Origin: Candidatus Saccharimonadota bacterium | GTDB taxonomy: Bacteria; Patescibacteriota; Saccharimonadia; CAILAD01; BJGX01 | NCBI GenBank assembly: GCA_046350735.1 | Contig: JAXLZU010000001.1 | Span: forward strand, 76,530 to 140,529 | Direction: 5' to 3' | DNA: 64,000 nucleotides | In this document: positions 1-64,000 of the stretch, piece after piece | How positions within the stretch are numbered: the first letter of the stretch is position 1 | How the letters are laid out: each line of letters starts with the position of its first letter | The notes under the pieces: generated by a model | What the model was told of the DNA's origin: nothing | Seen by the model: only the letters and a program-made list of their open reading frames with translations | Databases searched by the model: none | Position numbers and translations under genes: made by a program

Positions 1-728
1 CCTGAGTTGTTACGAAAAGTCATGTAGGCTGGATATGTCTTATTTGATTTGGAACTAGCTGACCCCATATGGTATGCATATGTATCCTTAACACAGTAAT
101 TCTTATAGCCCATAACAATAGAGCGCAACGCTACATCTACATCTTCTAAGTACATAAACATTGTTTCATCAAATAAAGATTCAAATGGTTGTGCATCAAT
201 AAACTCACGTGTATACATAGCTGCGGCAGCATTTACGCCCATTGTAGTGAATGAACTCGGAATGTTAATCAGATCATCTCTGTATGAACCCTGAGTGGCT
301 TGCCCACTTCTCGATAAGAATATATGCGTAGAATCTATTATGTTATGGTTGTAATAATCGAGAGTAATACCTTGCATTGCTGCTACACGCTTCTTGCCGT
401 CGGCGAAAGTAACTAGTTTTTGTGCCCATAATTTCTCAATTGTAGCGTCGGTGTTTAATAGAGCGATATACTCAACATTCTTATCTTTTAGTGCTTCGCG
501 AATACCAATATTATTTCCTTTAGCAAATCCATTATTTTTACCAGTTTCAATGCAAATTACATCTGGATAATTCTCTTTTACTAATTTAACAGAGTTGTCG
601 GCAGATCCATTATCAACATAATATATTTTTATATTGCTATACGTCTGCGCGAGCACAGAATTAATACATTCAGGCAATAATTTCTCGTTGTGCCACCCAA
701 CAATAATAAAAGCTACTACCTTTTTCAT
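1..728 (-). CDS. family-2 glycosyltransferase (GT2), C-terminally truncated by window edge
   Basis: Start ATG at 726-728 overlaps stop of downstream gene (ATGA). Translation MKKVVAFIIVGWHNEKLLPECINSVLAQTYSNIKIYYVDNGSADNS... shows the GT2 DxD-region signature. ORF continues to position 1. Confidence 0.8.
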   Translation of the reverse strand, partial: MKKVVAFIIVGWHNEKLLPECINSVLAQTYSNIKIYYVDNGSADNSVKLVKENYPDVICIETGKNNGFAKGNNIGIREALKDKNVEYIALLNTDATIEKLWAQKLVTFADGKKRVAAMQGITLDYYNHNIIDSTHIFLSRSGQATQGSYRDDLINIPSSFTTMGVNAAAAMYTREFIDAQPFESLFDETMFMYLEDVDVALRSIVMGYKNYCVKDTYAYHMGSASSKSNKTYPAYMTFRNNS

Positions 729-2413
729 AGTTGTTCATTCATTAAATTATACTTGTTTGTAACCGGTAACTGGCCGTGCATAGTAGTTTCAAAATCTTCT
801 TTTCCATATTGAGAAAGATTGTTACTAAAATTAGCTTTTGTTTGAATTGAATCTTTAAAATTCTTGGGCATAGTGAAGATATCACGAAATAAACAGCGTC
901 CAAGTGATGTTTTGTAAAGATTCTTAGTTTCACATATTTTGTTTAGCTCAGAAAAAAGAGCAGTAAAATTATCTGCTGAAATATTTGGTGTAAGTTTCGA
1001 CTCAAATGCTACAATTCCTTCCATAACTGTGTCAACGTTTCTGTCCCAATCTGCATCACCAAAACTAGTTTTTTGATTATACTTTAATCCTTTGAAGATA
1101 GGGTAGTTTCCTTCGGTAGTCTCTACAGAACCTTTATACATAACACTACCAAGGTAGTCGATTATTGTAGGAGTAATCAGTCCAATATGTTTTTGTGTAA
1201 GAAATGCAGCCATGGTATCAAGCCAAGAACTATTATTTGGTAAAGCCATACAATCAATTATTACTATTATCTCATTCTCTTCTTTTGCTTTCATTATGAT
1301 ATTATTAAACTTACCTAATGTAACCTCTTTTTTACTTGAGGTTAGCCCGTTATTCTTAACTCCATACCATTTCAAGTTATGTTTTGATTTTGTTTTATTC
1401 TGGATATGTCGTATAAAATTGTTGGTAAACAACTCATTTTCTAGATTTAGTATTATCCCAACCTTTTTATGGGGGATAGAGATCTTTGCTTCATAGAACC
1501 CGGGTGTTTTATTGCGTATTTTTACTTTTGCCTTAACGCCCTTGTGTAAATAGTAATCTTCTAATGACTTCGTTCCTGCAGTTGCAATGCTTTTCTTATT
1601 CTCAAAAGCAGAAGCAGTTGATCCGATCGCCTCTCTCCAATAGTACAAAACATATGGTACATGTATGATGTCGTTTGTGTATGATGATATTCGCAAAAAC
1701 ATATCATAGTCTTGAGCGCCATCTTTGGTTTTATCAAACCATCCCACCTTGTTGAAGATGTCTCTTTTCATTAATGTAAAATGGGTAATATAGTTTAGGT
1801 TACTAAGCAGGTCAGGCGAGTAGCTTGGTTTATAATGAGGCCCAAAATACTGCTCACCATCCTCGGTTAACTTACATTCGTCACTATAAAACATCTGGCC
1901 TTTTGGAAACTCATTGATTGCACCCACCATTAGCAATAGAGCATCAGGGTGCAATACATCGTCATGATCTAGAAGTGCAATAAAGTCACCTTTACTGAGT
2001 TTTATTGCTGAGTTGGTATTCTCACTAATACCTTTATTTTCAATCTTCTTTCTTTTAATCCGTTTGTCGTAGTCTTCAATTTGTTCAAAGTACTCGATTG
2101 CCTTTTTGCTATCACTCCCATCGGCCACAATAAGTTCGAAGTTCTCATAACTCTGATTGAGTACAGAGTTGAGAAGTGCATCAAAGTATTTACGCTGCGT
2201 ATTGTAGACAGGTACAACAATTGAAATTAGTGGTTTATTCTTTAGATTGATGTCCTTAGGTAGAACTCGTTGAATCTCACAACTCTTTTCTACTAAATAA
2301 TTATGCAGCGGATTATACCTCGGTGAATAAATACCAAGGGCTGAAAGGATTTTAATTAATCCTTTTCTTCGTTTACTGTTGGGAGGAAATAGTTTTTTTA
2401 AGATTGCTCTCAT
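725..2413 (-). CDS. GT2 glycosyltransferase with extra C-terminal domain
   Basis: 562-aa ORF. N-terminus ISIVVPVYN...LVADGSD...LLDHDDVLHPDAL is a classic GT2 core. About 250 aa of C-terminal extension. Confidence 0.85.
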   Translation of the reverse strand: MRAILKKLFPPNSKRRKGLIKILSALGIYSPRYNPLHNYLVEKSCEIQRVLPKDINLKNKPLISIVVPVYNTQRKYFDALLNSVLNQSYENFELIVADGSDSKKAIEYFEQIEDYDKRIKRKKIENKGISENTNSAIKLSKGDFIALLDHDDVLHPDALLLMVGAINEFPKGQMFYSDECKLTEDGEQYFGPHYKPSYSPDLLSNLNYITHFTLMKRDIFNKVGWFDKTKDGAQDYDMFLRISSYTNDIIHVPYVLYYWREAIGSTASAFENKKSIATAGTKSLEDYYLHKGVKAKVKIRNKTPGFYEAKISIPHKKVGIILNLENELFTNNFIRHIQNKTKSKHNLKWYGVKNNGLTSSKKEVTLGKFNNIIMKAKEENEIIVIIDCMALPNNSSWLDTMAAFLTQKHIGLITPTIIDYLGSVMYKGSVETTEGNYPIFKGLKYNQKTSFGDADWDRNVDTVMEGIVAFESKLTPNISADNFTALFSELNKICETKNLYKTSLGRCLFRDIFTMPKNFKDSIQTKANFSNNLSQYGKEDFETTMHGQLPVTNKYNLMNEQL

Positions 2414-2466
2414 AGTTTTATTAGGGTAATATATTGTATACTCAGTATAGTATATAGTATAAAACC

Positions 2467-3282
2467 ATGATTCAGAAAAAAATAGAAAATAAGATAAGAA
2501 CCAATTATAGATATTTTGATTTAATTCGAGAGTTGGCAGTTACAGATTTTAAATTAAAATACCAAGGTTCATTGATAGGTTACGCCTGGTCACTTGTAAA
2601 GCCATTAGCGATGTTTGGTGTACTATATCTTGTATTTACTGTATTTGTTCGCATCGGTTCTGGTATACAGCACTATGCATTATATCTACTACTTGGTATT
2701 GTGCTCTGGACTTACTTTGCAGATGCAACCAACACGACTATGAAAGCTGTAGCTGACAAAGGTGATATGATGCGAAAAGTATACTTTCCGCGTATCACCA
2801 TTATTATCGCGGCAAGCATTAGTTCGGCTATTACTTTATTATTGAATCTAATTGTTGTATTTATCTTTATTATTCTCGCAAGAATTGTTCCTGGATGGAA
2901 TGCCTTACTATTCATCCCGCTCTTAATTGAGCTCTTTATTCTTTGTCTTGGAATTGCTTTCATTACGAGTGCAATGTTTGTGAAATATCGTGATGTCGGT
3001 CATATTTGGGAAGTATTATTGCAGTTATTATTCTATGCAAGCGCGATTATCTATCCGCTACAAATAGTGCCTATTAGATACCAGAAGTTTATTCTACTCA
3101 ATCCTATCACTCAGATAGTACAAGATGCTAGATATTTACTAGTGACAAAAGAGACAATTACAGCAGAATCAGTTCTTAAAATGCCCCTCCAGTTTGTCCC
3201 ATATATTATTACAATACTAATTGTAGTGATTGGATTCATATATTTTGAAAGATCTTCAAAAAACTTTGCAGAGGAAGCGTAG
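2467..3282 (+). CDS. ABC-2 type polysaccharide/teichoic-acid export permease (Wzm/TagG-like)
   Basis: 271 aa with 6 predicted TM helices. ABC-2 permease signature. Immediately followed by its ATPase. Confidence 0.88.
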   Translation: MIQKKIENKIRTNYRYFDLIRELAVTDFKLKYQGSLIGYAWSLVKPLAMFGVLYLVFTVFVRIGSGIQHYALYLLLGIVLWTYFADATNTTMKAVADKGDMMRKVYFPRITIIIAASISSAITLLLNLIVVFIFIILARIVPGWNALLFIPLLIELFILCLGIAFITSAMFVKYRDVGHIWEVLLQLLFYASAIIYPLQIVPIRYQKFILLNPITQIVQDARYLLVTKETITAESVLKMPLQFVPYIITILIVVIGFIYFERSSKNFAEEA

Positions 3283-3283
3283 T

Positions 3284-4435
3284 ATGAAACGAGACACGGC
3301 AATTACAATTAGTCATATTAGCAAAACCTTTAAAGTACCACATGAAAAGCACACCAGTCTAAAAACTGCGGCCGTTAACATTTTTAAAACAAGAAAATAT
3401 ACTAAGTTTAAGGTTCTAGAAGATATTGATTTTGAAATAAAAAAAGGTGAATTCTTTGGTATCGTAGGAAAGAATGGCAGTGGAAAAAGTACATTATTAA
3501 AAATACTTGCTAATATCTACCAACCGAATAAGGGGAGAATAAGAGTAAATGGTACATTAGCACCATTTATAGAGTTAGGCGTTGGCTTTAACCCTGAGCT
3601 TACCGGACGAGAGAATGTATACTTAAGCGGTACAATACTTGGGATGAAAAGAAAGAAGATTGAAGAAATTTATAATGAGATAGTAGATTTCGCAGAAATT
3701 GGTGAATTTATGGACCAAAAATTAAAAAACTACTCATCAGGCATGCAAGTAAGATTAGCATTTTCTATAGCAGTACGTGCAGAATCTGATATTCTATTAA
3801 TTGATGAAGTACTAGCTGTAGGGGATGCAGCTTTTCAAGAGAAATGTCTTAATTATTTCGAAGAACTTAAGAGATTTAACAAGACAGTAGTATTTGTCTC
3901 TCATGATATGGAAGCAGTAACGCGGTTCTGCGACAAAGTAGTATTGATAGATAATGGACAAGTTATAAGCAGCGGTAGCGCCGATTTAGTTGCAAGTAAA
4001 TACTATCAAATCAATATGAACGATTCAGAAAATAAGCACAATGCTGAAACCACATCTCACCTAAAAAAGATTGTCTTGAAAGACAATAATGGAAGAGAAG
4101 CACATATTTTTGAAAGTCCAAAAAAGATTCAAGTAACTGTTGAGTGGAAGAAGAATCCAGAAATACAGAACATTGGCATAGCTATATTTAGAAATGATGG
4201 TACTTACTGTTTTGGGACAAATACTCAAATTGACAATTTTAAGGTGAATGACTCTAAGGTTCAGTTAGAATACGAAAATCTTAATTTGGCACAAGGTACA
4301 TATTTGCTAAAAATAAGCTTTTTTAACAAAAATGACAAGTTACCAATCGAGTTTATTGATAACGCTGTTCAATTTAAGATAAAAGACGAAACGAAGCAAC
4401 AAGGTATAATAAGAGTTAAATCTAGTTGGTATTAA
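3284..4435 (+). CDS. polysaccharide export ABC ATPase (Wzt/TagH-like) with C-terminal glycan-binding-type extension
   Basis: Walker A GKNGSGKST, ABC signature LSSGMQVRL, Walker B LLIDE. About 140-aa C-terminal extension resembling a Wzt_C terminal-residue binding domain. Start moved to the ATG at 3284 just after the permease stop, instead of the ORF-track start at 3230. Confidence 0.88.
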   Translation: MKRDTAITISHISKTFKVPHEKHTSLKTAAVNIFKTRKYTKFKVLEDIDFEIKKGEFFGIVGKNGSGKSTLLKILANIYQPNKGRIRVNGTLAPFIELGVGFNPELTGRENVYLSGTILGMKRKKIEEIYNEIVDFAEIGEFMDQKLKNYSSGMQVRLAFSIAVRAESDILLIDEVLAVGDAAFQEKCLNYFEELKRFNKTVVFVSHDMEAVTRFCDKVVLIDNGQVISSGSADLVASKYYQINMNDSENKHNAETTSHLKKIVLKDNNGREAHIFESPKKIQVTVEWKKNPEIQNIGIAIFRNDGTYCFGTNTQIDNFKVNDSKVQLEYENLNLAQGTYLLKISFFNKNDKLPIEFIDNAVQFKIKDETKQQGIIRVKSSWY

Positions 4436-4558
4436 TTGAATATACCAATATGACCAATACGTTTATAGTATGTTCCTCCTGTAACTATAGAGGATAATCC
4501 GATATTAATGGGTGTATAATACAAGAATTAATCAAAGTTGAGTGAAGGAGTATTGTTT

Positions 4559-5470
4559 ATGTCAAATTACTCGAATGTAGTGCTATCTGATGACCCTAAT
4601 ACCCCATGGTATCGAATATTTGCGTATATTGAGCCACAAAGCAGAGTTCTTGATGTTGGTTGTAGCGCCGGTAATTTTGGCAAGGCACTAATCGATCAGA
4701 AAAAGTGTATGGTTGATGGTATTGAAGTTAACAAACAAGATTCTATAAAAGCTAAAAAGAAACTGATGAATGTATATAATATTAATATTGAGAACACAGA
4801 TTTTAAAAACTTACCAGGTGACTATCGATATATATATTTTGGCGATGTTATTGAGCATTTAGTTGATCCAGTTTCAGTGTTGAAAAAAATTACAAAATTA
4901 TTATCCAAAGATGGTGAAATATTATTTTCTATACCAAATATGGCACATCTTTCTGTTCGATTAATGCTTTTAAGTGGCGAATTCAATTATGCTAAAACAG
5001 GATTACTCGATAATACTCACCTTCACTTTTATACGTTTAAGGAGATTGAAAGAGTATTTAATGAAGCAGGGTATGAGATTGTTTATCAAAAACCAATTAT
5101 TAAAGAGTATCCCCGTAAACTACTAGCTAAAGAATTAAAGAAAGTCGGTCTTAAAGGTGAAGAAACTTTCTTTAAAAGAGCATTGAATTCTGATGCTGTG
5201 GTTTGGCAGTATGTAGGAGCTGCAAGAAGATCAAACACACCCAAAGAAGCAGCTGTTCTACCGGCCATTAGCCCTGGATTAGAATTTGAAGAATTATATG
5301 CAACAACAGCTCAAGAATGCAGAGATATTATTTTAGAAAATAAGCAATTACAAGAACAATACCAAACTGCACTCAAAGTGATTAGACAAAAAAATAAAGA
5401 ACTACACACGTCTAAAAATCTCCCTTATTTTGTTATGAAAAAAATAAAAAACAGACTAAAGAGCACTTAG
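4559..5470 (+). CDS. class I SAM-dependent methyltransferase with C-terminal coiled-coil tail
   Basis: Motif I VLDVGCSAGNFG. AAGGAG RBS 8 nt upstream of the ATG at 4559. C-terminal heptad-like KQLQEQYQTALKVIRQKNKEL. Confidence 0.8.
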   Translation: MSNYSNVVLSDDPNTPWYRIFAYIEPQSRVLDVGCSAGNFGKALIDQKKCMVDGIEVNKQDSIKAKKKLMNVYNINIENTDFKNLPGDYRYIYFGDVIEHLVDPVSVLKKITKLLSKDGEILFSIPNMAHLSVRLMLLSGEFNYAKTGLLDNTHLHFYTFKEIERVFNEAGYEIVYQKPIIKEYPRKLLAKELKKVGLKGEETFFKRALNSDAVVWQYVGAARRSNTPKEAAVLPAISPGLEFEELYATTAQECRDIILENKQLQEQYQTALKVIRQKNKELHTSKNLPYFVMKKIKNRLKST

Positions 5471-5471
5471 T

Positions 5472-7433
5472 ATGGTTTCTGATAAAAATTCTGTCTCACA
5501 TCAAAATATCTTAGAAGTTAATAACGAGTTCTTTAATGAGGATGAAAGCAAAGAAATATATGTACGAAATAAAAATGATCCTCGATTAATTTCATTCTAC
5601 TTGCCACAATTTTACCCTATCCCCGAGAATGACAAGAGTTGGGGTAAAGGGTTTACGGAATGGACAAATGTTAGAAAAGCTGAGCCACGCTTCGTAGGCC
5701 ATCAACAACCATTTTTACCTCTGAACGATGACTATTACGATCTGAGAGATCCGAATGTTTTAGAACAACAAATACGATTAGCCAAACAATATGGTATCTT
5801 TGGTTTTTGCTTTTACCACTATTGGTTCAGTGGAAAAAGACTACTAGATGTGCCTCTAGATATCTTTTTACAAAATAAGCAATGGGACTTTGGTTTTATG
5901 ATTTGTTGGGCAAATGAGAATTGGACAAAACGCTGGGATGGCAGAGAAGAAGAAATAATTATCGCCCAAAAATATAGAGATAATGACCCCTTAGAATTCA
6001 TCAAGTCTGTTGAACATATAATAATTGATCCGCGCTATATAAGAAACAATAACAAGCCTGTGCTAATGGTTTATAGAGCACCTGACCTGAGGGATCCACT
6101 TGCTTACTCAAATATCTGGAGAAAATATTTGCGCGATAAATACTCAATTGAGATTGAACTTGTAACCACAATAGGTTTTGATTTGGTCGATCCACGATCG
6201 TATGGCTTTGATAAGGCCTTGGATTTTGAACCACTAACGTATGGTTTAAAAAAGTCTGGTAATGACGGTTCCCAGGTAATATCACGAAAGGTTTCAAGAA
6301 AACTAATTGATAAAGAATTTACTGGTAATGTTGAGGATTATAGGAATATAGCATTGGACGATAAACAGTATGAAGTATTTAATTTCCCAAACTACAAGGC
6401 TATTATGCCGTCGTGGGATAATGATGCCAGAAGAAAAGGAAAGGGATTTACTATGCACAATTCAACTCCTGATGTTTACGCACATTGGCTAAAAAATACA
6501 ATAAAAATAGAAACTAGTAATAATAAACAAGAACCTCTGATATTTATTAACGCCTGGAATGAATGGGGTGAAGGGGCGGTCCTAGAGCCCACAAAACATT
6601 TTGGATATGCTAACTTGTTAAGAACAGCTGAAATACTGTCGCAGTATAATAAGTCAAAGAGGAATCTAGATAATTTCCCTCTCTATAGAATTCGAAGAGG
6701 GGGAGATAGTAAGTTGGCTGTGGTAATTCACCTGGAAGGTGGACTCAACTGGGATGTTTTAAACGAGAAGCTTGGTTATTTAAAGAATATAAAACATGAT
6801 CTATTTTTTTATATATCTAAAGACTTAGATATTAGTGAATCTTATATTCAACAACTCTACCCAAATTCAAACATTTATTACTTTAGCCCTAATGAATATA
6901 TTATGATGCGCCTTATGCATGTAGGTAGACGATTACTAGAATGTGGATATGATAATCTCCTCAATATTGCATCGTCACAAAGCATCAATTTGGATAAGGG
7001 CATTGAGGATATCTTACCGAGTAAACAGCAAGCATTCAAAGCTTATAAGACACTACAGAATCATTCAAACAGCGCTATAGGGGTTACGGAGCATTCATCG
7101 CCACTTACTAATACTGTCGTTAAAGACAATCCAAAGATTAAAGAGGTTTTGTCGAATATATACAACCCAACTCTTGCGGACATTATTTTAGAAGAGACAT
7201 TTGGTTTCGGAAAGTACAAAAATTATTCTTTTTGGGTTAATCTGCCTACAATCAGCCAACTATTAAATTTTTATTTTCTACCTTATGATTTTCTTAACCC
7301 CACCGAAGGAACTCCTGATGCACTTAATGATGCGTTATGGAATGTTTTTTGGATGCTACCAAAGCTTAGAGGAGGATCTATATACAGCATCGGTAAGGGC
7401 GACATTATGACAGAAAAGTTTGAAGTAATGTAA
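5472..7433 (+). CDS. WbsX-like glycan-processing protein (Glyco_tran_WbsX family)
   Basis: N-terminal FYLPQFYPIPENDKSWGKGFTEWTNV is the hallmark of the WbsX family. 653 aa. Confidence 0.72.
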   Translation: MVSDKNSVSHQNILEVNNEFFNEDESKEIYVRNKNDPRLISFYLPQFYPIPENDKSWGKGFTEWTNVRKAEPRFVGHQQPFLPLNDDYYDLRDPNVLEQQIRLAKQYGIFGFCFYHYWFSGKRLLDVPLDIFLQNKQWDFGFMICWANENWTKRWDGREEEIIIAQKYRDNDPLEFIKSVEHIIIDPRYIRNNNKPVLMVYRAPDLRDPLAYSNIWRKYLRDKYSIEIELVTTIGFDLVDPRSYGFDKALDFEPLTYGLKKSGNDGSQVISRKVSRKLIDKEFTGNVEDYRNIALDDKQYEVFNFPNYKAIMPSWDNDARRKGKGFTMHNSTPDVYAHWLKNTIKIETSNNKQEPLIFINAWNEWGEGAVLEPTKHFGYANLLRTAEILSQYNKSKRNLDNFPLYRIRRGGDSKLAVVIHLEGGLNWDVLNEKLGYLKNIKHDLFFYISKDLDISESYIQQLYPNSNIYYFSPNEYIMMRLMHVGRRLLECGYDNLLNIASSQSINLDKGIEDILPSKQQAFKAYKTLQNHSNSAIGVTEHSSPLTNTVVKDNPKIKEVLSNIYNPTLADIILEETFGFGKYKNYSFWVNLPTISQLLNFYFLPYDFLNPTEGTPDALNDALWNVFWMLPKLRGGSIYSIGKGDIMTEKFEVM

Positions 7434-7528
7434 TTAACAAAAACAATCCAATTTACTGTGTACATAATGAAGCAGTTATATAAAAGCCAACGTAATAATA
7501 ACCTCTTATAAATGATATAATAACAGGT

Positions 7529-8500
7529 ATGAAACAACCAACTGTAAGCGTGGTAGTACCAAATTGGAATGGCAAAGACATATTAGGTAAATGCCTAGAC
7601 TCGCTACAAACACAAAGCTACAGGCCAGCTGAGATTATTGTTGTAGAGAATGGTAGTATTGATGGCTCGGCCGAGTATATTGCCAAACACTATCCAGAAG
7701 TTGCGCTGATTGTAGAACCGGAAAATCTCGGGTTTGCAGGCGGAGTAAATGTTGGTATAAAAGCAGCCAAATCTGATTATATTTGGCTGTTTAATAACGA
7801 CGCGGTGGCGCAAAAAGATTGTTTGGCCAAACTAGTGGCTACAGCAGTAAAGAGCAACGCAGATATTACCTCTGCAGTTATTCTTAGCCAAGACGGTAAA
7901 AAGATAGATTCCGATGGAGATGTCTATACTATCTATGGGTTTCCTTACCCCAGACACCGTAACTTGGCAGCTAGCGAACTACCAAAGCAAGATGAACCTA
8001 TCTTTGCTGCTAGCGGCGGTGCTAGCCTGTATAAAGCATCGCTATTTACAGACATTGGCTACTTCGAAGAATCGTTCTTTGCGTATTACGAAGATGTAGA
8101 CTTAAGTATGCGTGCACAGTTGCAGAAAAAATCTCTTTGGCTTAGCCATAATGCCATTGTGTTACATGCCACCAGCCATACCAGTAATAAAATTCCCGGG
8201 TTCGGCAGAGAGATGGCAATTAGAAATAGTATATATATCTTTTGGCGTGATCTACCAAAAGGTGTACAGGGCAAAGTTTTTTGGCGATTCTTATGTGCCA
8301 ATTGGCGGCTTAGTTTGGTTTCGATACTCAAGGGACATCCATACAGAGTTTTACGGGCGCACTTTACTGCGTTGTTCCATACTCCACAATTACTAAAGGC
8401 AAGAAAAGAAATTCAGTCTAGCAAAAAAATGAGTGCCGAACAATTTCTCGGCCTTATTAGTAGAGAGAACCCGTTTAAAGTATTAAAGAGTCGCCAGTAA
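7529..8500 (+). CDS. GT2 glycosyltransferase
   Basis: VSVVVPNWNG...IVVENGSIDGS...LFNNDAV motifs. 323 aa. Confidence 0.85.
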   Translation: MKQPTVSVVVPNWNGKDILGKCLDSLQTQSYRPAEIIVVENGSIDGSAEYIAKHYPEVALIVEPENLGFAGGVNVGIKAAKSDYIWLFNNDAVAQKDCLAKLVATAVKSNADITSAVILSQDGKKIDSDGDVYTIYGFPYPRHRNLAASELPKQDEPIFAASGGASLYKASLFTDIGYFEESFFAYYEDVDLSMRAQLQKKSLWLSHNAIVLHATSHTSNKIPGFGREMAIRNSIYIFWRDLPKGVQGKVFWRFLCANWRLSLVSILKGHPYRVLRAHFTALFHTPQLLKARKEIQSSKKMSAEQFLGLISRENPFKVLKSRQ

Positions 8501-9336
8501 TGTTAAGCATTATTACGATTAACTACAATACCCAAAAGTTGCTCGAGGATTGCTTAAACTCTATTAAGCGATATATAAATATTGAGAGTTATGAAGTAAT
8601 AGTGGTAGATAACGCCTCAGAAGAATTTAGTGAGGCAGCATTAAAAAAGATTATTCCAGGTATTACTATAATTCACTCTAAAGAAAATCTTGGTTTTGCA
8701 AAAGCCAATAACTTGGCTGCCAAGCAAGCAAAAGGCGAGTATTTGTGGTTTTTAAATAGTGACACCAAGCTAAATAAAGACAGCAATATTAGCGTGCTAA
8801 TACAGTTTTTAGATTCGCACAAAGAATATGGCGCTGCCGCACCACTCGTACTCGATGCAAAAAATGTACCACAACAATATCAATATGGGTATTGGCCAGC
8901 GGTCTGGCGTATGATACTCGAAAAGCCAGTGAACGCTAGAGTATCTAAGAATCCACTCCATGCCAAGTACTGGCGTTGGCTCAATGCAGACTATTTACCA
9001 TTGCAAAGTCGGGATGTCGACTGGGTAAGTGGTGCTGCTATGATGATACGCAAAAATGTGTTCAACGAGGTGGGTGGCTTTGAGGCTGAATACTTTTTGT
9101 ATTACGAAGATGTCGACTTGTGTCGCAAGTTGTGGGCCAACAAACAAAAGATTCGCTTCGTAAAAGATGCACAGATTATACATTTAGAAGGTGGCAGCGA
9201 GGGCGATATGTCTAAGAAAAAACTTATTGCTTATCATAGCCAAGACATTTACTTTAAGCGCTGGGGGAGTCCGGTTTCGCGATTTGCATTACACAAGGTT
9301 CGTCGACCGTACGCTAAGAGATGGCAGAAGAAATAA
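8500..9336 (+). CDS. GT2 glycosyltransferase
   Basis: LSIITINYNT...VIVVDNAS...FLNSDT motifs. Start overlaps upstream stop (TAATG). Confidence 0.85.
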   Translation: MLSIITINYNTQKLLEDCLNSIKRYINIESYEVIVVDNASEEFSEAALKKIIPGITIIHSKENLGFAKANNLAAKQAKGEYLWFLNSDTKLNKDSNISVLIQFLDSHKEYGAAAPLVLDAKNVPQQYQYGYWPAVWRMILEKPVNARVSKNPLHAKYWRWLNADYLPLQSRDVDWVSGAAMMIRKNVFNEVGGFEAEYFLYYEDVDLCRKLWANKQKIRFVKDAQIIHLEGGSEGDMSKKKLIAYHSQDIYFKRWGSPVSRFALHKVRRPYAKRWQKK

Positions 9337-12104
9337 AATCATATATAGCACAAGCAAATGTCTATTTGCTAAGCGCACTGTTATTCTTTTTGCCATTTGA
9401 GATTTGGCCGCAACTGTATTGGTACAGCACGGCAGTTCGACCAAGCCATATCGTTGGTACTCTATTATTACTCATTAATATACCAATGCTGATAAAACGG
9501 CGTTGGGACTGGCTGCAGTTACCATGGGTATTGCTAGCCTTGTTTTTGCTAACAGGGGTTATATCGGCATTCTATAACAAAAGTACCAGCCACAGTTATC
9601 TAACTCTTATGTTGTATGGGTATGAGTTTGTGTTGGCTTTTTGTGTTGCACAAATAATTAATAAGCGAGACTTAGCATGGTATCGCAATATTATTCTTAT
9701 TAGTGGAAGTCTAGTTGTGATATTTGCCTTGTGGCAATTTTTTGGTGATGTGCTTGGTGTTTCTACTCATTACACGCTTTTGGCTACTCGCTATTCTAAG
9801 CTTATCTTTGGGTATCCTCGAATAACGGGGCTGAGTTTTGAGCCTGCTACTCTAGTAAACTATCTTATTATCCCACTTAGTCTGGCACTTGTAACATTTT
9901 TTGTAAAACCTAGTAAGCGCTATTTTGTTTTGTCTGTTGCATTCTTAAGTAGTATATTCTTGGCAACATCACGCTCGGCATTTATTGGGTTGTCGCTAAT
10001 ATCTCTTATATTGTTAGTAGTTCTTGCAGCTAAAAGGTACTATAAAGAAATTGTTTATCTTGGTTTATTAGTAGTTATGTCTGCTGTTTTTGCGGCTACA
10101 ATTTTGTTTGTAGGTGCACGCCTGGCCAGACCAGTGCAGGTAGCAGTTCCGTCTGATATTCAGACAACTATACCACAGACAGGCATTAATCCTTCGGTGG
10201 TACGTCATAACCTGACTACTCAGCTTGCTTCTGTAGAAACAAATACCTCGGTACAGACTCGCTTAGATTCATGGCGAGCAGGAATAAAAGTATTTATTAC
10301 TCATCCTGTATTAGGAATAGGACCAGGAAATTTACAGGCCACATTAGCACGACAGTTTAATGTTGATACATCAATATATAGCGGCAATTCGCTATCACGT
10401 AGCGTATATGTACAACTTTTGGCAGAGCAGGGTATTGTTGGTAGCGGCATATTAATTGTTTTTCTGATTACCTTACTTTGGTTGGCGGTACAGGTATGGC
10501 CAAGAATACATAGTAAACAAGAAGAAATATGGCTGTTGGCAATAGTACTTATGAGTATAATGTTTTTGGTGCAGTGGCAGAGCCTAGGTAATTTAGCAGT
10601 TACACATACATGGATATTTGTTGGTGTGCTCGTTGGTATCACTGGCTCGGTAAAAGTAATGTATTTAGACAATCTTCGTCGTCGTGTGCAGAGCAGTGTA
10701 TGGCTTCGCCAAAACAAATTAGCTTTAGTAATATCTGCAATAAGTTTTGGATATTATGTACTACTGCAATATTTGTTATATCGTAAGTTGCAGATACCAA
10801 TGCTCGATCTCGGTTTGTTTAACAGGCATATGTATGGGCTGGTTCACTCGGGCCTCAGCATTAATCCTCTTAAGGGCTATAATCTCTTGGGCGACCATGC
10901 GCACTTTTTCTTATTGCCACTAGTGCCACTGTATTATCTTTGGCAAGCCCCCGGATTCTTACTTGTCTTGCAAGCACTTTGTATTGTACTCAGCGGTTGG
11001 CCAATATATTTAATTGCCAAACACTATTCATCCAAGCCTCAGCTGGCAGCATTCTGGCTGCTGCCGTACTTTTTATTCTTTGGGTTCTTTTCTGCACTCG
11101 TCTATTCTTTTCACGACTCAGCTGCCGCCGTCTTACCACTGGCCTGGGTGCTGTATTTTCTATTAGTAAGTAAAAACTATCGGCATTTATGTATTGGCTT
11201 AGCAACACTGTTGCTCTTTCGCGAAGACATGCCGCTCGTAGCACTAATGGTAGCAATTTATCTAATAATAGTTGAACGTAAATATTGGCTTGGTGTAGCA
11301 ATTGGGTTTGTTAGTGCACTATATTTTGCTGTTATAACTAAGCTATGGCTACCACTATTTGGGCCGAGTTATGGATATGAAAAAACAAATTTTGGCAGCG
11401 GCATACAAGATGTAGTAAAAGCAGTATTTCTACAGCCACTTGGTGTCGTAAAAGCGTTCTTTTTGCCGAGCGAAAAGCTACGCAACATGCTAGCTATGGT
11501 ATTTTCATTCGGTGGTTTTAGTATCTTTGCTCTCGAAATAGTAATTTTACTTTTACCACTGTGGCTAGGGAGATTTTTAAGTACTGAGACATGGCGATGG
11601 GGAAGCTTTGAGCACTACTCGGCATCGCAAGCCCCAATATTGGCAGCCGCATCTATTATTGGTTTGTATCGGTTGATACAATTTTTACACAAAAATTATG
11701 GTGTTAATAAAGAGTTACTATACAAGATAGCCATTAGCTCTACGATACTATTGGCCTTTAGTATTAACATAGCTATGCACCAATATGCAGTACTAAAGCC
11801 ATTGTCCCTTCGGTTTTATAAGCTCACCCCTACAGAGCGGAGTGCTCGCACAGCATTTCAGTTAATTCCTAAAAATGCGAGCGTTGGTGCGAGCTCGGCA
11901 TTTGCTATGCTTTCTTCGCGTGCAGAGATTTATTACTTACCACTACCAGAGGGGGCACACCCAGAATATATTGTTATTTCGAGCAACCTAGAAAAATGGC
12001 CATTTATGAGCAAGCAGGAAGTTGATGAGTATATTAGTGTACTTACAAATAATGGCTATAGAGAAGTATTTAACGAAAATACTGTTGTGATACTACAAAG
12101 ATAA
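9321..12104 (+). CDS. large polytopic membrane protein: N-terminal O-antigen-ligase/Wzy_C-like domain fused to C-terminal DUF2079-like domain
   Basis: 927 aa with more than 20 predicted TM helices. Periplasmic-loop motif R..W......HP.LG.G.GN and NSLSRSVYVQLLAEQGIVG resemble the Wzy_C/WaaL family. Second half (LGDHAHFFLLPLVPLYYLW...) resembles DUF2079 predicted membrane glycosyltransferase-like proteins. Confidence 0.65.
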   Translation: MAEEIKSYIAQANVYLLSALLFFLPFEIWPQLYWYSTAVRPSHIVGTLLLLINIPMLIKRRWDWLQLPWVLLALFLLTGVISAFYNKSTSHSYLTLMLYGYEFVLAFCVAQIINKRDLAWYRNIILISGSLVVIFALWQFFGDVLGVSTHYTLLATRYSKLIFGYPRITGLSFEPATLVNYLIIPLSLALVTFFVKPSKRYFVLSVAFLSSIFLATSRSAFIGLSLISLILLVVLAAKRYYKEIVYLGLLVVMSAVFAATILFVGARLARPVQVAVPSDIQTTIPQTGINPSVVRHNLTTQLASVETNTSVQTRLDSWRAGIKVFITHPVLGIGPGNLQATLARQFNVDTSIYSGNSLSRSVYVQLLAEQGIVGSGILIVFLITLLWLAVQVWPRIHSKQEEIWLLAIVLMSIMFLVQWQSLGNLAVTHTWIFVGVLVGITGSVKVMYLDNLRRRVQSSVWLRQNKLALVISAISFGYYVLLQYLLYRKLQIPMLDLGLFNRHMYGLVHSGLSINPLKGYNLLGDHAHFFLLPLVPLYYLWQAPGFLLVLQALCIVLSGWPIYLIAKHYSSKPQLAAFWLLPYFLFFGFFSALVYSFHDSAAAVLPLAWVLYFLLVSKNYRHLCIGLATLLLFREDMPLVALMVAIYLIIVERKYWLGVAIGFVSALYFAVITKLWLPLFGPSYGYEKTNFGSGIQDVVKAVFLQPLGVVKAFFLPSEKLRNMLAMVFSFGGFSIFALEIVILLLPLWLGRFLSTETWRWGSFEHYSASQAPILAAASIIGLYRLIQFLHKNYGVNKELLYKIAISSTILLAFSINIAMHQYAVLKPLSLRFYKLTPTERSARTAFQLIPKNASVGASSAFAMLSSRAEIYYLPLPEGAHPEYIVISSNLEKWPFMSKQEVDEYISVLTNNGYREVFNENTVVILQR

Positions 12105-12162
12105 GCTATTCTTTCGTAATTGTACTCAAGAGTGAAATAATTCAACAGCTATTCAGAATTGT

Positions 12163-12705
12163 TTATTTGGCTCTAACACCATTTGGCTGGATTACCCACC
12201 AAAAACCGCCATGTGTTCTAACGTTATGGCACTCTACTTCTCCGGCTTTCTCATGTGCGTAATAATATAATGGATGACCATTGTAGGTAACTTGAGTAGT
12301 ACCATCACTGCGCTTAGTGGTTCCAAGCAATTGACTATTTACCTCAGCAGTTGCAATCGGTGTACCATTTGTTAGCACAGGCGGCCACTCTTTGGCACAG
12401 TCTCCATAGCATTTAGCTGTTGACGAATCTTCTAGTTGCCAAATATAGATAGCCTGATTGTTGTTATCAAAAAGCATCACGCCATATTTACTGTTACCGG
12501 TTTTAATAATAGTTCCGGTAGCAGTATCTTCTTTGTTTACTTCAGGCTTATTGTTAGGCGGTGCTGATTCAATATTTTTGTTAGCAGCTGTTTGATTATT
12601 ATTACTATTTAATCGAAATAAAAAGTAGCCAAGGCATGCTATTGCTATTACAAACGCAAGTATACCCAACCAAACTAACTTAGAGTTATTTTTTGTTACT
12701 TTCAT
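12163..12705 (-). CDS. secreted/membrane-anchored protein of the COG4315 (Yx[FWY]xx[DE] repeat) family
   Basis: N-terminal TM anchor. Low-complexity linker. C-terminal IYIWQLED and LYYYAHEKAGE repeats. Confidence 0.55.
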   Translation of the reverse strand: MKVTKNNSKLVWLGILAFVIAIACLGYFLFRLNSNNNQTAANKNIESAPPNNKPEVNKEDTATGTIIKTGNSKYGVMLFDNNNQAIYIWQLEDSSTAKCYGDCAKEWPPVLTNGTPIATAEVNSQLLGTTKRSDGTTQVTYNGHPLYYYAHEKAGEVECHNVRTHGGFWWVIQPNGVRAK

Positions 12706-12754
12706 ATACCTATTATACTAAAAAAGACCGATACAATTCGTATCGGTCAATAAG
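12706..12754 (-). terminator. rho-independent terminator downstream of hydrolase gene
   Basis: On the minus strand: GACCGATACGAATTGTATCGGTC hairpin followed by TTTTTT. Confidence 0.6.
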
Positions 12755-14080
12755 TTATCTTCCTGGCCAGGAGCTATCTGCCCAAGCCCAGCCAATGTAT
12801 GGTCCGGCACCTACCGAGCTAATAGTGGTAATACGGGCGCCATAAGCCTTTCCATTATATGTATATCCATTACTCACAAACTGACCGTTGCCAATAGATA
12901 GCATTACATGGCCATAGCCACCATTTACATTTGCGGCACCAAAGAACGCTAAGGCACCGGCAGGCACATTAGTATCACCTCTATGCATTTGCCCAGTGGC
13001 AATTTTAGCATTCGCATTGGCAAGTGCACTGCCATATCGCCCACGTGTACCAAAGGCTTGCTCCACCATAAGTTCACACAGACCGTTCCAAGAAGTACTA
13101 CCAACTTGTGATTTAGCCCAGTTGATTGCTCGCTGCTCTTTGGTAGTAATTATCGGGGAAGGTGGAGCAGAACAACCTGCAGCCCCAGCGTATGGGTAGG
13201 TAGCAAACATGGTATTAATTTCGGCTTGCGATGCCGAGCGGACACCATTCCAACCACCATAGCAACGTAGCAATGTTTCGGCACTAGACATACCAAATAT
13301 TTGCCCGTTGTGCAGTAAGAAAACGGTTCCATTTGGCGACAAAAGTTTGGTGCCTTCTGGCAGGCTATACTGACAACCTGCAGTACCGCCACCGGGGTAC
13401 GTTATTGTAAGTCTAAGAATCTCGGCATCACTAACATGATGTACCGCTGACCAACCGCCATAACAGCCAAGAACTGCCGGGCTCGGAATGGCGAGCCAAG
13501 TACTATTTCTTACTAAATATACACCTGGTCCAGAACCTTGCAAGAGCGTATTGTTTGCATAAGTAATTCTACTACAGGTAAACGTACCGGCATTTGAGTA
13601 GGTAGCCATGGCCCAACGAAATTCATAGGCTGGCATGTTCATTTGTACTGGTGCCCAACCACCTAGACACGCAATAAGTGTTTCGGGGTTAGGAACCCAA
13701 TAGCTATTGCTGCCCGAAATTACGTACACCGCACTACTGTTAGGGTCTTTAAAGGTCTTATTATTTGGGTAAACTACCCGGCAGAACGCGGGCTGACTAA
13801 CACCCATAGTTACTATGGCATCATTAAGAAGGCTATCATTAATCCAATTAACGCGAGACCAACCACCTAGGCAAGTAGTGAGTGTTTCTGGGTCTAAGAT
13901 GGGATGGAGGTTACCATTACTCACATAATACACACCAGGCCCCGAACCCTTTAGTAGACTGCCATCGGGGTAACGTGTGCTGGCAGAAGCCTGTTGTTGT
14001 GAAAGTGCAAGGCCACAAATCGTAAGAACAATGGCCAATAATGAAAAAACGACCTTGTGGGTCGTAGGGGAGGTTTCCAT
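12755..14080 (-). CDS. secreted cell-wall hydrolase: signal peptide, about 5 CxGGW repeats, C-terminal CHAP/NlpC-P60-like Cys-His domain
   Basis: AAGGAGG RBS 6 nt before the second in-frame ATG (METSPTTHKVVFSLLAIVLTICGLALS signal peptide). Repeated modules of about 55 aa each contain C(L/Y)GGW. C-terminus has WNGLCELMV...GYGHVMLSIG (Cys/His pair). Visibly GC-richer than neighbouring genes. Confidence 0.7.
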   Translation of the reverse strand: METSPTTHKVVFSLLAIVLTICGLALSQQQASASTRYPDGSLLKGSGPGVYYVSNGNLHPILDPETLTTCLGGWSRVNWINDSLLNDAIVTMGVSQPAFCRVVYPNNKTFKDPNSSAVYVISGSNSYWVPNPETLIACLGGWAPVQMNMPAYEFRWAMATYSNAGTFTCSRITYANNTLLQGSGPGVYLVRNSTWLAIPSPAVLGCYGGWSAVHHVSDAEILRLTITYPGGGTAGCQYSLPEGTKLLSPNGTVFLLHNGQIFGMSSAETLLRCYGGWNGVRSASQAEINTMFATYPYAGAAGCSAPPSPIITTKEQRAINWAKSQVGSTSWNGLCELMVEQAFGTRGRYGSALANANAKIATGQMHRGDTNVPAGALAFFGAANVNGGYGHVMLSIGNGQFVSNGYTYNGKAYGARITTISSVGAGPYIGWAWADSSWPGR

Positions 14081-14229
14081 TGTCATCCTCCTTGTTCGGC
14101 GCTGGGGACTTGTGATTACAATGGAATATATCCACCTTACCAAATCTAAAAATGGCTTTGCAAGCAGCAGCAGTTTTATGCCGCCTCATGCTTAAAAAAT
14201 ATACTATTTTAAGGTATAATACCCTAGAT

Positions 14230-15348
14230 ATGAAGATCGTAATTGATGGTCGTTTTATAAAGCAAACTGGCATAGGTCGCTACATTGAAGAAATGGTTGA
14301 GCAGGTTTTACTTATCGACAAAAAAAACCAATATGTACTAATTATTCGCAAAAAAGACAAAGACCAAATTACCCTTAAGGCCAAGAATTTATCATTACTT
14401 CCGGTCGATATGGATTGGTATAACTTTAAAGAGCAAATACAGCTTGCCAAAATAATAGAATCGCAAAAGCCAGACTTAGTACATTTTACTAATTTTAATT
14501 TTCCACTACGTTATCGTGGTAAATTTGTAATGACTATACACGATCTTACCTTATTGCACTTTCAGAATATTCGCAAAAAAGGTATGGGCACGCTTAAGTA
14601 CAAAGTGCGAGATCAAGCTAGGCGTTTGGCAATGCGCCAAGGTGTAAAACGCGCCAAAATGCTACTTGTAGATAGCGAGTATGTAAAAGAAGATATTGCC
14701 AAAACCTACCATGTAAGACGCAATAAAATTGTGGTTGCACCACTTGCTGGTGAAGCCGCGTATCAACGTGCTCGGGTAGATTTAGAAAAATATGGTATTA
14801 ACAAACCATTCTTGTTTTATACCGGCAATGCCTATCCACACAAAAATCTCGAACGCCTAATTCTGGCATTTGGACAGCTAACAACTAAGTATCTCTTAGA
14901 CTATCAATTAGTTATTGGTGGTAAAAAAGATGATTTTCACGAAGGCTTAGAAGAAGAAGTAAAAAAATCTGGTCTGAGTGAGCGAGTTATCTTTACGGGC
15001 TTTGTAAGCGATGCCGAGCTAGCAGGGCTATATAAAGCTGCTACTTTGTATGTTTTGCCATCACTCTCAGAAGGCTTTGGCTTGCCTGGGCTTGAAGCAA
15101 TGAGTTATGGCCTGCCGGTAGTTAGCAGTAATGCTACCTGTCTACCAGAAGTATTAGAAGATGCCGCGGTATATTTTGACCCTCGTAGCGTTAAAGATAT
15201 AGCTGCAGTTATTGCTAATACACTCGCCGACAAAGACTTGCTCGCCAAGCTAACCAAAAAAGGCTATCGTCAAATTAAAAAATACAGTTGGCGTAAGACT
15301 GCTAAGATAACACATGAAGTGTATGAAAAGGTATTAAGACAAAAATAA
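14230..15348 (+). CDS. GT4 (GT-B fold) glycosyltransferase
   Basis: MKIVIDGRFI start. C-terminal EGFGLPGLEAMSYGLPVVSS is the GT4 signature. Start moved to the ATG at 14230 rather than the ORF-track start at 14152. Confidence 0.85.
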   Translation: MKIVIDGRFIKQTGIGRYIEEMVEQVLLIDKKNQYVLIIRKKDKDQITLKAKNLSLLPVDMDWYNFKEQIQLAKIIESQKPDLVHFTNFNFPLRYRGKFVMTIHDLTLLHFQNIRKKGMGTLKYKVRDQARRLAMRQGVKRAKMLLVDSEYVKEDIAKTYHVRRNKIVVAPLAGEAAYQRARVDLEKYGINKPFLFYTGNAYPHKNLERLILAFGQLTTKYLLDYQLVIGGKKDDFHEGLEEEVKKSGLSERVIFTGFVSDAELAGLYKAATLYVLPSLSEGFGLPGLEAMSYGLPVVSSNATCLPEVLEDAAVYFDPRSVKDIAAVIANTLADKDLLAKLTKKGYRQIKKYSWRKTAKITHEVYEKVLRQK

Positions 15349-15353
15349 GTAAG

Positions 15354-16382
15354 TTAATTTTTGTTTGGTATAGTTTTAATGGCTTCCCACATTTCGGGGT
15401 GGCCGTTTTCTTTTAGCCAGTACCACCATTCTGATCCCCACAGATCAAACTCTCTTATTTGGCTCTGCCGAGCATACTCAATATTCTCATATAAAATTTT
15501 AGGGTTCATAGTAGCAAATGCTTCTTGGGGGTTGAGATTTTCGTTGCCAACTTTACCCCACGCCTCAGCTTGAAGCTCGTGAATTTTTATTTCTGAGCGA
15601 GTATAGAGGTTAATTATGGCAGCTTTCCACCAAAAGTAGAGGCCAGTTTGTGGGTAACGAAAGTAACCAAATGGACTCCACACCCAACGATACATCGAAA
15701 ACCCAAAGATATTACCATATGGCAAACGCACAGGAAAACCATTCTGATTACTCTGCGTAATAACTATTGGACGTGATGAGTCTAGACTCTTAACTAAGTT
15801 ATATTCAGCCTGATAATCTTTAGAGTTTAAGTTTTGAGCTGGACAATCACCAAAACTTTTTAGTAAGAACTCATTCTCTAACTGCCATTTCTCTATAGTA
15901 GGATTGTTTTTATACCTATTTACTACTGCCTCGAGCATTTTGAGTGATTCGGCATGTACTGCTTGAGAATTAGTCTTGTCTAGCCAAGCAGGGTAGTAAC
16001 ATTCGGGTACACGTAGGCTTTTTTGACCAATTACCATAGTAAGCTTGGCACCGCGTTTGCTCGCTTCATTTACCATGTAATCGGTTTGGCTAAAGTCGTA
16101 TACATCTGGCTGTGGCTCTAGCCTGTCCCAATAGGCTGCAATACGAATATGTCTAAAACCTAGCTCATCCATAAGCGAAGTAAAGTTTTTCTGCCAGTCG
16201 CTACCATAACGCTCTGCCTGTACTTGACTAAAGCTTACGCCAATTTGTTCTTGTCTATTGTGATTGAGCAACCAAAAACGCATCATCAAAACAAACGAAA
16301 CAACAATAACTATACCAATTAAAATAAGTGTGGTTCTCACTGCCCAATGGAGCTTTGGATTGGTAGTCTTAGCAACTTTCAT
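15354..16382 (-). CDS. membrane-anchored TIM-barrel glycoside hydrolase (clan GH-A, GH5/GH113-like)
   Basis: N-terminal TM helix. GFRHIRIAAYWDRLEP and WQLENE (NEP-type catalytic acid motif). Confidence 0.5.
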   Translation of the reverse strand: MKVAKTTNPKLHWAVRTTLILIGIVIVVSFVLMMRFWLLNHNRQEQIGVSFSQVQAERYGSDWQKNFTSLMDELGFRHIRIAAYWDRLEPQPDVYDFSQTDYMVNEASKRGAKLTMVIGQKSLRVPECYYPAWLDKTNSQAVHAESLKMLEAVVNRYKNNPTIEKWQLENEFLLKSFGDCPAQNLNSKDYQAEYNLVKSLDSSRPIVITQSNQNGFPVRLPYGNIFGFSMYRWVWSPFGYFRYPQTGLYFWWKAAIINLYTRSEIKIHELQAEAWGKVGNENLNPQEAFATMNPKILYENIEYARQSQIREFDLWGSEWWYWLKENGHPEMWEAIKTIPNKN

Positions 16383-16434
16383 AGATGTGTATTATAACAA
16401 ATAAAATACCCCACCGTCTGGTAGGGTAATGGTA

Positions 16435-17670
16435 CTAGGTAAGTAGATATTGATTGCCAAGAAGCCAAGGACTGTCTGGAGTTTGAGGACGATAACGAAT
16501 GTGCTGCTGAATCATTTCTACTTGCTTCGTATACATATCTCTTGGTGTAGCGCGGGTAATACTAAGGTGTCGTCGTACTAAGCGTTGAATGTCTTTGAAG
16601 AAACCAGAATAATCACCTGAGCGATACTCAGTACTAGCAAGCGTCATGGTAATAATTCGCAATAGTAACCGTTGCTGGTCTTTTTCTGCATGTTTTAGCT
16701 CGGAGAGAAGCATATCTAACTCACCTAGTTGTTGTTCGGCAAGTAGAGCTTCAACAAGCATTTCTGCAGCAATTGGTGAGTCACTCTGAGTAAGGCAATG
16801 GTGGTTTATCCAGACCTTTGCCCAGAAGTAGGGCTTTAGACCGAGTCTGTCGAGTCGCTTGGTAGCTTCTCTCATAAAAGCATTAACACGTTTTCTCCCT
16901 ACGCGTACACTACTCAGCATAGTCTGCAGATCCCAAATATCGGCCGCGATTGTTTCGGCAAAGGTGGTACAATTAAGATAACGATAACGCAGAGACTTCT
17001 CAGAGAGAGCATCGTACTCTAGTTGCAATCGCAGGCGAGCAATAGCTGCTGTTAGTCGAGCAGCATTGGCACTAGGGTTGTATCGAGCGAGCGAATCGCG
17101 AAACCCAACAGAATTTTCTACTCGACTGCGCGCATCTTTTCTAAGAAGTGTTCTACACAGCTGCATATCTGATGCAACTAGCCTAAGCAAATCAGCTTCG
17201 CCACTAGAATCTTGCAAGAGTTTAAACCAATCATCGAGCAGGCGCTGTCGAACTTCTTGCACAGTTTCTCTACGAGTTGTATCAAGATCAGAACGCAATG
17301 CAATATTTCTACTACCTTGAATACCAGAACGAATACCAGACTCTACCGTCACAAAGGTCTCATGCTCACTAAGTGGTGGTCGAGCCCTAACGTAAATAAG
17401 CACTTCACCAACCAAATCCATATCTTTAATGTCTGATACTTTGGTAACTACCCAATACTTCTCAGAGATATTTCTACCAGGCCTTACTAGGATCTGTCTA
17501 GCTCGAATATTGCGCGAACGCAGCTTTTTACCAGTAATAATTGGCTGTACCTCAACCCCAAGAGCATAGCTAAAGCGCATATCTTCTTGCACTGTCAATG
17601 TTTCTCCCTTTGTAGGTTCTCTCTTGAGAGCGAACGTATAATACCATGTAACACCTTGACTTTCAACCAT
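16435..17670 (-). CDS. hypothetical protein (411 aa, Arg-rich, no recognisable domain)
   Basis: Long ORF with coding-like composition, GC-richer than surroundings. No motif I can assign. Confidence 0.55.
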   Translation of the reverse strand: MVESQGVTWYYTFALKREPTKGETLTVQEDMRFSYALGVEVQPIITGKKLRSRNIRARQILVRPGRNISEKYWVVTKVSDIKDMDLVGEVLIYVRARPPLSEHETFVTVESGIRSGIQGSRNIALRSDLDTTRRETVQEVRQRLLDDWFKLLQDSSGEADLLRLVASDMQLCRTLLRKDARSRVENSVGFRDSLARYNPSANAARLTAAIARLRLQLEYDALSEKSLRYRYLNCTTFAETIAADIWDLQTMLSSVRVGRKRVNAFMREATKRLDRLGLKPYFWAKVWINHHCLTQSDSPIAAEMLVEALLAEQQLGELDMLLSELKHAEKDQQRLLLRIITMTLASTEYRSGDYSGFFKDIQRLVRRHLSITRATPRDMYTKQVEMIQQHIRYRPQTPDSPWLLGNQYLLT

Positions 17671-17719
17671 ATCAACAGATATAATCGTGTGGTTAGAGGT
17701 ATTTTAAAAGCAGAAGAAA

Positions 17720-18034
17720 ATGAAAAAAGATACTCGAAAATATATTGATAGGCGGGATTATCTAATTGCTGCAGTTGCCAAAAGACGTAAGGTACTAAAA
17801 GAAAAATCAGTACAATACAAAGGTGGTAAGTGCGAGCTATGTGGCTACGAGAAATGTATTGAAGCCTTGGATTTTCATCATAAAGATCCAAAAACAAAGA
17901 AATTTGGCATTAGCCATAAAGGATATACTCGCAGCTGGCAGGATGTGCAAGGCGAACTAAATAAGTGTGTTTTGGTTTGTGCAAATTGCCATAGAGAGAT
18001 AGAAGCAGGAGTATCAAACATTAATCCGGGGTAG
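17720..18034 (+). CDS. HNH endonuclease
   Basis: CELCGY...HHKDP...CANCH (HNH/zinc-ribbon motif). Stop codon lies inside the 5' acceptor stem of the following tRNA. Confidence 0.85.
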   Translation: MKKDTRKYIDRRDYLIAAVAKRRKVLKEKSVQYKGGKCELCGYEKCIEALDFHHKDPKTKKFGISHKGYTRSWQDVQGELNKCVLVCANCHREIEAGVSNINPG

Positions 18035-18336
18035 CTCAGTGGTAGAGCAGTTGGCTGTAAATTGATGCAGCGTTTAGTGGTAACACTAAGATGAAAATAG
18101 GGTGAATTGCGGGAAGCCTAAGTGAGAATATGGTAATCCGCAGCCAAGCCAAGAAGAGCAAAGGTTTCTTGGAAGGTTCAGAGACTAGAGGGTGAGACTC
18201 AACAATAATCTCTCAGATAGCGCCCTACATCCGTCATGGCGGATGATGATATAGTCCATTCCCATTTGAAAATTTGGGGTAGATGTAACCAATTGGTCGC
18301 TGGTTCGAATCCAGTCCCCGGAGCCATAGTACTTAT
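18025..18336 (+). tRNA. tRNA-Asn(GUU) interrupted by a group I intron in the anticodon loop
   Basis: 5' exon 18025-18058 TCCGGGGTAGCTCAGTGGTAGAGCAGTTGGCTGT. 3' exon 18296-18336 TAACCAATTGGTCGCTGGTTCGAATCCAGTCCCCGGAGCCA. Joined sequence gives a 75-nt cloverleaf with anticodon loop CUGUUAA (GUU), closely resembling bacterial tRNA-Asn. CCA is encoded. Confidence 0.85.
18059..18295 (+). mobile_element. group I self-splicing intron (ORF-less), inserted between anticodon-loop positions 35 and 36
   Basis: 5' exon ends in U and pairs with internal guide GCAGC (18068-18072) to form P1 with a U.G wobble. Intron ends in G. Core elements UUGCGGGAAGCC, UAUGGUAAUCCGCAGCCAAG, P7 5' strand CAGAGACUAGA and P7 3' strand AUAUAGUCC match the Tetrahymena-type group I core. 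Confidence 0.8.
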
Positions 18337-18350
18337 GCTTAAAAGACCCA

Positions 18351-18376
18351 ACCGGGTCTTTTTTGATATGATGTTG
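18351..18376 (+). terminator. rho-independent terminator after tRNA-Asn
   Basis: AAGACCC-AACC-GGGTCTT hairpin plus TTTTT. Confidence 0.6.
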
Positions 18377-18378
18377 TC

Positions 18379-19128
18379 ATGTCAATTTACGAGGCCATTA
18401 TTTTTGACCTAGATGGCACTGCCATAAGCAGTGAGCCCAATGCTGTTCCTTCTGACAAAGTAGTTAAGGCAGTTGAAGATGCACAAAAATCGATGCATTT
18501 GTGTGCAGCGACTGGCCGCTCAATAACAAATTCAAAGTATCTTTTAGATGCTCTAAAACTAAATAGTCCATGTGTAATTTCGGCTGGCACCCAAATTGTT
18601 AACCCCAAAACTGAAGAGATTTTGTGGGAGGCAACGATTGACGAAAAAGATGTGGAAAGTGTTTTAGAAGTTTGCAAGCCTTACAATTTTGAAATTTTGT
18701 CTGGAACAGAACTTGTTGGCGAAGGTGCTGCTGCAGCCGAGAGAAAGCCCCATACAACTAACGTGCTATACATTATGGCTGTAAGCAAAACCGATGCTGA
18801 AGTAATATCAAAAGCTTTATCAGGAATTAAAGGCATATCATCAAGCGAAGTGCCGTCATGGGTAGAACATGGAGTTGATATTCACATTACTAACAAAGAA
18901 GCCACGAAAGAGCACGCTGTTGAGAAATTACTAGATATTATTGGCGTAGATAAAGACAAAGTTATTGGAGTTGGTGATGCCGACAACGATGTGCACTTAT
19001 TTAAGTCTGTAGGGCATAAAGTTGCAATGGGCAATGCAACTGATAGACTAAAAAAACTTGCAGACGAAGTAGCACCGTCGGTCACAGAAGACGGACTGGC
19101 TGCAATTATTCAGAAGTACTCAACATAA
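18379..19128 (+). CDS. Cof-type HAD-IIB phosphatase
   Basis: IFDLDGT motif I. GDADNDVHLF motif IV. 249 aa. Confidence 0.85.
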   Translation: MSIYEAIIFDLDGTAISSEPNAVPSDKVVKAVEDAQKSMHLCAATGRSITNSKYLLDALKLNSPCVISAGTQIVNPKTEEILWEATIDEKDVESVLEVCKPYNFEILSGTELVGEGAAAAERKPHTTNVLYIMAVSKTDAEVISKALSGIKGISSSEVPSWVEHGVDIHITNKEATKEHAVEKLLDIIGVDKDKVIGVGDADNDVHLFKSVGHKVAMGNATDRLKKLADEVAPSVTEDGLAAIIQKYST

Positions 19129-19134
19129 AATTAG

Positions 19135-19173
19135 TTCTAACTTCCATCACCACTCGGAGCCAAAGTTAGAACC
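19135..19173. repeat. palindromic repeat R1 (GTTCTAACTT-loop-AAGTTAGAAC), REP-like/attC-like family
   Basis: 10-bp perfect inverted repeat flanking loop CCATCACCACTCGGAGCC. Related copies at 20066, 20747, 22510 and 23338. Confidence 0.6.
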
Positions 19174-19181
19174 AAACACAA

Positions 19182-19209
19182 CAGAGGTAAATGCCTCTGT
19201 TTTTGTTTT
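19182..19209 (+). terminator. rho-independent terminator
   Basis: CAGAGG-TAAATG-CCTCTG hairpin plus TTTTTGTTTT. Confidence 0.55.
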
Positions 19210-19258
19210 AGGGTGGCTATAGCGAATAATGTTAGAACTAATTTGATATGATGGATTT

Positions 19259-19666
19259 ATGAAAATATTCGTATCAGGGCAAATAGACGAAAAAGAAGAA
19301 ATTAATGTAATATACCAAAAGCTTCAGCAAGCTGGTCATGAAGTTACGCACGATTGGACTAAGACTGATGGTATTGGCGACAAACTAAAAAACCAAAAAG
19401 AATCTGGCTTACGTGCAGCAAAAGATATTACAGGAGTTGTAGAGGCTGACATATATATTCTAGTAAGCAATAACAAAAAACCAGGCAAAGGAATGTATGT
19501 AGAGCTAGGAGCAGCATTAGCGCTGAATGAAGCACTTGGCAAACCTCAGATTTTTACAATCGGTAATAGAAACCATCTTTCTATTTTCTATTTGCATCCA
19601 GCGGTAACGCACTTAAAGACAATTGAAGATGTACTACAACAACTAGATGGAACAAAACAGGTATAA
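19259..19666 (+). CDS. nucleoside 2-deoxyribosyltransferase-like protein
   Basis: MKIFVSGQI... 135 aa, Rossmann-like NDT-type fold signature. Paralogous to the next gene. Confidence 0.55.
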   Translation: MKIFVSGQIDEKEEINVIYQKLQQAGHEVTHDWTKTDGIGDKLKNQKESGLRAAKDITGVVEADIYILVSNNKKPGKGMYVELGAALALNEALGKPQIFTIGNRNHLSIFYLHPAVTHLKTIEDVLQQLDGTKQV

Positions 19667-19669
19667 AAA

Positions 19670-20055
19670 GTGAAAGTAGTCATCTGTAGCTCAACTAGGC
19701 ATCACGATACAGCCGAGTATTACGCAAAGGAAATAAAAGAAGCTGGTATAGAGGTATTTTGTCCACCAATAGTATCGAGTACAGAAAAATGGAGACGACT
19801 GAGTGATAAACAAAAGAAAAAAGAGTTAAAAAACTCATTGAAGAACACTTCAACGAGATTAGCTCATCGGATGCAATTTTAATTATCAACAAAAATAACT
19901 ATATCGGAACAAGTGTAAATATAGAGATTGGCTATGCTGCTGCAAAGTCAAAACGCATCTTTGCCATAGAACCTGACGCTGACTTATCACGCTCAACCTT
20001 AATTGAAGTAGTTATTAACGGCCCACAACAAATCAAAGAACTATTGGCTGATTGA
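19670..20055 (+). pseudogene. nucleoside 2-deoxyribosyltransferase-like gene disrupted by a frameshift in an A-rich tract
   Basis: Frame 2 ORF 19670-19882 (MKVVICSSTRHH...) stops. The +1 frame continues from about 19810 as ...VKKLIEEHFNEISSSDAILIINKNNYIGTSVNIEIGYAAAKSKRIFAIEPD... to the stop at 20055. The shift lies within AAAAGAAAAAAGAGTTAAAAAACTC (19812-19836). Confidence 0.6.
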
Positions 20056-20065
20056 ACTTAATAGT

Positions 20066-20104
20066 GTTTCTAACTTCCATTACCACCCGGAGCCAAGTAA
20101 AAAC
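20066..20104. repeat. palindromic repeat R2 (degenerate right arm)
   Basis: GTTTCTAACTTCCATTACCACCCGGAGCCAAGTAAAAAC. Loop is near-identical to R1. Confidence 0.5.
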
Positions 20105-20117
20105 ACCAGAAGATTCT
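20093..20117 (+). terminator. rho-independent terminator
   Basis: ACACCAGAA-GA-TTCTGGTGT hairpin plus TTTTT. Confidence 0.55.
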
Positions 20118-20323
20118 GGTGTTTTTACTTGGTTTCGAGAATTGAATTGAGAACCAGGTAACCGCAAAGCGGTTGGTTCGTAAGGAGCGAAAGGATGGCA
20201 GAAGCCGTAGGCTTTGAGAACCGAAGTGACGGAATAGCTAGCGAAGCGCAGCGTCATCAATACCTAGAGTAGTAGTAACCGCCCAAAAAAACTATATAAG
20301 TCATATTTGCTATAATTAAACAA

Positions 20324-20737
20324 ATGCAAAATAATCAAAGATCAACCAATAGTGGATCTAACGGCACCGAAGTAGAATATTCTGCAGATGTCGATATAAT
20401 AGGAACAAACAAAATTTCACCTAACACCAAGAGTACTAATGTTCCACTGATACTTACTATTCTTAGTATTGTAGCAGTACCTCTTAACTATATAATTCTT
20501 GCTGTAACAGGAAAGCTAATTAGCGGAAATATAGTATTAGGTTTTATTGCATTAATACCATTCCTTAGTCCATTACCGCTTGCTATCACGGCACTTGTAG
20601 TTAATAGAAACAATACTAAATTTCACAAACTTACAGTTATTTTAGCTATTATAGAAATTATCTTGTATTCGCTATTACTTGGCATGCTTATTGCGTTTAT
20701 GTTATTAATTCGTACTTGGGTCGGAACTGGTGGTTGA
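20324..20737 (+). CDS. small integral membrane protein (hypothetical)
   Basis: 137 aa with 3-4 hydrophobic helices. Confidence 0.55.
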   Translation: MQNNQRSTNSGSNGTEVEYSADVDIIGTNKISPNTKSTNVPLILTILSIVAVPLNYIILAVTGKLISGNIVLGFIALIPFLSPLPLAITALVVNRNNTKFHKLTVILAIIEIILYSLLLGMLIAFMLLIRTWVGTGG

Positions 20738-20746
20738 TTCCATAGG

Positions 20747-20778
20747 ACTAACTTCCGCTACCAATCGAAGCTAGACCA
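20747..20778. repeat. palindromic repeat R3 (degenerate)
   Basis: GACTAACTTCCGCTACCAATCGAAGCTAGACC shares the CTAACTTCC left arm. Confidence 0.4.
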
Positions 20779-20839
20779 ACTATCTTACAGAGTATCCAGT
20801 AAGCATTCATACTACTAGATTTTGTTATAATCAACTTGA

Positions 20840-21247
20840 ATGAACATAAAAAACGTATCAATAAATACTCTTAAGTGGCTGATCGCTATCTTTTATATAT
20901 CGGCTTTGTCTGTACAGTTTCTAGTGTTGCTAAAAGTGATCCCTTACTACTGGGTAAATGGTGGTAAGTCAGCTTCCTATGAATCTCAACTAGTGCAGTC
21001 GCTAATTAGCATTGTCATTATTTTTATACTATATATATTTGTATGGAAGTTATTGTATCAAAAAGGACTTATCAAAAAGTGGAAGTTACGAGCGCTATAT
21101 GTAATTACATTCTTCTGGCTTTTGGGCTTCTTAATGCAACTTGCTGGCACAGAATTTGAACGGTATTTTTTGTCATTATTCTTGTTGTTGGGTGTTGTAT
21201 CTCACGGGATGCTCGTCCTGCGAGCTCGCTCCATTGTTAGTTTGTGA
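20840..21247 (+). CDS. small integral membrane protein (hypothetical)
   Basis: 135 aa with 4 predicted TM helices. Confidence 0.55.
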   Translation: MNIKNVSINTLKWLIAIFYISALSVQFLVLLKVIPYYWVNGGKSASYESQLVQSLISIVIIFILYIFVWKLLYQKGLIKKWKLRALYVITFFWLLGFLMQLAGTEFERYFLSLFLLLGVVSHGMLVLRARSIVSL

Positions 21248-21282
21248 CCTGTATGCTGAGCCAAGGTACTTAAAAAGACCTA

Positions 21283-22428
21283 TTGGGTCATTTTTCTAAA
21301 ATAGGCATTCAAACTTTAAAAGACTCAAAAAGGTTCTATTCTGTTAAGATATATTTAATGAGTACAAAAGCACACACTACAATCCCAACCAAGAAAGAAG
21401 TAGATGCAGAGCTACCTATAGAACCACAAGCTCAGAAAATTCATTGGTGGGTTTTTGCTTTAGTCGGTCTGTTGGTTTTAGAATTTGTTACAATAATTGT
21501 ACTAGCACTTGTATGGTGGCCATTACATATTTTTTATAAGTCTGTCCCAGTTACTGTTAAAAGTACTCTACGATCAGTAAAAATAGTTGCAGTTGGTGAT
21601 ATTAGTTGTGGTCCAGATGATCCAAAGAGAAATGGTATCGATCCAACCAGGTGCCAAGATAATAAAGTTTTTGATTTAATAAAAACAATTAATCCAGATA
21701 AGATACTATTGCTTGGTGATATTCAGTATTCAACAGGTAGTATCGAAGCATTTAATAACACATTTAATACAAACTGGGGTCAATTAAAATCTAAGTTTTT
21801 ACCTACCCCCGGGAATCATGAGTATGGTACTAAAAACGCCCAAGGATACTTTACGTATATGAATGATGGTAATAATAATGGTATCGCTGGTGATAATAAC
21901 TTAGGGTATTATGCTTCAGAAATTAATAATTGGAGTATTTATTCTCTTGATTCAAACTGTCCAGAAACCAACGATTGTTCTATTGGATCAAAGCAAATAC
22001 AGTGGTTAGAAAGTCAGCTAAGTAATGAGAGTAATACTTGTCAGTTGGCCTTCTGGCATCATCCACAGTTTAGTTCTGGTAAACACAGTGCAGATTCTAG
22101 TCAAATAAATAGATTACCTGATGCGTGGAAGATGCTGCAAGACAAAAAGGCAGAAATTGTATTGAATGGCCACGATCATATCTATGAAAGATTTGACAAG
22201 CAGTTATTGGATGGCCAGAAGAGTGTATATGGTATACAGGAATTTGTGGTTGGGAGTGGAGGATATTCTCATTATGAAAGAATAGCTAATAGACCCAATA
22301 GTGCATTCTTTAATAACACAGACTTTGGAGTTTTGGTGCTTGAATTATATCAGGGATCGTATAATTGGAAGTTTATTAATCTTAGCGGACAAGTATTAGA
22401 TGAAGGGGCCGAAACTTGTAACAAATAG
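21283..22428 (+). CDS. membrane-anchored metallophosphoesterase (calcineurin-like / purple-acid-phosphatase-like)
   Basis: VAVGDISCG...LLGDIQY...GNHEY...GHDHIYER motifs. Alternative start at the ATG at 21357 (MSTKAHTT...) is possible. Confidence 0.82.
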   Translation: MGHFSKIGIQTLKDSKRFYSVKIYLMSTKAHTTIPTKKEVDAELPIEPQAQKIHWWVFALVGLLVLEFVTIIVLALVWWPLHIFYKSVPVTVKSTLRSVKIVAVGDISCGPDDPKRNGIDPTRCQDNKVFDLIKTINPDKILLLGDIQYSTGSIEAFNNTFNTNWGQLKSKFLPTPGNHEYGTKNAQGYFTYMNDGNNNGIAGDNNLGYYASEINNWSIYSLDSNCPETNDCSIGSKQIQWLESQLSNESNTCQLAFWHHPQFSSGKHSADSSQINRLPDAWKMLQDKKAEIVLNGHDHIYERFDKQLLDGQKSVYGIQEFVVGSGGYSHYERIANRPNSAFFNNTDFGVLVLELYQGSYNWKFINLSGQVLDEGAETCNK

Positions 22429-22509
22429 CTTTATAGCCATGATTCTGAATAATAACAATATCTAGTTTATAAGATAGTGGATGTTATTATTACAATTATA
22501 TAATAATGG

Positions 22510-22546
22510 TCTTAACTTCTATCGCTATCCAAAACCAAAGTTATAA
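22510..22546. repeat. palindromic repeat R4
   Basis: TCTTAACTT-CTATCGCTATCCAAAACCA-AAGTTATAA. Confidence 0.45.
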
Positions 22547-22594
22547 AGATAATTCTTACGTAGCATATAAAAGTCGCTAAGAGTTTTGACACAA

Positions 22595-23335
22595 TTAAAT
22601 GAGAAATAATAAGCCAATAACTGGCAAGGTAAACATTAGAAGTGTGGATACAGTAACTACTTTAGTAGTGACTGAATTTGGGAAGGTAAAGTCTACTCCA
22701 AGAGATAAGATACTAAAGTCGTACAAGAAATGAATAAGTATTGGTAGCCACAGGGTTCCACTAAGAATCAAAATAAAGTAAAAATTTAGCCCCATACATA
22801 CTGTTCCTGCTACTTGTGTGGCGGTTTTACGAATATCTTGGCCATTAAAATAATTTACAAAATGGAGAGCACCAAAAATAAGCGAAGAAAAAACACCAAC
22901 AAGAATTACCGAGTAGCCTGCATTTTGCAAGGCGCTAACAGCAATACCTCTTACCAATAGTTCTTCTGAAAATCCAACAATGAGAGTGGCCATAGACAAA
23001 AATAGTAGTCGTTTTTTGTTATGCAAGGTGTCTCTCAATAAACTAAAACGAGCAAAAATTGAGATAATTGTAACAATTGGGATAACCAACAGTATTTGCT
23101 GGCTAATTTGAGGAGAGTACTTAAAAACTTTAGGTACCCAGTGCAAGCTAATGGCAAATGTTGTAAGTAAAAGAGTCGTAATACCTATTGGATAGATTAT
23201 TCCTCTTTTTATGTTTTTGACATTCTTGCCGATTTCAGTGTATTTTACACCAAATATTTTTGTAAAAATAAAAATTAACAATACATAGAAAAAACAGATG
23301 GAAATAGCTGTAAACATTACATCTATTGTACACAA
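22595..23335 (-). CDS. CPBP-family (CAAX/Abi) intramembrane metalloprotease
   Basis: SEELLVRG (EExxxR), FGALHF (FxxxH) and HFLYD motifs. Multiple TM helices. Confidence 0.85.
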   Translation of the reverse strand: MCTIDVMFTAISICFFYVLLIFIFTKIFGVKYTEIGKNVKNIKRGIIYPIGITTLLLTTFAISLHWVPKVFKYSPQISQQILLVIPIVTIISIFARFSLLRDTLHNKKRLLFLSMATLIVGFSEELLVRGIAVSALQNAGYSVILVGVFSSLIFGALHFVNYFNGQDIRKTATQVAGTVCMGLNFYFILILSGTLWLPILIHFLYDFSILSLGVDFTFPNSVTTKVVTVSTLLMFTLPVIGLLFLI

Positions 23336-23337
23336 TA

Positions 23338-23376
23338 CGTTCTAACTTTTATTACTATATTCAGTTAAAGTTAGAA
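23338..23376. repeat. palindromic repeat R5 (GTTCTAACTT-loop-AAGTTAGAAC)
   Basis: Arms identical to R1. Followed, as at R1, by a conserved block ...AATTTGATATGAT... directly preceding a start codon. Confidence 0.6.
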
Positions 23377-23417
23377 CCAAATACAAGTATATAGAATTAA
23401 TTTGATATGATTATTTT

Positions 23418-23843
23418 ATGAAAATTAAGAGTAAAAGTAATAAGAAGCAAGAATTATTCTTAAGTATGGCACTTGGGGTATTGCTCTACTCAGTGGTGCT
23501 TGGATTTTTTAACGACTATACAACTATTCTGCACACTACCTCTTACTCCGTTACATTTCTGTTGGCAATTGTAATGCAAATACTTACATATCTTACTTTT
23601 GCAGTAAAAGATATAGCCAAAACATGGTTTAAATCAAAGGACTCCAAAGTATATAAGTTTGCTTTGGTTTTTACCATATGGCTAATACTGTTTTTATCTA
23701 AGTTTGTGTTTCTCTGGGTAATAAGCTTGGTATTTAGAGAACAAGTGCATATTAGTGGCTTTGTTGGACTACTTTTTATTGTGGCAATTCTGACAATTCT
23801 TCAGCAGCTATTTGAGCTGGCTTATTATAAATTGGCCGATTAA
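23418..23843 (+). CDS. small integral membrane protein (hypothetical)
   Basis: 141 aa with 4 predicted TM helices. Confidence 0.55.
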   Translation: MKIKSKSNKKQELFLSMALGVLLYSVVLGFFNDYTTILHTTSYSVTFLLAIVMQILTYLTFAVKDIAKTWFKSKDSKVYKFALVFTIWLILFLSKFVFLWVISLVFREQVHISGFVGLLFIVAILTILQQLFELAYYKLAD

Positions 23844-23945
23844 TTCTAGCACTCTTTCTAGCTTATACTGCAATTAAATGAATTGCAGAGTGTTTTTTAA
23901 CAGGCAATACGGTTAATTTGTTATAATAAAAATAAGATATACAAT

Positions 23946-24404
23946 ATGCAAAATATTACACCCAACTTATGGTTTGATGGTAACGCAAAAGAAGCAGTAG
24001 ATTTCTATACCTCAATCTTTACAGATAGCAAGATATTTTCTACAGAGTACTATCCTAATAGCCAAAAAGAAGGCTTGGCTGATTTTCAGAAAGAGTTGGC
24101 TGGTAAAGTACTTACTATAGAGTTTGAGCTAAATGGTTTACGTTTTGTTGCAATTAATGCTGGGCCAGAGTTTAAGTTTAATGAAGCGGTATCATTTTCT
24201 ATTACCTGCCAAAATCAGAAAGAAATAGATTATTATTGGGAGAAGCTCTCGAGCGTACCAGAATCTGAGCAATGTGGTTGGTGTAAAGATAAGTATGGAC
24301 TTAGTTGGCAGGTTGTACCAAAAAATATGCAACAGCTAATGCAGAAGCCAGATGCCTTTAAGACATTAATGCAACAAAAGAAGATTGTAATAAGCGAATA
24401 TTAA
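23946..24404 (+). CDS. VOC-superfamily protein (PhnB / 3-demethylubiquinone-9 3-methyltransferase-like domain)
   Basis: N-terminal ITPNLWFDGNAKEAVDFY and C-terminal DKYGLSWQVVP. Confidence 0.78.
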   Translation: MQNITPNLWFDGNAKEAVDFYTSIFTDSKIFSTEYYPNSQKEGLADFQKELAGKVLTIEFELNGLRFVAINAGPEFKFNEAVSFSITCQNQKEIDYYWEKLSSVPESEQCGWCKDKYGLSWQVVPKNMQQLMQKPDAFKTLMQQKKIVISEY

Positions 24405-24430
24405 CTGAATAATTTTGTTATTATAAAACT

Positions 24431-24712
24431 ATGAGTGTAGCTACAAAAAAACAAATCTCTGGCGGGGTAGTGCATACATTACCAACTGATCTAAAAAATG
24501 AATTACTCTCGTCCCCAGATGCACTAAAAGAATGGGAAGATATTACACCTTTAGCGCGCAATGAATGGATATGCTGGACAATTTCTGTAAAAAAGCCAGA
24601 GACCAGAAAACAACATGTTAATAGGGTGGTAGAGGAGTTAGTAACTGGTAAGCGTCGACCTTGTTGTTGGGCAGGCTGTCCTCACCGAAAACGTAATAGT
24701 CAACTTGGTTAA
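24431..24712 (+). CDS. YdeI/OmdA-family protein
   Basis: LPTDLKNELLSSPDALKEWEDITPLARNEWICWTISVKKPETR matches the YdeI/OmpD-associated domain. Confidence 0.72.
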   Translation: MSVATKKQISGGVVHTLPTDLKNELLSSPDALKEWEDITPLARNEWICWTISVKKPETRKQHVNRVVEELVTGKRRPCCWAGCPHRKRNSQLG

Positions 24713-24778
24713 TAATTTTCTTATCTTAGATTAACAACTTTTCCTCAATTTGTATGAGTATTACGATATAGTAGGTAC

Positions 24779-25126
24779 ATGGATAAAGTAAGTCAACTTA
24801 TTAACAAGCAAAGTGCAGAACGTCAAGACGAATTAAATCGAGTACGCACGATTGTTCAAAATAACTTTCCTCAAGCCACTGAAAAAATTAGTTACGGAAT
24901 GCCAGCTTTTTATTACAACGGTAAATTGTTATTATGTTACGCTGCACAAAAAAGTCATTATGGTCTTTACCCAACATCCCTACCAATAAAAGAGCTAGAA
25001 AAAGAGCTGAAACCGTACGATGTTTCTAAGGGGGCAATTCGTTACACAAAAGAAAATCGTATTACTGAAAACCTATTAATAAAACTAACTAAAATTAGAG
25101 TTAAACAGATAGTTGCAAATATCTGA
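24779..25126 (+). CDS. DUF1801 (YdhG-like) protein
   Basis: YGMPAFYYNGKLLLCYAAQKSHYGLYP. Confidence 0.72.
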   Translation: MDKVSQLINKQSAERQDELNRVRTIVQNNFPQATEKISYGMPAFYYNGKLLLCYAAQKSHYGLYPTSLPIKELEKELKPYDVSKGAIRYTKENRITENLLIKLTKIRVKQIVANI

Positions 25127-25159
25127 GTATAAAATAAAAGCTTTAACGGAGAAAAATAT

Positions 25160-25318
25160 ATGGCTATAACACCAAACTGTGATGTGTGCGGCAAAGAGCT
25201 TGATGAATATGGTGCCATATTATTTGGGCCACCAAGCAATAATAAGAGCGAGAAGTTTCATATTTGCAAGAATTGCTATACTCATCTTATAAACCTTTTG
25301 AGAATTAAGCATAAGTAG
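25160..25318 (+). CDS. small zinc-ribbon protein (52 aa), not in ORF track
   Basis: MAITPNCDVCGKEL...HICKNCYTHL has two CxxC pairs. Fills an otherwise empty 200-nt gap. Confidence 0.4.
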   Translation: MAITPNCDVCGKELDEYGAILFGPPSNNKSEKFHICKNCYTHLINLLRIKHK

Positions 25319-25333
25319 TCTATAGTAATACAT

Positions 25334-25762
25334 ATGGAAACATTACCAAGTTTTATCAAGGAACAATCGCTTGGCGTTTTGTGTACAAGTGATGAAAATT
25401 GTAATCCGTCTGGCGCAACAGTCTTTTTTGTAGAAAAAGATCAAAAACTCTATATCATGACCCACGAAAAAAGTTTAAAAGTACAGCATATTAAGAATAA
25501 TCCTAATGTTTGTTTTGTGATTGCTGATCCTATCCATTATCATCAGGCACAGCTTTACGCGACAGCAAAAATAGCAGAGAACCCGGGGGATTACTTACCT
25601 CTAGTAGAAGAGGTAATAAAAAAATATTCTGAAAGAACAGAAGATTTTATACCTTATGTACATATAAAGAACGAAGGAGATGCTCCGGTAATATTAGAGT
25701 TAACCTTAAAGCAAAATCGGTCTTATCAGCCAGATGAAGGTTTGGTGGATAAAAAACTTTAA
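25334..25762 (+). CDS. PNPOx-like FMN-binding split-barrel protein
   Basis: Pyridoxamine-5'-phosphate-oxidase-like / general stress protein 26 type sequence. 142 aa. Confidence 0.72.
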   Translation: METLPSFIKEQSLGVLCTSDENCNPSGATVFFVEKDQKLYIMTHEKSLKVQHIKNNPNVCFVIADPIHYHQAQLYATAKIAENPGDYLPLVEEVIKKYSERTEDFIPYVHIKNEGDAPVILELTLKQNRSYQPDEGLVDKKL

Positions 25763-25789
25763 TAACAAAAGAAGCTGATACGAGCAAAC

Positions 25790-26677
25790 ATGAACATTCT
25801 CGAAACGAATAAGCTGACTAAATTTTATGGCCACGAACGTGGTATAGAAAATTTAGATATGCAGATAGAGGAGGGTGAAATCTTTGGGTTTATTGGCCCG
25901 AATGGTGCGGGTAAATCTACTACTATTCGTACGTTGTTAAATATTATTTTTCCGACCAGTGGTAGCGCAACAATTTTTGGTAAAGACATTATTAAAGAAG
26001 GACCAACTATTCGCCAGCAAATTGGCTATCTACCATCCGAAGTCTTTTATTATGAGAATATGAAGGCAATAGAGCTGTTGCGTTATTCGGCAAGTTTTTA
26101 TGATTTGCCAAAATCAAAGACCGAAGCGCGTATAAAAGATTTGGCAAAACTACTCGATTTAAACCTAAATAAGAAGATTGACGATCTGAGCTTTGGTAAT
26201 AAAAAGAAAGTCGGCATTATTCAGGGCTTACTTCACGAGCCAAAGCTAATTATTCTCGATGAGCCGACTGGAGGGCTAGACCCACTTATACAGCAAAAAT
26301 TTTTTAAACTTATCCGCGAAGAGAACAAGCGGGGCGCTACAGTGCTTTTTAGCTCGCACATTCTTGGTGAAGTGCAACGACTATGTAGTAGAGTTGCTAT
26401 TATCAAAGAGGGTAAGATTATCCGGGTAGAGAAGCTGAGTGAGTTACTTAGCAGTACTACCAAACGATTTCACTTACAAGCCTTATCACCAATTCCAAAG
26501 TCTGTCATTAGCTCGATTAAAGGGGTAAGCGAGATTGTAACCGATGGCAATGAAATGAATTTTTTGTTTCGAGGCCATTTGCGTGATATTACTCAGGTTA
26601 TTGCCAAATTAGACTTAGTTAATCTAGAAGTTACAGAGCCTGATTTAGAAGAAATATTTTTACATTACTATAAGTAG
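25790..26677 (+). CDS. ABC transporter ATP-binding protein (ABC-2 subfamily)
   Basis: GPNGAGKST, LSFGNKKKV, ILDEPTGGLD. Confidence 0.9.
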   Translation: MNILETNKLTKFYGHERGIENLDMQIEEGEIFGFIGPNGAGKSTTIRTLLNIIFPTSGSATIFGKDIIKEGPTIRQQIGYLPSEVFYYENMKAIELLRYSASFYDLPKSKTEARIKDLAKLLDLNLNKKIDDLSFGNKKKVGIIQGLLHEPKLIILDEPTGGLDPLIQQKFFKLIREENKRGATVLFSSHILGEVQRLCSRVAIIKEGKIIRVEKLSELLSSTTKRFHLQALSPIPKSVISSIKGVSEIVTDGNEMNFLFRGHLRDITQVIAKLDLVNLEVTEPDLEEIFLHYYK

Positions 26678-26679
26678 CT

Positions 26680-27474
26680 ATGAATATTTTCTGGCAAGAA
26701 CTTAAATACTATCGACGCAGTACAGCTATTTGGATTGTAGTGCTTTGTGCTGTAATGTTGTTATTTCTGTCAGTCTATCCATCACTTTCTACGCAAATTG
26801 ATACATTTCGCGAGATAGTATCTAAATATCCAAAAGCACTGCTTACGGCAATTAATTTTCAATTTTCAATTTTTTATAGTGTGTATGGCCTATTTTCTTA
26901 TATGCTCACATTTATATGGGTTGCAGGGGCTATTATGGCAATGAACTACGGCGTTTCTGTGATTGGCAAAGAGACTTCGGGGCGCACAGCCGACTTTTTA
27001 TTATCCAAACCAGTTGGGAGAGTTAGAGTGCTGAGTGAAAAATTTGCTGCCACGTTTGTACTGATACTCATAACAAACATTTTCTTTACGAGCCTAACAT
27101 TTTTGGGTGCCAAAGTTATTTCTAATACTGGATTTAGTGAAAAAAGTTTCTTATTACTTAGCGTAAGCTTGTTTTTTATTCAGCTATTCTTTGTGACGCT
27201 TGGTTTTTTGGTAGGTACAATGTCTCGCAAAATACGATCAGTCATCTCAGTGACGCTTCCTACTGTTTTTGGATTTTATACTGTAGGCGCTTTGGCCGCC
27301 ATAGTAGATAAGCCTTTTGCTTACTACCTCACACCATTTAAGTATTTTGATGCTACGTATATTTTTCAAAACAATCATTACCAATATACCTATCTTATTG
27401 TGCTTGCAGTTTTTGTCTTGGTTTGTCTCGCTGGTAGTTATAGTATCTATTTACACAAGGATATCACCGACTAA
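26680..27474 (+). CDS. ABC-2 transporter permease
   Basis: 264 aa, 6 TM helices. Translationally coupled to the ATPase. Confidence 0.75.
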   Translation: MNIFWQELKYYRRSTAIWIVVLCAVMLLFLSVYPSLSTQIDTFREIVSKYPKALLTAINFQFSIFYSVYGLFSYMLTFIWVAGAIMAMNYGVSVIGKETSGRTADFLLSKPVGRVRVLSEKFAATFVLILITNIFFTSLTFLGAKVISNTGFSEKSFLLLSVSLFFIQLFFVTLGFLVGTMSRKIRSVISVTLPTVFGFYTVGALAAIVDKPFAYYLTPFKYFDATYIFQNNHYQYTYLIVLAVFVLVCLAGSYSIYLHKDITD

Positions 27475-28283
27475 TGCAAATGATTTGGCATGAGTTAAAA
27501 AGCAATCTCAAAGGTCTGATTGGCTGGACTATTGCAGTAATTATCTTTCAGCTTAGTGGTTATAGTAAATACCAAGGTTTTGCTGCAGCCGAAAGTTCTA
27601 ACTCGCTAAATTCTATTACCAATGTATTTCCGCCCGCTTTGCAAGCATTATTTGGAATGAGCAATCTCAATATTGGTACCCTGATTGGTTATTTTGGTAT
27701 ATTGTATGTGTATTTTGCACTAATGGGCTGTATATATTCTGGCTTGCTTGGTGCTAACATTATTGCTAAAGAAGAGCGAGATAAGACATCAGAATTTTTG
27801 TATACTCGGCCGGTAAGTCGAAATAAAGCACTCACTGCCAAAGTTACTGTAGGAATCTTTAATAGTGTATTCTTATGGGCGGTTATTGTAATAAGCTCGA
27901 TTATTGGTGTGGCTATTACAAATAGTTATCATTTTTCATTAAGTGGCCAGGTAATGCAAATGATGTGGGGAATATTACTAATGCAAATATTTTTCTTTTG
28001 TCTTGGTATGTTTTTTGCTGGGCTGTTTAAACGGCCTAAATTACCTACTACTGCTATAACAATATCTATTGTCGGAGCGTATTTTTTGGCAGCTTTTGCA
28101 GATTTGAATGTTAGTCTAAATTGGTTGCGTTTTTTTACACCATTTCGTTGGTTTAGTGCGCCTAGCATTGTTAATACAGGCCATGTAGCTTTAGGGTACA
28201 CTGTGTTAGCTATTATATTTTCACTAGTATTAATAACTTTCGGTTTTGTCTTGTTTGATAGGCGTGACATTACTGTTGGATAA
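27474..28283 (+). CDS. ABC-2 transporter permease (second subunit)
   Basis: 269 aa, 6 TM helices. Start overlaps upstream stop. Confidence 0.75.
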   Translation: MQMIWHELKSNLKGLIGWTIAVIIFQLSGYSKYQGFAAAESSNSLNSITNVFPPALQALFGMSNLNIGTLIGYFGILYVYFALMGCIYSGLLGANIIAKEERDKTSEFLYTRPVSRNKALTAKVTVGIFNSVFLWAVIVISSIIGVAITNSYHFSLSGQVMQMMWGILLMQIFFFCLGMFFAGLFKRPKLPTTAITISIVGAYFLAAFADLNVSLNWLRFFTPFRWFSAPSIVNTGHVALGYTVLAIIFSLVLITFGFVLFDRRDITVG

Positions 28284-28349
28284 ACGCTTGTAAAAAAATG
28301 TGCACCAGGGTGTATAATATAAACATAACATTAATTAAAGGAGTACAGT

Positions 28350-28754
28350 ATGGCTTCAAATAATAAAGAAGTAACTGGCTGGGTCGGTTGGGTGGCCTTT
28401 GCCGGTATATATATGGTAATTGCTGGTATTTTCCAGTTAATTGTCGGTTTCGTAGCATTGTTTAAAAATGATATCTACTTGGTAGGTAAAAGTACCGTAT
28501 GGTTTTTTGACTATTCAACCTGGGGTTGGATACATATGTTGATTGGCCTTATTGTTTTGCTTGTTGGCTTGGCAATCTTGGCTGGTCAAACATGGGGAAG
28601 AGTGGTAGGTGTAATTATGGTGGCAATTAGTTTAATTGCTACTTTTGCATTCTTGCCAATTTACCCATTCTGGTCAGTTGTTGTTTTAGTAGTTGATGCA
28701 TTAATTCTTTATGCATTAATAGCCCATGGTGGCGAAATGAAGGAAATGGAATAA
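28350..28754 (+). CDS. small integral membrane protein (hypothetical)
   Basis: AAAGGAG RBS. 134 aa with 4 TM helices. Confidence 0.6.
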   Translation: MASNNKEVTGWVGWVAFAGIYMVIAGIFQLIVGFVALFKNDIYLVGKSTVWFFDYSTWGWIHMLIGLIVLLVGLAILAGQTWGRVVGVIMVAISLIATFAFLPIYPFWSVVVLVVDALILYALIAHGGEMKEME

Positions 28755-28780
28755 CCCAATATATTCTCTCTAACTTCACA

Positions 28781-28810
28781 AAAAACCCATTTGATAATGG
28801 GTTTTTTGTT
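28781..28810 (+). terminator. rho-independent terminator
   Basis: AAACCCATT-TGATA-AATGGGTTT plus TTTTG. A partial CTCTAACTTCAC copy of the repeat arm lies just upstream (28766-28778). Confidence 0.55.
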
Positions 28811-28845
28811 TATAAATAGTATTTAGGTTTATAATAAGCAAAAGC

Positions 28846-30108
28846 ATGTTAAAACAGAGCAAAACCAAACAGTCTTTCTGGAGACACCATCGAGTTTTCT
28901 TAGTAATTCTAACTATGGTTGTTCTGATACTTCTTATTCTTATAGGTATTTTAGGATATCAACAGTATCAGGCTAATCAATATCAAAATAGTATTAGCTC
29001 GTTCTATAATACGAGTAACTTACCTCTCAATGGACCACTTGGCCAAGTTGTAAGAAGCGAGCCGCTTGGGCAAACAGTGCCAGGCGGAAGTGCACAGAGA
29101 ATCTTATATCGTACTCAAAGAGCTGACGGCACACCAACATTTGCTTCAGGTATTGTTTTTATTCCCAGTTTATCAACTACGACACCTCGTCCAGTTGTTG
29201 CCTGGGCGCACGGCACAATCGGCATGGGGCCACAATGTGCGCCATCACGTAATGCCAATTCTGTAGCTAGTATTGATTGGATTAGCTTGATGATGCAGCG
29301 AGGGTGGGTAGTAGCCGCTACAGATTATGCAGGGCTTGGAACACCGGGCATTGAAGAATATTTGATAGGCAATAGTGAATCAAACGACGTTCTTAATAGT
29401 GTTAGGGCAGCACGAAATATTACTAGTGCGCAAGCCGGCAATGTATTTACCGTCTGGGGACACTCACAGGGTGGACACTCAGCACTCTTTACCGCCAAAA
29501 ATGCCGCAAGTTATGCACCAGAGTTACAGCTAGTAGGTACAGCAGCAACTGCTCCTGCCGCAGAACTTGTACCGCTCTTTAACGAGCAGAATGGCCAAGC
29601 AATAGATTGGGTAATTGGTCCTGAGGCAATTATTTCTTGGCCATCAGTGTATGCCAATCTCAATGCCCAGGATGTCTTGACTTCTGCCGGTAAGAATAAT
29701 TACCAACAAATTGCTCAAAAATGCATTGATGCTGCAGCAATAAGTGGCATTGTTCGTAATGGTTTGCATCAACAGTTCTTTAATACCAATATTATGAATA
29801 TTCCCGCTTGGAAAACTGCTGCACAGGCCCAAACTGCACCAATATTAAAGCCAAACCAACCAGTTTTTGTTGGTGAAACGTTGGCCGACCAAGTTGTATT
29901 GCCCAACACAACAGCCCTATATATTCAGCAAGCTTGCGCGGCAAACTCAAATTTAACTTCTCTGTGGCTAAATGATGTAGGTCATATACAACTACAGACT
30001 GTGATAGCTCCAGCAGTAATTAATTGGCTTGGAGATAGATTTGCAAGTCGAACAAATATTTCTACCTGCAATCAGCCATTACCTATCGCGCCAGCACAAT
30101 CTAGCTAG
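28846..30108 (+). CDS. secreted lipase/esterase (alpha/beta-hydrolase, secretory-lipase-like)
   Basis: N-terminal TM/signal anchor. Nucleophile elbow GHSQGGH. Confidence 0.72.
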   Translation: MLKQSKTKQSFWRHHRVFLVILTMVVLILLILIGILGYQQYQANQYQNSISSFYNTSNLPLNGPLGQVVRSEPLGQTVPGGSAQRILYRTQRADGTPTFASGIVFIPSLSTTTPRPVVAWAHGTIGMGPQCAPSRNANSVASIDWISLMMQRGWVVAATDYAGLGTPGIEEYLIGNSESNDVLNSVRAARNITSAQAGNVFTVWGHSQGGHSALFTAKNAASYAPELQLVGTAATAPAAELVPLFNEQNGQAIDWVIGPEAIISWPSVYANLNAQDVLTSAGKNNYQQIAQKCIDAAAISGIVRNGLHQQFFNTNIMNIPAWKTAAQAQTAPILKPNQPVFVGETLADQVVLPNTTALYIQQACAANSNLTSLWLNDVGHIQLQTVIAPAVINWLGDRFASRTNISTCNQPLPIAPAQSS

Positions 30109-30166
30109 GTGTAGATAACAATGTTCTAAAACGCTTTAGTTGGGGTTATAATAAAGCATAACTTAT

Positions 30167-30985
30167 ATGAACAAAAAATATTCAAAACTCGATATCCTGC
30201 GTTGGGTAATTCTAATAATAATAGCCATTACAAACATATACATAGTAAAAAATCCTGTACTATCTTTGCTAATATTCTTGTTACCAATCACTTTTGTATT
30301 CTTACATAGTGGTAATTATTTTGGTTGGGTGCATACCCTCATTATGTTTGTACTAATTATTGCAATTGGATTTTTAGGAGAATATCTTGGTGTTCATACA
30401 GGAGTAATCTTTGGTAATTACTATTACAACCCTAGCCCCAATGTAAACGGATTTCTTATAGGAGGTGTGCCACCACTAGTAACATTTAGTTATGTATCGA
30501 TGGGCTATACCTGTTATATTTTGTCACGAATTATTTTAGGCTACTACAAGAAGGTAACTGGTTGGATGGTATTGGGTATCGCGGCAATGGCTGCAGTATT
30601 TATGGTAATTTGGGATATGTGTTTTGATCCAACCTCTTCTATTGTCCAGCATCTTTGGACATGGCAGAAGGGAGGTGCCTACTTTGGTGAGCCCTTTCAA
30701 AATTTTACGGGTTGGTTTATGGTAACCTTTACATTTTTTGTGGCTATAGGACTGTATTTGTGGTGGCGTTCGAAACCCAAAGACTATATTGCTAAGCCAA
30801 GCAAACTATTTTTATTAGAACCAATTATTCTTTTTGCCGCCAGTGCATTCTCTATCGTTGTTAAAGAAATGTCTCCAAGCCCAACTGTACTGCAGCAAAA
30901 TCTTGCTCTCATTGCATTATTTGGTATGGGTACAATTATACTAATTGCGGTATTACGGTTACTAACTACGAAAGGTTTTCACTAA
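30167..30985 (+). CDS. polytopic membrane protein (hypothetical)
   Basis: 272 aa with about 7 TM helices. Translationally adjacent to the next gene. Confidence 0.6.
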   Translation: MNKKYSKLDILRWVILIIIAITNIYIVKNPVLSLLIFLLPITFVFLHSGNYFGWVHTLIMFVLIIAIGFLGEYLGVHTGVIFGNYYYNPSPNVNGFLIGGVPPLVTFSYVSMGYTCYILSRIILGYYKKVTGWMVLGIAAMAAVFMVIWDMCFDPTSSIVQHLWTWQKGGAYFGEPFQNFTGWFMVTFTFFVAIGLYLWWRSKPKDYIAKPSKLFLLEPIILFAASAFSIVVKEMSPSPTVLQQNLALIALFGMGTIILIAVLRLLTTKGFH

Positions 30986-30987
30986 GA

Positions 30988-32652
30988 ATGGACATTGATA
31001 AAAATACAAAACAGAATATTGCAGCTGCACTTTGGCTAGATGAATATAATGAGGAAAAAATAGATAAAGACTTGCTACAACAAATTAATTCCGATAAAAA
31101 CTCATCTACTCAAATAGGTGCACGTATGCGACATTATTTGCAGTGGCTGAAAGACAATCAACAAACTCATAATCCTAATTACAGTAAACGTTATACATTA
31201 TTAACAAGCTTGGTGGGCGATATTAATGTACAAGCTGCCTATGTAATTGCAATGAAATTCTTGGGAAATAACGCAACCCAGGGATTTGAGGAAATGCCGA
31301 GCGTTTCTAATATAACGTTTCCCCGTGATCATGCACCACAGTTACGTAGCCAAGTTGGTTGGCATTTCTTTGTTGGTAGTGCTTGGGATGAAGATGGAGA
31401 AGAGTATGGAATAGAATTAATGTTTTTTAGAATTGCACTTTTGCCACCGAATATGGCCAATCAACTTGGTATTAGTGATATAGAAAATCAAATTGTAGAA
31501 ATTCAACTTGGAATATCTAAGGCAGGTGAAAGACATTATCAGGCAGAACCGATTGTAGTTGCCGGTACCTCAGGACTTATAGATATTATACCTAACCCAC
31601 TGCGTTACACTGTAGGTAAAAATGAAATTCGTGTTGACAAAAAAGACTCATTCTTTCCGATAAATGTTAAAGCCCAAGGTGATGATAATGGTCAGAGCCC
31701 TGCGGTAAGATTGGGTGTAGACCTTACTTTTACAAATGGTAGAGAATATCTTTACCAGGGTGACGATGGTTGTATGCCATGTGTTGCCGGAATGGGTACA
31801 CTCTATTATTCAATACCCAACTTAACTCTTAAGTCTGGCAGCTCAATTGTATATAAAGGTAAAAAAGTGACTCTTAAGAAAGGTACATTTTGGTTTGATC
31901 ATCAGTGGGGATTCTTGGGTGGTAATTCTCATTCTGCCATTCTTCGGGCTGCAAACAATATTGGCAAACCTATGCAGATGGGCTGGGATTGGTATATGGC
32001 CCAATTCGTAGGTAATAGACAACTAACAATGTTTGCTTCGCATAGTCCTGCTAATAAGCAATTTTATTTTCAGACAGGGCCAAAAGAGCCCGGTACAATG
32101 ACAGTTGATGTTGCGGGTAAGTATATGGATGAGAACAAAAAACTACACAATACATGGGGCACTCTAGTAATCGATAAATGGGTAAAAAGCGAAGCAAGCC
32201 CTAACCCAGATAAGTACCCAATAACGCACACGTGGCATCCTAACCACTGGAAGTTTGCATTCGACAAAACACTACCAGAGGAAATTCGTAACTTTGAGCT
32301 TCATCAGATTGTTCCGGTAGCTCAAACCAATTATTTTGCAAATGGATCACAGTATAATGAGGGTGCCGTGTATATTACTAATCCAGAAGGTAAGGATATA
32401 GGACGTGGTTTTGCCGAGGCTGTGCAATATGCCGACTGTACTGATAACATGATTAAATTGGCCGGATTTAATTACACAAAAGAAATTCACAATCTTTTTT
32501 CTCAGAGCGCTTCTTGGCCACGCAAATTATCTAGCTTATTGTATGTACTAGTGCATCAAAAAGAATTAAAGAAAACACTCTCTAGCGCAAAAGGAATGGA
32601 GTTCTTTAGTCGACCCAGTAAATCATCACCCAAAGTGAGCTCGAGACATTAA
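30988..32652 (+). CDS. AttH/CrtC-like (lipocalin-like domain) protein
   Basis: FWFDHQWGF and W-rich beta-strand pattern resemble the hydroxyneurosporene-synthase/AttH family. Assignment is tentative. Confidence 0.45.
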   Translation: MDIDKNTKQNIAAALWLDEYNEEKIDKDLLQQINSDKNSSTQIGARMRHYLQWLKDNQQTHNPNYSKRYTLLTSLVGDINVQAAYVIAMKFLGNNATQGFEEMPSVSNITFPRDHAPQLRSQVGWHFFVGSAWDEDGEEYGIELMFFRIALLPPNMANQLGISDIENQIVEIQLGISKAGERHYQAEPIVVAGTSGLIDIIPNPLRYTVGKNEIRVDKKDSFFPINVKAQGDDNGQSPAVRLGVDLTFTNGREYLYQGDDGCMPCVAGMGTLYYSIPNLTLKSGSSIVYKGKKVTLKKGTFWFDHQWGFLGGNSHSAILRAANNIGKPMQMGWDWYMAQFVGNRQLTMFASHSPANKQFYFQTGPKEPGTMTVDVAGKYMDENKKLHNTWGTLVIDKWVKSEASPNPDKYPITHTWHPNHWKFAFDKTLPEEIRNFELHQIVPVAQTNYFANGSQYNEGAVYITNPEGKDIGRGFAEAVQYADCTDNMIKLAGFNYTKEIHNLFSQSASWPRKLSSLLYVLVHQKELKKTLSSAKGMEFFSRPSKSSPKVSSRH

Positions 32653-32840
32653 TGAGTATGAAAGAGAAAAATCGCAAAAATATTATTGCTGCAGTTGTTG
32701 GTGTGCTACTTCTTGCTATGATAGTAGCTGGTATTACGTATTTCATACATCTACAAAATGAAACCCGTGAAAAAAACCTTAAAATTACCCCAACCTTTAC
32801 CGGTCCGCCAACACAAGCCAATCAATAATTACAGTCCAAT
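32652..32840 (+). CDS. small single-TM protein (62 aa), not in ORF track
   Basis: MSMKEKNRKNIIAAVVGVLLLAMIVAGITYFIH... Start overlaps upstream stop. Confidence 0.3.
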
Positions 32841-32880
32841 TTCAGGAAAAATTCAGCTAACCTGGGTTACAATACGGACT

Positions 32881-33564
32881 ATGCGAATACTTATTGTCGA
32901 AGACGAACATAAAATAGCCAATGCTCTCAAACGAGGACTCGAGCAAGAATCTTATGCGGTTGACGTTGAATATGATGGTGAGGATGGATTGCAGGCGGCA
33001 CTAAATGAAGATTATGATTTGTTAATTCTTGATAGGATGTTGCCAGGTGTTGAAGGGATGGAGATTTGCCGACGAGTTAGAGAGAAAAATATTCACTGTC
33101 CAATAATTATGCTCACCGCAAAAGATCAGATAAAAGATCGCGTAGCGGGGTTAAATTCTGGTGCAGATGATTATTTAATAAAACCATTTGCCTTTGAGGA
33201 GTTACTAGCTAGAATTAAAGCCTTATTACGTAGACCGCAAGACAACCTTGGCACAGTATTAAAGTCTGACAATCTTACTCTCGACACAGTAAATTATGAA
33301 GTAAAGAGAGATAAAAAACCTATTGCATTATCATCTAAAGAATACGCTTTGCTTTATTATTTGCTACGAAATCAAAATAGAGTGTTGAGTAAAGACACGA
33401 TAATATCACATGTCTGGGATTTTGATGCTGATGTTTTACCGAATACCGTTGAAGTTTATATGGGGTACTTGCGTAACAAGATAGACAAACCATTTACGGG
33501 CCCGAATCTTATCCACACTATTAGAGGGTTTGGATATAGGTTTGGGGTAGACAAACATGTATAG
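32881..33564 (+). CDS. OmpR-family response regulator
   Basis: MRILIVEDE..., phospho-acceptor LILDRMLPG. C-terminal winged helix. Start moved to the ATG at 32881 rather than the ORF-track start at 32758. Confidence 0.9.
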   Translation: MRILIVEDEHKIANALKRGLEQESYAVDVEYDGEDGLQAALNEDYDLLILDRMLPGVEGMEICRRVREKNIHCPIIMLTAKDQIKDRVAGLNSGADDYLIKPFAFEELLARIKALLRRPQDNLGTVLKSDNLTLDTVNYEVKRDKKPIALSSKEYALLYYLLRNQNRVLSKDTIISHVWDFDADVLPNTVEVYMGYLRNKIDKPFTGPNLIHTIRGFGYRFGVDKHV

Positions 33565-34591
33565 ACTTGCTCGTTTTTGGCGTGATTTAAGCCCAGCACT
33601 TAAGCTAACCATTGCATACTTAAGTATCTTAATGTTGATTAGTTTATTTTTTAGCATTGTCTTATACAACTTAGCTGCAAATCAACTAGAGAGTAGTTTG
33701 CGTCGACAATATGTAAAGTTAACACCAGGTAGCACTATAGTTATTCCACGTGGCCCTAATCCTGTGCAAGTAGAAGAAGAAATACAAAATGCTCGCCAAA
33801 ATCTTTTACTAGAATTAATATATTTTAATGCAATTATTTTGGCGCTTAGTGGACTAATAAGTTATTTGTTAGCGCGACAAACGGTAAAGCCAATAGAAGA
33901 TGCTCTGGAGGCGCAAAGTCGTTTTACTGCCGATGCTAGCCATGAGCTACGTACGCCGCTAGCAGCCATGCAGACCGAGATAGAAATAGCTTTGCGAGCA
34001 AAAAAAATCCCCACTGCAGAGGCACGCGAGCTGTTACAGAGCAACCTTGAAGAAGTAATTAAGCTACGTAATTTATCGGATGGTCTGCTTCGTTTGGCCA
34101 GAGCCGACAGTAGTGGTAAAAGTCTTGCGACGTCAAAAATTAACCTCGCTAAGGTAGTAAAAGAGGCCACCGAGCGAGTTGCAACAGCTGCCAAAAGCAA
34201 ACAAATAAAGATAAAAAACGAAGTAAACACCGTTTGGGTAGCAGCAGAAAAAGAAAGTCTTATCGATCTTATTGTTATATTGCTCGATAATTCAATAAAA
34301 TATAGTGATAAAAAAACTGAGGTGAAAATTATGTATAGCACTTCAGCAAATCATGTAAAACTATCTGTTAGTGACAATGGTCCGGGAATTGCAAAAAAAG
34401 ATTTAGAACATATTTTTGAAAGATTTTATCGATCAGATAACTCTCGAACAAAAAAACCAGATAGTGGATATGGCCTCGGACTATCGATAGCTGCAAAAAT
34501 TGCTCAACTACATGGCGGCAGTATTGGTGTAAAAAGTGCAGAAGGTAAAGGCTCAGTATTTACAGTTGTTTTATTAAAATGTAATTCTTAG
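33557..34591 (+). CDS. sensor histidine kinase (HisKA + HATPase_c)
   Basis: H-box ASHELRTPL. N, G1 and G2 boxes (DNGPGI, GYGLGLSI). Two N-terminal TM helices. Confidence 0.9.
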   Translation: MYRLARFWRDLSPALKLTIAYLSILMLISLFFSIVLYNLAANQLESSLRRQYVKLTPGSTIVIPRGPNPVQVEEEIQNARQNLLLELIYFNAIILALSGLISYLLARQTVKPIEDALEAQSRFTADASHELRTPLAAMQTEIEIALRAKKIPTAEARELLQSNLEEVIKLRNLSDGLLRLARADSSGKSLATSKINLAKVVKEATERVATAAKSKQIKIKNEVNTVWVAAEKESLIDLIVILLDNSIKYSDKKTEVKIMYSTSANHVKLSVSDNGPGIAKKDLEHIFERFYRSDNSRTKKPDSGYGLGLSIAAKIAQLHGGSIGVKSAEGKGSVFTVVLLKCNS

Positions 34592-34629
34592 TCTTCTAAC
34601 AACATATCTGATAGGATAGATGTACCACT

Positions 34630-35277
34630 ATGAAAAAATCTAAAGAAGTTCAAATATTTAGTGTTCAACTAGAAAATTGGCTTAACGGAAACACGCCAAA
34701 AACTCTTGGCGGGTTGCGCGATGTCTTTGCTGAAAAGAGCTTTGCTATAACCTTTATCTTATTAATGGCGGTGCCTGCCTTACCATTGCCTACCGGAGGT
34801 ATTACCCATGTTTTCGAAATTATTGTAATGCTTATGAGCTTTCAGATGATGCTAGGATTTCAGAAGTTCTGGCTACCAAAGAAATTACAAAAGACCAAGT
34901 TAAAATCTCTCACTCATCCAAAGACAGTAAACAAGATTACACGATTGGTTCAGTGGTTTGAGAGACACTCAAAACCACGTCTGGCAGAAGGAATTCAAAC
35001 CAAAGGATTTGTGTCGGTTTCGGCGGCAGTAATTTTTATTTTTACACTTGCTGCTTTTTTATCACCACCATTTTCTGGTCTAGATACGTTGCCGGCTCTT
35101 GGCGTAGTAATTCTCTCAGTAGGTATTCTTCTAGAAGACATAATTGTGGTAATACTAGGAGTAATCTTTGGGATAATTGGTATAGCACTGTCATTATTTT
35201 TAGGCGACACAATTATTGTCTTTATACACAATTGTATCTCGAGCGTACAATCGGTGTGCAGACAAGTTATTAAGTAA
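34630..35277 (+). CDS. ExoD-like exopolysaccharide-synthesis membrane protein
   Basis: 215 aa. ...PALPLPTGGITHVFEII... matches the ExoD family pattern. Confidence 0.55.
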   Translation: MKKSKEVQIFSVQLENWLNGNTPKTLGGLRDVFAEKSFAITFILLMAVPALPLPTGGITHVFEIIVMLMSFQMMLGFQKFWLPKKLQKTKLKSLTHPKTVNKITRLVQWFERHSKPRLAEGIQTKGFVSVSAAVIFIFTLAAFLSPPFSGLDTLPALGVVILSVGILLEDIIVVILGVIFGIIGIALSLFLGDTIIVFIHNCISSVQSVCRQVIK

Positions 35278-35362
35278 CAATCTCATTCTCACAGTCTTGC
35301 AATTTGAAGACTCGCAAAATACAATTGCTATTAAGCATAAGAATTAAAATTTAGGAGAAAAA

Positions 35363-35767
35363 ATGACAGATTATACAACGACTACCACTACTAGTAGTGC
35401 TAATGCAGGAGCCATAGGCGCAGTACTAGTTATCTATTGGTTGCTTATTTTGGTAGTTGCTATTTTGGCGATTGCCGGAATGTGGAAGACATTTGCTAAA
35501 GCTGGAAAACCAGGTTGGGCAGCAATTGTTCCAATTTATAATATTATTGTAATGCTAGAGATAATTAACCGACCGCTATGGTGGATTCTTCTCTTCTTTA
35601 TTCCTTTTGTTAATTTAATTGTGTACATTATTATTGCTCTCGATATGGCAAAAGCTTTTGGCAAAAGCACTGCGTTTGGAATTTTTGGACTTTGGATCTT
35701 CAGCTTTATTGGCTATCTAATGCTTGGATTTGGGTCTGCCAAATATGTCGGCGCACCAAACAAATAG
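35363..35767 (+). CDS. DUF5684-like membrane protein
   Basis: GKPGWAAIVPIYNIIVMLEIINRPLWWILL motif. Confidence 0.5.
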   Translation: MTDYTTTTTTSSANAGAIGAVLVIYWLLILVVAILAIAGMWKTFAKAGKPGWAAIVPIYNIIVMLEIINRPLWWILLFFIPFVNLIVYIIIALDMAKAFGKSTAFGIFGLWIFSFIGYLMLGFGSAKYVGAPNK

Positions 35768-36008
35768 TATTTGTACTTGGTAATAATCAATATATTCCCG
35801 GGCTTATTGCCCGGGATGATTATTATTGAGCTGATATACTCTTTATATATGAGTAAGTATCGTATAGGTATTATTATATTTCTCGTTCTTGTTTTTGGGA
35901 TACTAGTGTATAAAGCTAGGGATGTAGATTTTCACAAAAATCTCAGGCCGGCTATTTCAATTGATCAACATTAGTTTTACTAGCTTCAGAACTGCTACAA
36001 TATGTAAG

Positions 36009-37172
36009 ATGAACAATAATCAATATTCTCAAAAAGCTCTCGAAGAGCATAAAAAGTTAGCCGGAAAAATACAAACCATAGGTCGTGCCGATCTCACTAA
36101 AGCTGAGCAGTTGTCTACGTATTACACGCCAGGTGTTGGTGCAGTAAGCTCGTATTTGGCCAAACATCCCGAGGAAGTCAAAGACTATACGATTGCTGGC
36201 AATACAGTGGCTGTGGTGTCTGATGGTTCTGCTGTGCTTGGGCTAGGTAATGTCGGCCCAGAAGCGGCCTTACCTGTAATGGAAGGTAAGGCAATGCTGT
36301 TTTCTCAACTAGGGGGAGTGAATGCTTTTCCAATTGTGTTACGTAGTCAGGACACACAAGAAATTATTAATACTATTGTAAATATTGCACCTGTCTTTGC
36401 TGCAATAAATTTAGAAGATATAGCAGCACCGGCATGCTTTGCTATAGAAAAAGCACTGCAAACCAGGCTTACAATACCTGTTGTGCATGACGATCAGCAT
36501 GCTACCGCAATTGCAGTATTGGCAGGGCTTATTAATGCCCTAACAGTTGTTAACAAGCAAGCCGATAAAATTAAGGTTGTTATTCTAGGCGCGGGAGCGG
36601 CGGGTAATGCAGTAGCCAAACTATTAGTTGCGTATGGGGTTGGCGAAATTATTACAGTTGATAGTAGGGGAATTATTTATAAAGGTAGAGAGGAGCTAGA
36701 TGAGTATAAGTCTGAGCTTGCCAATATTACTAATAAAACTGCTATCCAGGGTTTGGCAGAGGACGCTGTAACAGATGCTGATGTTATTATCGGACTTACT
36801 ACAGGTGGTACCATCTTGCCCAACTACATTAAGATGATGAATACACAGCCAATTGTTTTTGCCCTGGCAAACCCTATACCAGAGATTATGCCCGTGGATG
36901 CTTTGCAGGCAGGTGCCGCTGTTGTTGCGACTGGGCGATCTGATTTTGCTAATCAAATTAATAATGTTTTAGTTTTTCCAGGGCTTTTTAAAGGATTGAT
37001 TGAGAGTAGACAAATGGTGGTTAGCGAAGCTATCAAAATTACTGCAGCAACTGCTTTGGCCAAATGTGTTAAAAACCCAGCGCCAGATAATATTGTTCCA
37101 AGTGTTTTTGATGAGCGAGTTGTGCCGGCAATTACCGAAGCACTCACAGCCAAGCATAAGCATAGCACTTGA
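36009..37172 (+). CDS. NAD(P)-dependent malic enzyme
   Basis: LSTYYTPGVG, GAGAAG NAD-binding motif. Full malic-enzyme architecture without PTA domain. Start at the ATG at 36009 rather than the upstream TTG at 35961. Confidence 0.9.
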   Translation: MNNNQYSQKALEEHKKLAGKIQTIGRADLTKAEQLSTYYTPGVGAVSSYLAKHPEEVKDYTIAGNTVAVVSDGSAVLGLGNVGPEAALPVMEGKAMLFSQLGGVNAFPIVLRSQDTQEIINTIVNIAPVFAAINLEDIAAPACFAIEKALQTRLTIPVVHDDQHATAIAVLAGLINALTVVNKQADKIKVVILGAGAAGNAVAKLLVAYGVGEIITVDSRGIIYKGREELDEYKSELANITNKTAIQGLAEDAVTDADVIIGLTTGGTILPNYIKMMNTQPIVFALANPIPEIMPVDALQAGAAVVATGRSDFANQINNVLVFPGLFKGLIESRQMVVSEAIKITAATALAKCVKNPAPDNIVPSVFDERVVPAITEALTAKHKHST

Positions 37173-37229
37173 TTTGCAAGCTTTTTGAGATTACGATAGA
37201 GAAAACAACTTAACATAAGGAACGTTATA

Positions 37230-37973
37230 ATGGACGTAAAGAAAACACCAAAAAAACCTGCTACATCAACTAATCAGGCGGCTCCTGCTGCTACCCCAGA
37301 ACCTACACAGGCAAGTGCACCACAAGCTACCAAAAAGAATAATGGTATGGCTGTTGCTGCTCTAATACTGGTAATTATTGGTATCTTTGTTCCGGGCCTC
37401 AGCATTATTGGTATTATTCTAGCTATTGTAGCTCTGGTACAAACAAAAAAGACCAACGAAGGTGGCCGTGGCATGGCAATAGCTGCCTTAGTTATTGCGA
37501 TTATCGAAATTCTACTTGGTGCAATATTGCTGTTTGTTGTTATGTTTGCTTTTAATAAAGCACTCAAAGATAACGGGGTGAACGTTAATAATGGCAGTGT
37601 TAATGTAACAGGTAAAAACGGCGAATCTCTCAGTGTAGGTAATGCTAAAGTCCCAGATGGCTTCCCTAGCGACGTGCCAATTTATAAGCCCTCTGATGTA
37701 ATACTCTCACTCAAAACAAAAGAAGGTTACAATGTAACTTTGGCTACCAGCGATAGCGCACAGCAAGTATCTGATTATTATCAAACCCAGATGGTTAACA
37801 ACGGCTGGACAAAAGATGATACTGGTGCAGTCTTTAATGCTAATGTTGTACAGTCTTATAGTAAGGGTGATAGCCAGGTAGAACTTCTTATTGGTAGTAA
37901 TTCAAAATCAACAAATGATAAGAAGACTACAGTAAGTATTACTTATGTAAATAAAGCAAATAGCTCACAATAG
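37230..37973 (+). CDS. membrane protein with DUF4190-like N-terminus and extracellular C-terminal domain
   Basis: Pro/Ala-rich N-terminus. Two TM helices (GIILAIVALV..., AIAALVIAII...). Confidence 0.5.
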   Translation: MDVKKTPKKPATSTNQAAPAATPEPTQASAPQATKKNNGMAVAALILVIIGIFVPGLSIIGIILAIVALVQTKKTNEGGRGMAIAALVIAIIEILLGAILLFVVMFAFNKALKDNGVNVNNGSVNVTGKNGESLSVGNAKVPDGFPSDVPIYKPSDVILSLKTKEGYNVTLATSDSAQQVSDYYQTQMVNNGWTKDDTGAVFNANVVQSYSKGDSQVELLIGSNSKSTNDKKTTVSITYVNKANSSQ

Positions 37974-37991
37974 ATTTAGATCTAAATAAAT

Positions 37992-38579
37992 ATGAGTATT
38001 AATACCGCCGACGTCCAAGCAGTTTTAAAACCGAGCATAAAACGAATTGCCTGGACGTTTGGCATTGCTGTTGTACTGCTAATAATACTTAATATTAACT
38101 TAATAATATTGCAGTCAACCTCTAATACTATCCTTGCTCAAAGCGATGTTCAGGATAGTATTATTTCGCAGTTACAAGCCTGGACTTCTTCACCAATATT
38201 AAATCTTGCTATTCTTGTTATCTTTTGGGTATGTGTTGGGCTTATTGCTTATTCGATAATCTACGCAATTTATAGTCTTGCTACCGAAGCGCAAAATGAA
38301 GTGGTTGTAGAAGAAGAGTATGTAAACAGGGGTGAGACCAAAAAACGCCTAAAAGGCTCGGCATATGCCCTTGGTATTATTGGCGGCATAATAATACTCG
38401 GCCTTCTTAGTCTGAGAATATTAGTACCGCTCTGGAATAGTTGGTTTGAAAACTTTATTTTAGGAATTCGCTCAACCCCAATTACAGCAATTCTTTACCT
38501 TCTTGCTTCACTTATTGGTCTTGGAATAAATGTGTATTTATTTGAAATACTTATTAACTGGTCGCTTTATTTAGAGTAG
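37992..38579 (+). CDS. integral membrane protein (hypothetical)
   Basis: 195 aa with 4 TM helices. Confidence 0.5.
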   Translation: MSINTADVQAVLKPSIKRIAWTFGIAVVLLIILNINLIILQSTSNTILAQSDVQDSIISQLQAWTSSPILNLAILVIFWVCVGLIAYSIIYAIYSLATEAQNEVVVEEEYVNRGETKKRLKGSAYALGIIGGIIILGLLSLRILVPLWNSWFENFILGIRSTPITAILYLLASLIGLGINVYLFEILINWSLYLE

Positions 38580-38891
38580 TTACTTTAGCTTGGATAAGTC
38601 CCATTTACGTTGCCAGTTGGTATCCATCTTTTTTCTATAAATATCTGCAGGGTCGTACCCGAGCACTTTGATGAGTTGAATACATTGCACAATAACATCA
38701 ATGCATTCTTCGGCAGTGTGTTCACTAGCTTCATCATTCTTAAAAGATTCTTGAATTTCTTTGGCTTCTAAACAAACGCGCTCTATGAGAAATCCTGTAG
38801 CATCCTTTGTAATGGGGAAGCCTTTAGCTCGGGCAAGATTCAAGACCTCATTACCAATCTGGGTAAGATCTTGGTCTTTTGGGTATTTCAT
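38580..38891 (-). CDS. MazG-like all-alpha nucleotide pyrophosphohydrolase
   Basis: 103 aa. EAKEIQESFK...EECIDVIVQCIQL resembles the MazG/dCTPase-like NTP-PPase fold. 3 nt downstream of the lexA stop. Confidence 0.5.
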   Translation of the reverse strand: MKYPKDQDLTQIGNEVLNLARAKGFPITKDATGFLIERVCLEAKEIQESFKNDEASEHTAEECIDVIVQCIQLIKVLGYDPADIYRKKMDTNWQRKWDLSKLK

Positions 38892-38894
38892 TAC

Positions 38895-39521
38895 TTAATA
38901 CTTACGAATAAGACCGATAACTACACCCTGAATCTTGAGAGGAGTACCCGGCTCAACATAGATGGGTTCCATGCTTGAGTTAGCAGGCTGCAAGCGAATA
39001 CGTCTGGCTTCTTTATAATATCGTTTTAGGGTGGCTTCTGAGTTGTTGACAAGAGCAACTACTACATCACCATTACTAGGAACTTCTTTTTCTTGCACCA
39101 CCACATAGTCACCGTCGTGAATGCCGTCTTCTATCATACTTTCGCCTTTTACTTGTAAGACATACGAGTTTTTAGAACCAACCATAAATGGTGGTACCTC
39201 AAGGGTTTCGGCGTGGCCAGTCATTGTCTCTATTGGGCTACCAGCCGCAATAAGACCGAGAATAGGGAGGCCAACCCCCGGCTTATTTACTTGTTCTTGA
39301 ACATCTTCTACCGGAATAAGTGATCGTGCTGAATTATTACCTTTTTGTAACAGCCCTTTAGCCACGAGTGTATCGATATGTTGTGCAACGGTAGCAACCG
39401 AATTCAGCTTAAGACCGTTGGCGATTTCTCTATAGCTTGGTGAATAACCTTTTTGTTCAATAAAGGTAGTTATATAGTCGAGCGTCTTTCTTTGTTTCTT
39501 AGTGAGTGCTTGTTTCATGTA
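38895..39521 (-). CDS. lexA: LexA repressor
   Basis: N-terminal wHTH. Ala-Gly cleavage site (LIAAGSPIE). Ser/Lys dyad GESM...K in the S24 domain. GGAGGG RBS before MKQALTKK. Confidence 0.9.
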   Translation of the reverse strand, partial: YMKQALTKKQRKTLDYITTFIEQKGYSPSYREIANGLKLNSVATVAQHIDTLVAKGLLQKGNNSARSLIPVEDVQEQVNKPGVGLPILGLIAAGSPIETMTGHAETLEVPPFMVGSKNSYVLQVKGESMIEDGIHDGDYVVVQEKEVPSNGDVVVALVNNSEATLKRYYKEARRIRLQPANSSMEPIYVEPGTPLKIQGVVIGLIRKY

Positions 39522-39556
39522 GTATCCCTCCGAAATATTACTTACTAATATAATAA

Positions 39557-39571
39557 CGAACAGCATACGAA
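39557..39571 (-). promoter_or_regulatory. putative LexA operator: GTTC-N7-GTTC direct repeat in the lexA promoter spacer
   Basis: Gene-strand sequence is TTGACA-TGTTCGTATGCTGTTCG-TTATTATATT. The direct repeat sits between the -35 TTGACA and an AT-rich -10. Confidence 0.4.
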
Positions 39572-39884
39572 CATGTCAACATAAAAAGTAAACATTTTTC
39601 TAAAATAGTATGTTTTAACCTGTTGAAGTTTCTATTTATGCCGGGGATTGTAGATACTTTTTGTGATAAATAGTAATCATTTTTTTTCTTGGAAACACAC
39701 GACTTTTCTAGAAGAAATACAAATGTACATATGGGAATTATCATGTATTGTGTCTCTTGCAGAATTAGAGTCTTTAACTGAAGCAATAAACAGCATTACT
39801 TATGGTATAACTGCCAAAAATAAAACTAAATATGCTGCAATTAATTGCGGAATATGGATAATGTACTCTTACGGAATAATTTAA

Positions 39885-40292
39885 CTATATAGCTCGCATA
39901 CGATTGCTACGCGAATTGTGTTCGACTTCCGCCAATCTAAGCTCTTCTAATAGTGGTGGCATGTACATACCAAACCTTCCACGCAGGCCTTTTTTGAGGC
40001 CATACCATCCACCTACTGGATTACTAGAGGATCGGCCCCATGCCTCAACTGTTCCTTCCTTGGCAGGCTTTTGTTCGTCAGCACTACCAAGCTCCATCCA
40101 GTCACCATGTTTCTTGAGCATAGCATGCAAATCGTTAATTGCCCGTTTATCGTAGAGCAGGGTTGTCTTGCCAACAACACACACTATTACTTCCTTACCA
40201 TCTTTTTCGTCTAAGTACATTTCATATTCGGATGAAAGTGGTGGTGTTTTTAGTTTCCATGGGTTTTCTTTTGTGCCTTTTTCTGCTGACAT
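39885..40292 (-). CDS. conserved hypothetical protein
   Basis: 135 aa. Motifs NPW.LKTPP...GDWMELGSADEQKPAK...NPVGGWYGL. No family name assigned. Confidence 0.55.
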   Translation of the reverse strand: MSAEKGTKENPWKLKTPPLSSEYEMYLDEKDGKEVIVCVVGKTTLLYDKRAINDLHAMLKKHGDWMELGSADEQKPAKEGTVEAWGRSSSNPVGGWYGLKKGLRGRFGMYMPPLLEELRLAEVEHNSRSNRMRAI

Positions 40293-40312
40293 AATTACTC
40301 CTTTAAGTTTGT

Positions 40313-40747
40313 TTATTGGCTATTGAATGACTCTTTGTAGTTCGATAGAAATGCATTTGTAATCATTTGTTTTAATGTTTCAATATCTATATCCTTTAAT
40401 GATTTAATATAAAGACATCCTTTACCTACTTTATGTGGTCCAAGTTTTTTGAGTAACTCATTATTGGTGTGCATAAGATCATACATAACAAGGCCATAAA
40501 TCGTTAAAGCTTGCTTACGTGGAGAAAAGCCTACACGCAATGAGTCTCCCTCGCGCCCAGATTGGTACTTATAATGATAACTACCATAACCTACTATACT
40601 TGAGCCCCACATGACTGGTTCTTCGCCAGTGCATACTTTGAATATTTCGAGCAATTGTATACTGTCTTGTTTTCGAGCTTCATTTTCAATAGCATTTATA
40701 AAATCTTTAACACTTGAATTATTCTTCTGGGTCTTATTCTCTGTCAT
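40313..40747 (-). CDS. DUF1801 (YdhG-like) protein
   Basis: ...VMWGSSIVGYGSYHYKYQSGREGD... second DUF1801 paralog in the window. Confidence 0.68.
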   Translation of the reverse strand: MTENKTQKNNSSVKDFINAIENEARKQDSIQLLEIFKVCTGEEPVMWGSSIVGYGSYHYKYQSGREGDSLRVGFSPRKQALTIYGLVMYDLMHTNNELLKKLGPHKVGKGCLYIKSLKDIDIETLKQMITNAFLSNYKESFNSQ

Positions 40748-40808
40748 GCCCTAATTATATCAAATGCAAATATTTAACCCTGTTACAAACATAAATGTAT
40801 TAGAGAGT

Positions 40809-41375
40809 TTACTTACCATTTTTGTTTTGGTAGTCGAGAATTGCTTGAGAAACTTTACCGTCTGCTTTTAAGTTCTCCCAGAAAAGAATCTCTTTTTTGT
40901 TGATATACATACTATCTTCTGGCCCATGTAATTCATTACCAAGCTTAGTGAGTGAAAGTTGTGGCTGAGTAGTATTATTTTGCGTTTGGCCGTTTTGCTG
41001 ACCCTGTACCTGAAGGTAGAAGATGTTTGTTAGTTTGACGTATTCATCATTAATATTTGAGATTTTACCAAAGTAAACCATATTGTTACTCAAGAAAACC
41101 GCCTGATAGCCCTTTGAATTAACAGCACCACTGGTATTTATCGTGCCCCACAGCATAGTGAGGGCTGCGCAAACCAATACTAAGGCAATGGCAGCTAGAG
41201 CAATAACCCCTACTAAGAAAGGTGCCTTAGACTGCTTGGGCGGACGTGGCGGAGGCGGGGTAGCTGGTCGATGAGGTGGTGGTGGGGAAGTCTGTGGGCG
41301 TACAGCTGGCCGAGGGCGGGCAGCATGACGCATACTTGGTGGTATACCAGTAGGACGGCCAGGTTTAGATTCCAT
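40809..41375 (-). CDS. proline-rich, single-TM membrane protein (hypothetical)
   Basis: N-terminal PTGIPPSMRHAARPRPAVRPQTSPPPP... TM helix, then a conserved C-terminal domain. Confidence 0.5.
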   Translation of the reverse strand: MESKPGRPTGIPPSMRHAARPRPAVRPQTSPPPPHRPATPPPPRPPKQSKAPFLVGVIALAAIALVLVCAALTMLWGTINTSGAVNSKGYQAVFLSNNMVYFGKISNINDEYVKLTNIFYLQVQGQQNGQTQNNTTQPQLSLTKLGNELHGPEDSMYINKKEILFWENLKADGKVSQAILDYQNKNGK

Positions 41376-41497
41376 AAATATTAACTCCTTTGCTTTACAA
41401 ACCTATTACTTACTCTATTCTAACCATATCGCTCATGCTTAGCAACGGGTTTTGACGGGTTAGGATGCAAAAAACTTCGAATTTGCCTATTGACATC

Positions 41498-41526
41498 ACC
41501 TTACAGGTTTCGTAATCTTAAGAACA
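41498..41526 (+). promoter_or_regulatory. sigma-70-like promoter (TTGACA-N17-TAATCT)
   Basis: Consensus -35. 17-nt spacer. GAGGAGG RBS at 41543-41549 before the ATG at 41556. Confidence 0.5.
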
Positions 41527-41555
41527 TAAGTAAAAATTAATTGAGGAGGAGTTAA

Positions 41556-41759
41556 ATGACTTACGAACACACTAATTCTAGAGGTCAAAAATATTTTCTT
41601 CACCAGCGAGAAGTAACTCTCAAAGGTGGACGCTTGCAAACAATTTACTTTTTTGCACGCGAAGTTAAAGATGGTGCTATCGATGCACTACCAGAAGGTT
41701 ACGAAGTAGTAGAAAACACTCGTACTGGTCTTCCAATTCTTAAAAAATCTAACAAGTAG
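41556..41759 (+). CDS. small conserved hypothetical protein (67 aa)
   Basis: Strong promoter, RBS and terminator bracket this ORF. Confidence 0.55.
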   Translation: MTYEHTNSRGQKYFLHQREVTLKGGRLQTIYFFAREVKDGAIDALPEGYEVVENTRTGLPILKKSNK

Positions 41760-41778
41760 ATTTAGACAGAATTTATGC

Positions 41779-41806
41779 AGAGGCGCCCTTATGGGCGCTT
41801 TTTGTT
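41779..41806 (+). terminator. rho-independent terminator
   Basis: GGCGCCC-TTAT-GGGCGC plus TTTTTG. Confidence 0.55.
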
Positions 41807-41884
41807 AATAGTGAAAACAGATTGAAAAAAAGTATTTTTTCAGATAGAATGAGTGAGTTATTTAAGATAATTTAATGATTTCGA

Positions 41885-41960
41885 GGGCCCGTAGCTCAGT
41901 GGTTAGAGCAGTCGGCTCATAACCGATTGGTCCCTGGTTCAAATCCAGGCGGGCCCACCA
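41885..41960 (+). tRNA. tRNA with CAU anticodon, elongator type; resembles tRNA-Ile2 (lysidine) more than tRNA-Met
   Basis: GGGCCCGTAGCTCAGTGGTTAGAGCAGTCGGCTCATAACCGATTGGTCCCTGGTTCAAATCCAGGCGGGCCCACCA. D-loop and variable region resemble E. coli ileX. C4-G69 and C5-G68 present. Confidence 0.85.
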
Positions 41961-41967
41961 GTAATTA

Positions 41968-42000
41968 TAAAAAAGACCCTAGTAGTGGGTCTTTTTTTAT
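41968..42000 (+). terminator. rho-independent terminator after tRNA
   Basis: AGACCC-TAGTAGT-GGGTCT plus TTTTTTT. Confidence 0.6.
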
Positions 42001-42290
42001 TTCTGGCTATTATGTCGCTGTTTTTCTACCTCTAATTGCAGGCGAGCAGTGTGGCCGATAGAACCTTTGTCGGTTACTTCTGAGTATCGTGGCATATTAC
42101 CTCTGGTGGCATTTATTTTTTGCTGTAGCTCATATGTCTTTTTGGCTGCCACACTTTCTTCTAAATGTCTCTCGGTAGCTCGGTCGGCAGGTGGTTCTGA
42201 CGAGTCGATAACCACCGACTCGTAATCGGCTGGTGTTACCAGGCGGGGTGGTGTAAAGCGTTGTATTCGACTTGTATTTTCACCATTCAT
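41997..42290 (-). CDS. doubtful small ORF (97 aa)
   Basis: Only an ORF-track entry. 3' end overlaps the terminator T-run. No recognisable features. Confidence 0.2.
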   Translation of the reverse strand: MNGENTSRIQRFTPPRLVTPADYESVVIDSSEPPADRATERHLEESVAAKKTYELQQKINATRGNMPRYSEVTDKGSIGHTARLQLEVEKQRHNSQK

Positions 42291-42406
42291 AATCTTATTG
42301 TAAGAACCAGATACAAAAATGGCAAATCTAACTTTCTTATGCTTGAAAATGTAGCTAAGTTAGGCCAAAATTGTGCGAGTACCTTCCCAACAAGTAGAGG
42401 TGAGCA

Positions 42407-43324
42407 ATGCCACGTAACTTTATGCAGTTGCTACAGGCCCAGCAAGACAAGGGGAACTTTGTCTGTGTTGGTCTCGATAGTGATCAGAAGAGATTACCCG
42501 GCTACCTAGTTACAAAATATAACGGCTATCTACGAGCTCAAATTGAATTCAATAGAAGCATTATCGATGCTACCAAAGATTTTGCAGGTGCATATAAGCC
42601 AAATTTAGCGTTTTACCCTGATGCTTCAGGTAAGACTGTCTTAAAAAGTGCTATTGATTATATTCGTCAGGTTGCTCCAGATGTTCCAGTAATTCTCGAT
42701 GCCAAGCAGGGCGATATTGGCAATACTAATAATGGTTATGTGTTTGATGACTTTGGCTATTATGGTGCAGATGCGGCAACAGTACACAATTATATGGGTA
42801 TGGAAGCAATGCGACCATTCTTAGATAATCCCGACAATGGTGTTATTGTGCTCTGTCGTACCAGTAATGATGGCGCTGGTGAGTTACAAGATCTGATGGT
42901 GCAACCTTCAGCTGAAGAAGCGAAGGCTATTGGTATCCCTTCACTACTTTCGATACCGCTCTACGAGTATATTGCCTACAGGGTGTCGCGCGCGTGGAAC
43001 TACAATGAGAATGTGTGTGTTGTAGTTGGTGCTACTAGACCAGAAGAACTGGCTGAGGTTCGTCGTATTGTTGGTGACATGCCAATTTTGTTACCTGGCA
43101 TTGGTGCTCAGGGTGGAGACCTTGAGGCTACTATTGATGCCGGTAAGAACAGTAAGGACCAGGGCATGATTATTAACAATAGTCGTGGCATTATCTTTGC
43201 CTACGAAAAAGATGATGAATACGGAGAAGATCAATTTGGTCTTGCTGCCCGTAAGGCCGGACTAGCTATGCACCATGCAATTCGCGAACATCTTGGTTTG
43301 CCATATGGCCAGCTGAACATCTGA
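42407..43324 (+). CDS. pyrF: orotidine-5'-phosphate decarboxylase (long, type-2 form)
   Basis: VCVGLDSD...ILDAKQGDIGNT catalytic Asp-x-Lys-x-x-Asp region. 305 aa. Confidence 0.82.
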   Translation: MPRNFMQLLQAQQDKGNFVCVGLDSDQKRLPGYLVTKYNGYLRAQIEFNRSIIDATKDFAGAYKPNLAFYPDASGKTVLKSAIDYIRQVAPDVPVILDAKQGDIGNTNNGYVFDDFGYYGADAATVHNYMGMEAMRPFLDNPDNGVIVLCRTSNDGAGELQDLMVQPSAEEAKAIGIPSLLSIPLYEYIAYRVSRAWNYNENVCVVVGATRPEELAEVRRIVGDMPILLPGIGAQGGDLEATIDAGKNSKDQGMIINNSRGIIFAYEKDDEYGEDQFGLAARKAGLAMHHAIREHLGLPYGQLNI

Positions 43325-43335
43325 AAGGACACACC

Positions 43336-44070
43336 ATGAGCGATGAAGCCTTGGAGATGGTTACCAACTATGGTTGCCGGGTATTCGATGGTGAACACTT
43401 TGTGTATAAATCTGGTATGCATGGGCCGGCGTACATCAACGTAGACCCAGTACTGTACCAGCCATGGGCATTGTATAGTATTGGTCGCAAGTTGGCCGAG
43501 CCTTATATTCCTGCAGGATTGCGATCGTCTGGCGTGGTGCCAGATGTTGTGGCCGACCCTGCCGTGGGTGGAATTAGTTTTGGGCTAATGACAGCCCTTG
43601 CCATTAATGAGCGCATTGATGCCTTTGCTACCAATCTTACTATGCGAGAGCAGTATCCAGAGCAAGTTATGCATGTCTTTGCTGAGAAGCAAAAGACTGA
43701 CAATGGCCAAGAAATTTTTGTTATCTCTCGTACCGGCTTTGCTGCACAGTGCAAAGGTAAAAAGGTTTTGGTGGTAGAAGATATTCTTAACTCTGGTGTC
43801 AGCACTGCCGGAGTTATAGAATGTGTGCGGACTGCCGGCGGAGAAGTAATTGGCGTTGCTTGCCTAGTTAGTCGGGGCGGTGCCACCGCGGAATCACTCG
43901 GTGTACCACGCTTTGACGCGCTTATTGACATTAATATGCTGCAATACGACGCAGCTACATGTCCGCTTTGCGCCGAGCGTCGGCCAATGGTGATAGATGA
44001 CTCACTTGGTAAAGGTAAAGGTTGGGCGGAGAAGCATTCTGACTACCCGACCAAATTACTACTTAACTAG
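43336..44070 (+). CDS. pyrE: orotate phosphoribosyltransferase-like type I PRTase
   Basis: PRPP-binding motif VLVVEDILNSGVSTAG. N-terminal hood region typical of OPRTase. GC-richer than surroundings. Confidence 0.7.
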   Translation: MSDEALEMVTNYGCRVFDGEHFVYKSGMHGPAYINVDPVLYQPWALYSIGRKLAEPYIPAGLRSSGVVPDVVADPAVGGISFGLMTALAINERIDAFATNLTMREQYPEQVMHVFAEKQKTDNGQEIFVISRTGFAAQCKGKKVLVVEDILNSGVSTAGVIECVRTAGGEVIGVACLVSRGGATAESLGVPRFDALIDINMLQYDAATCPLCAERRPMVIDDSLGKGKGWAEKHSDYPTKLLLN

Positions 44071-44136
44071 ACAATTATGCCTTTCGATATATCGAAAGGC
44101 TTTTTTAATATCTGAAAAATTGCTAGAGTATAAATA

Positions 44137-44886
44137 ATGATTATTGAGGTAAAAAATCTAAAGAAAGAATACGGCAAAGTAAAAGCCGTACGGGGTGTTA
44201 GCTTTGCTGTAGAAGAAGGCGAGGTGTTCGGTATACTTGGGCCAAATGGTGCAGGTAAAACCACAACACTTGAGATGATGGAAGGATTGCGCGAGGTGAG
44301 TAGTGGCAGTATTGATATTGACGGTATTGATGTACGTAAGAACCCAGATGATGTAAAAGAAATTATTGGCGTACAGTTGCAGAGTAGTGCTTTTTTTGAA
44401 CACCTTAGTTTGGTCGAGCTGCTGAAGGTTTTTCGTGATCTCTATAGCACACGACGCGATCCACACGAGTTATTAAAAGAAGTTGGGCTAAGTAAAAAGG
44501 CAAAAGCACAAGTAAAAGAACTTTCTGGTGGACAAAAACAGCGCTTTAGTATAGCCGCTGCATTGGTTAATGACCCAACGGTATTATTCTTAGACGAGCC
44601 AACCACTGGGCTCGACCCGCAAGCAAGACGCAACCTCTGGGAGCTCGTGCAACAAATAAAAGCGAAGGGTAAAACCATTATTCTTACCACACATTATATG
44701 GATGAGGCAGAGCTGCTTTGCGACAGGATTGCCATTATGGATAATGGCAAAATTATTGCCCTTGATACCCCACAAAATCTGATTGATGCATTATTAAAGC
44801 GCGGTTTTAAAAAGAAAATGCCTACTAACAAGGCAAATTTAGAGGATGTATTTATTGATCTAACAGGAAAGGCTATTAGAGACTAG
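44137..44886 (+). CDS. ABC transporter ATP-binding protein (ABC-2 subfamily)
   Basis: GPNGAGKTT, LSGGQKQRFS, LFLDEPTTGLD. Confidence 0.9.
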   Translation: MIIEVKNLKKEYGKVKAVRGVSFAVEEGEVFGILGPNGAGKTTTLEMMEGLREVSSGSIDIDGIDVRKNPDDVKEIIGVQLQSSAFFEHLSLVELLKVFRDLYSTRRDPHELLKEVGLSKKAKAQVKELSGGQKQRFSIAAALVNDPTVLFLDEPTTGLDPQARRNLWELVQQIKAKGKTIILTTHYMDEAELLCDRIAIMDNGKIIALDTPQNLIDALLKRGFKKKMPTNKANLEDVFIDLTGKAIRD

Positions 44887-44887
44887 C

Positions 44888-46015
44888 ATGGATAAGCAAC
44901 ATCCACATCACAAAAAGCGTTGGTTGGCCTATAAAACTCTCACAGTTGCTAGTGTAAAAATGTACTTTCGTAATCGTTCTGCTGTATTCTTTACACTGTT
45001 TATTCCGGTGATGTTTATTCTTATTTTTGGCGCATTTAATTCTACCAAGCAAAGTAGTTTTAAGCTGACTATTGTAAATAATAGTAATAGCGAACTTGCC
45101 GGACAGTTTACCAGGGCATTAGAAGATAACAAAAATGTTTTTGATGCCTCGCAAAATAATCTAGATAATGCCAAAGATTTATTAGATAAGGGAAAAACAG
45201 ATTTAATAATTGTTGTACCACCCGAGTTTGGTGCTATCGATACGTCAACCCAAAAGCTAAAGAATGCTGAGATTATTACCTATTACAACAAAGGTCAGCC
45301 CCAAGCTGGCCAGGCCGCAAGCCTGGTAATTGGCCAGATAGTAAGCGGGTTTAATAATCAAATTACTCGTACACCAGTTATTTATAGTGTAAATTCGCAA
45401 GGAATTAACACTCACAATCTTAGTTACCTAGACTACTTAGTACCAGGCATTTTGGCTTTATCAATAATGCAGTTGGGTATTTTTAGTATTGCTTTTGCTT
45501 TTGTAAGTTTTAAATCGACCGGTGCTTTGCGCCGACTTTTTGTTACTCCAACACATCCAATTAGTTTTATTTTTGGCCAATCAGTTGCTCGCTTTCTAAT
45601 TGCATTTTTGCAAATAGGCCTGCTCTTGGCTTTGAGTATCTTGGTATTCAAAGTACATGTTGTGGGTAGTATCTTAAATATGTTTATCTTGGCTTTCTTA
45701 GGTATTATTGTATTTTTAATGTTTGGTTTTGCTGTGGCGGGTTGGGCAAAAGACGAAAATCAAGCGGCACCAATAGCCAACTTAATTACGTTTCCGATGC
45801 TGTTTCTCTCTGGCACGTTTATACCACGAGACAACTTACCAGTATGGCTGCAAAAAATAACCGGTATTTTACCACTAACATATCTAGCCGATGCAATGCG
45901 TTCGGTTTCTACTCTTGGGTATTCTCTTTGGCAGGTTAGAATGGATATCCTTGGGCTATTAGTCTGGGGTATTGTAATGTTTATAGTTGCAATTAAAGTC
46001 TTTAAATGGGAATAA
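44888..46015 (+). CDS. ABC-2 transporter permease
   Basis: 375 aa. N-terminal TM, large extracytoplasmic loop, then 5 TM helices. Confidence 0.8.
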   Translation: MDKQHPHHKKRWLAYKTLTVASVKMYFRNRSAVFFTLFIPVMFILIFGAFNSTKQSSFKLTIVNNSNSELAGQFTRALEDNKNVFDASQNNLDNAKDLLDKGKTDLIIVVPPEFGAIDTSTQKLKNAEIITYYNKGQPQAGQAASLVIGQIVSGFNNQITRTPVIYSVNSQGINTHNLSYLDYLVPGILALSIMQLGIFSIAFAFVSFKSTGALRRLFVTPTHPISFIFGQSVARFLIAFLQIGLLLALSILVFKVHVVGSILNMFILAFLGIIVFLMFGFAVAGWAKDENQAAPIANLITFPMLFLSGTFIPRDNLPVWLQKITGILPLTYLADAMRSVSTLGYSLWQVRMDILGLLVWGIVMFIVAIKVFKWE

Positions 46016-47241
46016 GACCAGTCTCTAATACGTTGCGTAGTGCTTTAGTTAATGATAGCTGGGTACTAGTAGCTTCAGACTTGCATTTGGCGGCTAATAC
46101 AACTTCAGCAAGTCTAGCTGTGGAGCGTGAGTTGAGCAGAGCAATAAGCGAAGGAAGTAAGCATCAGCATGGCATTATTGTTCTTAATGGAGACATTATT
46201 GAGATGTGGGCTGGTGAACGACCAAGCGTAGTAAAGGCATTGAAGGCACACCCAAAATTAACCCGGGCGATTGCAGACTTTGCAAAACTACCAGACCATA
46301 AAGTCTTTTATGTAATCGGTAATCACGATGGCAAGCTTGGTTGGGACAAGAAAAGCCAAAAGGATGTGGCGAGTTATCTCTCTGCCAAGTTATGTTTTAC
46401 TCTTGAGCTAATATCTCCACAGGGCAGTATACGTTTTGAGCATGGTCATCGGTTTGACCCAGATAATTCGTTTGAAGACCCGCGCGACCCATATGACAAA
46501 CCATTTGGTCAGTACCTAGTTCAGCAAGCACTACCTTTAGTAAAGGAAAGCCAAGGCAAACTACTAGCTGGTATTGATCATTTAGCTGAGCCTCACCAGT
46601 TTCCAAAATTTGTTGCCAGTAGAGTTATGTATCGCGAGATAGTAAACCGTAGCTGGTGGCTATTAATACCAATCATTATTACACTCATAGGTCGTATAGT
46701 TGTAGGTCTGGGCATTTATCAAGTATCAGGAATAGACTCTAAGCATATTTTGGAGATAATTATTCTTACTGAGCTGGCAGTATTTATTAATGTTGCCTTG
46801 ATTGTTTTGGTGCTGGTCTTGATATTGCAAAATATTCTCAAGCGGGCTAAAGGTATACCTGGCCAAGGAGCTGGCATACATCATAATGACCCTCCACGTG
46901 ATGAAGCTAAGTTGCAAATCCATAAGGGTAATTTAGGTGTCATTACCGGCCATACGCATCGACCAGAGCTAACCAAAATTGAACATGGATTTTATGCTAA
47001 CAGCGGCTGTGGTACAAAAATGATTATGGCTAGTAAAGCAAAGTTTGGTCTGCCCAAGACATATATAGCAAAGAATCAATTAAGTTGGCTCGAGCTTACC
47101 TTTGCCGATAACTTAGATATAAACCTTTATAGCGGATCTACCGTGGTAGGTGAGCAAACTCGACTAGAACGCGCACTAACCAAGAAAAGGCATAGTGAGC
47201 AGCCAATTGGGTTACAAAAACACCTAAGAATTGAATTATAA
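46006..47241 (+). CDS. metallophosphoesterase with internal TM segments
   Basis: VLVASDLHL, NGDIIEMW, GNHDG, GHTHRPE motifs. Two central TM helices. Confidence 0.8.
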   Translation: MGIRPVSNTLRSALVNDSWVLVASDLHLAANTTSASLAVERELSRAISEGSKHQHGIIVLNGDIIEMWAGERPSVVKALKAHPKLTRAIADFAKLPDHKVFYVIGNHDGKLGWDKKSQKDVASYLSAKLCFTLELISPQGSIRFEHGHRFDPDNSFEDPRDPYDKPFGQYLVQQALPLVKESQGKLLAGIDHLAEPHQFPKFVASRVMYREIVNRSWWLLIPIIITLIGRIVVGLGIYQVSGIDSKHILEIIILTELAVFINVALIVLVLVLILQNILKRAKGIPGQGAGIHHNDPPRDEAKLQIHKGNLGVITGHTHRPELTKIEHGFYANSGCGTKMIMASKAKFGLPKTYIAKNQLSWLELTFADNLDINLYSGSTVVGEQTRLERALTKKRHSEQPIGLQKHLRIEL

Positions 47242-47272
47242 AAAAAACACTACCGTTTCGATAATGTATTTT

Positions 47273-47295
47273 TTATTGGTGGCTGGAGCTGGAAT
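47273..47295. repeat. 23-nt direct repeat duplicating the 3' end of the minus-strand tRNA at 47440-47516
   Basis: TTATTGGTGGCTGGAGCTGGAAT is identical at 47273-47295 and 47436-47458. The second copy covers the tRNA 3' end plus 4 nt. Confidence 0.6.
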
Positions 47296-47410
47296 GTTGC
47301 ATGGCAATTTCATTCGGTGCTCGAAAACTACTCAAACAAGTTTGGTATTTTCTGCGCGCCTCATTCCACGACCCAGCGTCGCCGGTTCAGTCTAGTCTGT
47401 CGGTAATAAA

Positions 47411-47439
47411 AAAAGATTACCAGTGTAATCTTTCATTAT
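47411..47439 (-). terminator. rho-independent terminator downstream of minus-strand tRNA
   Basis: Minus strand AAGATTAC-ACTG-GTAATCTT plus TTTTTTT. Confidence 0.55.
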
Positions 47440-47516
47440 TGGTGGCTGGAGCTGGAATTGAACCAGCGACCTCAGGCTTATGAGTCCCGCGCTCTAACCA
47501 ACTGAGCTATCCAGCC
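47440..47516 (-). tRNA. tRNA with CAU anticodon, elongator tRNA-Met-like
   Basis: Minus-strand GGCTGGATAGCTCAGTTGGTTAGAGCGCGGGACTCATAAGCCTGAGGTCGCTGGTTCAATTCCAGCTCCAGCCACCA. D-loop AGTTGGTTA as in elongator Met. One A-G mismatch at the base of the anticodon stem. Confidence 0.78.
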
Positions 47517-47769
47517 TCGTCTGATTTATGTTTCAACTTACATTAGTTTAAAATAATTAACCTAATTCCAGTTTACACTTAAACCATCCTCTTCAATCAA
47601 AAAACAGCTATCAAATGCTGTCGTTTTTGATTGGTAAAAATATGACTGCTTTATTTTACCAGGTTGAACCTGGATAGTAAATATTTATACAGCATCAATT
47701 TGTATGTCTAACTTGAATATTAGAATTAAATTCGTTACCATAAGGGTAATAGTAAAAAGGAACACATAA

Positions 47770-47928
47770 ATGGCAACAAAAAGCAGAACCGGTAAATTGA
47801 CCCTGACAAAGAAGAAAAAGAAATACTTTGATCCTATTATTCTGGTTGCTATATTGTGCATTGCTCTAGCAGGAATGGCTTTTGTACTCTATGCCAGTGC
47901 TGCTACTGTTGATTCTGTAGTTCGTTAG
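47770..47928 (+). CDS. small single-TM protein (52 aa), not in ORF track
   Basis: MATKSRTGKLTLTKKKKKYFDPIILVAILCIALAGMAFVLY... Basic N-terminus plus TM helix. Confidence 0.3.
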   Translation: MATKSRTGKLTLTKKKKKYFDPIILVAILCIALAGMAFVLYASAATVDSVVR

Positions 47929-47964
47929 AGCTGGCTTAGCTGGTACATATGATAAAATATTGGT

Positions 47965-48360
47965 ATGCGTAAGCTATTTGATTTTACTCGACTCGCATTT
48001 TGGATTGGTCTTGGCATCATTATTTATATGTTTGCAGTTTTAACCAACGAGACAGGTAAAAACTATAATTTGCGCGCCAAAACTGATGAGTTAGACAATC
48101 AAATTACTCAGTTGCAGTCTCAGATAGAAGAGTTAGGTTATAAAGTAACGTACTATCAGACCTCAGATTATAAAGAAAAAGTAGCACGCGATAAGCTCGG
48201 TATGCAGAAACCAGGTGAGCAGGTAGTAATTGTACAAAAAACTGATACGGTTACTAGTACACTTCAGCCCACCCAACAGGTCGAGCTAAAGACTAAAGAA
48301 GAGATAGAAGCCGAAAAGCCACATTGGCAGCAATGGCGAGAATTCTTATTAGGGTCTTGA
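47965..48360 (+). CDS. septum-formation initiator FtsB/DivIC-like protein
   Basis: N-terminal TM helix. Coiled coil (LDNQITQLQSQIEELG). C-terminal YKEKVARDKLGMQKPGEQVV box typical of FtsB/DivIC. Confidence 0.62.
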   Translation: MRKLFDFTRLAFWIGLGIIIYMFAVLTNETGKNYNLRAKTDELDNQITQLQSQIEELGYKVTYYQTSDYKEKVARDKLGMQKPGEQVVIVQKTDTVTSTLQPTQQVELKTKEEIEAEKPHWQQWREFLLGS

Positions 48361-48409
48361 AAAATAGGGTTCTTTCGTTTATAATTTTCAAGTACTAAAA
48401 ACGAAATAT

Positions 48410-48484
48410 CGCGGGGTAGAGCAGTGGCAGCTCGTCGGGCTCATAACCCGGAGGTCGCAGGTTCGAATCCTGCCCCCGCTACCA
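48410..48484 (+). tRNA. initiator tRNA-fMet(CAU)
   Basis: CGCGGGGTAGAGCAGTGGCAGCTCGTCGGGCTCATAACCCGAAGGTCGCAGGTTCGAATCCTGCCCCCGCTACCA. Unpaired C1-U72. Three consecutive G-C pairs closing the anticodon stem. CCA encoded. Confidence 0.9.
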
Positions 48485-48520
48485 AGAAAAAATCCCAACT
48501 TTGGTTGGGGTTTTTTCTTT
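48485..48520 (+). terminator. rho-independent terminator after tRNA-fMet
   Basis: CCCAAC-TTTGG-TTGGGG hairpin plus TTTTTTCTTT. Confidence 0.6.
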
Positions 48521-48617
48521 GAATTGGACAAAGGTTAGGTTTTGCGACGCCAAGTTTTACTTGGCTAGTCGCAGGGGCGGTGAAGTGGGTGTAACAAGTG
48601 GAAAAGGTTTAGCCGCT

Positions 48618-48633
48618 ATCCTGCCCCCGCTAC
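48618..48633. repeat. 16-nt direct repeat of the tRNA-fMet 3' end (ATCCTGCCCCCGCTAC)
   Basis: Identical to 48467-48482 inside the tRNA. The next 4 nt differ at one position (TAAG vs CAAG). Confidence 0.55.
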
Positions 48634-48734
48634 TAAGCAAAAAAACATAGTTTCTATTCTGTCTTACTACAATACTTATAGCTTTAGAGTTATTCATATG
48701 ATAATCTGAAAGTAAATAATAATAAGGAGCAATT

Positions 48735-49106
48735 ATGGCTAACTCAGATAATGGCAGTGATACAAAACTACTTTTTTTAAAAACCGCAAGAGTGCTAACC
48801 TATATAGTCTATGCGTTTATGTTGGTTGCAGTAATATTTTTATCCATTGGCTTTTTCTTGTTATTATTTGGAGCAAATCCAAACGTTGGCTTTACTCAAT
48901 TTGTTTACAAAGTAGCTGCAGAGTTTTTGCAGCCATTTAGAGGAATATTCCCAGCACATCAGGTGGGTGAAACTGGTTACTTTAGTACATCTGCACTATT
49001 TGCGATCATTATCTATATCTTACTTGCACTTGGTATAAATTCATTGATTACATATATAACAGCTAAGATGTTGCTTCACCAAAAAGAGCTAGAAAAACTT
49101 AGCTAA
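48735..49106 (+). CDS. YggT-family-like small membrane protein
   Basis: FLQPFRGIFP...FSTSALFAIIIYILLAL resembles the YggT motif. AAGGAG RBS. Confidence 0.45.
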   Translation: MANSDNGSDTKLLFLKTARVLTYIVYAFMLVAVIFLSIGFFLLLFGANPNVGFTQFVYKVAAEFLQPFRGIFPAHQVGETGYFSTSALFAIIIYILLALGINSLITYITAKMLLHQKELEKLS

Positions 49107-49186
49107 AGCATTTCTTGGTAGTAAACCTAGGTAATATAGGTGGTCATTTAGCTTATACAAGATATTAAAAGCAGGTATAATACATA

Positions 49187-50518
49187 GTGATGCTCAGTAC
49201 TCGGCTACATGACCATTTACAGGCAACCGATCTGCTACCCCCACAATCTAAATTAGTGGTGGCTGTTTCTGGTGGGGTAGATTCTGTTGCCCTTCTAAAC
49301 ATGTTACATGAGCTACAAGATTTTTATGGTTGGCAAATGGTTGTTGCACACCTAGATCATAATGCTCGTCCTTCTAGTGCACATGATGCCCAATTTGTTG
49401 CTGGCTTGGCAGAATCGTACAATATGCCGTTTTATTTAGAAAAACTCAGTAAAGACAATGCGACAACAGAAGCAGCATGGCGAGCTGCACGATACTCATT
49501 CTTAGAAAGACTTCGTGAAGAGCTCAATTACCATACTATTGTTACCGCTCACCATGGCGACGATCGAATTGAGACAGCAGTATTTAACTCTATTAGGGGG
49601 GCTGACAGGGAAGGTATTACCGCCCTCAAAGCAAAACGCGGCAATATTTCTCGCCCGCTTTTACCTTTTAGTAAGGCCGAAATTATTACCTATGCCAACC
49701 TCAAAGAATTACCATTTGTTACCGATGAAACAAATACCGACATTGGTTTTAGTCGTAACTATGTACGCGAAGAGCTCTTACCGCTGGGCAGCACAATGTA
49801 TCGTAACTTTCGTCACTCGTTTCATACCGTGCTAAATCATCTAGAAGATTTGAACAAAAAAATCTCACTAAGACTGCATAATGTTGTTACAGATCTTACC
49901 ATAAGTTCATCCGCAGAGAGTGTCGAGCTTGCCAAAGAGGGATTTCGTAAGTTGCCTGATACAATTGCTCTTAATGTAATTGCACTCTTGGCAAAACAGC
50001 TAAGCCCAGGTATTGGTCTTAGTCAGAGCAATCTAAGGCAAGCACTTGGCTTTTGGCAAACCGGCAAAAGCGGTAGTAGCAAAAACCTTAAGGCTGGCTT
50101 GCAACTCTCGATAGGATATGATACCGTAAGAATCGCATATCATACCGACGAAACCTTACTCACTTCTGAAGAAACTGCTCGATTGCTTACCGATTCTAGC
50201 CCCTATCAAAATAAACATTTTACCATCCAAATGACAGGCTCTATTGCTCAGGGGGATGATTCTGTCATTTTAAAACCAGCAAAATATTATGTACGTTTGC
50301 GCCAGAGTGGTGACAGAATTGCTCCTATTGGTTTGCAAGGCAGCAAGAAATTACAAGATATATTTGTTGATAAAAAAATACCGCGAGAGCTCAGAGGACA
50401 TTGGCCTATCATTGTAAATAGTCGTAATGAGGTAGTATGGGTGCCATTTATTGCCACGAGTCGCAACCACAGTGTTGACTCAAAAAGCGGTATAAAGATA
50501 GTTTGTAAGAAGAATTAA
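49187..50518 (+). CDS. tilS: tRNA(Ile)-lysidine synthetase
   Basis: PP-loop SGGVDS. TilS-type N-terminal domain. 443 aa. Confidence 0.9.
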   Translation: MMLSTRLHDHLQATDLLPPQSKLVVAVSGGVDSVALLNMLHELQDFYGWQMVVAHLDHNARPSSAHDAQFVAGLAESYNMPFYLEKLSKDNATTEAAWRAARYSFLERLREELNYHTIVTAHHGDDRIETAVFNSIRGADREGITALKAKRGNISRPLLPFSKAEIITYANLKELPFVTDETNTDIGFSRNYVREELLPLGSTMYRNFRHSFHTVLNHLEDLNKKISLRLHNVVTDLTISSSAESVELAKEGFRKLPDTIALNVIALLAKQLSPGIGLSQSNLRQALGFWQTGKSGSSKNLKAGLQLSIGYDTVRIAYHTDETLLTSEETARLLTDSSPYQNKHFTIQMTGSIAQGDDSVILKPAKYYVRLRQSGDRIAPIGLQGSKKLQDIFVDKKIPRELRGHWPIIVNSRNEVVWVPFIATSRNHSVDSKSGIKIVCKKN

Positions 50519-50520
50519 TT

Positions 50521-52347
50521 ATGATGAAAAAGATACCACGACAGGTTTTTTATATTGTAGCTGCTTTAGTTATTCTGGGTGGCTTGCTTGCCTATGCAAA
50601 TTTTAGTGAGCCCAAAACTACCCAGGTGAGTATTAGTAAAATGATAGAACAGGCCAATGCTGGCCAGATAGATAAGATAGAAGTTGCTGGTGATAATCTT
50701 ACTATCACACTTAAAGATGGTACAAAAGAAGAAGCTATAAAAGAGTCAAACACCAATCTAAAAGACTACGGTATTGATTACACAAAGGTAAAAGTTGAAG
50801 CGAAAAATCCTGATTCTGGATTGACAAAAATTTTTGATTTTCTCCTAACAATACTGCCTATTGCACTTATTATTGGCTTCTTCTACTTTATTATGCGCCA
50901 GGCGCAAGGTAGCAATAACCAGGCAATGAGCTTCGGTAAGAGCAAAGCACGTGTGTTTGGTCTAGAAAAAGAAAAAGTAAAATTTAGCGATGTAGCCGGT
51001 GCGATAGAGGCTAAGACTGAATTGCAAGAAATTGTAGAGTTTCTAAAATACCCTACCAAATTTGAATCACTTGGCGCAAAGATTCCAAAAGGGGTACTGC
51101 TATTTGGCTCGCCTGGTACGGGTAAAACTCTTTTGGCCCGTGCTGTGGCGGGTGAAGCAGATGTGCCTTTCTTTTCTATCTCAGGTTCGGAATTTGTAGA
51201 AATGTTTGTGGGTGTAGGCGCTAGTCGTGTACGAGATCTCTTTGGTAAAGCTAAGAAAAATGCACCATGTATTATTTTTATAGACGAGATTGATGCTGTT
51301 GGTCGCCAACGTGGTGCTGGCTTAGGAGGTGGTCATGACGAGCGCGAACAAACACTTAACCAGATATTGGTAGAAATGGATGGATTTGAGCAGGGCACTA
51401 ATGTAATTGTAATGGCTGCTACCAACAGACCAGATGTACTCGACCCAGCGTTACTTCGTCCAGGTAGGTTTGATCGTCGTATTACACTCGATGCACCAGA
51501 CATGAAGGCCCGCGAAGAAATTTTAGAAGTACACACCAAGAATAAACCACTCGATAGCTCAGTAAAGCTTGGTGAGATTGCCCGCAAAACCCCTGGTGTA
51601 TCCGGTGCAGATCTTGCTAACATTGCCAACGAAGCGGCTATCTTTGCAGCTCGAGCAAACCGTAAAAAACTGATCCAAGCAGACTTTCATGAAGCTGTCG
51701 AAAAGATTGCCCTTGGCCCAGAGCGAAAAAGCCATATTCTTAATGATAATGAGAAAAAGCTTACTGCATACCACGAGGCCGGACATGCCTTACTGAGCCA
51801 TTTGCTACCCAAGTGCCATCCGGTACATAAGGTATCGATTGTTAGCCGTGGTATGGCTGGCGGCGTTACTTGGAGTCTACCAGAAGAAGACAAGCATTTA
51901 CATTCTATTGCCGATTTTAAAGATGATCTTGCCATGAGTCTCGGTGGACGTAGTGCCGAAAAGCTTGTTTTTGGTGAAGAAAACATTACTACCGGTGCTG
52001 AAAGCGATCTAAAACACGCCAATGAACTTGCCAAACGTATGGTAACAGAATATGGCATGAGCGATAAGCTGAAGAATCGTTTCTTTGGTGATGGTGAAGG
52101 CTCTGTCTTTTTGGGTCGCAGTATGGGCGAAGGTAAAAATTACTCAGAAGAAATGGCAGCTGTTATTGATAACGAAGTAGCCAAGCTGATTAACGAAGCA
52201 AGCAAAAAGGCCGAAGACACTATTCGTAAAAATCGCAAAAAACTCGATCTCATTGCTACTACTTTAATAGAGAAAGAAACGCTCGAAGGGCCTGCTTTTG
52301 CAAAGCTCTTTGCACCTATAGACAAAGCTGCTCGCAAAAAAGCCTAA
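50521..52347 (+). CDS. ftsH: ATP-dependent zinc metalloprotease FtsH
   Basis: Two TM helices. AAA+ Walker A GPPGTGKT-like (GSPGTGKT). SRH. Zinc-binding HEAGHA. Confidence 0.95.
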
Positions 52348-52433
52348 GCAAATTCGTCTGTAACTACTACACTCTAGCTGCTTAGCTTGACGCTCCATAA
52401 CCATAACCTCTATACTATTTACATATAAGAGAA

Positions 52434-54374
52434 GTGGAGTATATGCCCGAAGAACAGGTAGCAGAAATAGTTGCGCCAACTTGGCTAAAAGTTACTACTT
52501 GGTTATTACTAATAACCACTGGAATTATTCTAGTAATTCTCTGTTTTTGGTGGCGACAATATACCGCAAAGATAGACGATCTTACCTCTCGTAACTATGT
52601 CGGAAAGACTGATACTGGCGATTTCTTAAAGCAAGGAATGAGTGCAACAACAGGCCAGTTAACTGTTGATGGTAAAGCCATCATTAATGGCGATTTGCAT
52701 GTTACGGGTACTATTACGACAGATCAGAATAATATTAGCGTATCTAACTCAGCAGGTAATTATTATACCAATTACTTTGCCGGTGGTTGTAGTGCTCAGG
52801 TAATCTGTAACTCTACACTACTGCAAACAAGAAAAGAATTTGTTATTCAGCCAAGTAGTCCGTACGTAGTTGGCGCTACAGTTCGAGGTAACACAACACA
52901 GGCAGTCGATCTCTTACAGCTTCAAAATGCATCTGGATACTCTATGATAAATGTTACTGCGAATGGTAGGCTCGGAGTGAATAATCCAAGTCCGCAATAT
53001 AATGTTGACGTCAATGGTCAAGGAAGATTTTTGGGGCATACTGCGTATGGTAATGTATCAGCTGTAGATAATCCAAGTATACTTACACCGCTTACAGGCA
53101 CCCCTGTTATTAGGGTAAATGGCACCCAAGAGGTTGTTACAAATTTAACCCCCGGGTATAACTATTATTCTGGTGCATCTTCCGAATATTTTGTTAATTT
53201 GGGACAATCTGCTAATTCTCAGTACTTTACAGGTGGATATCATGCGGGTGAGATTGTTAGCGGTAACCCTCAAGACTATTTAGGATTAGCAGGAGAGACT
53301 GGTCTTGCAGTACATGAGGGCACTGGCAATATTAATTTAATGTCTGGTATATTGGGCTACACCTTTAATAACTCTAGTGGTAATATTGGTGCGGCGGCTG
53401 GAACATTTGGATTTCTGAAAAACAATGATAGTGGCAATATTGATACCGGCGTTGGTGCAGGAGGGGTAATAGAAAATCCTGGAGTTGGTGTAATAGGAAT
53501 TGCGAATGGTTTGTCTTCTAGTGTAATTAACGGTGGTCTTTTCGGTGGAGGCTCTGGTTCTATTGGTAATGCAAATGGGGTATCTGCTGGCGTAACCAAT
53601 AATAGTTCTGGAACTATAGATAATGTCACAGTTTATGATGTTCAGCCGGTAGTAAATAATGGCGGTGCAATCGGTAATGTAAGAGGGATTTATATCGGCG
53701 ACCAAAGCGCAGTTGCTAATGTTTCTGGAGTTAAGTACAACCTAGAGTCTATGGGAAATAATAGTACTAATCTTTTCCATGGTGCAGTTGGTGTTGGCTC
53801 TGGTGCTGCACCAACCAATAAACTTACTGTTACCGACACCACCACCAACAACGTTGCCAAGTTTAACGGTACTGGCGTAAATCAATGTACCGTCGTAGCT
53901 GGTACTGGATGGAGCTGTAGTAGTGATGAAACATTAAAGACTAACATTCTAAGTATTAGTAATGGCCTCGGTGTCATTACCCAACTTCAAGGTGTCACCT
54001 ATAACTGGAAGAGTGACCCTAACGGTACCCGCCAAGATGGCTTTATTGCCCAAGACATCCAAAAGATCTTACCCGAACTCGTTACTACCGACTCTAACGG
54101 TAAACTCTCTCTTAACAAAGACGGTATTATGCCCTTTATTGTAGAAGCCATAAAAGAACAAAACGGCAACTTAGACAAAACCAACCAACAACTCTCTGAC
54201 CAAGGTATTAAACTCACTAGCCTGAGTGATGAGTTGGTGGCACTGACGAAGCGGGTAGATCAGCATGATGTGGATATAGAACAATTAAAGGCGCAAGTAC
54301 AACAACTAAATAGTCGTCTGCAAAAACTCGAACCAGCGAATACTAATTCTACTAACACTACTACAACACCATAA
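52434..54374 (+). CDS. membrane-anchored tail-fibre-like surface protein with C-terminal intramolecular-chaperone (peptidase S74-type) domain
   Basis: N-terminal TM helix. About 400 aa of Gly/Asn/Ser-rich beta-repeat region (SGNIGAAAGTFGF..., SGNIDTGVGAGG...). C-terminus SSDETLKTNI...GVTYNWKSD...GFIAQDIQKILPELV...GIMPFIVEAIKEQ matches the phage tail-fibre chaperone/autoproteolytic domain. Start may be the GTG at 52434 or the ATG at 52443. Confidence 0.72.
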   Translation: MEYMPEEQVAEIVAPTWLKVTTWLLLITTGIILVILCFWWRQYTAKIDDLTSRNYVGKTDTGDFLKQGMSATTGQLTVDGKAIINGDLHVTGTITTDQNNISVSNSAGNYYTNYFAGGCSAQVICNSTLLQTRKEFVIQPSSPYVVGATVRGNTTQAVDLLQLQNASGYSMINVTANGRLGVNNPSPQYNVDVNGQGRFLGHTAYGNVSAVDNPSILTPLTGTPVIRVNGTQEVVTNLTPGYNYYSGASSEYFVNLGQSANSQYFTGGYHAGEIVSGNPQDYLGLAGETGLAVHEGTGNINLMSGILGYTFNNSSGNIGAAAGTFGFLKNNDSGNIDTGVGAGGVIENPGVGVIGIANGLSSSVINGGLFGGGSGSIGNANGVSAGVTNNSSGTIDNVTVYDVQPVVNNGGAIGNVRGIYIGDQSAVANVSGVKYNLESMGNNSTNLFHGAVGVGSGAAPTNKLTVTDTTTNNVAKFNGTGVNQCTVVAGTGWSCSSDETLKTNILSISNGLGVITQLQGVTYNWKSDPNGTRQDGFIAQDIQKILPELVTTDSNGKLSLNKDGIMPFIVEAIKEQNGNLDKTNQQLSDQGIKLTSLSDELVALTKRVDQHDVDIEQLKAQVQQLNSRLQKLEPANTNSTNTTTTP

Positions 54375-54451
54375 TTTGCTAAATAATTATTAAGAATATT
54401 CGTTTTATATTTGCTTACGCAACAGGTATACTACTGGTATAATACCTATCA

Positions 54452-55966
54452 GTGAAAGATATTCTCAAACATATAAATAAATCGCGCACACTTGGTGTTG
54501 CAGCGTTTTTGATTTCGCTCAGTTATATGCTGAGTCGAGTTTTGGGTCTTGTACGTGATAGGCTCTTAGCAAGTAATTTTGGTGTATCTGCTAGTACCGA
54601 TGCGTATACAGCTGCTTTTCGTATTCCGGACTTGTTGTTTACTATTCTGGTATCGGGTGCCTTTGCAGTATCATTTATACCGGTATTCATTGGTTATATA
54701 GAAAAGAAGAAGGCAGCAGAAGGTTGGCATATTGCTTCATCACTGTTGAACATTTTTTCTATTGCTACTCTTAGCTTGGCAGTCATTGCCTTTATCTTGG
54801 CACCATATCTTGTAAAAGTCTTGGCACCAGGTTTTGATCAGCAGAGATTTGAGTTAACAGTAAATCTTACTCGTATAATGCTAATCACTCCTTTTTTATT
54901 TTCTATATCTTCGGTTTTTGGTGCAGTACAACAATCGTTTAATCGATTTACCTTATTTGCACTTGCTAGTGTTTTTTATAATATCGGAATTATTGTCGGT
55001 ATAATATTTTTCTCCAAACTATTTCCTGCTCAACCTATCTATGGTGTAGCTTATGGTGTAGTGTTTGGTACGGCATTACAGACAGCTGTACAAATCTTTG
55101 GCGTAATTGGTCTTGGATGGAAGTATAAGTTTAGTTTTGATTTTTGGCACCCTGGTGTTATTCGAGTTATTAAACTCATGATTCCACGCTCTATTGACTT
55201 AGCAATAGATCAGTTTAACTACATTATCGAGACGGCTATTGGGTCGCACTTAACTGTTGGTAGTTTATCTTCGTATTATTATGCAAATAACTTAAAAAAT
55301 GTACCCTTAGGTATATTTGGTACAGCTATTGCAACGGCAGTGTTTCCAAGTTTAATTCGGGCTGCAAAATCGAAAGACAAATCTAAACTACCAAGGGCAA
55401 TTGTTACAGATATGAGTCTGGTGTTGTTTTTTGTAGTGCCGAGTGCCGCTATTGCGATAGTTATGCGTGGATACATAGTTAGGTTGCTTTTTGGGTTTGG
55501 AGACCAAGCTACCGCCGACACTCTTGGCTGGCTGGCCGGATCGATTGTAGCAACCAGTATGTTTTTCTTAGTGGCTCGTATATTTTACGCACTCGAAGAT
55601 ACACTCACACCACTACTTACTAGTCTCAGCTCTATTGCAATAAATATCTTCTTTAGCATAATTTTAACCAAACGGTTTGGCGTTTCTGGTCTGGGAATGG
55701 CACTTAGTATTGCAACTTTTTACGAACTCATTTTATTAATGATAATCTTGCGATTTAAAATAGGCGATTACGGGTATCGTTCTATTACTATAGTGGCTTC
55801 TAAGCTAGTTATAGCAAGTTTAATAATGAGTGGTGTAATGTATCTACTTATTTTAAGAGTATTCCCATTATACAAAGCAGATGTTGGCTTCTTACATATT
55901 GCACCAAATTTTATTGTTATCTCGTTAGTAGGCGTTACAGTATTCTTTGTCTTAGCAAAATTCTAA
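54452..55966 (+). CDS. murJ: lipid II flippase MurJ
   Basis: 504 aa, 14 TM helices. MurJ/MviN N-terminal LGLVRDRLLAS. GTG start. Extended -10 TGGTATAAT at 54436-54444. Confidence 0.85.
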   Translation: MKDILKHINKSRTLGVAAFLISLSYMLSRVLGLVRDRLLASNFGVSASTDAYTAAFRIPDLLFTILVSGAFAVSFIPVFIGYIEKKKAAEGWHIASSLLNIFSIATLSLAVIAFILAPYLVKVLAPGFDQQRFELTVNLTRIMLITPFLFSISSVFGAVQQSFNRFTLFALASVFYNIGIIVGIIFFSKLFPAQPIYGVAYGVVFGTALQTAVQIFGVIGLGWKYKFSFDFWHPGVIRVIKLMIPRSIDLAIDQFNYIIETAIGSHLTVGSLSSYYYANNLKNVPLGIFGTAIATAVFPSLIRAAKSKDKSKLPRAIVTDMSLVLFFVVPSAAIAIVMRGYIVRLLFGFGDQATADTLGWLAGSIVATSMFFLVARIFYALEDTLTPLLTSLSSIAINIFFSIILTKRFGVSGLGMALSIATFYELILLMIILRFKIGDYGYRSITIVASKLVIASLIMSGVMYLLILRVFPLYKADVGFLHIAPNFIVISLVGVTVFFVLAKF

Positions 55967-56042
55967 GGGTAGCTCAGGCAGATATGATGCCCGGCGATGT
56001 CTTGCATCCGGTAAAAAGTATTGCGTCGAGGAAGGTTTTAAT

Positions 56043-57818
56043 ATGAAGCACATACGTAACTTTTTGTATTGTGCTCATATTGATCACGGCAAATCTACCC
56101 TGGCCGATAGAATGCTCGAAATTACTGGTACAGTTGAGAAGCGAGAAATGAAGCAGCAGTTATTAGACAGTATGGATCTCGAGCGAGAAAAAGGCATTAC
56201 AATTAAGTTACAGCCAGTACAGATGAAATGGCAAAACCATACTCTCAATCTAATAGACACTCCAGGACATGTAGACTTTAGCTATGAGGTTAGTCGTAGC
56301 CTGGCAGCTGTCGAGGGCGCAATCTTGGTGGTAGATGCTGCACAAGGTATTCAGGCCCAAACACTGGCGAATGTATATCTCGCACTTGAGGCAAACCTGA
56401 CTATTATTCCGGTACTCAACAAAATCGATCTACCCGCCGCAGACCCTGAGCGTGTAGCTAGGGAAGTTGCTAACCTCATTGGTTGTGAGCCAGACGAAAT
56501 ACTGCGTATCTCGGCTAAAGATGGGACAGGAGTAGAACAGTTGCTCGATAAGCTAGTCGAAGAGATACCGGCGCCAAAAGGAGACGAAAATACATCACTA
56601 AGGGCTCTGGTATTCGATTCGGTCTATGATGAATATCGTGGAGTTATTCTCTATATACGTGTAGTCGATGGCAGTATAAAAAAGGGCGATGCTCTCAAAA
56701 TGATGTTTTCTGGTCAAAATACTTTGGCAGTAGATGTGGGGCACTTTGCGCCTACAATGATTGCCGATAGCGAAATTCCCTGTGGGCAAATTGGATACAT
56801 CTGTACTAACTTAAAATCTATTACTGAGGCAAGAGTAGGTGATACTGTAACAACAGAAAAAAATCCATCCGAGCTACCACTGGATGGTTATAAAAAGATT
56901 AAGCCATATGTTTACGCGGGATTTTTTCCGGTAAGTGGTGAAGACTATCCAGCGCTTAAAGATGCTTTAGAAAAACTTACTCTCAATGATGCATCTTTAC
57001 AATATGAGCCTGAGTCATCGAAGGTATTAGGGTTCGGTTTTCGGCTGGGGTTTTTAGGCTTACTTCATCTAGAAATAGTTAAAGAAAGACTCGAGCGCGA
57101 ATTTAACCTCCAGCTCGTTATTACGAGCCCTAGCGTAGATTATCAAGTAAAAACCACCAATAATGAAGTAATAGAGGTAAAAAGTGCGGCTGACTTGCCA
57201 GATGTGAGTCGTATTCTAGAAATTAGCGAGCCATGGATAAATGGTGAGATTATTGTTCCGAGTGCTTATCTAGGGTCAATTATTCAGCTTATTAATTCGG
57301 TGCGTGGTATACAAAAAAACCTAAGTTATATCGAAAAAGAATTAGCGCTAGTAAGTTTTGAGGCACCACTTGCTAATGTATTAACTGATTTTTATGATGA
57401 TCTAAAAAGTATTAGTTCTGGCTATGGGTCATTTAATTATGATCTTAGCGGCTATAAGCCCGAAGATTTGGTAAGAGTAGATATTCTGGTGGGTGGTGAA
57501 ATGGTAGATTCACTTAGTGTCATTACACACAGAAGTGAGTCACTTAGTGTAGGGAGAAAAATTACAGAAAAACTCAAAGAAGTAATACCACGCCAGCTTT
57601 TTGAGGTAAGCTTGCAAGCTGCAATTGGCGGCAAGGTGATAGCTCGTGAAGATGTAAAAGCGATGGGAAAAAATGTAACTGCCAAATTGTATGGAGGAGA
57701 TGTTAGTCGAAAAAATAAGCTGCTCGATAAGCAAAAAAAAGGTAAAAAACGTATGAAAAAAATTGGTAAGGTCGATATACCAGCTGAAGCATTTATGGTA
57801 CTGTTAAAGAAAGATTAA
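56043..57818 (+). CDS. lepA: elongation factor 4 (LepA)
   Basis: FCIIAHIDHGKSTL-type G1 (YCAHIDHGKSTLADR), DTPGHVDF, NKID. Unique LepA C-terminal domain. Confidence 0.95.
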   Translation: MKHIRNFLYCAHIDHGKSTLADRMLEITGTVEKREMKQQLLDSMDLEREKGITIKLQPVQMKWQNHTLNLIDTPGHVDFSYEVSRSLAAVEGAILVVDAAQGIQAQTLANVYLALEANLTIIPVLNKIDLPAADPERVAREVANLIGCEPDEILRISAKDGTGVEQLLDKLVEEIPAPKGDENTSLRALVFDSVYDEYRGVILYIRVVDGSIKKGDALKMMFSGQNTLAVDVGHFAPTMIADSEIPCGQIGYICTNLKSITEARVGDTVTTEKNPSELPLDGYKKIKPYVYAGFFPVSGEDYPALKDALEKLTLNDASLQYEPESSKVLGFGFRLGFLGLLHLEIVKERLEREFNLQLVITSPSVDYQVKTTNNEVIEVKSAADLPDVSRILEISEPWINGEIIVPSAYLGSIIQLINSVRGIQKNLSYIEKELALVSFEAPLANVLTDFYDDLKSISSGYGSFNYDLSGYKPEDLVRVDILVGGEMVDSLSVITHRSESLSVGRKITEKLKEVIPRQLFEVSLQAAIGGKVIAREDVKAMGKNVTAKLYGGDVSRKNKLLDKQKKGKKRMKKIGKVDIPAEAFMVLLKKD

Positions 57819-57828
57819 CGAGACAATA

Positions 57829-58035
57829 ATGGACAAATCAAAACGACCACCCTTGAATCCAAGTGAAGTAAATTATAGTGCAGAAGGTGAACTAGAAAGT
57901 TATCGATACAATCCACACTCAAAAACCCGAACAGTTCTTGTGATACTATTCTTTGTTATTGTAGCAATATTGGTTTTGGTTGTTATAGGAGTTTGGTATT
58001 GGTATACTGGCAAAATTAATACATTACTTCAATAG
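57829..58035 (+). CDS. small single-TM protein (68 aa)
   Basis: Hydrophobic helix VLVILFFVIVAILVLVVIGVWYWY. Confidence 0.4.
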   Translation: MDKSKRPPLNPSEVNYSAEGELESYRYNPHSKTRTVLVILFFVIVAILVLVVIGVWYWYTGKINTLLQ

Positions 58036-58046
58036 ATTGGCCCGGT

Positions 58047-58304
58047 ATGAACGATACAGATATGCGCAAAGCAGAAAATAAACGCTCTATTATCACTGCG
58101 ATAGTATTTGTGGTAGGATTTAGCCTGCTTTTAATCGGTTTTATACTAATGATGAGAGCACTATTTGCACCGAAGACGCAATATAATGGTAAAAGCGCTT
58201 CTGGGCAATTCGAAGCTGATCAGGAGAGTGAGTTTTATCAGACACAAGAGAATGTATCACAACCAGATCCTCCAGCTACCACCCAAACAGAAGATAACCA
58301 ATAA
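58047..58304 (+). CDS. small single-TM protein (85 aa)
   Basis: TM helix plus acidic C-terminal tail. Confidence 0.4.
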   Translation: MNDTDMRKAENKRSIITAIVFVVGFSLLLIGFILMMRALFAPKTQYNGKSASGQFEADQESEFYQTQENVSQPDPPATTQTEDNQ

Positions 58305-58316
58305 TAAAAAACTCCA

Positions 58317-58343
58317 ATTAGCACTCTTGACACTAGAGTGCTA
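58317..58343 (+). promoter_or_regulatory. CIRCE operator (TTAGCACTC-N9-GAGTGCTAA), HrcA binding site
   Basis: Perfect 9-bp inverted repeat with 9-nt spacer TTGACACTA. Contains a -35 TTGACA. TACAAT -10 candidate at 58350-58355. Confidence 0.85.
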
Positions 58344-58407
58344 ATTTATATACAATGGTATGTATCAGCACTCTAAAGTGTTGATTGCCAAATAAACGTT
58401 TATTTTT

Positions 58408-59117
58408 ATGACAAAACGACAAGAAGAAATATTGGCCGATATTATTCGGCTCTATGCTGATAGTGCCGAGCCAGTAAGCTCGCGTGAGCTAGCCAGAATA
58501 TTTGGGCTGAGCTCAGCCACTATTCGTGCCGAGATGGCAGCATTAGAAACTAACGGCTATATCTTTCAGCCGCATGTTTCCGCTGGTAGAGTACCAACCG
58601 ACAAAGGCTATCGTTTTTTTGTTAACAATCTGGCAAATAACCCAGGTGAGAGTACTGATGTGATTCCTACTAGAAGTGTGCAAACAATAGCAAAGAGAGT
58701 CGACAGCCTCAAAGACAGAAGCGATAGTGCCATAAAAATCGCTGCCGAAACACTTAGTGATCTGACTGGCAATATGACTTTTGCTACGTTAAGTGATGCC
58801 GTCTATCTGCATGGTATGGGACAATTATTCTCACAGCCAGAATTTCTTGATCAGATACAAGCTTTGCAGGCTGCTCGGTTTATCGATGCTATGCAGACTT
58901 GGTTGAGTGAGGCAAAGATAGATAGCCTGCAGGTGTTTATAGGTTCGGAAAATCCTATCTCGCGGTCGAGTGGGTTAACTATGGTGGTGAATAGGTTTTC
59001 TAGCCCATATTCCGACCAAAGCTACATTGGTATTATTGGCCCAACCCGTCAGAGCTACGACAAGGTAATTAATCTAGTTGAGTCAACTACCGAGGCATTA
59101 GAGGAGGCCTTTAAAGC

Positions 59118-59121
<4 letters not shown>
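58408..59121 (+). CDS. hrcA: heat-inducible transcription repressor HrcA (short form)
   Basis: N-terminal wHTH RQEEILADIIRLYADSAEPVSSRELA. CIRCE immediately upstream. Confidence 0.82.
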
Positions 59122-61603
<2,482 letters not shown>

Positions 61604-61685
61604 TATTTTTATCGGGGCAAAGCGATAGACGATAATCACTATTGCTTTGCTCGAACAATACTTATAAGCGTGAGATAATACCTAT

Positions 61686-62294
61686 ATGACTACTACTAGC
61701 CCAGCCAGTATATTTATCGATGGTGAAAACCTGCTTTATGGTCTTCTCTCGGTTTTAATACCTGAAAAACTAGTACCTGAAAGGGCTGATTTAGTTAAGT
61801 TTGATCTTATCTCACTCTTTTTAGAGGCAGTTAAAGACAATACCAAACCGATTAATATTTACTACTATGGTACCAAGCCGCACGTTGTAAAAGACATGGG
61901 CGAGGAAGCTCTGGAGGCATCTACAAAAATGGTAGAACACAAGCAGGCATGGGGAGAATGGTTAGAGAAACAAAAAATTCTCTATATTACTGCTGGTAAT
62001 TTGCGTGCTAGACAAAAAAAAGAAGGGGTTATATTTCAAGAAAAAGGTGTAGACGTACGTATTGCTGTAGATATGGTAAAGCTAGCATATGAGGCTGACA
62101 AAATGCACTTTGTTGTAGCCAGTAGCGACAGTGATATTATTCCGGCACTGAGAGTTATTAAAGAAAAAGGACACCAGATTACCTATGTGGCAATGGCCGG
62201 TAGCACCAATAAAGCTATTTCGGCTAATGTAGATAAGACAGTAACCTTTAATCGCCAGGATATTATTACTAATTATAAAAGTGTTAACAAATAA
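61686..62294 (+). CDS. NYN-domain (LabA-like) predicted ribonuclease
   Basis: [17 protein letters not shown] and SSDSD acidic motifs of the NYN/PIN-like nuclease fold. Confidence 0.72.
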
Positions 62295-63211
62295 TGGCAG
62301 ACAAACGTGACTATTACGAAGTATTAGGGGTTGGTAGAGATGCATCTGCCGATGAGATAAAGAAAGCTTTCCGCAAAAAGGCTATAGAATTACACCCTGA
62401 CAAAGATACTGGAGATGAAGAAAAGTTTAAAGAGGTTAACGAAGCCTACGAGGTCTTAAGTAATGAGCAAAAGAAAGCAGCGTATGATCAATTTGGGCAT
62501 GCTGCAGGTGCCGAACAAGCGGGCGGAGGCAACCCATATGGTGCTGGCGGCAACCCGTTTGCTGGTGGTTTTGGTAGAGCTGAAGGCTTTGATGGCATGG
62601 AATTCAATTTTGGGGGAGGTAACTTAAATGATATTTTCGACATGTTCTTTACTGGTGGACGTAACAGAACTCGCGATGTCGAAATAAGTATTACTATAGA
62701 ATTCGAAGAAGCGGTGAAAGGAACCACTAAGACTATTAGTTTGCGTGTAGCCGACAGTAAGAATGGTGGTCGAAAAAACGAAGAGGTAAAGATAAAAATT
62801 CCGGCTGGCATTGATGATGGCCAGAGCATAAAGATGAGCGGTAAAGGTGAAATTAATCAGAATGGCGACCGGGGAGACCTATATGTTCATATTAGAGTGC
62901 GTCCCAGTAACGAGTTTCGTCGCGAAGGTGCAAATATTATTACCGAGCTAAATGTCGACTTTGTCGATGCGGTACTCGGCAGTGAGGCCGATGTTAAAAC
63001 ATTAGATGGTAAAACAACTATTAAAATTCCTGCTGGTACCCAGCCAGGTAAAATTCTCAAAATGACCGGTAAGGGTATGCCACTACTCGGTACCAATAGG
63101 CATGGCGACCATCTAATTATTGTAAATATTGCTATTCCTAAAAAAATTAGTAGTAAACAGCGACAAGCTCTAGAAGACTATCGTAAAGCTAGCAGTAGAA
63201 AATTCTGGTGA
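62294..63211 (+). CDS. dnaJ: DnaJ-class J-domain co-chaperone lacking the Cys-rich zinc-finger (type II-like)
   Basis: J domain with HPD. G/F-rich linker. Two C-terminal beta-sandwich substrate domains. No CxxCxGxG repeats. Confidence 0.82.
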
Positions 63212-63281
63212 ACAGCTTGTATCTTTATAGCTAAGAGAATTACTTGCTGCTTACCCAAGCAGAAGCTATACTTAGCATAAG

Positions 63282-63779
63282 ATGTTTCATATACCAAACT
63301 TTACGTTCAATCTCTTACTGTTTGGCCTGTCTGGTTTACTAGCGGCGTTAGGATTTATGTTTGGTGAAAACCGTATTAAGGTGGTGAGTTATGCAGCTTT
63401 TATTGCATTATTTATACTGCAAATTATTCCTGGTAGCTTTTTTGATAGCTTGGGTAAAAGTATTCATATAGATCTCGCTTCTCCTAAAGTGGCCTTTGTA
63501 GCAATTGTTTGTGCAGTCTTCTTTTTGGGTGCCCTAATTAATCAGAAAAAGGCAAAGTATAAGATGCGGGCTATCCCACTTGGAGTATTAACTGCTGTTT
63601 TTATTGTGGCGTTTTCTATAGGCTTGTTTCCGAGCAACCAAGCTAACGATCTTCTAACGAATTATAATCTAGCAGCAATGGTCAGCAATGTTCGCGTTCC
63701 CCTTATGTTGGCATTGGCTATCTGGCTGGCAGTTATACAGTTCCTACCAGACAAATCTGATAAAGATGACAAAAAATGA
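63282..63779 (+). CDS. integral membrane protein (hypothetical)
   Basis: 165 aa with 4 TM helices. Confidence 0.5.
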   Translation: MFHIPNFTFNLLLFGLSGLLAALGFMFGENRIKVVSYAAFIALFILQIIPGSFFDSLGKSIHIDLASPKVAFVAIVCAVFFLGALINQKKAKYKMRAIPLGVLTAVFIVAFSIGLFPSNQANDLLTNYNLAAMVSNVRVPLMLALAIWLAVIQFLPDKSDKDDKK

Positions 63780-64000
63780 CACAACTGTCAGAGAAATATC
63801 AACGGTCTCTTAGGATACTTCAACAGTCTCCAGAGTTTCATTTGAGCCAAAACGAAAAAAGAGAAGTTAAGCAATTTGAAGCTTTTCTATGTCGGCCAGA
63901 AATTCCTGGAGATCTTATTTTTTTATCTACTAGAGTGAAGGCACCCCAAAAAAATATTGCCTGGATTGCCAGACAAAAGGCAGGCTTAGAAACTATATGT
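63776..64000 (+). CDS. hypothetical protein, 3' end truncated by window edge
   Basis: ATG overlaps upstream stop (ATGA). ORF open to the window end. Confidence 0.45.
   Translation, partial: MTQLSEKYQRSLRILQQSPEFHLSQNEKREVKQFEAFLCRPEIPGDLIFLSTRVKAPQKNIAWIARQKAGLETIC

Follow-up and report, generated by a model that had tools for sequence, protein, structure and literature searches.

Wzm, Wzt and a tailed methyltransferase as the probable core of a pathway for a methyl-capped surface glycan in Saccharibacteria

The window analysed here, a stretch of 64,000 nucleotides from a Candidatus Saccharimonadota bacterium, carries within positions 2467-5470 three ORFs (encoding an ABC-2 type permease (Wzm), an ABC transporter ATPase (Wzt) and a class I SAM methyltransferase; Table 1) that probably make up the central part of a surface-glycan pathway of the ABC-transporter-dependent type, in which the end of the chain is capped by a methyl group and read for export by the carbohydrate-binding domain (CBD) of Wzt. 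An earlier sequence-only reading had suggested a chain-terminated, ABC-exported glycan from a capping methyltransferase and a Wzt with an extra C-terminal domain. That interpretation largely holds, and neither of the two refuting outcomes it had named (an extension unlike Wzt_C, or a small-molecule or rRNA methyltransferase) came about. Saccharibacteria are ultra-small, host-dependent bacteria. Their envelope has barely been described, and we found no joint mention of Saccharibacteria and Wzt in the literature searched.

The succession of a permease and ATPase pair and a SAM methyltransferase, as first read, was confirmed by the ORFs and by Pfam matches, and the flanking GT2, GT4 and WbsX genes were likewise all recovered (Pfam). 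No terminator-like site was found in the gap between wzt and the methyltransferase gene. The order wzm-wzt-methyltransferase was seen again in 31 of the 34 informative loci of other genomes (i.e. loci of methyltransferase orthologues with upstream DNA), with wzt upstream on the same strand, a recurrence which implies that the gene arrangement is not due to chance. In the reverse look-up a methyltransferase of ~300 aa was present downstream in all five sampled relatives of the Wzt_C-bearing Wzt, and wzm preceded wzt in 26 related loci. The cassette had been called unexpected in this organism, a view that has to be abandoned: among Saccharibacteria this arrangement is the norm, and it is typical of the lineage. 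Among the scanned proteins of the window (ORFs of at least 80 aa up to 16 kb and of at least 150 aa up to 56 kb) we found no initiating phosphoglycosyl transferase, sugar-nucleotide genes or LCP ligase.

Table 1. Features of the glycan locus, in coordinates of the window.
Feature	Position	Strand	Basis
562-aa glycosyltransferase, N-terminal GT2; candidate chain extender	725..2413	-	Glycos_transf_2 E 3e-24
Wzm, ABC-2 type permease of glycan exporter, 271 aa	2467..3282	+	ABC2_membrane E 9e-14
Wzt nucleotide-binding domain, residues 1-245	3284..4018	+	ABC_tran E 8e-22
Wzt C-terminal carbohydrate-binding domain, residues ~260-383, and stop	4061..4435	+	Pfam Wzt_C, all-beta AF2 model
Ribosome-binding site AAGGAG, 8 nt 5' of the methyltransferase ATG	4545..4550	+	Read from sequence
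Core (residues 1-224) of the class I SAM methyltransferase; putative chain terminator acting by O-methylation	4559..5230	+	Methyltransf_23 E 4e-18
Long alpha-helix (residues 240-286), putative stalk (coiled coil) or ruler	5276..5416	+	AF2, pLDDT about 90
Basic amphipathic C-terminal helix (LPYFVMKKIKNRLKST) and stop; proposed membrane anchor	5420..5470	+	AF2 helix 288-302
WbsX-domain protein, 653 aa	5472..7433	+	Glyco_tran_WbsX E 4e-119
GT2 glycosyltransferase, 323 aa	7529..8500	+	Glycos_transf_2 E 9e-28
GT2 glycosyltransferase, 278 aa	8500..9336	+	Glycos_transf_2 E 1e-24
Wzy_C (O-antigen ligase / O-oligosaccharyltransferase family)-DUF2079 fusion	9321..12104	+	Pfam
GT4 glycosyltransferase, 398 aa	14152..15348	+	Glycos_transf_1 E 1e-35, Glyco_transf_4 E 8.5e-11

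Judged by its sequence, Wzt is a CBD-type exporter ATPase, since the nucleotide-binding domain (NBD), the Wzt_C domain and the adjacent ABC-2 permease are all present. The best NCBIfam matches of the permease were galactan and capsule Wzm/KpsM models, which it matched under their cut-offs. The longest wzt ORF opens at TTG 3230, yet the likely start is ATG 3284, 1 nt past the wzm stop, giving a protein of 383 aa; an identical 383-aa Wzt is annotated on 11 public contigs. The NBD shares 42% identity with the NBD structures of Aquifex Wzt (6M96/6AMX; target-normalised Foldseek TM 0.83-0.85), and the hinge-helix residue Tyr240 is invariant across 37 sequences. The C-terminal extension of 140 aa that had been noticed in the ATPase is real: ~125 residues of it match Pfam Wzt_C (PF14524) above the gathering score (55.8 bits versus 30.4, residues 261-377 in the 383-aa numbering), the AF2 model is all-beta over 260-382, and both the profile HMM and the fold thus identify a Wzt_C domain. 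Among Saccharibacteria orthologues the identity of the CBD is 25-36% or undetectable, versus 57-66% for the NBD, and such a strong divergence is expected of a specificity domain.

The closest solved relative of the window Wzt, over both domains, is that of Aquifex aeolicus WzmWzt (7K2T, 8DKU, 6O14 and 8DKY; 35% identity). The best Foldseek matches were the full-length structures 7K2T/8DKU (375 columns, E 1e-36), a profile of Saccharibacteria Wzt sequences aligned with Aquifex Wzt over positions 7-380 (E 7e-96), and the two proteins share the layout of NBD, hinge helix and CBD as well as an ABC-2 permease partner. The CBD of Aquifex Wzt binds 3-O-methyl-mannose and 3-O-methyl-rhamnose caps through Asn313 and Trp362 (PMC9445017). 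In the alignment the cap-contacting Asn313 corresponds to Asn313 of the window Wzt, which 36 of 37 sequences retain, and the methyl-stacking Trp362 corresponds to Phe357, retained in 26 of the 37. The methyl pocket is therefore conserved in part only, with Trp362 replaced by Phe, His350 by Phe and Thr346 by Lys in an alignment of the CBDs that is of low identity, and the first two replacements suggest that the specificity probably differs from that in Aquifex. The hosts differ as well: Aquifex is a diderm that exports its glycan for LPS, whereas the window belongs to a monoderm-type Saccharibacterium.

The methyltransferase gene runs from ATG 4559 to 5470 and encodes 303 aa, which in the AlphaFold2 model (36-sequence alignment, mean pLDDT 87.5) form a Rossmann core, a helix of ~47 residues and a basic amphipathic C-terminal helix. 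It belongs to a large family, for which a threshold of E <= 1e-30 gives 3,577 cluster representatives. Invariant motifs of the family are LDxGCSxG, GDVIEHL, SxPN and TGxxDxxHxH. The best solved relative of the catalytic core is the 'putative methyltransferase' BCE_1332 of B. cereus (3CC8; E 2e-32 with the single sequence and 6.6e-51 with the family profile; target-normalised Foldseek TM 0.83, 35% identity in the structural alignment), a protein of ~230 aa that, unlike the window enzyme, has neither stalk nor amphipathic tail and no Wzm-Wzt beside it. The Bacillus homologue of this 3CC8 family lies in the BclA exosporium glycosylation/rhamnose locus, where it adjoins bclA, GT2 genes and an RmlA-like gene.

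Of the coiled-coil tail that had been ascribed to the methyltransferase, the long helix (240-286, AF2) stands, whereas the heptad signal is weak. Hydrophobicity at the a/d positions of the tail was 0.64 versus 0.52 +/- 0.08 in shuffles (117 homologues), a modest coiled-coil signal; judged by eye, the stalk helix shows a 3-4 hydrophobic spacing with an Asn at one core position. The length of the tail spans 50 to 100 aa among the 117 homologues, and for the last 18 residues across the family the median net charge is +6 and the hydrophobic moment 0.71.

The conserved synteny and fusions to glycosyltransferases link the methyltransferase to glycan assembly. In relatives the methyltransferase-plus-tail module is fused N-terminally to GT2+GT2, GT2+GT4, GT4 or RgpF+WbsX, so that the family occurs in both fused and stand-alone forms. 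One such fused gene (P0310, methyltransferase-GT2-GT2) overlaps the 3' end of a wzt that encodes a Wzt_C domain, and another (P0389) combines the methyltransferase with WbsX and RgpF. The window methyltransferase, the 562-aa GT2 protein and the WbsX protein each share 37-40% identity with the corresponding segments of the fusions (e.g. 38%, E 6e-50, for the 562-aa protein with the first GT2 domain of P0310 and 37%, E 8e-66, for the WbsX protein with the WbsX domain of P0389). In the fused proteins the methyltransferase lies at the opposite end of the coiled coil from the glycosyltransferase modules, and a SWRITKPLR... motif, akin to the C-terminal helix of the window enzyme, closes the coil directly before these modules. 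Paenibacillus proteins with the architecture of the Geobacillus protein WsaE are 32-33% identical over the methyltransferase core (E 1.5e-25 and 1.9e-24). Many fused terminator-polymerase proteins seem to draw their terminator module from this family and, because the same module is fused elsewhere beside a Wzt_C-bearing wzt, the window can be read as the split form of such a machine.

The chain terminator WbdD (E. coli O8/O9a and Klebsiella O5/O3) is ~700 aa long and has a much longer coiled coil than the ~47-residue stalk of the window methyltransferase. Both are stand-alone proteins, apart from the polymerase. In WbdD a catalytic domain is followed by a coiled coil and an amphipathic helix, and a coiled coil is described as the hallmark of chain terminators (PMC11231755); the window enzyme shows the same order of parts in so far as its helical stalk and C-terminal amphipathic helix are predicted by AF2. 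The kinase domain of the O9a/O3 type of WbdD is absent from the 303-aa protein (Pfam, AF2). A PDB search with the family profile gave no WbdD chain at E <= 0.1, nor was WbdD among the 50 best Foldseek matches of the methyltransferase. The parallel with WbdD that the sequence-only reading had drawn is thus one of analogy and not of homology, none being detectable beyond the class I fold. [quoted passage not shown]

A closer architectural parallel than WbdD is the S-layer glycan system of Geobacillus stearothermophilus, where wzm and wzt are followed by wsaE, encoding a methyltransferase+GT+GT protein that forms the terminal 2-O-methyl-rhamnose cap (PMC2943079). This host is a monoderm too, the order wzm, wzt, methyltransferase is that of the window, P0310 has exactly the architecture of WsaE and lies directly after wzt, and one Saccharibacteria locus (L088) contains a WsaF-type GT. 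The systems differ in that WsaE unites the methyltransferase with two GT domains, which are separate genes in the window, and in that the window has its Wzy_C protein fused to DUF2079, unlike Geobacillus, and no S-layer protein was identified in it.

A homologue of the 562-aa GT2 protein, the C-terminal half of which gave no match in the Pfam scan, directly follows the methyltransferase in many Saccharibacteria loci. The WbsX gene begins 1 nt past the methyltransferase stop, and the C-terminal 260 aa of its product resemble the RgpF region only weakly (E 0.001), with no confirming Pfam match. In most loci of Saccharibacteria an orthologue of the 323-aa GT2 gene stands upstream of wzm in divergent orientation. 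The Wzy_C-DUF2079 gene (Wzy_C E 2.5e-15, residues 205-377; DUF2079 E 3e-50, residues 489-923) shares 16 nt with the GT2 gene before it and, by analogy with the Wzy_C-domain transferase WsaB of Geobacillus, which attaches the glycan to protein (PMC2943079), its product is a candidate for the transfer of the exported glycan to an acceptor.

We propose that the GT2, GT4 and WbsX enzymes would build a polyprenol-linked glycan on the cytoplasmic face of the membrane, where the methyltransferase would be held by its basic amphipathic C-terminal helix, with the helical stalk (which would span about 7 nm at full extension) spacing the catalytic domain from the membrane like a ruler. Once the growing chain reached this domain, its non-reducing terminal sugar would be O-methylated and elongation would stop. 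The CBD of Wzt would then recognise the capped end and deliver the chain, with its lipid, to the channel formed by Wzm, export being powered by ATP hydrolysis, and outside the cell the Wzy_C-DUF2079 protein would probably attach the chain to an acceptor, for instance a protein; the acceptor, like the sugar composition of the glycan, we infer.

The methyl group might also be an internal or side-chain decoration made in the same glycan pathway, with the CBD reading another terminal feature (a sugar or the chain itself). This is unlikely in our view, although the partial conservation of the cap pocket agrees with it, as do a Southlakia Wzm-Wzt(Wzt_C) cassette that lacks an adjoining methyltransferase and the presence in some loci (L088 and L091) of another methyltransferase, unrelated to the first and adjoining it, which suggests multiple methylations. 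A membrane-anchoring helix and a long stalk make little sense for a simple decorating enzyme, however, the fused relatives show the terminator layout, with the methyltransferase across the coiled coil from the GT modules (PMC11231755), and the Wzt with the closest solved structure reads a methyl cap.

That the methyltransferase is a housekeeping enzyme (MetW/UbiG/BioC-like or acting on RNA) lying next to the transporter by accident is strongly disfavoured, although homologues are publicly labelled 'benzoquinol methylase' or 'MetW' and full-length actinobacterial homologues sit outside glycan clusters, among metabolic genes (L033). MetW, UbiG and BioC are indeed the top named families in Pfam/NCBIfam, but the NCBIfam scores of 51.9, 41.7 and 33.1 compare with cut-offs of 189.5, 102.95 and 184.95, respectively; CmoB and TlyA are also far under their cut-offs, and the synteny with wzm-wzt and the repeated fusions to glycosyltransferases speak against an incidental neighbour. 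Very improbable, too, is an exporter of the TagGH/TarGH type in a cluster that makes a polyol-phosphate polymer of the wall teichoic acid kind. Teichoic acid export ATPase models are the best NCBIfam matches of the ATPase (E 8e-62 and 2e-56) and TagH/TarH structures occur among the fold and sequence matches of the NBD; these models score only 209.6 and 191.2 bits versus cut-offs of 538 and 320, however, and the TagH/TarH matches are limited to the NBD while the Aquifex match extends through the CBD. No Glyphos_transf (TagF/TarL) or CDP-glycerol/CDP-ribitol genes were found in the scanned window proteins, the neighbours being GT2, GT4 and WbsX genes. We thus retain the methyl-capped chain exported via the CBD as the probable reading.

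On this reading the window predicts for environmental Saccharibacteria a conserved surface glycan that would take an ABC-transporter route, be capped by O-methylation and be read by the Wzt CBD. The glycosylation of Saccharibacteria pili was called 'unexplored' in a 2024 preprint (PMC11623550). In Southlakia epibionticum a Wzm-Wzt(Wzt_C)-dual-GT2 cassette, which goes undiscussed in the main text, was essential or gave a growth defect in Tn-seq (PMC10633639, supplementary tables), so that the pathway looks important. The cassette is homologous to the Wzm-Wzt-glycosyltransferase genes of the window but has no methyltransferase adjoining it, which indicates that a Saccharibacteria CBD can work without a methyltransferase next door. 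Only tentatively, we connect these observations in the proposal that Saccharibacteria and other Patescibacteria use a stand-alone terminator of 300 aa (methyltransferase, short coiled coil and amphipathic anchor), that its tail of 50-100 residues sets the length of the methyl-capped glycan, and that the pathway is the one essential in Southlakia. If so, the envelope of these epibionts would have as a core component a capped glycan of controlled length that has gone undescribed so far, and that could serve in recognition of the host, attachment of phages or detection by the immune system. The small stand-alone methyltransferase is a convenient protein for testing the idea of a molecular ruler.

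The window carries linked, co-directional genes for the ABC-2 permease Wzm, the exporter ATPase Wzt and a class I SAM-dependent methyltransferase, whose identities and folds are clear, and the ORF listing contained all three where the sequence-only reading had placed them. No terminator-like site was found between these three genes. The longest Wzt ORF begins at a TTG (3230); from the ATG 1 base past the Wzm stop, Wzt is a protein that has been called identically on 11 public contigs. The methyltransferase start codon is preceded by AAGGAG at 8 bases. Pfam assigned nothing to the C-terminal half of the 562-aa GT2 protein. No gene for a phosphoglycosyl transferase that would initiate the chain, for an LCP ligase or for rhamnose-precursor synthesis was found in the window. 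An RgpF-like C-terminus of the WbsX protein was considered and set aside as a weak lead (one pairwise BLASTP match, E 0.001; no Pfam match at E <= 10).

Coordinates of the exporter genes and their neighbours in the window
Gene product	Position	Strand	Remarks
GT2 protein	725-2413	-	562 aa; opposite strand
Wzm	2467-3282	+	271 aa; ABC2_membrane E 9e-14
Wzt	3284-4435	+	383 aa; ABC_tran E 8e-22; Wzt_C 55.8 bits (gathering score 30.4)
Methyltransferase	4559-5470	+	303 aa; Methyltransf_23 E 4e-18
WbsX-domain protein	5472-7433	+	starts 1 base past methyltransferase stop
GT2	7529-8500	+	
GT2	8500-9336	+	
Wzy_C-DUF2079 fusion	9321-12104	+	927 aa
Predicted secreted protein	12755-14143	-	462 aa; no Pfam match
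GT4	14152-15348	+	

The first part of the window (1-8000, from the 562-aa GT2 gene to the WbsX gene) is 33-37% G+C, against a level of ~40% over most of its length; G+C is low again at 20-26 kb. The Wzy_C domain (O-antigen ligase/O-oligosaccharyltransferase family) is joined in one polypeptide to DUF2079, a predicted membrane protein, whereas the Wzy_C proteins of related Saccharibacteria loci stand alone; we found no paper on DUF2079 in the literature searched. The secreted protein encoded between the Wzy_C-DUF2079 and GT4 genes has four internal repeats of ~75 residues, and its position is conserved in nearly identical contigs.

The proposal that the C-terminal extension of the ATPase is a Wzt_C domain held up: the Pfam match (residues 261-377) scored above the cut-off, and both sequence and fold matched Aquifex aeolicus Wzt over its full length. 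In a phmmer search of PDB sequences, full-length Aquifex Wzt (8DKU/7K2T) ranked first (E 3e-67, residues 33-373 to 26-379), and a profile built from 37 Saccharibacteria Wzt sequences matched it with E 7e-96 over positions 7-380. The AlphaFold2 model (pLDDT 85) consists of the nucleotide-binding domain (NBD), a hinge helix and an all-beta domain (260-382); its seven best PDB matches in Foldseek were all full-length Aquifex transporter chains (~375 aligned columns, 34-35% identity, E ~1e-36), followed by NBD-only structures. The cap recognised by the Aquifex carbohydrate-binding domain (CBD) is a 3-O-methyl-mannose or -rhamnose, with Asn313 contacting the ring oxygen of the cap sugar, His350 its O2, Trp362 forming the lid of the methyl pocket, and Tyr233 of the hinge helix contacting the next sugars of the chain (Spellmon et al., PMC9445017). 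According to the profile alignment and a family alignment of the 37 sequences, Asn313 corresponds to Asn313 (conserved in 36/37), Trp362 to Phe357 (26/37), His350 to Phe347 (28/37) and Tyr232/Tyr233 to Tyr240/Tyr241, of which Tyr240 is invariant. These equivalences, aligned at low identity, are provisional. The extension is a genuine Wzt CBD, with a pocket recognisably similar, not identical, to that of Aquifex.

The AlphaFold2 model of the methyltransferase (pLDDT 87.5) has a Rossmann core (1-224), then a linker in which a Ser-Pro is invariant, and helices at 240-286 and 288-302. The uncharacterised B. cereus BCE_1332 (3CC8) and Pectobacterium ECA1738 (2P7H) rank first among its solved relatives, and generic class I enzymes come next. 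WbdD, the E. coli terminator, did not match the family profile at E <= 0.1 and was absent among the best 50 Foldseek matches; the likeness to it is one of architecture, not ancestry. We also rejected a housekeeping role, because all named small-molecule and RNA methyltransferase families fell far below their curated cut-offs and the genomic context is contrary to it. Among 117 homologues, the tail past the Ser-Pro is 50-100 residues long (median 67), its last 18 residues are strongly amphipathic with a median net charge of +6, and its a/d hydrophobicity (0.64) modestly exceeds that of shuffled controls (0.52 +/- 0.08). The coiled coil of stand-alone and fused members ends in a motif of approximately S-x-S-W-(R/K)-hydrophobic-T-x-P-L-R followed by basic residues, seen at the tail C-termini in an alignment of the family and internally in the long homologues P0483 and P0310; the window enzyme has a degenerate version, NLPYFVMKKIKNRLK.

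A Bacillus sp. CH140a_4T homologue of the 3CC8 family (locus L042, 5534-10719) is flanked by GT2 genes and adjoins an RmlA-like gene and the gene of the collagen-like exosporium glycoprotein BclA, which suggests that enzymes of this type methylate exosporium glycan sugars. Daubenspeck et al. reportedly linked BclA to 3-O-methyl-rhamnose in 2004. PMC9614988 mentions BclA only in connection with anthrose.

The association of the methyltransferase with the exporter is conserved. We scanned one genome per species for methyltransferase relatives and searched the resulting 80 loci with the window proteins (tblastn). Among the 37 closest-relative loci (L007-L041, L067 and L071), 34 had at least ~1 kb of upstream DNA, and in 31 of these 34 the wzt gene lay upstream in the same orientation, in most cases directly adjacent, the exceptions being three Microbacteriaceae genomes. 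Wzm preceded Wzt wherever the contig reached far enough (26 loci). Outside the 34, a Prolixibacteraceae locus (L009) gave no Wzt match in only ~1 kb of upstream DNA. The transporter is absent from the loci of more distant homologues, whose match is confined to the methyltransferase core. Across the closest-relative loci the NBD was 57-66% identical and the CBD 25-36% or below detection; this far greater divergence of the CBD is what a domain that determines specificity should show. Starting from Wzt instead, a methyltransferase of ~300 aa was encoded downstream in 5/5 sampled Wzt(Wzt_C) relatives, two of which have an additional, unrelated methyltransferase: a Methyltransf_24 gene between wzt and the tailed methyltransferase gene (L091, 6161-6880), and another class I gene directly past the tailed one (L088, 10154-11098). 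These second enzymes could give doubly methylated caps. The usual order is GT2 (minus strand) / Wzm-Wzt-methyltransferase-dual GT2, whereas the window has its dual GT2 gene upstream, in inverted orientation. Nearly all close relatives of Wzt and the methyltransferase came from Saccharibacteria/Saccharimonadales genomes; the module, once thought unexpected for this type of cell, is instead typical of the lineage.

At E <= 1e-30, an exhaustive HMMER search with the methyltransferase family profile returned 3,577 cluster representatives. Long proteins with methyltransferase and tail at the N-terminus are numerous among these. Pfam scans of ten long proteins identified the modules that follow (e.g. 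GT2+GT2 in P0310 (914 aa), GT2+GT4 in P0284 (1032 aa), GT2+GT2+GT4 in P0339 (1377 aa), GT4 in P0354 (722 aa), and RgpF+WbsX in P0324 and P0389 (1132 and 1148 aa, the latter by its on-record Pfam families)). The P0310 gene overlaps the 3' end of a Wzt_C-bearing wzt gene and has sugar-nucleotide genes alongside. Pairwise identities (methyltransferase to P0310, 40%, E 7e-46; 562-aa GT2 to P0310, 38%, E 6e-50; WbsX protein to P0389, 37%, E 8e-66) indicate a clear relationship between each of these window proteins and its counterpart within a fusion. Searching with P0310 recovered the fused architecture, in some cases labelled 'O-antigen biosynthesis protein', from Paenibacillus, cyanobacteria, methanotrophs, sulfur oxidisers and several candidate phyla. 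Between the methyltransferase and glycosyltransferase modules lies a coiled coil of widely differing length, ending in a basic amphipathic motif (e.g. SRSWRITKPLRYV...KVRSKL) akin to the C-terminus of the window enzyme. In P0451 (Lyngbya aestuarii, 1105 aa, methyltransferase-GT2) the coil at ~260-480 consists of ~16 tandem 14-residue units (QAQLQQTQGELxxS) and resembles a ruler that has grown by repeat expansion.

The layout of the fused relatives matches that published for chain terminators, for which Kelly et al. call a coiled coil 'a characteristic marker' and place the terminating module at the distal end of this coil; WbdD, in their account, has the order catalytic domain, coiled coil, amphipathic helix (PMC11231755). 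In Geobacillus the wzm, wzt and wsaE genes overlap, and WsaE (methyltransferase+GT+GT) makes a 2-O-methyl-rhamnose cap (PMC2943079). The window encodes what would be the split, stand-alone version of such a terminator-polymerase machine. We propose that a polyprenol-linked chain is extended by cytoplasmic glycosyltransferases until the membrane-anchored methyltransferase, held ~7 nm out on a stalk that may act as a ruler of chain length, would methylate the non-reducing end and so stop growth; the Wzt CBD would then bind the capped end and load the chain into Wzm, and the Wzy_C-DUF2079 protein may move the exported chain to an acceptor. Weak hints that the polymer might be a rhamnan came from sub-threshold rhamnosyltransferase matches, a WsaF-type glycosyltransferase and RmlD-like gene in a relative, and the RgpF module in a fusion.

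The main rival explanation is that methylation decorates the chain and does not terminate it, since the homologous cassette of Southlakia epibionticum (SEML1_0892, dual GT2; 0893, Wzt with PF14524; 0894, Wzm; 0895, GT2) has no adjoining methyltransferase, actinobacterial homologues of the enzyme lie among unrelated genes, the CBD pocket residues differ from those of Aquifex, and the window lacks initiating-enzyme and precursor genes. Chain termination is consistent with the terminator layout of the fused relatives and with the pairing of the tailed methyltransferase with a CBD-bearing Wzt. Teichoic-acid export is disfavoured by curated cut-offs and genomic context.

In the supplementary Tn-seq tables for Southlakia (PMC10633639; GD, growth defect; ES, essential), the class GD/ES/ES is given for SEML1_0892-0895, 0898 (GT2) and 0900 (GT4), and GD/GD/ES for SEML1_0899 (GtrA); the text of that paper does not discuss these genes. 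The essential 'polysaccharide-binding' SEML1_0890 and 0891, which it highlights, directly adjoin the cassette. The EPS genes SEML1_0081-0083, also highlighted there, belong to a separate Wzx/Wzy-type cluster and were rejected as the same system. Cap-dependent Wzm-Wzt export is a well-known kind of system and Wzt_C annotation is already in databases. The identical Wzt is labelled 'ABC transporter ATP-binding protein [Candidatus Saccharibacteria bacterium]', on contigs of up to 798 kb; in the literature searched we found no paper on Saccharibacteria together with Wzt. New is that a compact, stand-alone putative terminator, from a large uncharacterised methyltransferase family, is recognised as a standard partner of Wzm-Wzt(CBD) in Saccharibacteria.

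Several other features of the window were observed. A full-length group I intron within 18025-18324 (+) (Rfam RF00028, 98.5 bits, 18048-18278) splits a tRNA gene at the anticodon region; after in silico removal, with approximate splice sites, ARAGORN called tRNA-Tyr (GTA). At 30167-32652 (+), neighbouring genes gave matches to Caroten_synth (PF04240) and to the CrtC lipocalin domain (PF07143), an unexpected content for a reduced genome, and a secretory-lipase-like gene adjoins them. Between ftsH and murJ, a 646-aa protein (52434-54374, +) carries a C-terminal Peptidase_S74 domain, a type that serves endosialidase and tail-fibre proteins as intramolecular chaperone. A 7-kb stretch contains three tRNA genes whose anticodon is CAT (41885, 47440 (-) and 48410), and because one of them is ~700 bp upstream of tilS (lysidine synthetase, 49187-50518), at least one is probably tRNA-Ile2, not tRNA-Met.

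Follow-up and report, generated by a model that had tools for sequence, protein, structure and literature searches.

The gene lies in an ABC-transporter-dependent glycan locus

We analysed a 64-kb stretch of DNA (the window) from a Candidatus Saccharibacteria metagenome-assembled genome (MAG), in which a single gene encodes both a Wzy_C and a DUF2079 domain. This gene and its neighbours are arranged as follows.

2467-3282, + strand: Wzm, an ABC-2 permease (ABC2_membrane; Pfam)
3230-4435, + strand: Wzt, an ABC ATPase (ABC_tran) with a C-terminal glycan-binding Wzt_C domain (Pfam)
4538-5470, + strand: SAM methyltransferase, likely the chain-end capping enzyme
5472-7433, + strand: WbsX-family glycosyltransferase
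7529-8500, + strand: first GT2 glycosyltransferase, without a transmembrane (TM) segment
8500-9336, + strand: second GT2 glycosyltransferase, without a TM segment
9321-12104, + strand: fused Wzy_C and DUF2079 gene, 927 aa plus stop, ATG start (ORF listing)
12755-14143, - strand: 462-aa secreted or anchored protein with four Cys-containing repeats, a divergent neighbour conserved by synteny
14152-15348, + strand: GT4 glycosyltransferase, conserved downstream
15354-16382, - strand: membrane-anchored GH5/GH42-like glycosidase, conserved downstream

A preceding sequence-only reading had placed the gene in an ABC-dependent glycan locus, and the upstream genes bear this out: Wzm, Wzt with its Wzt_C domain, the methyltransferase, the WbsX-type glycosyltransferase and the two GT2 enzymes. 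Wzm and Wzt, which are conserved in four related loci (L003, L004, L005 and L007), are predicted to export a lipid-linked glycan. The segment from 4538 to 7433 differs between related loci, and the GT2 pair lies directly 5′ of the Wzy_C/DUF2079 genes in most of them. Downstream, the C terminus of the 462-aa protein gave a weak match to NLPC_P60 (E 0.002, below the cutoff); speculatively, this protein could be a wall hydrolase or a glycan acceptor. The 64-kb window contains neither a polyprenyl-phosphate-sugar synthase gene (GtrB/DPM1-like GT2 with TM helices) nor a GtrA flippase gene, and genes for the LPS core or lipid A did not turn up there either.

The long ORF is a genuine gene fusion

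Translation of the fused gene gave a single ORF without internal stops, in agreement with the 927-aa ORF originally reported at these coordinates, and its first 16 nt are shared with the 3′ end of the GT2 gene that precedes it. A hydropathy scan together with the AlphaFold helices places about 23 TM helices (~12 + 11) in the protein, where more than 20 had been proposed. The full-length AlphaFold model has a pLDDT of 93.7 and a pTM of 0.84. The protein divides into two halves, and the following parts, all encoded on the + strand, are referred to below.

9321-10655: N-half (aa 1-445), WaaL/Wzy-type GT-C_B, 12 TM helices (Pfam, Foldseek, AlphaFold helices)
9840-9842: Glu174 codon, TM5-TM6 outer loop
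9972-9974: Arg218 codon (motif S217-R218), aligned with WaaL Arg191
10260-10262: Arg314 codon, aligned with WaaL Arg265
10398-10400: Arg360 codon, aligned with WaaL His313
10656-10715: junction or linker (aa 446-465), basic (RRR), predicted cytoplasmic helix
10716-12101: C-half (aa 466-927), DUF2079, GT-C_A fold, ~11 TM helices (Pfam, AlphaFold, Foldseek)
10806-10808: Asp496 codon (motif L-D-L-G), opening the first outer loop, 8 residues past TM1 of the C-half
11781-12101: alpha/beta domain at the C terminus (aa ~821-927), expected outside the membrane (AlphaFold C-half model)

The two families are normally separate, as had been supposed, and the fusion is rare. A HMMER search with both halves against 1.84e9 representative proteins returned 5145 matches for the halves together; among the best 150 of these, P0005 was the only other full-length fused match, and the rest carried one of the two domains alone, either DUF2079 (in proteins of about 450-650 aa) or Wzy_C (about 420-456 aa).

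An assembly or frameshift error that joined two real genes would also yield a long ORF of this kind. Such a reading could draw on the many relatives with two separate overlapping genes and on a metagenome contig of the fused clade (L025) that has a frame-breaking 65-nt deletion, but we consider it extremely unlikely. The identical 927-aa protein is present in the NCBI MAG and in independent Logan assemblies, and fused homologues from different samples, at 96, 80, 75 and 53% identity, conserve the linker. Fused forms are also monophyletic in a tree of the C-half, and both halves are under purifying selection (dN/dS 0.11 in the N-half, 0.08 in the C-half). On the strength of independent assembly, linker conservation, monophyly and selection, we rejected an artefact. 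The linker itself matches the C-terminal tail of stand-alone Wzy_C proteins and the N terminus of stand-alone DUF2079 proteins. Its Met448 is not conserved among the other fused homologues, which argues that the C-half is not made separately. The Wzy_C-DUF2079 ORF is a genuine gene fusion, fixed in one small Saccharibacteria clade.

The fusion derives from an overlapping gene pair

Continuity of the ORF in related genomes had been suggested as a check on the fusion and was found in part: L003, L004, L026, L033 and L036 carry fused ORFs, whereas Wzy_C lies directly upstream of, and overlaps, a separate DUF2079 gene in 7 of 17 related species representatives. The overlapping order recurs in five metagenome loci, and in three further cases Wzy_C adjoins DUF2079 on the opposite strand. 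In split pairs the two ORFs occupy different frames, with an overlap of 10-60 nt, whereas the fused lineage has one frame. In GCA_013816445.1 (locus L002/L008), the split pair is orthologous to the fused halves and has the same synteny, GT2-GT2-Wzy_C-DUF2079 followed by the repeat protein, GT4 and GH5. Because most related Saccharibacteria have separate, adjacent and overlapping genes, the separate state is ancestral and the fused form derived; the ancestral overlapping genes were probably translationally coupled. Two separate genes in related genomes had been named as the mark of an artefact, and 7 of the 17 species do show them; with the split state ancestral, and the fused lineage monophyletic, under selection and independently assembled, they are not a sign of one.

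The partnership varies between loci. Wzy_C has been lost from the locus in three species (L005, L006 and L014) that keep DUF2079 and the rest of the locus, and DUF2079 is therefore not strictly dependent on a Wzy_C partner. Two or three Wzy_C paralogues surround DUF2079 in L009, L012 and L015. At the related locus L024, GT2-GT2-Wzy_C is followed by a different GT-C family, Mannosyl_trans2, and L020 has a distant DUF2079 gene inside another Wzt_C/methyltransferase locus.

The N-half resembles WaaL but lacks its histidine

Pfam confirmed both of the domains that had been named, each above its cutoff. Wzy_C (PF04932) matched aa 205-377 (nt 9933-10451; E 2.5e-15, 57 bits, cutoff 31.7), and DUF2079 (PF09852) matched aa 489-923 (nt 10785-12089; E 3.3e-50, 172 bits, cutoff 28.2) over nearly its full length (profile positions 4-458 of 459).

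A profile of the N-half family matched the O-antigen ligase WaaL (GT121; Cupriavidus metallidurans, PDB 7TPG) with an E value of 2.3e-15, and WaaL was the sole solved structure that it matched in sequence. Comparison of the AlphaFold model with WaaL, which had been proposed from the sequence, gave a concordant result: 7tpg_B was the best Foldseek match of the full model (TMt 0.60), and FtsW was matched too. WaaL and the N-half both combine a Wzy_C domain and 12 TM helices with a long outer loop that precedes TM10; the large outer loop of the N-half spans aa 269-361, and both termini of this half are predicted to lie on the cytoplasmic side. Only the 927-aa protein of the two has a fused GT-C_A module.

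In WaaL, Arg191 and Arg265 each bind a phosphate of undecaprenyl diphosphate (Und-PP) (PMC10920833). The aligned positions are Arg in 40 of 41 family members (Arg218) and in all 41 (Arg314), and the N-half thus retains both Und-PP-binding arginines. By contrast, the column of WaaL His313, which is regarded as acceptor-activating, holds Asn in 37 of the 41 family members, His in none and Arg (Arg360) in the 927-aa protein. Judged from this column, the active site of the N-half is that of neither a canonical ligase nor a canonical O-oligosaccharyltransferase. An invariant glutamate, Glu174 (41/41), lies in the TM5-TM6 outer loop together with the invariant Arg167. The CAZy family GT127 also has a conserved Glu in its TM5-6 loop (PMC10920833), and by analogy Glu174 is a candidate stand-in for the missing base.

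The C-half has a GT-C_A fold

Modelled alone, the C-half reached a pLDDT of 96.4 and a pTM of 0.94. The suggestion that this half is GT-C-like was upheld by Foldseek, which returned 19 PDB matches with E<=1e-3, all of them GT-C_A. The matches include ALG9, ArnT, DPY19, STT3, PglB and AftA (prob 1.0, TMq 0.45-0.53), and Pmt4 also matched, with an E value of 7.5e-3. With ALG9, ArnT, DPY19, STT3/PglB, AftA and PMT the C-half has in common the GT-C_A fold, an invariant Asp where the first outer loop begins and an extracytoplasmic domain at the C terminus. In mycobacteria, AftA acts on a polymer exported by an ABC transporter, and GacL is a further such example in streptococci. The C-half had no sequence-level match to solved GT-C enzymes, no matching NCBIfam model, and no WWDYG or other family-specific motif.

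Asp496, invariant across 68 DUF2079 sequences, is our candidate for the acid/base that the GT-C_A module would use in catalysis. The outer face also carries D525-H526, H598, E635, K719 and R867, each invariant or nearly so; D525 is present in at least 90% of 35 DUF2079 sequences and is invariant among the closest relatives. When the hydropathy scan and the model are read with the positive-inside rule, the predicted topology would put all conserved polar residues on the outer face.

Two glycosyltransferases may act in succession on an exported glycan

On balance, we favour the view that the fusion comprises two polyprenol-dependent, outward-facing membrane glycosyltransferases that would carry out consecutive transfers on the ABC-exported glycan. 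Two adjacent overlapping genes at the end of a Wzm/Wzt (Wzt_C) glycan locus would have merged into one. The N-half (GT-C_B) would use Arg218 and Arg314 to bind the glycan exported on undecaprenyl diphosphate and would pass it to an acceptor hydroxyl at a non-canonical site without an equivalent of WaaL His313. The C-half (GT-C_A, with Asp496 in its first outer loop) would add a sugar from a polyprenyl-phosphate-linked donor; with no donor-synthesis or GtrA gene in the window, this donor is without support from gene context. The analysis shows the identity of the domains, their folds, the conservation of the fusion, its synteny and the selection on it; from these we infer the donors, the acceptor, the order of the steps and the physical coupling of the halves alike. 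Since the host is a Saccharibacterium and LPS genes were not seen in the 64-kb window, the acceptor should differ from the lipid A-core used by WaaL.

The merger of the genes suggests that both enzymes cooperate on an exported surface sugar chain. A conceptual precedent is WadA of Brucella and Mesorhizobium, a bimodular O-antigen ligase (GT25 + GT121) in which the ligase module is joined to a glycosyltransferase acting on the same acceptor, an arrangement taken as evidence for coupled action (PMC10920833). Both proteins link a GT-C_B module of the ligase type covalently to another glycosyltransferase. However, the partner in WadA is a soluble GT25 of the GT-A type, dependent on nucleotide sugars, whereas the partner here is an 11-TM GT-C_A module predicted to act outside the membrane, and domain order and lineage also differ. 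The fusion has no GT25 partner, and its likeness to WadA is conceptual only. The most likely arrangement would be WadA-like: the ligase-like module would have its acceptor prepared, or its acceptor or product decorated, by the GT-C_A module.

Other roles for the N-half have to be weighed against consecutive transfer. It might be an O-oligosaccharyltransferase of the WsaB/PglL type that transfers the ABC-exported, methyl-capped glycan to Ser/Thr/Tyr of a surface protein (an S-layer-like protein, a pilin or the neighbouring secreted repeat protein), with DUF2079 as a second transferase. We regard this as rather unlikely. WsaB, WsfB, PglL and PilO share the Wzy_C domain with the N-half, but the His that is conserved in WaaL and essential in PglL (H349) gives way to Asn in the family and to Arg360 in this protein, Pfam found no TPR or other protein-binding module, and the DUF2079 half has no counterpart in those proteins. 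No target glycoprotein was identified; the locus contains no S-layer or pilin gene, inspection of the neighbouring 462-aa protein revealed no Ser/Thr-rich linker, and three species retain the locus without Wzy_C. In favour of protein glycosylation, the secreted repeat protein is a conserved divergent neighbour, the Saccharibacterium host has no LPS core or lipid A genes in the window, and the locus resembles the slg cluster of Geobacillus stearothermophilus, where Wzm/Wzt and a methyl cap accompany the Wzy_C-containing WsaB, a predicted O-oligosaccharyltransferase (PMC2943079). WsaB is the closest pathway-level analogue, operating downstream of Wzm/Wzt with a methyl-capped glycan in a Gram-positive (PMC2943079).

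The missing ligase-position His would suit a Wzy-type polymerase (BP-Pol, inverting clan GT-C1) that joins Und-PP-linked blocks, leaving final transfer or decoration to DUF2079. The GT127-like position of Glu174 points the same way, GT127 being a polymerase family (PMC10920833), as do the two or three Wzy_C paralogues flanking DUF2079 in some loci and the C-half matches to STT3/PglB, which transfer en bloc from lipid-PP donors. Even so, polymerization seems quite improbable to us: an ABC transporter with Wzt_C plus a methyltransferase is the hallmark of chains completed in the cytoplasm, for which a polymerase is unneeded (PMC2943079), no Wzx flippase or chain-length regulator lies within the locus, and the one solved structure matched by the family profile is WaaL. 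We also consider very unlikely a reading in which the N-half of this sub-clade is no longer catalytic and acts instead as a membrane scaffold or lipid-carrier-binding module for DUF2079, then the sole active enzyme. The 927-aa protein does depart from near-invariant family positions (N360R, N361S, E365Q and G219S), the C-half is conserved more strongly than the N-half among homologues, and L005, L006 and L014 do without Wzy_C. However, the N-half has a dN/dS of about 0.1 and retains R167, E174, R218, R314 and E369; R360/S361/Q365 are shared by the 75-96% identical homologues, and P0005, the oldest fused member, keeps the family N-N...E motif.

Implications for DUF2079 and for Saccharibacteria

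DUF2079 is a widespread membrane-protein family for which our literature search found no study; the single text match to PF09852 was an unrelated data-mining paper. By tying DUF2079 to ABC-transporter glycan loci and a WaaL/Wzy-type enzyme, the fusion and the much commoner overlapping gene pair act as a 'Rosetta stone' and provide a testable hypothesis. Saccharibacteria are obligate epibionts that rely on host-cell contact, and their surface glycans are little known. In the one species amenable to genetics, inactivation of polysaccharide-synthesis genes or of an O-antigen-ligase-family gene leads to growth defects or lethality in co-culture (PMC10633639).

A more far-reaching proposal, to which we assign a low probability, is that Wzy_C and DUF2079 make up a dedicated machine of two enzymes in Saccharibacteria and other CPR bacteria. 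DUF2079 would install an acceptor sugar from a polyprenyl-phosphate donor, and the His-less ligase would attach the ABC-exported, capped glycan en bloc to an acceptor other than LPS, be it a lipid anchor, peptidoglycan or a surface protein; Glu174 or some other residue would serve as the base. If true, the large DUF2079 family would gain a first function, and a new route of envelope glycoconjugate assembly would be defined in an epibiotic lineage. The His-less site of the ligase-like family also bears on how GT-C_B enzymes activate their acceptors.

A ligase-like domain and DUF2079 in one reading frame

The sequence-only reading described the gene at 9321-12104 as one ORF fusing Wzy_C and DUF2079 membrane domains, and this proved correct. 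The frame has no internal stop, and Pfam places Wzy_C at amino acids 205-377 (E = 2.5e-15; 57 bits against a cutoff of 31.7) and DUF2079 at amino acids 489-923 (E = 3.3e-50; 172 bits), the latter match covering nearly the full profile. A hydropathy scan and the helices of an AlphaFold model give ~12 transmembrane (TM) helices in the N-terminal half and ~11 in the C-terminal half. The identical NCBI entry is named 'MAG: DUF2079 domain-containing protein [Candidatus Saccharibacteria bacterium]', and JGI names the homologous protein P0005 'uncharacterized membrane protein/O-antigen ligase'; both domains are already given by automatic annotation, and each half is a member of a known superfamily. 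The surrounding genes form a glycan locus.

Genes of the glycan locus, with window coordinates and strand
725-2413, divergent: further GT2 gene
2467-3282 (+), upstream of the fusion: ABC-2 permease
3230-4435 (+), upstream: ABC ATPase with a C-terminal Wzt_C domain
4538-5470 (+), upstream: SAM methyltransferase
5472-7433 (+), upstream: WbsX-type glycosyltransferase
7529-8500 and 8500-9336 (+), directly upstream: two GT2 enzymes
9321-12104 (+): fused Wzy_C-DUF2079 gene, single ORF, ATG start, 927 codons
12163-12705 (-), downstream: Lipoprotein_15 protein
12755-14143 (-), downstream: secreted repeat protein, 462 aa, weak NlpC/P60-like end
14152-15348, downstream: GT4
15354-16382 (-), downstream: membrane-anchored GH5/GH42-like glycosidase
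16435-17670 (-), downstream: conserved 411-aa protein, no Pfam match

Pairing of Wzt_C with a methyltransferase marks ABC-transporter pathways in which the chain is finished and capped in the cytoplasm before it is exported; the S-layer glycan cluster of Geobacillus stearothermophilus is of this kind (PMC2943079). We rejected a GtrB/DPM1-type role for the two GT2 enzymes directly upstream, because they lack TM segments and give only generic GT2 matches. MurJ is encoded at 54452-55966, and no GtrA/GtrB-like, Wzx, LCP or LPS genes were seen elsewhere in the window.

The secreted repeat protein has an N-terminal anchor and four ~65-aa repeats with two cysteines each; the repeats belong to no Pfam family, and the NlpC/P60 match of the C-terminal region is sub-threshold (E = 0.002). 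It is conserved beside DUF2079, in divergent orientation, in the related loci L003-L008 and L014, and probably in L036. The glycosidase and the 411-aa protein adjoin the locus in most relatives; a hydrolase that processes its glycan is plausible. Farther along the window, matches to Caroten_synth (PF04240) and to the lipocalin domain of CrtC (PF07143) come from adjacent genes at 30167-32652 (+), with a secretory lipase (28846-30108) beside them, an unexpected find in a reduced Saccharibacteria genome. Directly upstream of MurJ, 52434-54374 (+) encodes a 646-aa protein with a Peptidase_S74 domain, the intramolecular chaperone of endosialidase that is typical of tail-fibre proteins.

The fusion is genuine, rare and restricted to one lineage

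When 1.84e9 representative proteins were searched exhaustively with HMMER, 5145 matched at E ≤ 1e-3. Of the top 150, P0005 alone (911 aa, 54% identity) spans the two halves; the others carry either DUF2079 on its own (best P0006, 487 aa, 45%) or Wzy_C on its own (best P0012, 456 aa, 37%). P0012 and P0006 adjoin on one Saccharibacteria contig, their frames overlapping by 35 nt, in the synteny of the window (GT2-GT2-Wzy_C-DUF2079, repeat protein, GT4, GH5). A word-indexed homologue search recovered only five fused proteins. Scanning one genome per species yielded 17 loci, all from Saccharibacteria or Patescibacteria: the genes are fused in two (L003 and L004), Wzy_C lies directly upstream of DUF2079 and overlaps it in a different frame in seven, Wzy_C adjoins on the opposite strand in three, and five have no Wzy_C beside DUF2079. 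The covalent GT-C_B plus GT-C_A architecture is thus rare and lineage-restricted, and we found no account of such a fusion in the literature, including work on Saccharibacteria with O-antigen ligase.

From metagenomes came two more fused loci, five split loci and a contig of the fused clade that has lost 65 nt. In this contig (L025, 1-760; 80% identity), the deletion shifts the frame and deprives the Wzy_C half of TM12; the same metagenome also yields the intact fused versions L026 and L033.

Separate genes in relatives had been named in the sequence-only reading as the sign of an assembly or frameshift artefact. Separate genes do occur, but the artefact does not follow. A neighbour-joining tree of DUF2079 halves groups the fused proteins in a single clade that lies within split forms; purifying selection acts on both halves (dN/dS between the window and L004 of 0.108 for the N-terminal and 0.084 for the C-terminal half); the linker is kept across the five fused proteins; synteny is unchanged around the most divergent fused gene; and independent assembly from raw reads recovered the identical 927-aa ORF. 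Together these observations exclude an artefact, and the split arrangement is the ancestral state. Separate internal translation of the C-terminal half from Met448, at the old DUF2079 start, was also ruled out, because Met448 is not kept in the fused homologues.

Three of the Wzy_C-less loci (L005, 9054-11350; L006, 3-2128; L014, 404-2664) retain the remaining locus, that is, GT2, GT2, DUF2079, repeat protein, GT4 and GH5, with Wzm/Wzt where covered (L005); the second GT2 gene abuts DUF2079. On the tree this trio is sister to a split form, so the loss of Wzy_C is secondary. With the fused clade nested in split forms, the tree indicates one fusion event and one later loss. At the Wzy_C/DUF2079 junction of L011 (4540-4710) there is an A9 homopolymer run, and the first start codon of the DUF2079 frame is a TTG inside TM1; this junction is either slippery or phase-variable, or else a second independent fusion that a frameshift in the sequencing has masked.

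The N-terminal half is WaaL-like and lacks the ligase histidine

A profile of the N-terminal half built from its 41 closest stand-alone relatives matched the Cupriavidus WaaL structure 7TPG (E = 2.3e-15). WaaL was also the top Foldseek match of the full AlphaFold model (TMt 0.60), with FtsW lower. R218, in an S-R motif, and R314 align with WaaL R191 and R265, which bind the phosphates of undecaprenyl diphosphate (Und-PP) (PMC10920833); 40/41 and 41/41 family members, respectively, keep these arginines. The half is therefore a member of the WaaL/Wzy/SEDS clan (GT-C_B, CAZy clan GT-C1); its substrate is very likely a glycan linked to Und-PP, and it may act either as a ligase or as a polymerase.

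It departs from canonical ligases in one of their defining features, however. The column of WaaL His313, the proposed acceptor activator (PMC10920833; named His338 in PMC10449877), holds Asn in 37 and His in none of the 41 family members, and Arg360 in the window. R167 and E174, both in the outer loop between TM5 and TM6, are invariant too, as is E369. In GT127, an inverting polymerase family described by Meitil et al., the His position likewise carries no acidic residue, and a Glu is conserved in the TM5-6 loop instead (PMC10920833).

N360R, N361S, E365Q and G219S are shared by the window protein and its 75-96% relatives in the fused clade, and P0005 retains the family residues at these positions. 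The full set of departures from positions conserved in >90% of the family comprises L176A, Y177T, G219S, N360R, N361S, E365Q, F422L, S423G, T424N and Y426A, despite which dN/dS of this half stays at ~0.1; the pattern looks like a specificity shift following fusion.

The C-terminal half has a GT-C_A fold

Sequence searches of the PDB with the whole protein and with the DUF2079 profile gave no match, and no NCBIfam model covers the C-terminal half. Modelled alone by AlphaFold with very high confidence (pLDDT 96.4, pTM 0.94), it matched 19 PDB structures at E ≤ 1e-3, every one a GT-C_A enzyme (ALG9, DPY19, STT3, ArnT, PglB and AftA), with Pmt4 just behind; the GT-C-like transferase suggested from the sequence is thus borne out at the level of fold. 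All 68 sequences compared have D496, which opens the first outer loop, eight residues past the first TM helix of this half. H526 and E635 likewise do not vary, and D525, H598, K719 and R867 vary little or not at all. From the positive-inside rule and the model helices, all seven residues are predicted to face outwards, and the C-terminal alpha/beta domain (aa ~821-927) to lie outside the membrane. The WaaL-like half would end, and the GT-C_A half start, on the inside, so that a short basic cytoplasmic linker would join them without topological conflict.

A candidate mechanism and recurrent gene pairings

In the scheme we propose, the glycan would be assembled on Und-PP in the cytoplasm, capped and exported through Wzm/Wzt. 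At the outer face, the N-terminal half would hold the Und-PP-glycan through R218 and R314 and transfer it to an acceptor, and the C-terminal half, using D496, would add a sugar from a polyprenyl-phosphate donor to the same acceptor or product. We favour priming of the acceptor by DUF2079 followed by en-bloc transfer, because the bimodular ligase WadA has a GT121 module fused to a GT25 that adds the last core sugar (PMC10920833); the data would fit just as well if DUF2079 decorated the product once transfer is complete. What the analysis shows directly are the identities of domains and folds, their conservation, the synteny and the selection; topology, donors, acceptor, order and coupling are inferred. 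Against the scheme count the missing histidine, the species with no Wzy_C partner and the fact that no donor-synthesis gene was seen in the window.

Related pairings occur elsewhere. A distant 622-aa DUF2079 member lies beside a YfhO-like GT-C in a Wzt_C/methyltransferase/GT4 locus (L020), another member has PMT_2 GT-Cs and a Wzy_C-TPR protein as neighbours (L022), and two DUF2079 paralogues accompany PMT_2, GT2 and GT4 genes (L023). In a related Wzm/Wzt/methyltransferase locus (L024, 6359-11350), GT2-GT2-Wzy_C is followed by Mannosyl_trans2, a PIG-V-like GT-C, in place of DUF2079. A ligase-like enzyme paired with a GT-C_A enzyme is thus a recurrent module at the end of ABC-transporter loci. 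Outside Saccharibacteria, DUF2079 clusters with YfhO-like, PMT_2 and PMT GT-Cs (L020, 8001-12723; L022, 358-10091; L023, 513-10247). In L024, an RHH/Fic toxin-antitoxin-like pair is inserted downstream of the first Wzy_C copy.

Literature searches on DUF2079 function, including under PF09852, COG3463 and IPR018650, returned nothing relevant; the fusion provides a functional link for this family. In the one tractable Saccharibacteria species, polysaccharide genes and an O-antigen-ligase-family gene affect co-culture fitness (PMC10633639), and for this group the fusion points to an unstudied pathway of envelope glycoconjugates.

Follow-up and report, generated by a model that had tools for sequence, protein, structure and literature searches.

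The locus raises the question of why a small HNH gene lies directly upstream of, and ends inside, a tRNA-Asn gene that is split by a group I intron, and whether the nuclease gene and the intron work together. The window (the whole 64-kb stretch of DNA that was analysed) carries all parts of the locus on the forward strand, between a promoter at 17656 and a terminator that ends at 18365.

The host gene is tRNA-Asn(GUU). ARAGORN, with introns allowed, places tRNA-Asn(gtt) at 18025–18326; nucleotide 34 is followed by an intron of 227 nt, an insertion at canonical position 35/36. The 5′ exon (18025–18058) comprises positions 1–35 and ends with U35; the 3′ exon (18286–18326) extends from U36 to the encoded CCA. 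When joined, the two exons fold into a 75-nt cloverleaf tRNA-Asn(GTT) with encoded CCA, in agreement with the first-pass annotation of this DNA, which had proposed that the two halves make a canonical tRNA-Asn. That annotation had also named a second intact tRNA-Asn as a possible refutation; the 64-kb window contains none. The spliced tRNA is identical at 75 of 75 positions to the intron-less tRNA-Asn of two other loci, L127 and L161. Standard tRNA finders overlook the window tRNA-Asn, or label the copies of its relatives tRNA-Thr. With the tRNA missed or miscalled and the small ORF annotated as hypothetical, the genome completeness and the tRNA complements of such bacteria are misjudged.

The insert is a group I intron. 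The Rfam covariance model RF00028 (Intron_gpI) matches 18048–18278 on the forward strand over the full model (1–253), scoring 98.5 bits where the gathering score is 50 (E = 3e-24). This match and the ARAGORN position at 35/36 bear out the proposal of a group I intron in the anticodon loop. The intron spans 227 nt (18059–18285), not 237 nt as first given. In P1, the exon sequence GCUGU (18054–18058) pairs with the guide GCAGC (18067–18071), so that U18058, the last base of the exon, forms the U·G pair with G18067 at the 5′ splice site. The terminal G of the intron is G18285, just before the 3′ exon, P2 is at 18073–18090, and the P7 strands GACUA (18183–18187) and UAGUC (18252–18256) are complementary. 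The wobble, the terminal G, and the P7 complementarity had all been noted earlier and can be read directly in the sequence. The ORF listing contains no credible ORF within 18059–18285, again as had been claimed. No P10 pairing of the 3′ exon with the guide region can be made out by eye.

Comparison with relatives supports this fold. RNAalifold on 10 ORF-less relatives finds compensatory changes in 26 of 50 pairs, located in P2, P3, P4–P5, an extra hairpin, and P8, and the splice-site U·G pair is kept in all 10. The P7 strands give no covariation evidence because they are invariant. The extra hairpin is formed by a 31-nt insertion between P7 and P3′ relative to the Rfam model (alignment columns 150–153 with 173–176), and it fits subgroup IA. 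The core had been likened to that of Tetrahymena, which is a loose comparison: the P7 pair is present, but the hairpin between P7 and P3′ fits subgroup IA instead. The intron is 76.8% identical to that of GCA_016700035.1, which self-spliced in vitro in the hands of Nakagawa et al. By analogy with this 77%-identical intron, the window intron is predicted to be a self-splicing, ORF-less group I intron.

The first-pass annotation knew of no described intron at this position of tRNA-Asn; in this it was mistaken. Williams 2020 (bioRxiv 10.1101/2020.01.27.920355) mapped a group I intron at tRNA-Asn 35/36, and Nakagawa et al. (bioRxiv 2025; mSystems 2026, PMC13011429) report that 15 of 95 complete Patescibacteria genomes have an intron at this site, place 25 of their 28 introns at 35/36 in subgroup IA, and demonstrate that Patescibacteria tRNA-Asn introns self-splice in vitro. 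A homologous intron from a Saccharimonadia genome does so without protein (PMC13011429). HNH (PF01844) genes were found inside four of the Patescibacteria tRNA-Asn introns; most of the introns lack endonuclease genes and were therefore considered to be seldom transferred, with limited mobility argued (PMC13011429). That survey confined its search for endonuclease genes to the interior of introns of over 500 bp; genes flanking the tRNA go unmentioned, and the term “free-standing” occurs in it 0 times (PMC13011429).

Upstream of the tRNA, the ORF listing gives a free-standing 104-aa ORF at 17720–18034, whose last 10 nt are shared with the tRNA. Its stop codon TAG (18032–18034) coincides with U8, A9, and G10 of the tRNA, as had been described, and the end of the gene is about 24–35 bp from the intron. 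A sigma-70-type promoter (TTGACT-18 nt-TATAAT, 17656–17685, 11 of 12 consensus matches) precedes the ORF and is the only strong forward-strand site that the promoter scan finds within 17300–18600. It is conserved in loci L001, L011, and L012. In L127 and L161, whose tRNA-Asn lacks the intron, the promoter and leader directly 5′ of that gene align with it as well (a local score of 38, equalled by 1 of 500 shuffles). The promoter is thus probably the native tRNA-Asn promoter, which would now drive the HNH ORF too. Downstream of the tRNA, an intrinsic terminator, AAAAGACCC-AACC-GGGTCTTTT followed by a T run (18341–18365), is read from the sequence and folded by RNAfold; the consensus scan misses it because the stem reaches into the T run. 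As judged from these sequence features, the tRNA-Asn promoter, the HNH gene, the intron-split tRNA-Asn, and the terminator are predicted to make up one transcription unit. The proposed co-transcription of the ORF with the tRNA is supported by the lone strong promoter 5′ of the ORF and by its alignment with the tRNA-Asn promoter of HNH-less loci.

The 104-aa protein has 142 homologues, with E-values down to 1e-64. Fourteen residues are invariant in the family, among them a CxxC…HH…N…CxxCH pattern. Residues C38, H53, H54, C83, C87, N89, C90, and H91 are invariant in 47 family sequences, and C41 is provisionally counted with them. Pfam and NCBIfam scans of the single window protein return no significant match, and the HNH assignment needed family-level scans: the window protein scores 15.7 bits against PF01844 (E = 0.016; cut-off 21.4), and of the 47 family sequences 46 reach E ≤ 1 (best 4.7e-6). 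The HNH label of the first-pass annotation is thereby upheld for the family, whereas the window protein alone stays below the PF01844 cut-off. The best PDB profile match is 6me0, the HNH (En) domain of a group II intron reverse transcriptase (E = 8e-6). An AlphaFold2 model (pLDDT 91) has a strand-strand-helix core, and the top-ranked Foldseek PDB matches are HNH/ββα-metal nucleases, all with E ≥ 0.085 and none significant. A ββα-metal core, the His-Asn-His residues, and two CxxC zinc pairs are thus all found, and nuclease activity is predicted. The ORF is under purifying selection, with dN/dS of about 0.09 (0.085 at dS 0.77, window ORF against L001); in intron-encoded forms dN/dS is 0.09–0.15. 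In databases, the relatives of the protein are labelled “hypothetical protein”.

The placement of the relatives links the protein to the intron. In a survey of the 80 best GTDB loci (the closest of 516 genomic relatives), 62 loci carry the HNH ORF inside the tRNA-Asn 35/36 intron, encoding proteins 57–70% identical to the window protein. The ORF is upstream of an ORF-less intron-bearing tRNA-Asn in 11 loci, convergent with one in 2, and adjoins an intron-less tRNA-Asn in 1 (L056); placement is unclassifiable in 8, mostly at contig ends. All outside-type loci carry the intron, with L056 as the sole exception. The 13 outside forms with a short ORF-less intron come nearly all from MAGs labelled Saccharibacteria, and the closest loci to the window are titled Candidatus Saccharibacteria MAGs. 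The overlap of the stop codon with the tRNA recurs in L001, L010, and L210–L213. The cognate nuclease gene is thus found immediately outside the tRNA in two or more clades labelled Saccharibacteria. The reading of the window gene as a homing endonuclease gains weight from the 62 relatives, among the closest 80, that have their gene within this intron. The free-standing position of the window gene outside the intron, likewise put forward in the first-pass annotation, is confirmed.

In the inside forms, the ORF fills the P1 loop, and its 3′ end overlaps the guide sequence and P2. The distance from the GCAGC guide to the P3 motif that follows it is always 34 nt, and the guide falls within the 3′ end of the ORF; in the outside forms, GCAGC is at intron positions 5–11. 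(In the scripted P1 covariation search the regular expression for the P3 motif often matched inside the ORF, and only the 34-nt spacing is used.) A combined tree places the outside forms of Saccharibacteria within the bacterial sequences encoded in introns rather than with those of phages. This nesting, in neighbour-joining trees of about 90 columns without support values, suggests that the HNH ORF moved out of the intron rather than into it. A degenerate second 5′ exon upstream of the window HNH gene would show by what route the ORF left the intron, but none is found there (the best local alignment scores 13, with a shuffle p of about 0.2); decayed 5′ exon remnants are present upstream of the HNH gene in L056 and L011.

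Empty sites exist as well. L127 is a syntenic metagenome contig (glycosyltransferase 60% and glycosyl hydrolase 55% identical at the amino acid level) in which the identical 75-nt tRNA-Asn has neither intron nor HNH gene; the alignment with the window was made piecewise, as two-sequence MAFFT could not place the two long insertions. L161 likewise has the identical tRNA-Asn without intron and without HNH gene. The 23-bp junction of the intron-less tRNA-Asn has at least 120 exact matches in metagenomes, and potential homing targets are common.

A more distant set of relatives, 48–68% identical, resides in phages, usually beside tRNA-Asn; it comprises 421 deposited records and at least 565 contigs of IMG/VR. 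Among 65 non-duplicate phage loci, the first tRNA downstream is tRNA-Asn in 30, every other isotype accounting for at most 3, and about 20 of the ORFs that adjoin tRNA-Asn end exactly on tRNA position 10. Some phage relatives lie beside other tRNAs, such as tRNA-Ile in Salmonella phage Sl26. The annotated phage relatives inspected are longer than the window protein (148–166 aa). None of the phage loci that were scanned with Rfam has an intron; ARAGORN “intron” calls in L218 and L223 have no Rfam confirmation and were rejected.

Taken as a whole, the locus is probably best explained by an externalised homing endonuclease that works with an ORF-less intron, an arrangement described as collaborative homing (Hausner et al. 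2014, PMC3984707). The nuclease gene adjoins the intron-bearing gene and has relatives inside the same intron, and related sites (L127, L161) lack both. According to this model, the intron would leave the precursor by the usual guanosine-initiated two-step reaction to yield a functional tRNA-Asn. The HNH ORF would sit between the native promoter and leader of the tRNA and its +1 nucleotide, borrowing U8-A9-G10 as its stop. The enzyme would nick or cut intron-less tRNA-Asn genes, and recombinational repair from the window locus would copy the HNH gene and the intron together (collaborative or trans homing). The recognition sequence would be split by the intron, so that the host copy is protected. 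RNase P cleavage at 18024/18025 would strip the HNH gene of its stop codon; tRNA maturation would thus compete with translation of full-length HNH protein and keep nuclease expression low. The target site, the mobility, and the RNase P effect are predicted.

Several observations run counter to this model. The arrangement looks stably and vertically inherited in the clade (dS 0.77 against L001, conserved flanks). Phages carry relatives next to tRNA-Asn genes that have no intron and show no sign of damage to themselves, so that immunity does not obviously require the intron and the enzyme might have a target other than 35/36. The sub-threshold PF01844 score of the window protein and the non-significant Foldseek E-values also count against the model. 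A separate counter-point is L056, where the HNH gene is beside an intron-less tRNA-Asn.

It is unlikely, in our view, that the HNH gene and the intron are independent elements, neighbours only because both exploit tRNA-Asn, with a phage-type endonuclease that spreads itself and flanking tRNA DNA and an intron that is an immobile, vertically inherited passenger. The phage loci, with tRNA-Asn neighbours in 30 of 65 cases, other tRNAs in some, and no intron by Rfam in those tested, speak for such independence, as do L056 and the limited mobility argued by Nakagawa et al. (PMC13011429). However, this very intron houses the genes of the closest 62 relatives, so the HNH family and the intron share a history; the Saccharibacteria outside forms nest among the intron-encoded forms in the combined tree, which has no support values; and every outside-type locus but L056 has the intron. 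Moreover, the end of the HNH gene is so near the intron insertion site that both would co-convert in any case.

Nor do we consider it at all likely that the HNH protein is domesticated, that is, no longer a mobility enzyme but kept for a benefit to host or intron, whether as an aid to precursor folding or splicing or as an addiction module that kills lineages losing the intron. Strong purifying selection without evident recent transfer fits a domesticated role too: dN/dS is about 0.09 over a dS of 0.77, similar to or below that of the intron-encoded forms, the linkage is stable across the clade with proteins down to 68% identical, and the gene is driven by what is predicted to be the own promoter of an essential tRNA. 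Against this, the protein has lost none of its catalytic or metal-binding residues, a sign that selection still acts on the nuclease chemistry. To our knowledge there is no HNH-type splicing helper, which also counts against domestication, and the homologous Saccharimonadia intron splices in vitro without protein. A decaying remnant or a chance reading frame beside a tRNA that would then be the only functional part might be suspected from the missing Pfam and NCBIfam matches of the single protein and the “hypothetical protein” labels of its relatives, but is exceedingly improbable, being already contradicted by the 142 homologues with E-values to 1e-64, the 14 invariant residues, the strong purifying selection, and the confident model (pLDDT 91).

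Beyond collaborative homing at this one locus, we tentatively suggest a wider reading, which has somewhat less than an even chance of being right. The three arrangements of the HNH gene at tRNA-Asn, namely beside an intron-less tRNA-Asn (phage arrays), beside an ORF-less intron (window), and in the P1 loop (most bacterial relatives), might form a natural series of joining and separating, in which some “endonuclease-less” Saccharibacteria introns would be mobilised in trans by a nuclease throttled by RNase P. If the nuclease is active, the introns in those Saccharibacteria clades are still mobile, unlike the conclusion of the published survey. Three arrangements of one family at a small, universally conserved target also make a tractable system for the pairing of nucleases with ORF-less introns; the combining of free-standing nucleases and ORF-less introns has so far been studied only in a few phage genes.

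[quoted passage not shown] Introns of this kind have thus been published before; what is less ordinary is where the HNH gene is placed. The intron-encoded HNH genes of Nakagawa et al. probably belong to the same protein family; the window gene differs in lying outside intron and tRNA, upstream of +1.

The free-standing phage copies, which differ from the window in having intron-less tRNAs in the loci tested, and the window gene itself resemble T4 SegB (GIY-YIG; PMC2330249) and the HNH genes in mycobacteriophage and mycobacterial tRNA arrays (PMC5966550, PMC6582537) as small nuclease genes among or abutting tRNA genes. The pairing with tRNA-Asn and the U8-A9-G10 stop are not found in this literature on phage tRNA-region endonucleases (PMC2330249, PMC5966550, PMC6582537). 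I-Ssp6803I, encoded in a cyanobacterial tRNA-fMet group I intron (Bonocora and Shub 2001, cited in PMC3984707), likewise combines a bacterial tRNA anticodon-loop intron with a homing endonuclease aimed at the anticodon region, but is of the PD-(D/E)XK family, concerns tRNA-fMet with insertion at 33/34, and has its ORF inside the intron. Further parallels are collaborative-homing cases in phages: the T3/phiI-type DNA polymerase intron (Bonocora and Shub 2009; reviewed in PMC3984707), cyanophage S-PM2 psbA with F-CphI (Zeng et al. 2009; reviewed in PMC3984707), and T4 mobE with I-TevIII (PMC2790892). As in those cases, the nuclease gene in the window adjoins a gene split by an ORF-less intron predicted to self-splice, and the nuclease has relatives inside an intron elsewhere. 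In the window, cleavage at the insertion site is predicted only, and the tree suggests exit from the intron. The window also differs in that the pair is located in a tRNA gene on a bacterial chromosome, not in a protein-coding gene of a phage, and in that the nuclease ORF overlaps its presumed target gene and probably uses the promoter of that target.

The tRNA-Asn of the window is split by a group I intron. The Rfam group I intron model matches 18048-18278 (+) over its full length (98.5 bits, E=3e-24; gathering score 50), as a covariance-model search proposed in the first-pass annotation now shows. ARAGORN in default mode does not find a tRNA at 18025-18326, nor does the Rfam tRNA model find the window's tRNA-Asn. 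With introns allowed, ARAGORN places a 227-nt intron after nucleotide 34 of a tRNA-Asn(gtt) that spans 18025-18326. Joined together, 18025-18058 and 18286-18326 form a 75-nt cloverleaf tRNA-Asn(GTT) with an encoded CCA. The 5' exon ends in ...GGCUGU, the intron ends in ...GAUG, and the 3' exon starts with UAACC; by the rules for group I introns, this fixes the splice sites unambiguously, with the insertion between U35 and U36. P1 is composed of exon GCUGU (18054-18058) and GCAGC (18067-18071), with the wobble pair U18058-G18067, and GACUA (18183-18187) is complementary to UAGUC (18252-18256), as expected for P7. The ORF listing contains no credible ORF within the intron. [quoted passage not shown] It had also named a second tRNA-Asn as a reason to doubt this copy; ARAGORN finds none in the 64-kb window, where the other tRNAs are three tRNA-Met only. 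These have the anticodon CAT, lie within 7 kb at 41885-41960 (+), 47440-47516 (-), and 48410-48484 (+), and are presumably initiator, elongator, and tRNA-Ile2.

The intron itself is already known and has been experimentally validated in close relatives. Williams (bioRxiv 2020) mapped group I introns at position 35/36 of tRNA-Asn(GUU) computationally. Nakagawa et al. (mSystems 2026, PMC13011429; preprint July 2025) surveyed 95 complete Patescibacteria genomes and found such introns in 15; they assigned nearly all of them to subgroup IA, demonstrated precise in vitro self-splicing of two representatives, and reported HNH endonucleases encoded by four long ones. The earlier impression that an intron at this position had not been described therefore does not hold. 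The window intron is 76.8% identical (189 of 246 aligned columns) to the in vitro-spliced intron of GCA_016700035.1 (Saccharimonadia; supplementary table of Nakagawa et al.), and 70 of the 75 exon positions match, with an identical anticodon arm. At the sequence level, the window intron is homologous to a proven ribozyme. In an RNAalifold consensus of the window intron and nine further ORF-less relatives, 26 of 50 pairs carry compensatory changes (P2, P3, P4/P5, P8, and an extra hairpin between P7 and P3'), and the splice-site U.G pair is conserved in 10 of 10. The extra hairpin would fit subgroup IA.

The ORF at 17720-18034 encodes 104 aa and is a real gene of HNH type. It has 142 homologues at E<=1e-3, many of them 60-70% identical and 100-120 aa long, and residues G35, C38, Y43, H53, H54, K60, F62, E79, C83, C87, N89, C90, H91, and E93 are invariant in a 47-sequence alignment. 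Pfam HNH is matched by 46 of the 47 family members at E<=1, and the family profile matches McrA and the HNH domain of 6me0 (group II intron reverse transcriptase, E=8e-6). The earlier assignment as an HNH nuclease therefore stands at the family level, but the window protein alone scores 15.7 bits, below the Pfam threshold of 21.4. The AlphaFold2 model of the window protein is confident (pLDDT 91), and HNH-type nucleases rank top in a Foldseek search of the PDB, with E-values that are all non-significant. The ORF is under purifying selection: dN/dS is 0.085 (dS 0.77) against the 89%-identical copy at locus L001 and 0.12 against that at L015, similar to the values for two intron-encoded pairs (0.09-0.15).

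As noted earlier, the gene lies outside the intron, directly upstream of the tRNA. At least 120 metagenome contigs contain the intron-less junction GCAGTTGGCTGTTAACCAATTGG. In two of them, loci L127 and L161, the tRNA-Asn is identical to the spliced product of the window (75/75). L127 is syntenic with the window: genes for a glycosyltransferase (60% aa identity) and a glycosyl hydrolase (55%) are followed, in this order, by a hypothetical gene, the tRNA-Asn, its terminator, and a HAD hydrolase gene. Both the HNH gene and the intron are absent; judged by this gene order, L127 represents an empty site. Its tRNA promoter, TTGACC-18 nt-TATAAT, lies about 20 nt upstream of the tRNA, and the promoter and leader align with the sequence directly upstream of the window HNH start codon (score 38; 1 of 500 shuffles reached it), indicating that the native tRNA promoter lies on one side of the HNH ORF and tRNA +1 on the other. 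Within 17300-18600, the + strand has a single strong promoter-like site, TTGACT-18 nt-TATAAT at 17656-17685 (11/12 matches), and a hairpin followed by a T run lies 3' of the tRNA (18341-18365). Promoter, HNH ORF, and tRNA would form one transcription unit. Of the co-transcription proposed earlier, the promoter arrangement is borne out, and the joint transcription itself we infer. A 411-aa ORF at 16435-17670 (-), without Pfam or NCBIfam match, diverges from this promoter; L001, L211/L212, and L127 have an unannotated gene of comparable length (372-387 aa) at the corresponding position.

The TAG stop of the HNH gene falls on tRNA positions 8-10, in agreement with the first-pass annotation. Nearly all tRNAs carry U8-A9-G10, which reads TAG, so that any ORF running into a tRNA in this frame ends there. 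The same overlap is present in L010 (99% identity), L001, L211-L213, and L210 (68% identity). The ORF stop abuts the tRNA in L011 and L012, and a spacer of 41-71 nt separates the two in a second Saccharibacteria clade, indicating that the overlap is lineage-specific and not obligatory. At least 565 relatives (48-68% identity) lie within tRNA arrays of IMG/VR phage contigs (L214-L293 examined). They are strongly biased towards a position just ahead of tRNA-Asn: of 65 non-duplicate loci, 30 have tRNA-Asn as the first tRNA downstream (other isotypes, <=3 each), and the ORF ends exactly at tRNA position 10 in about 20. HNH relatives in 421 records of deposited phages have the same tRNA association. 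In the L294-L296 set, Yersinia phage fHe-Yen9-04 has HNH then tRNA-Asn, Bacillus phage Bastille has tRNA-Asn on both sides of HNH, and in Salmonella phage Sl26 the ORF overlaps tRNA-Ile. Rfam finds no intron in the phage loci tested, and a combined tree without support values places 63 of the 65 phage sequences outside the clade of bacterial ones.

An intron-bearing tRNA-Asn adjoins the gene in all three homologues whose contexts were looked up. In GTDB, scanned with one genome for each species, 516 relatives were found. Among the best 80 of these plus the window, the ORF lies inside a 506-711-nt tRNA-Asn 35/36 intron at 62 loci, upstream of a tRNA-Asn whose intron is short and ORF-less at 11, convergent with such a tRNA-Asn at 2, and beside an intron-less tRNA-Asn at 1; 8 loci, mostly at contig ends, are unclassifiable. 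The anatomy of the window locus and the three arrangements of the family (inside the intron, outside an ORF-less intron, and beside an intron-less tRNA-Asn) are directly observed. Many MAG contigs stop within a few hundred bases of the HNH gene or tRNA. ARAGORN mis-calls about half of the inside loci (L013-L089) as tRNA-Thr(UGU/CGU) with an intron at 33/34, a two-base artefact described by Nakagawa et al. (PMC13011429). The MAGs with inside loci are labelled Patescibacteria, Omnitrophota, Bacteroidota, Planctomycetia, Elusimicrobia, and Proteobacteria (Gamma- and Deltaproteobacteria). By these labels, which may include binning errors, HNH-bearing introns range wider than Patescibacteria; in complete genomes such introns occur 'only in Patescibacteria' (PMC13011429).

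ORFs of the inside form start with an ATG 6-106 nt past the 5' splice site, their C-terminal tail spans P2 and the guide sequence GCAGC, and they terminate at the TGA of J2/3 'UGAAAA'; the P1 loop is therefore filled by the ORF. The guide sequence is at about intron position 303-338 in inside forms and 5-11 in outside forms, and in both it precedes the P3 motif by a constant 34 nt. Nearly all outside forms come from Saccharibacteria-labelled MAGs (two clades and the convergent pair), and they nest among Patescibacteria inside forms in neighbour-joining trees without support values, which suggests that the ORF moved out of the intron.

No relic of a 5' exon was found upstream of the window HNH gene. 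In L056 (Saccharibacteria MAG CAYPSR010000080.1, 2200-2792), the HNH gene is followed by 9 nt and an intron-less tRNA-Asn. A 5'-exon-like remnant and intron-like start (GGTAGAGCAATTCGTTGT|GGAACATT) lie right before its ATG (score reached by 0 of 300 shuffles), and a duplicated 3' half lies downstream of the tRNA. L056 may be an intermediate in the exit of the ORF from the intron, or may reflect misassembly of a short contig. In L011 (Saccharibacteria MAG CAYZYH010000021.1, 4304-4605), an 82-aa GIY-YIG ORF (PF01541, E=1e-15) lies between the HNH gene and tRNA-Asn, in the order decayed tRNA 5' part (TCCGGGGTAGCTC...GGTAGAGTAGTT), GIY-YIG ORF, complete tRNA. This ORF ends in ...ATT CCG GGG TAG, with the stop on tRNA positions 8-10, and the L011 intron is 397 nt long, with a roughly 170-nt insert ahead of P3'. 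Tentatively, regeneration of a complete tRNA downstream of the ORF and decay of the old 5' fragment could have given the window arrangement.

We propose that the HNH protein would nick or cut tRNA-Asn genes without the element, and that repair from a window-type locus would copy nuclease gene and intron jointly, because the two are ~35 bp apart. The intron would interrupt the recognition sequence and, since it splices, would do no harm. RNase P cleavage at 18024/18025 would strip the stop codon from the leader, so that processed leaders would be non-stop messages and nuclease output, as read from the coordinates, would be low. The phage copies and L056 adjoin intron-less tRNA-Asn, however, so the intron may be dispensable for immunity and the enzyme may target a site other than 35/36. 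A domesticated role of the HNH protein would also fit the stable inheritance and strong constraint.

The value of the finding is the natural series of HNH/intron arrangements, not the intron itself. None of the papers reviewed describes a nuclease gene that lies in the tRNA leader, outside the intron, and overlaps the tRNA. Nakagawa et al. (PMC13011429) concluded that most tRNA-Asn introns are without endonucleases and rarely mobile, but flanking genes were left out of account, and the gene in the window flanks the tRNA. With homing by joint copying as proposed, the window locus would resemble the collaborative or trans homing of a few phage genes (Hausner et al. 2014).
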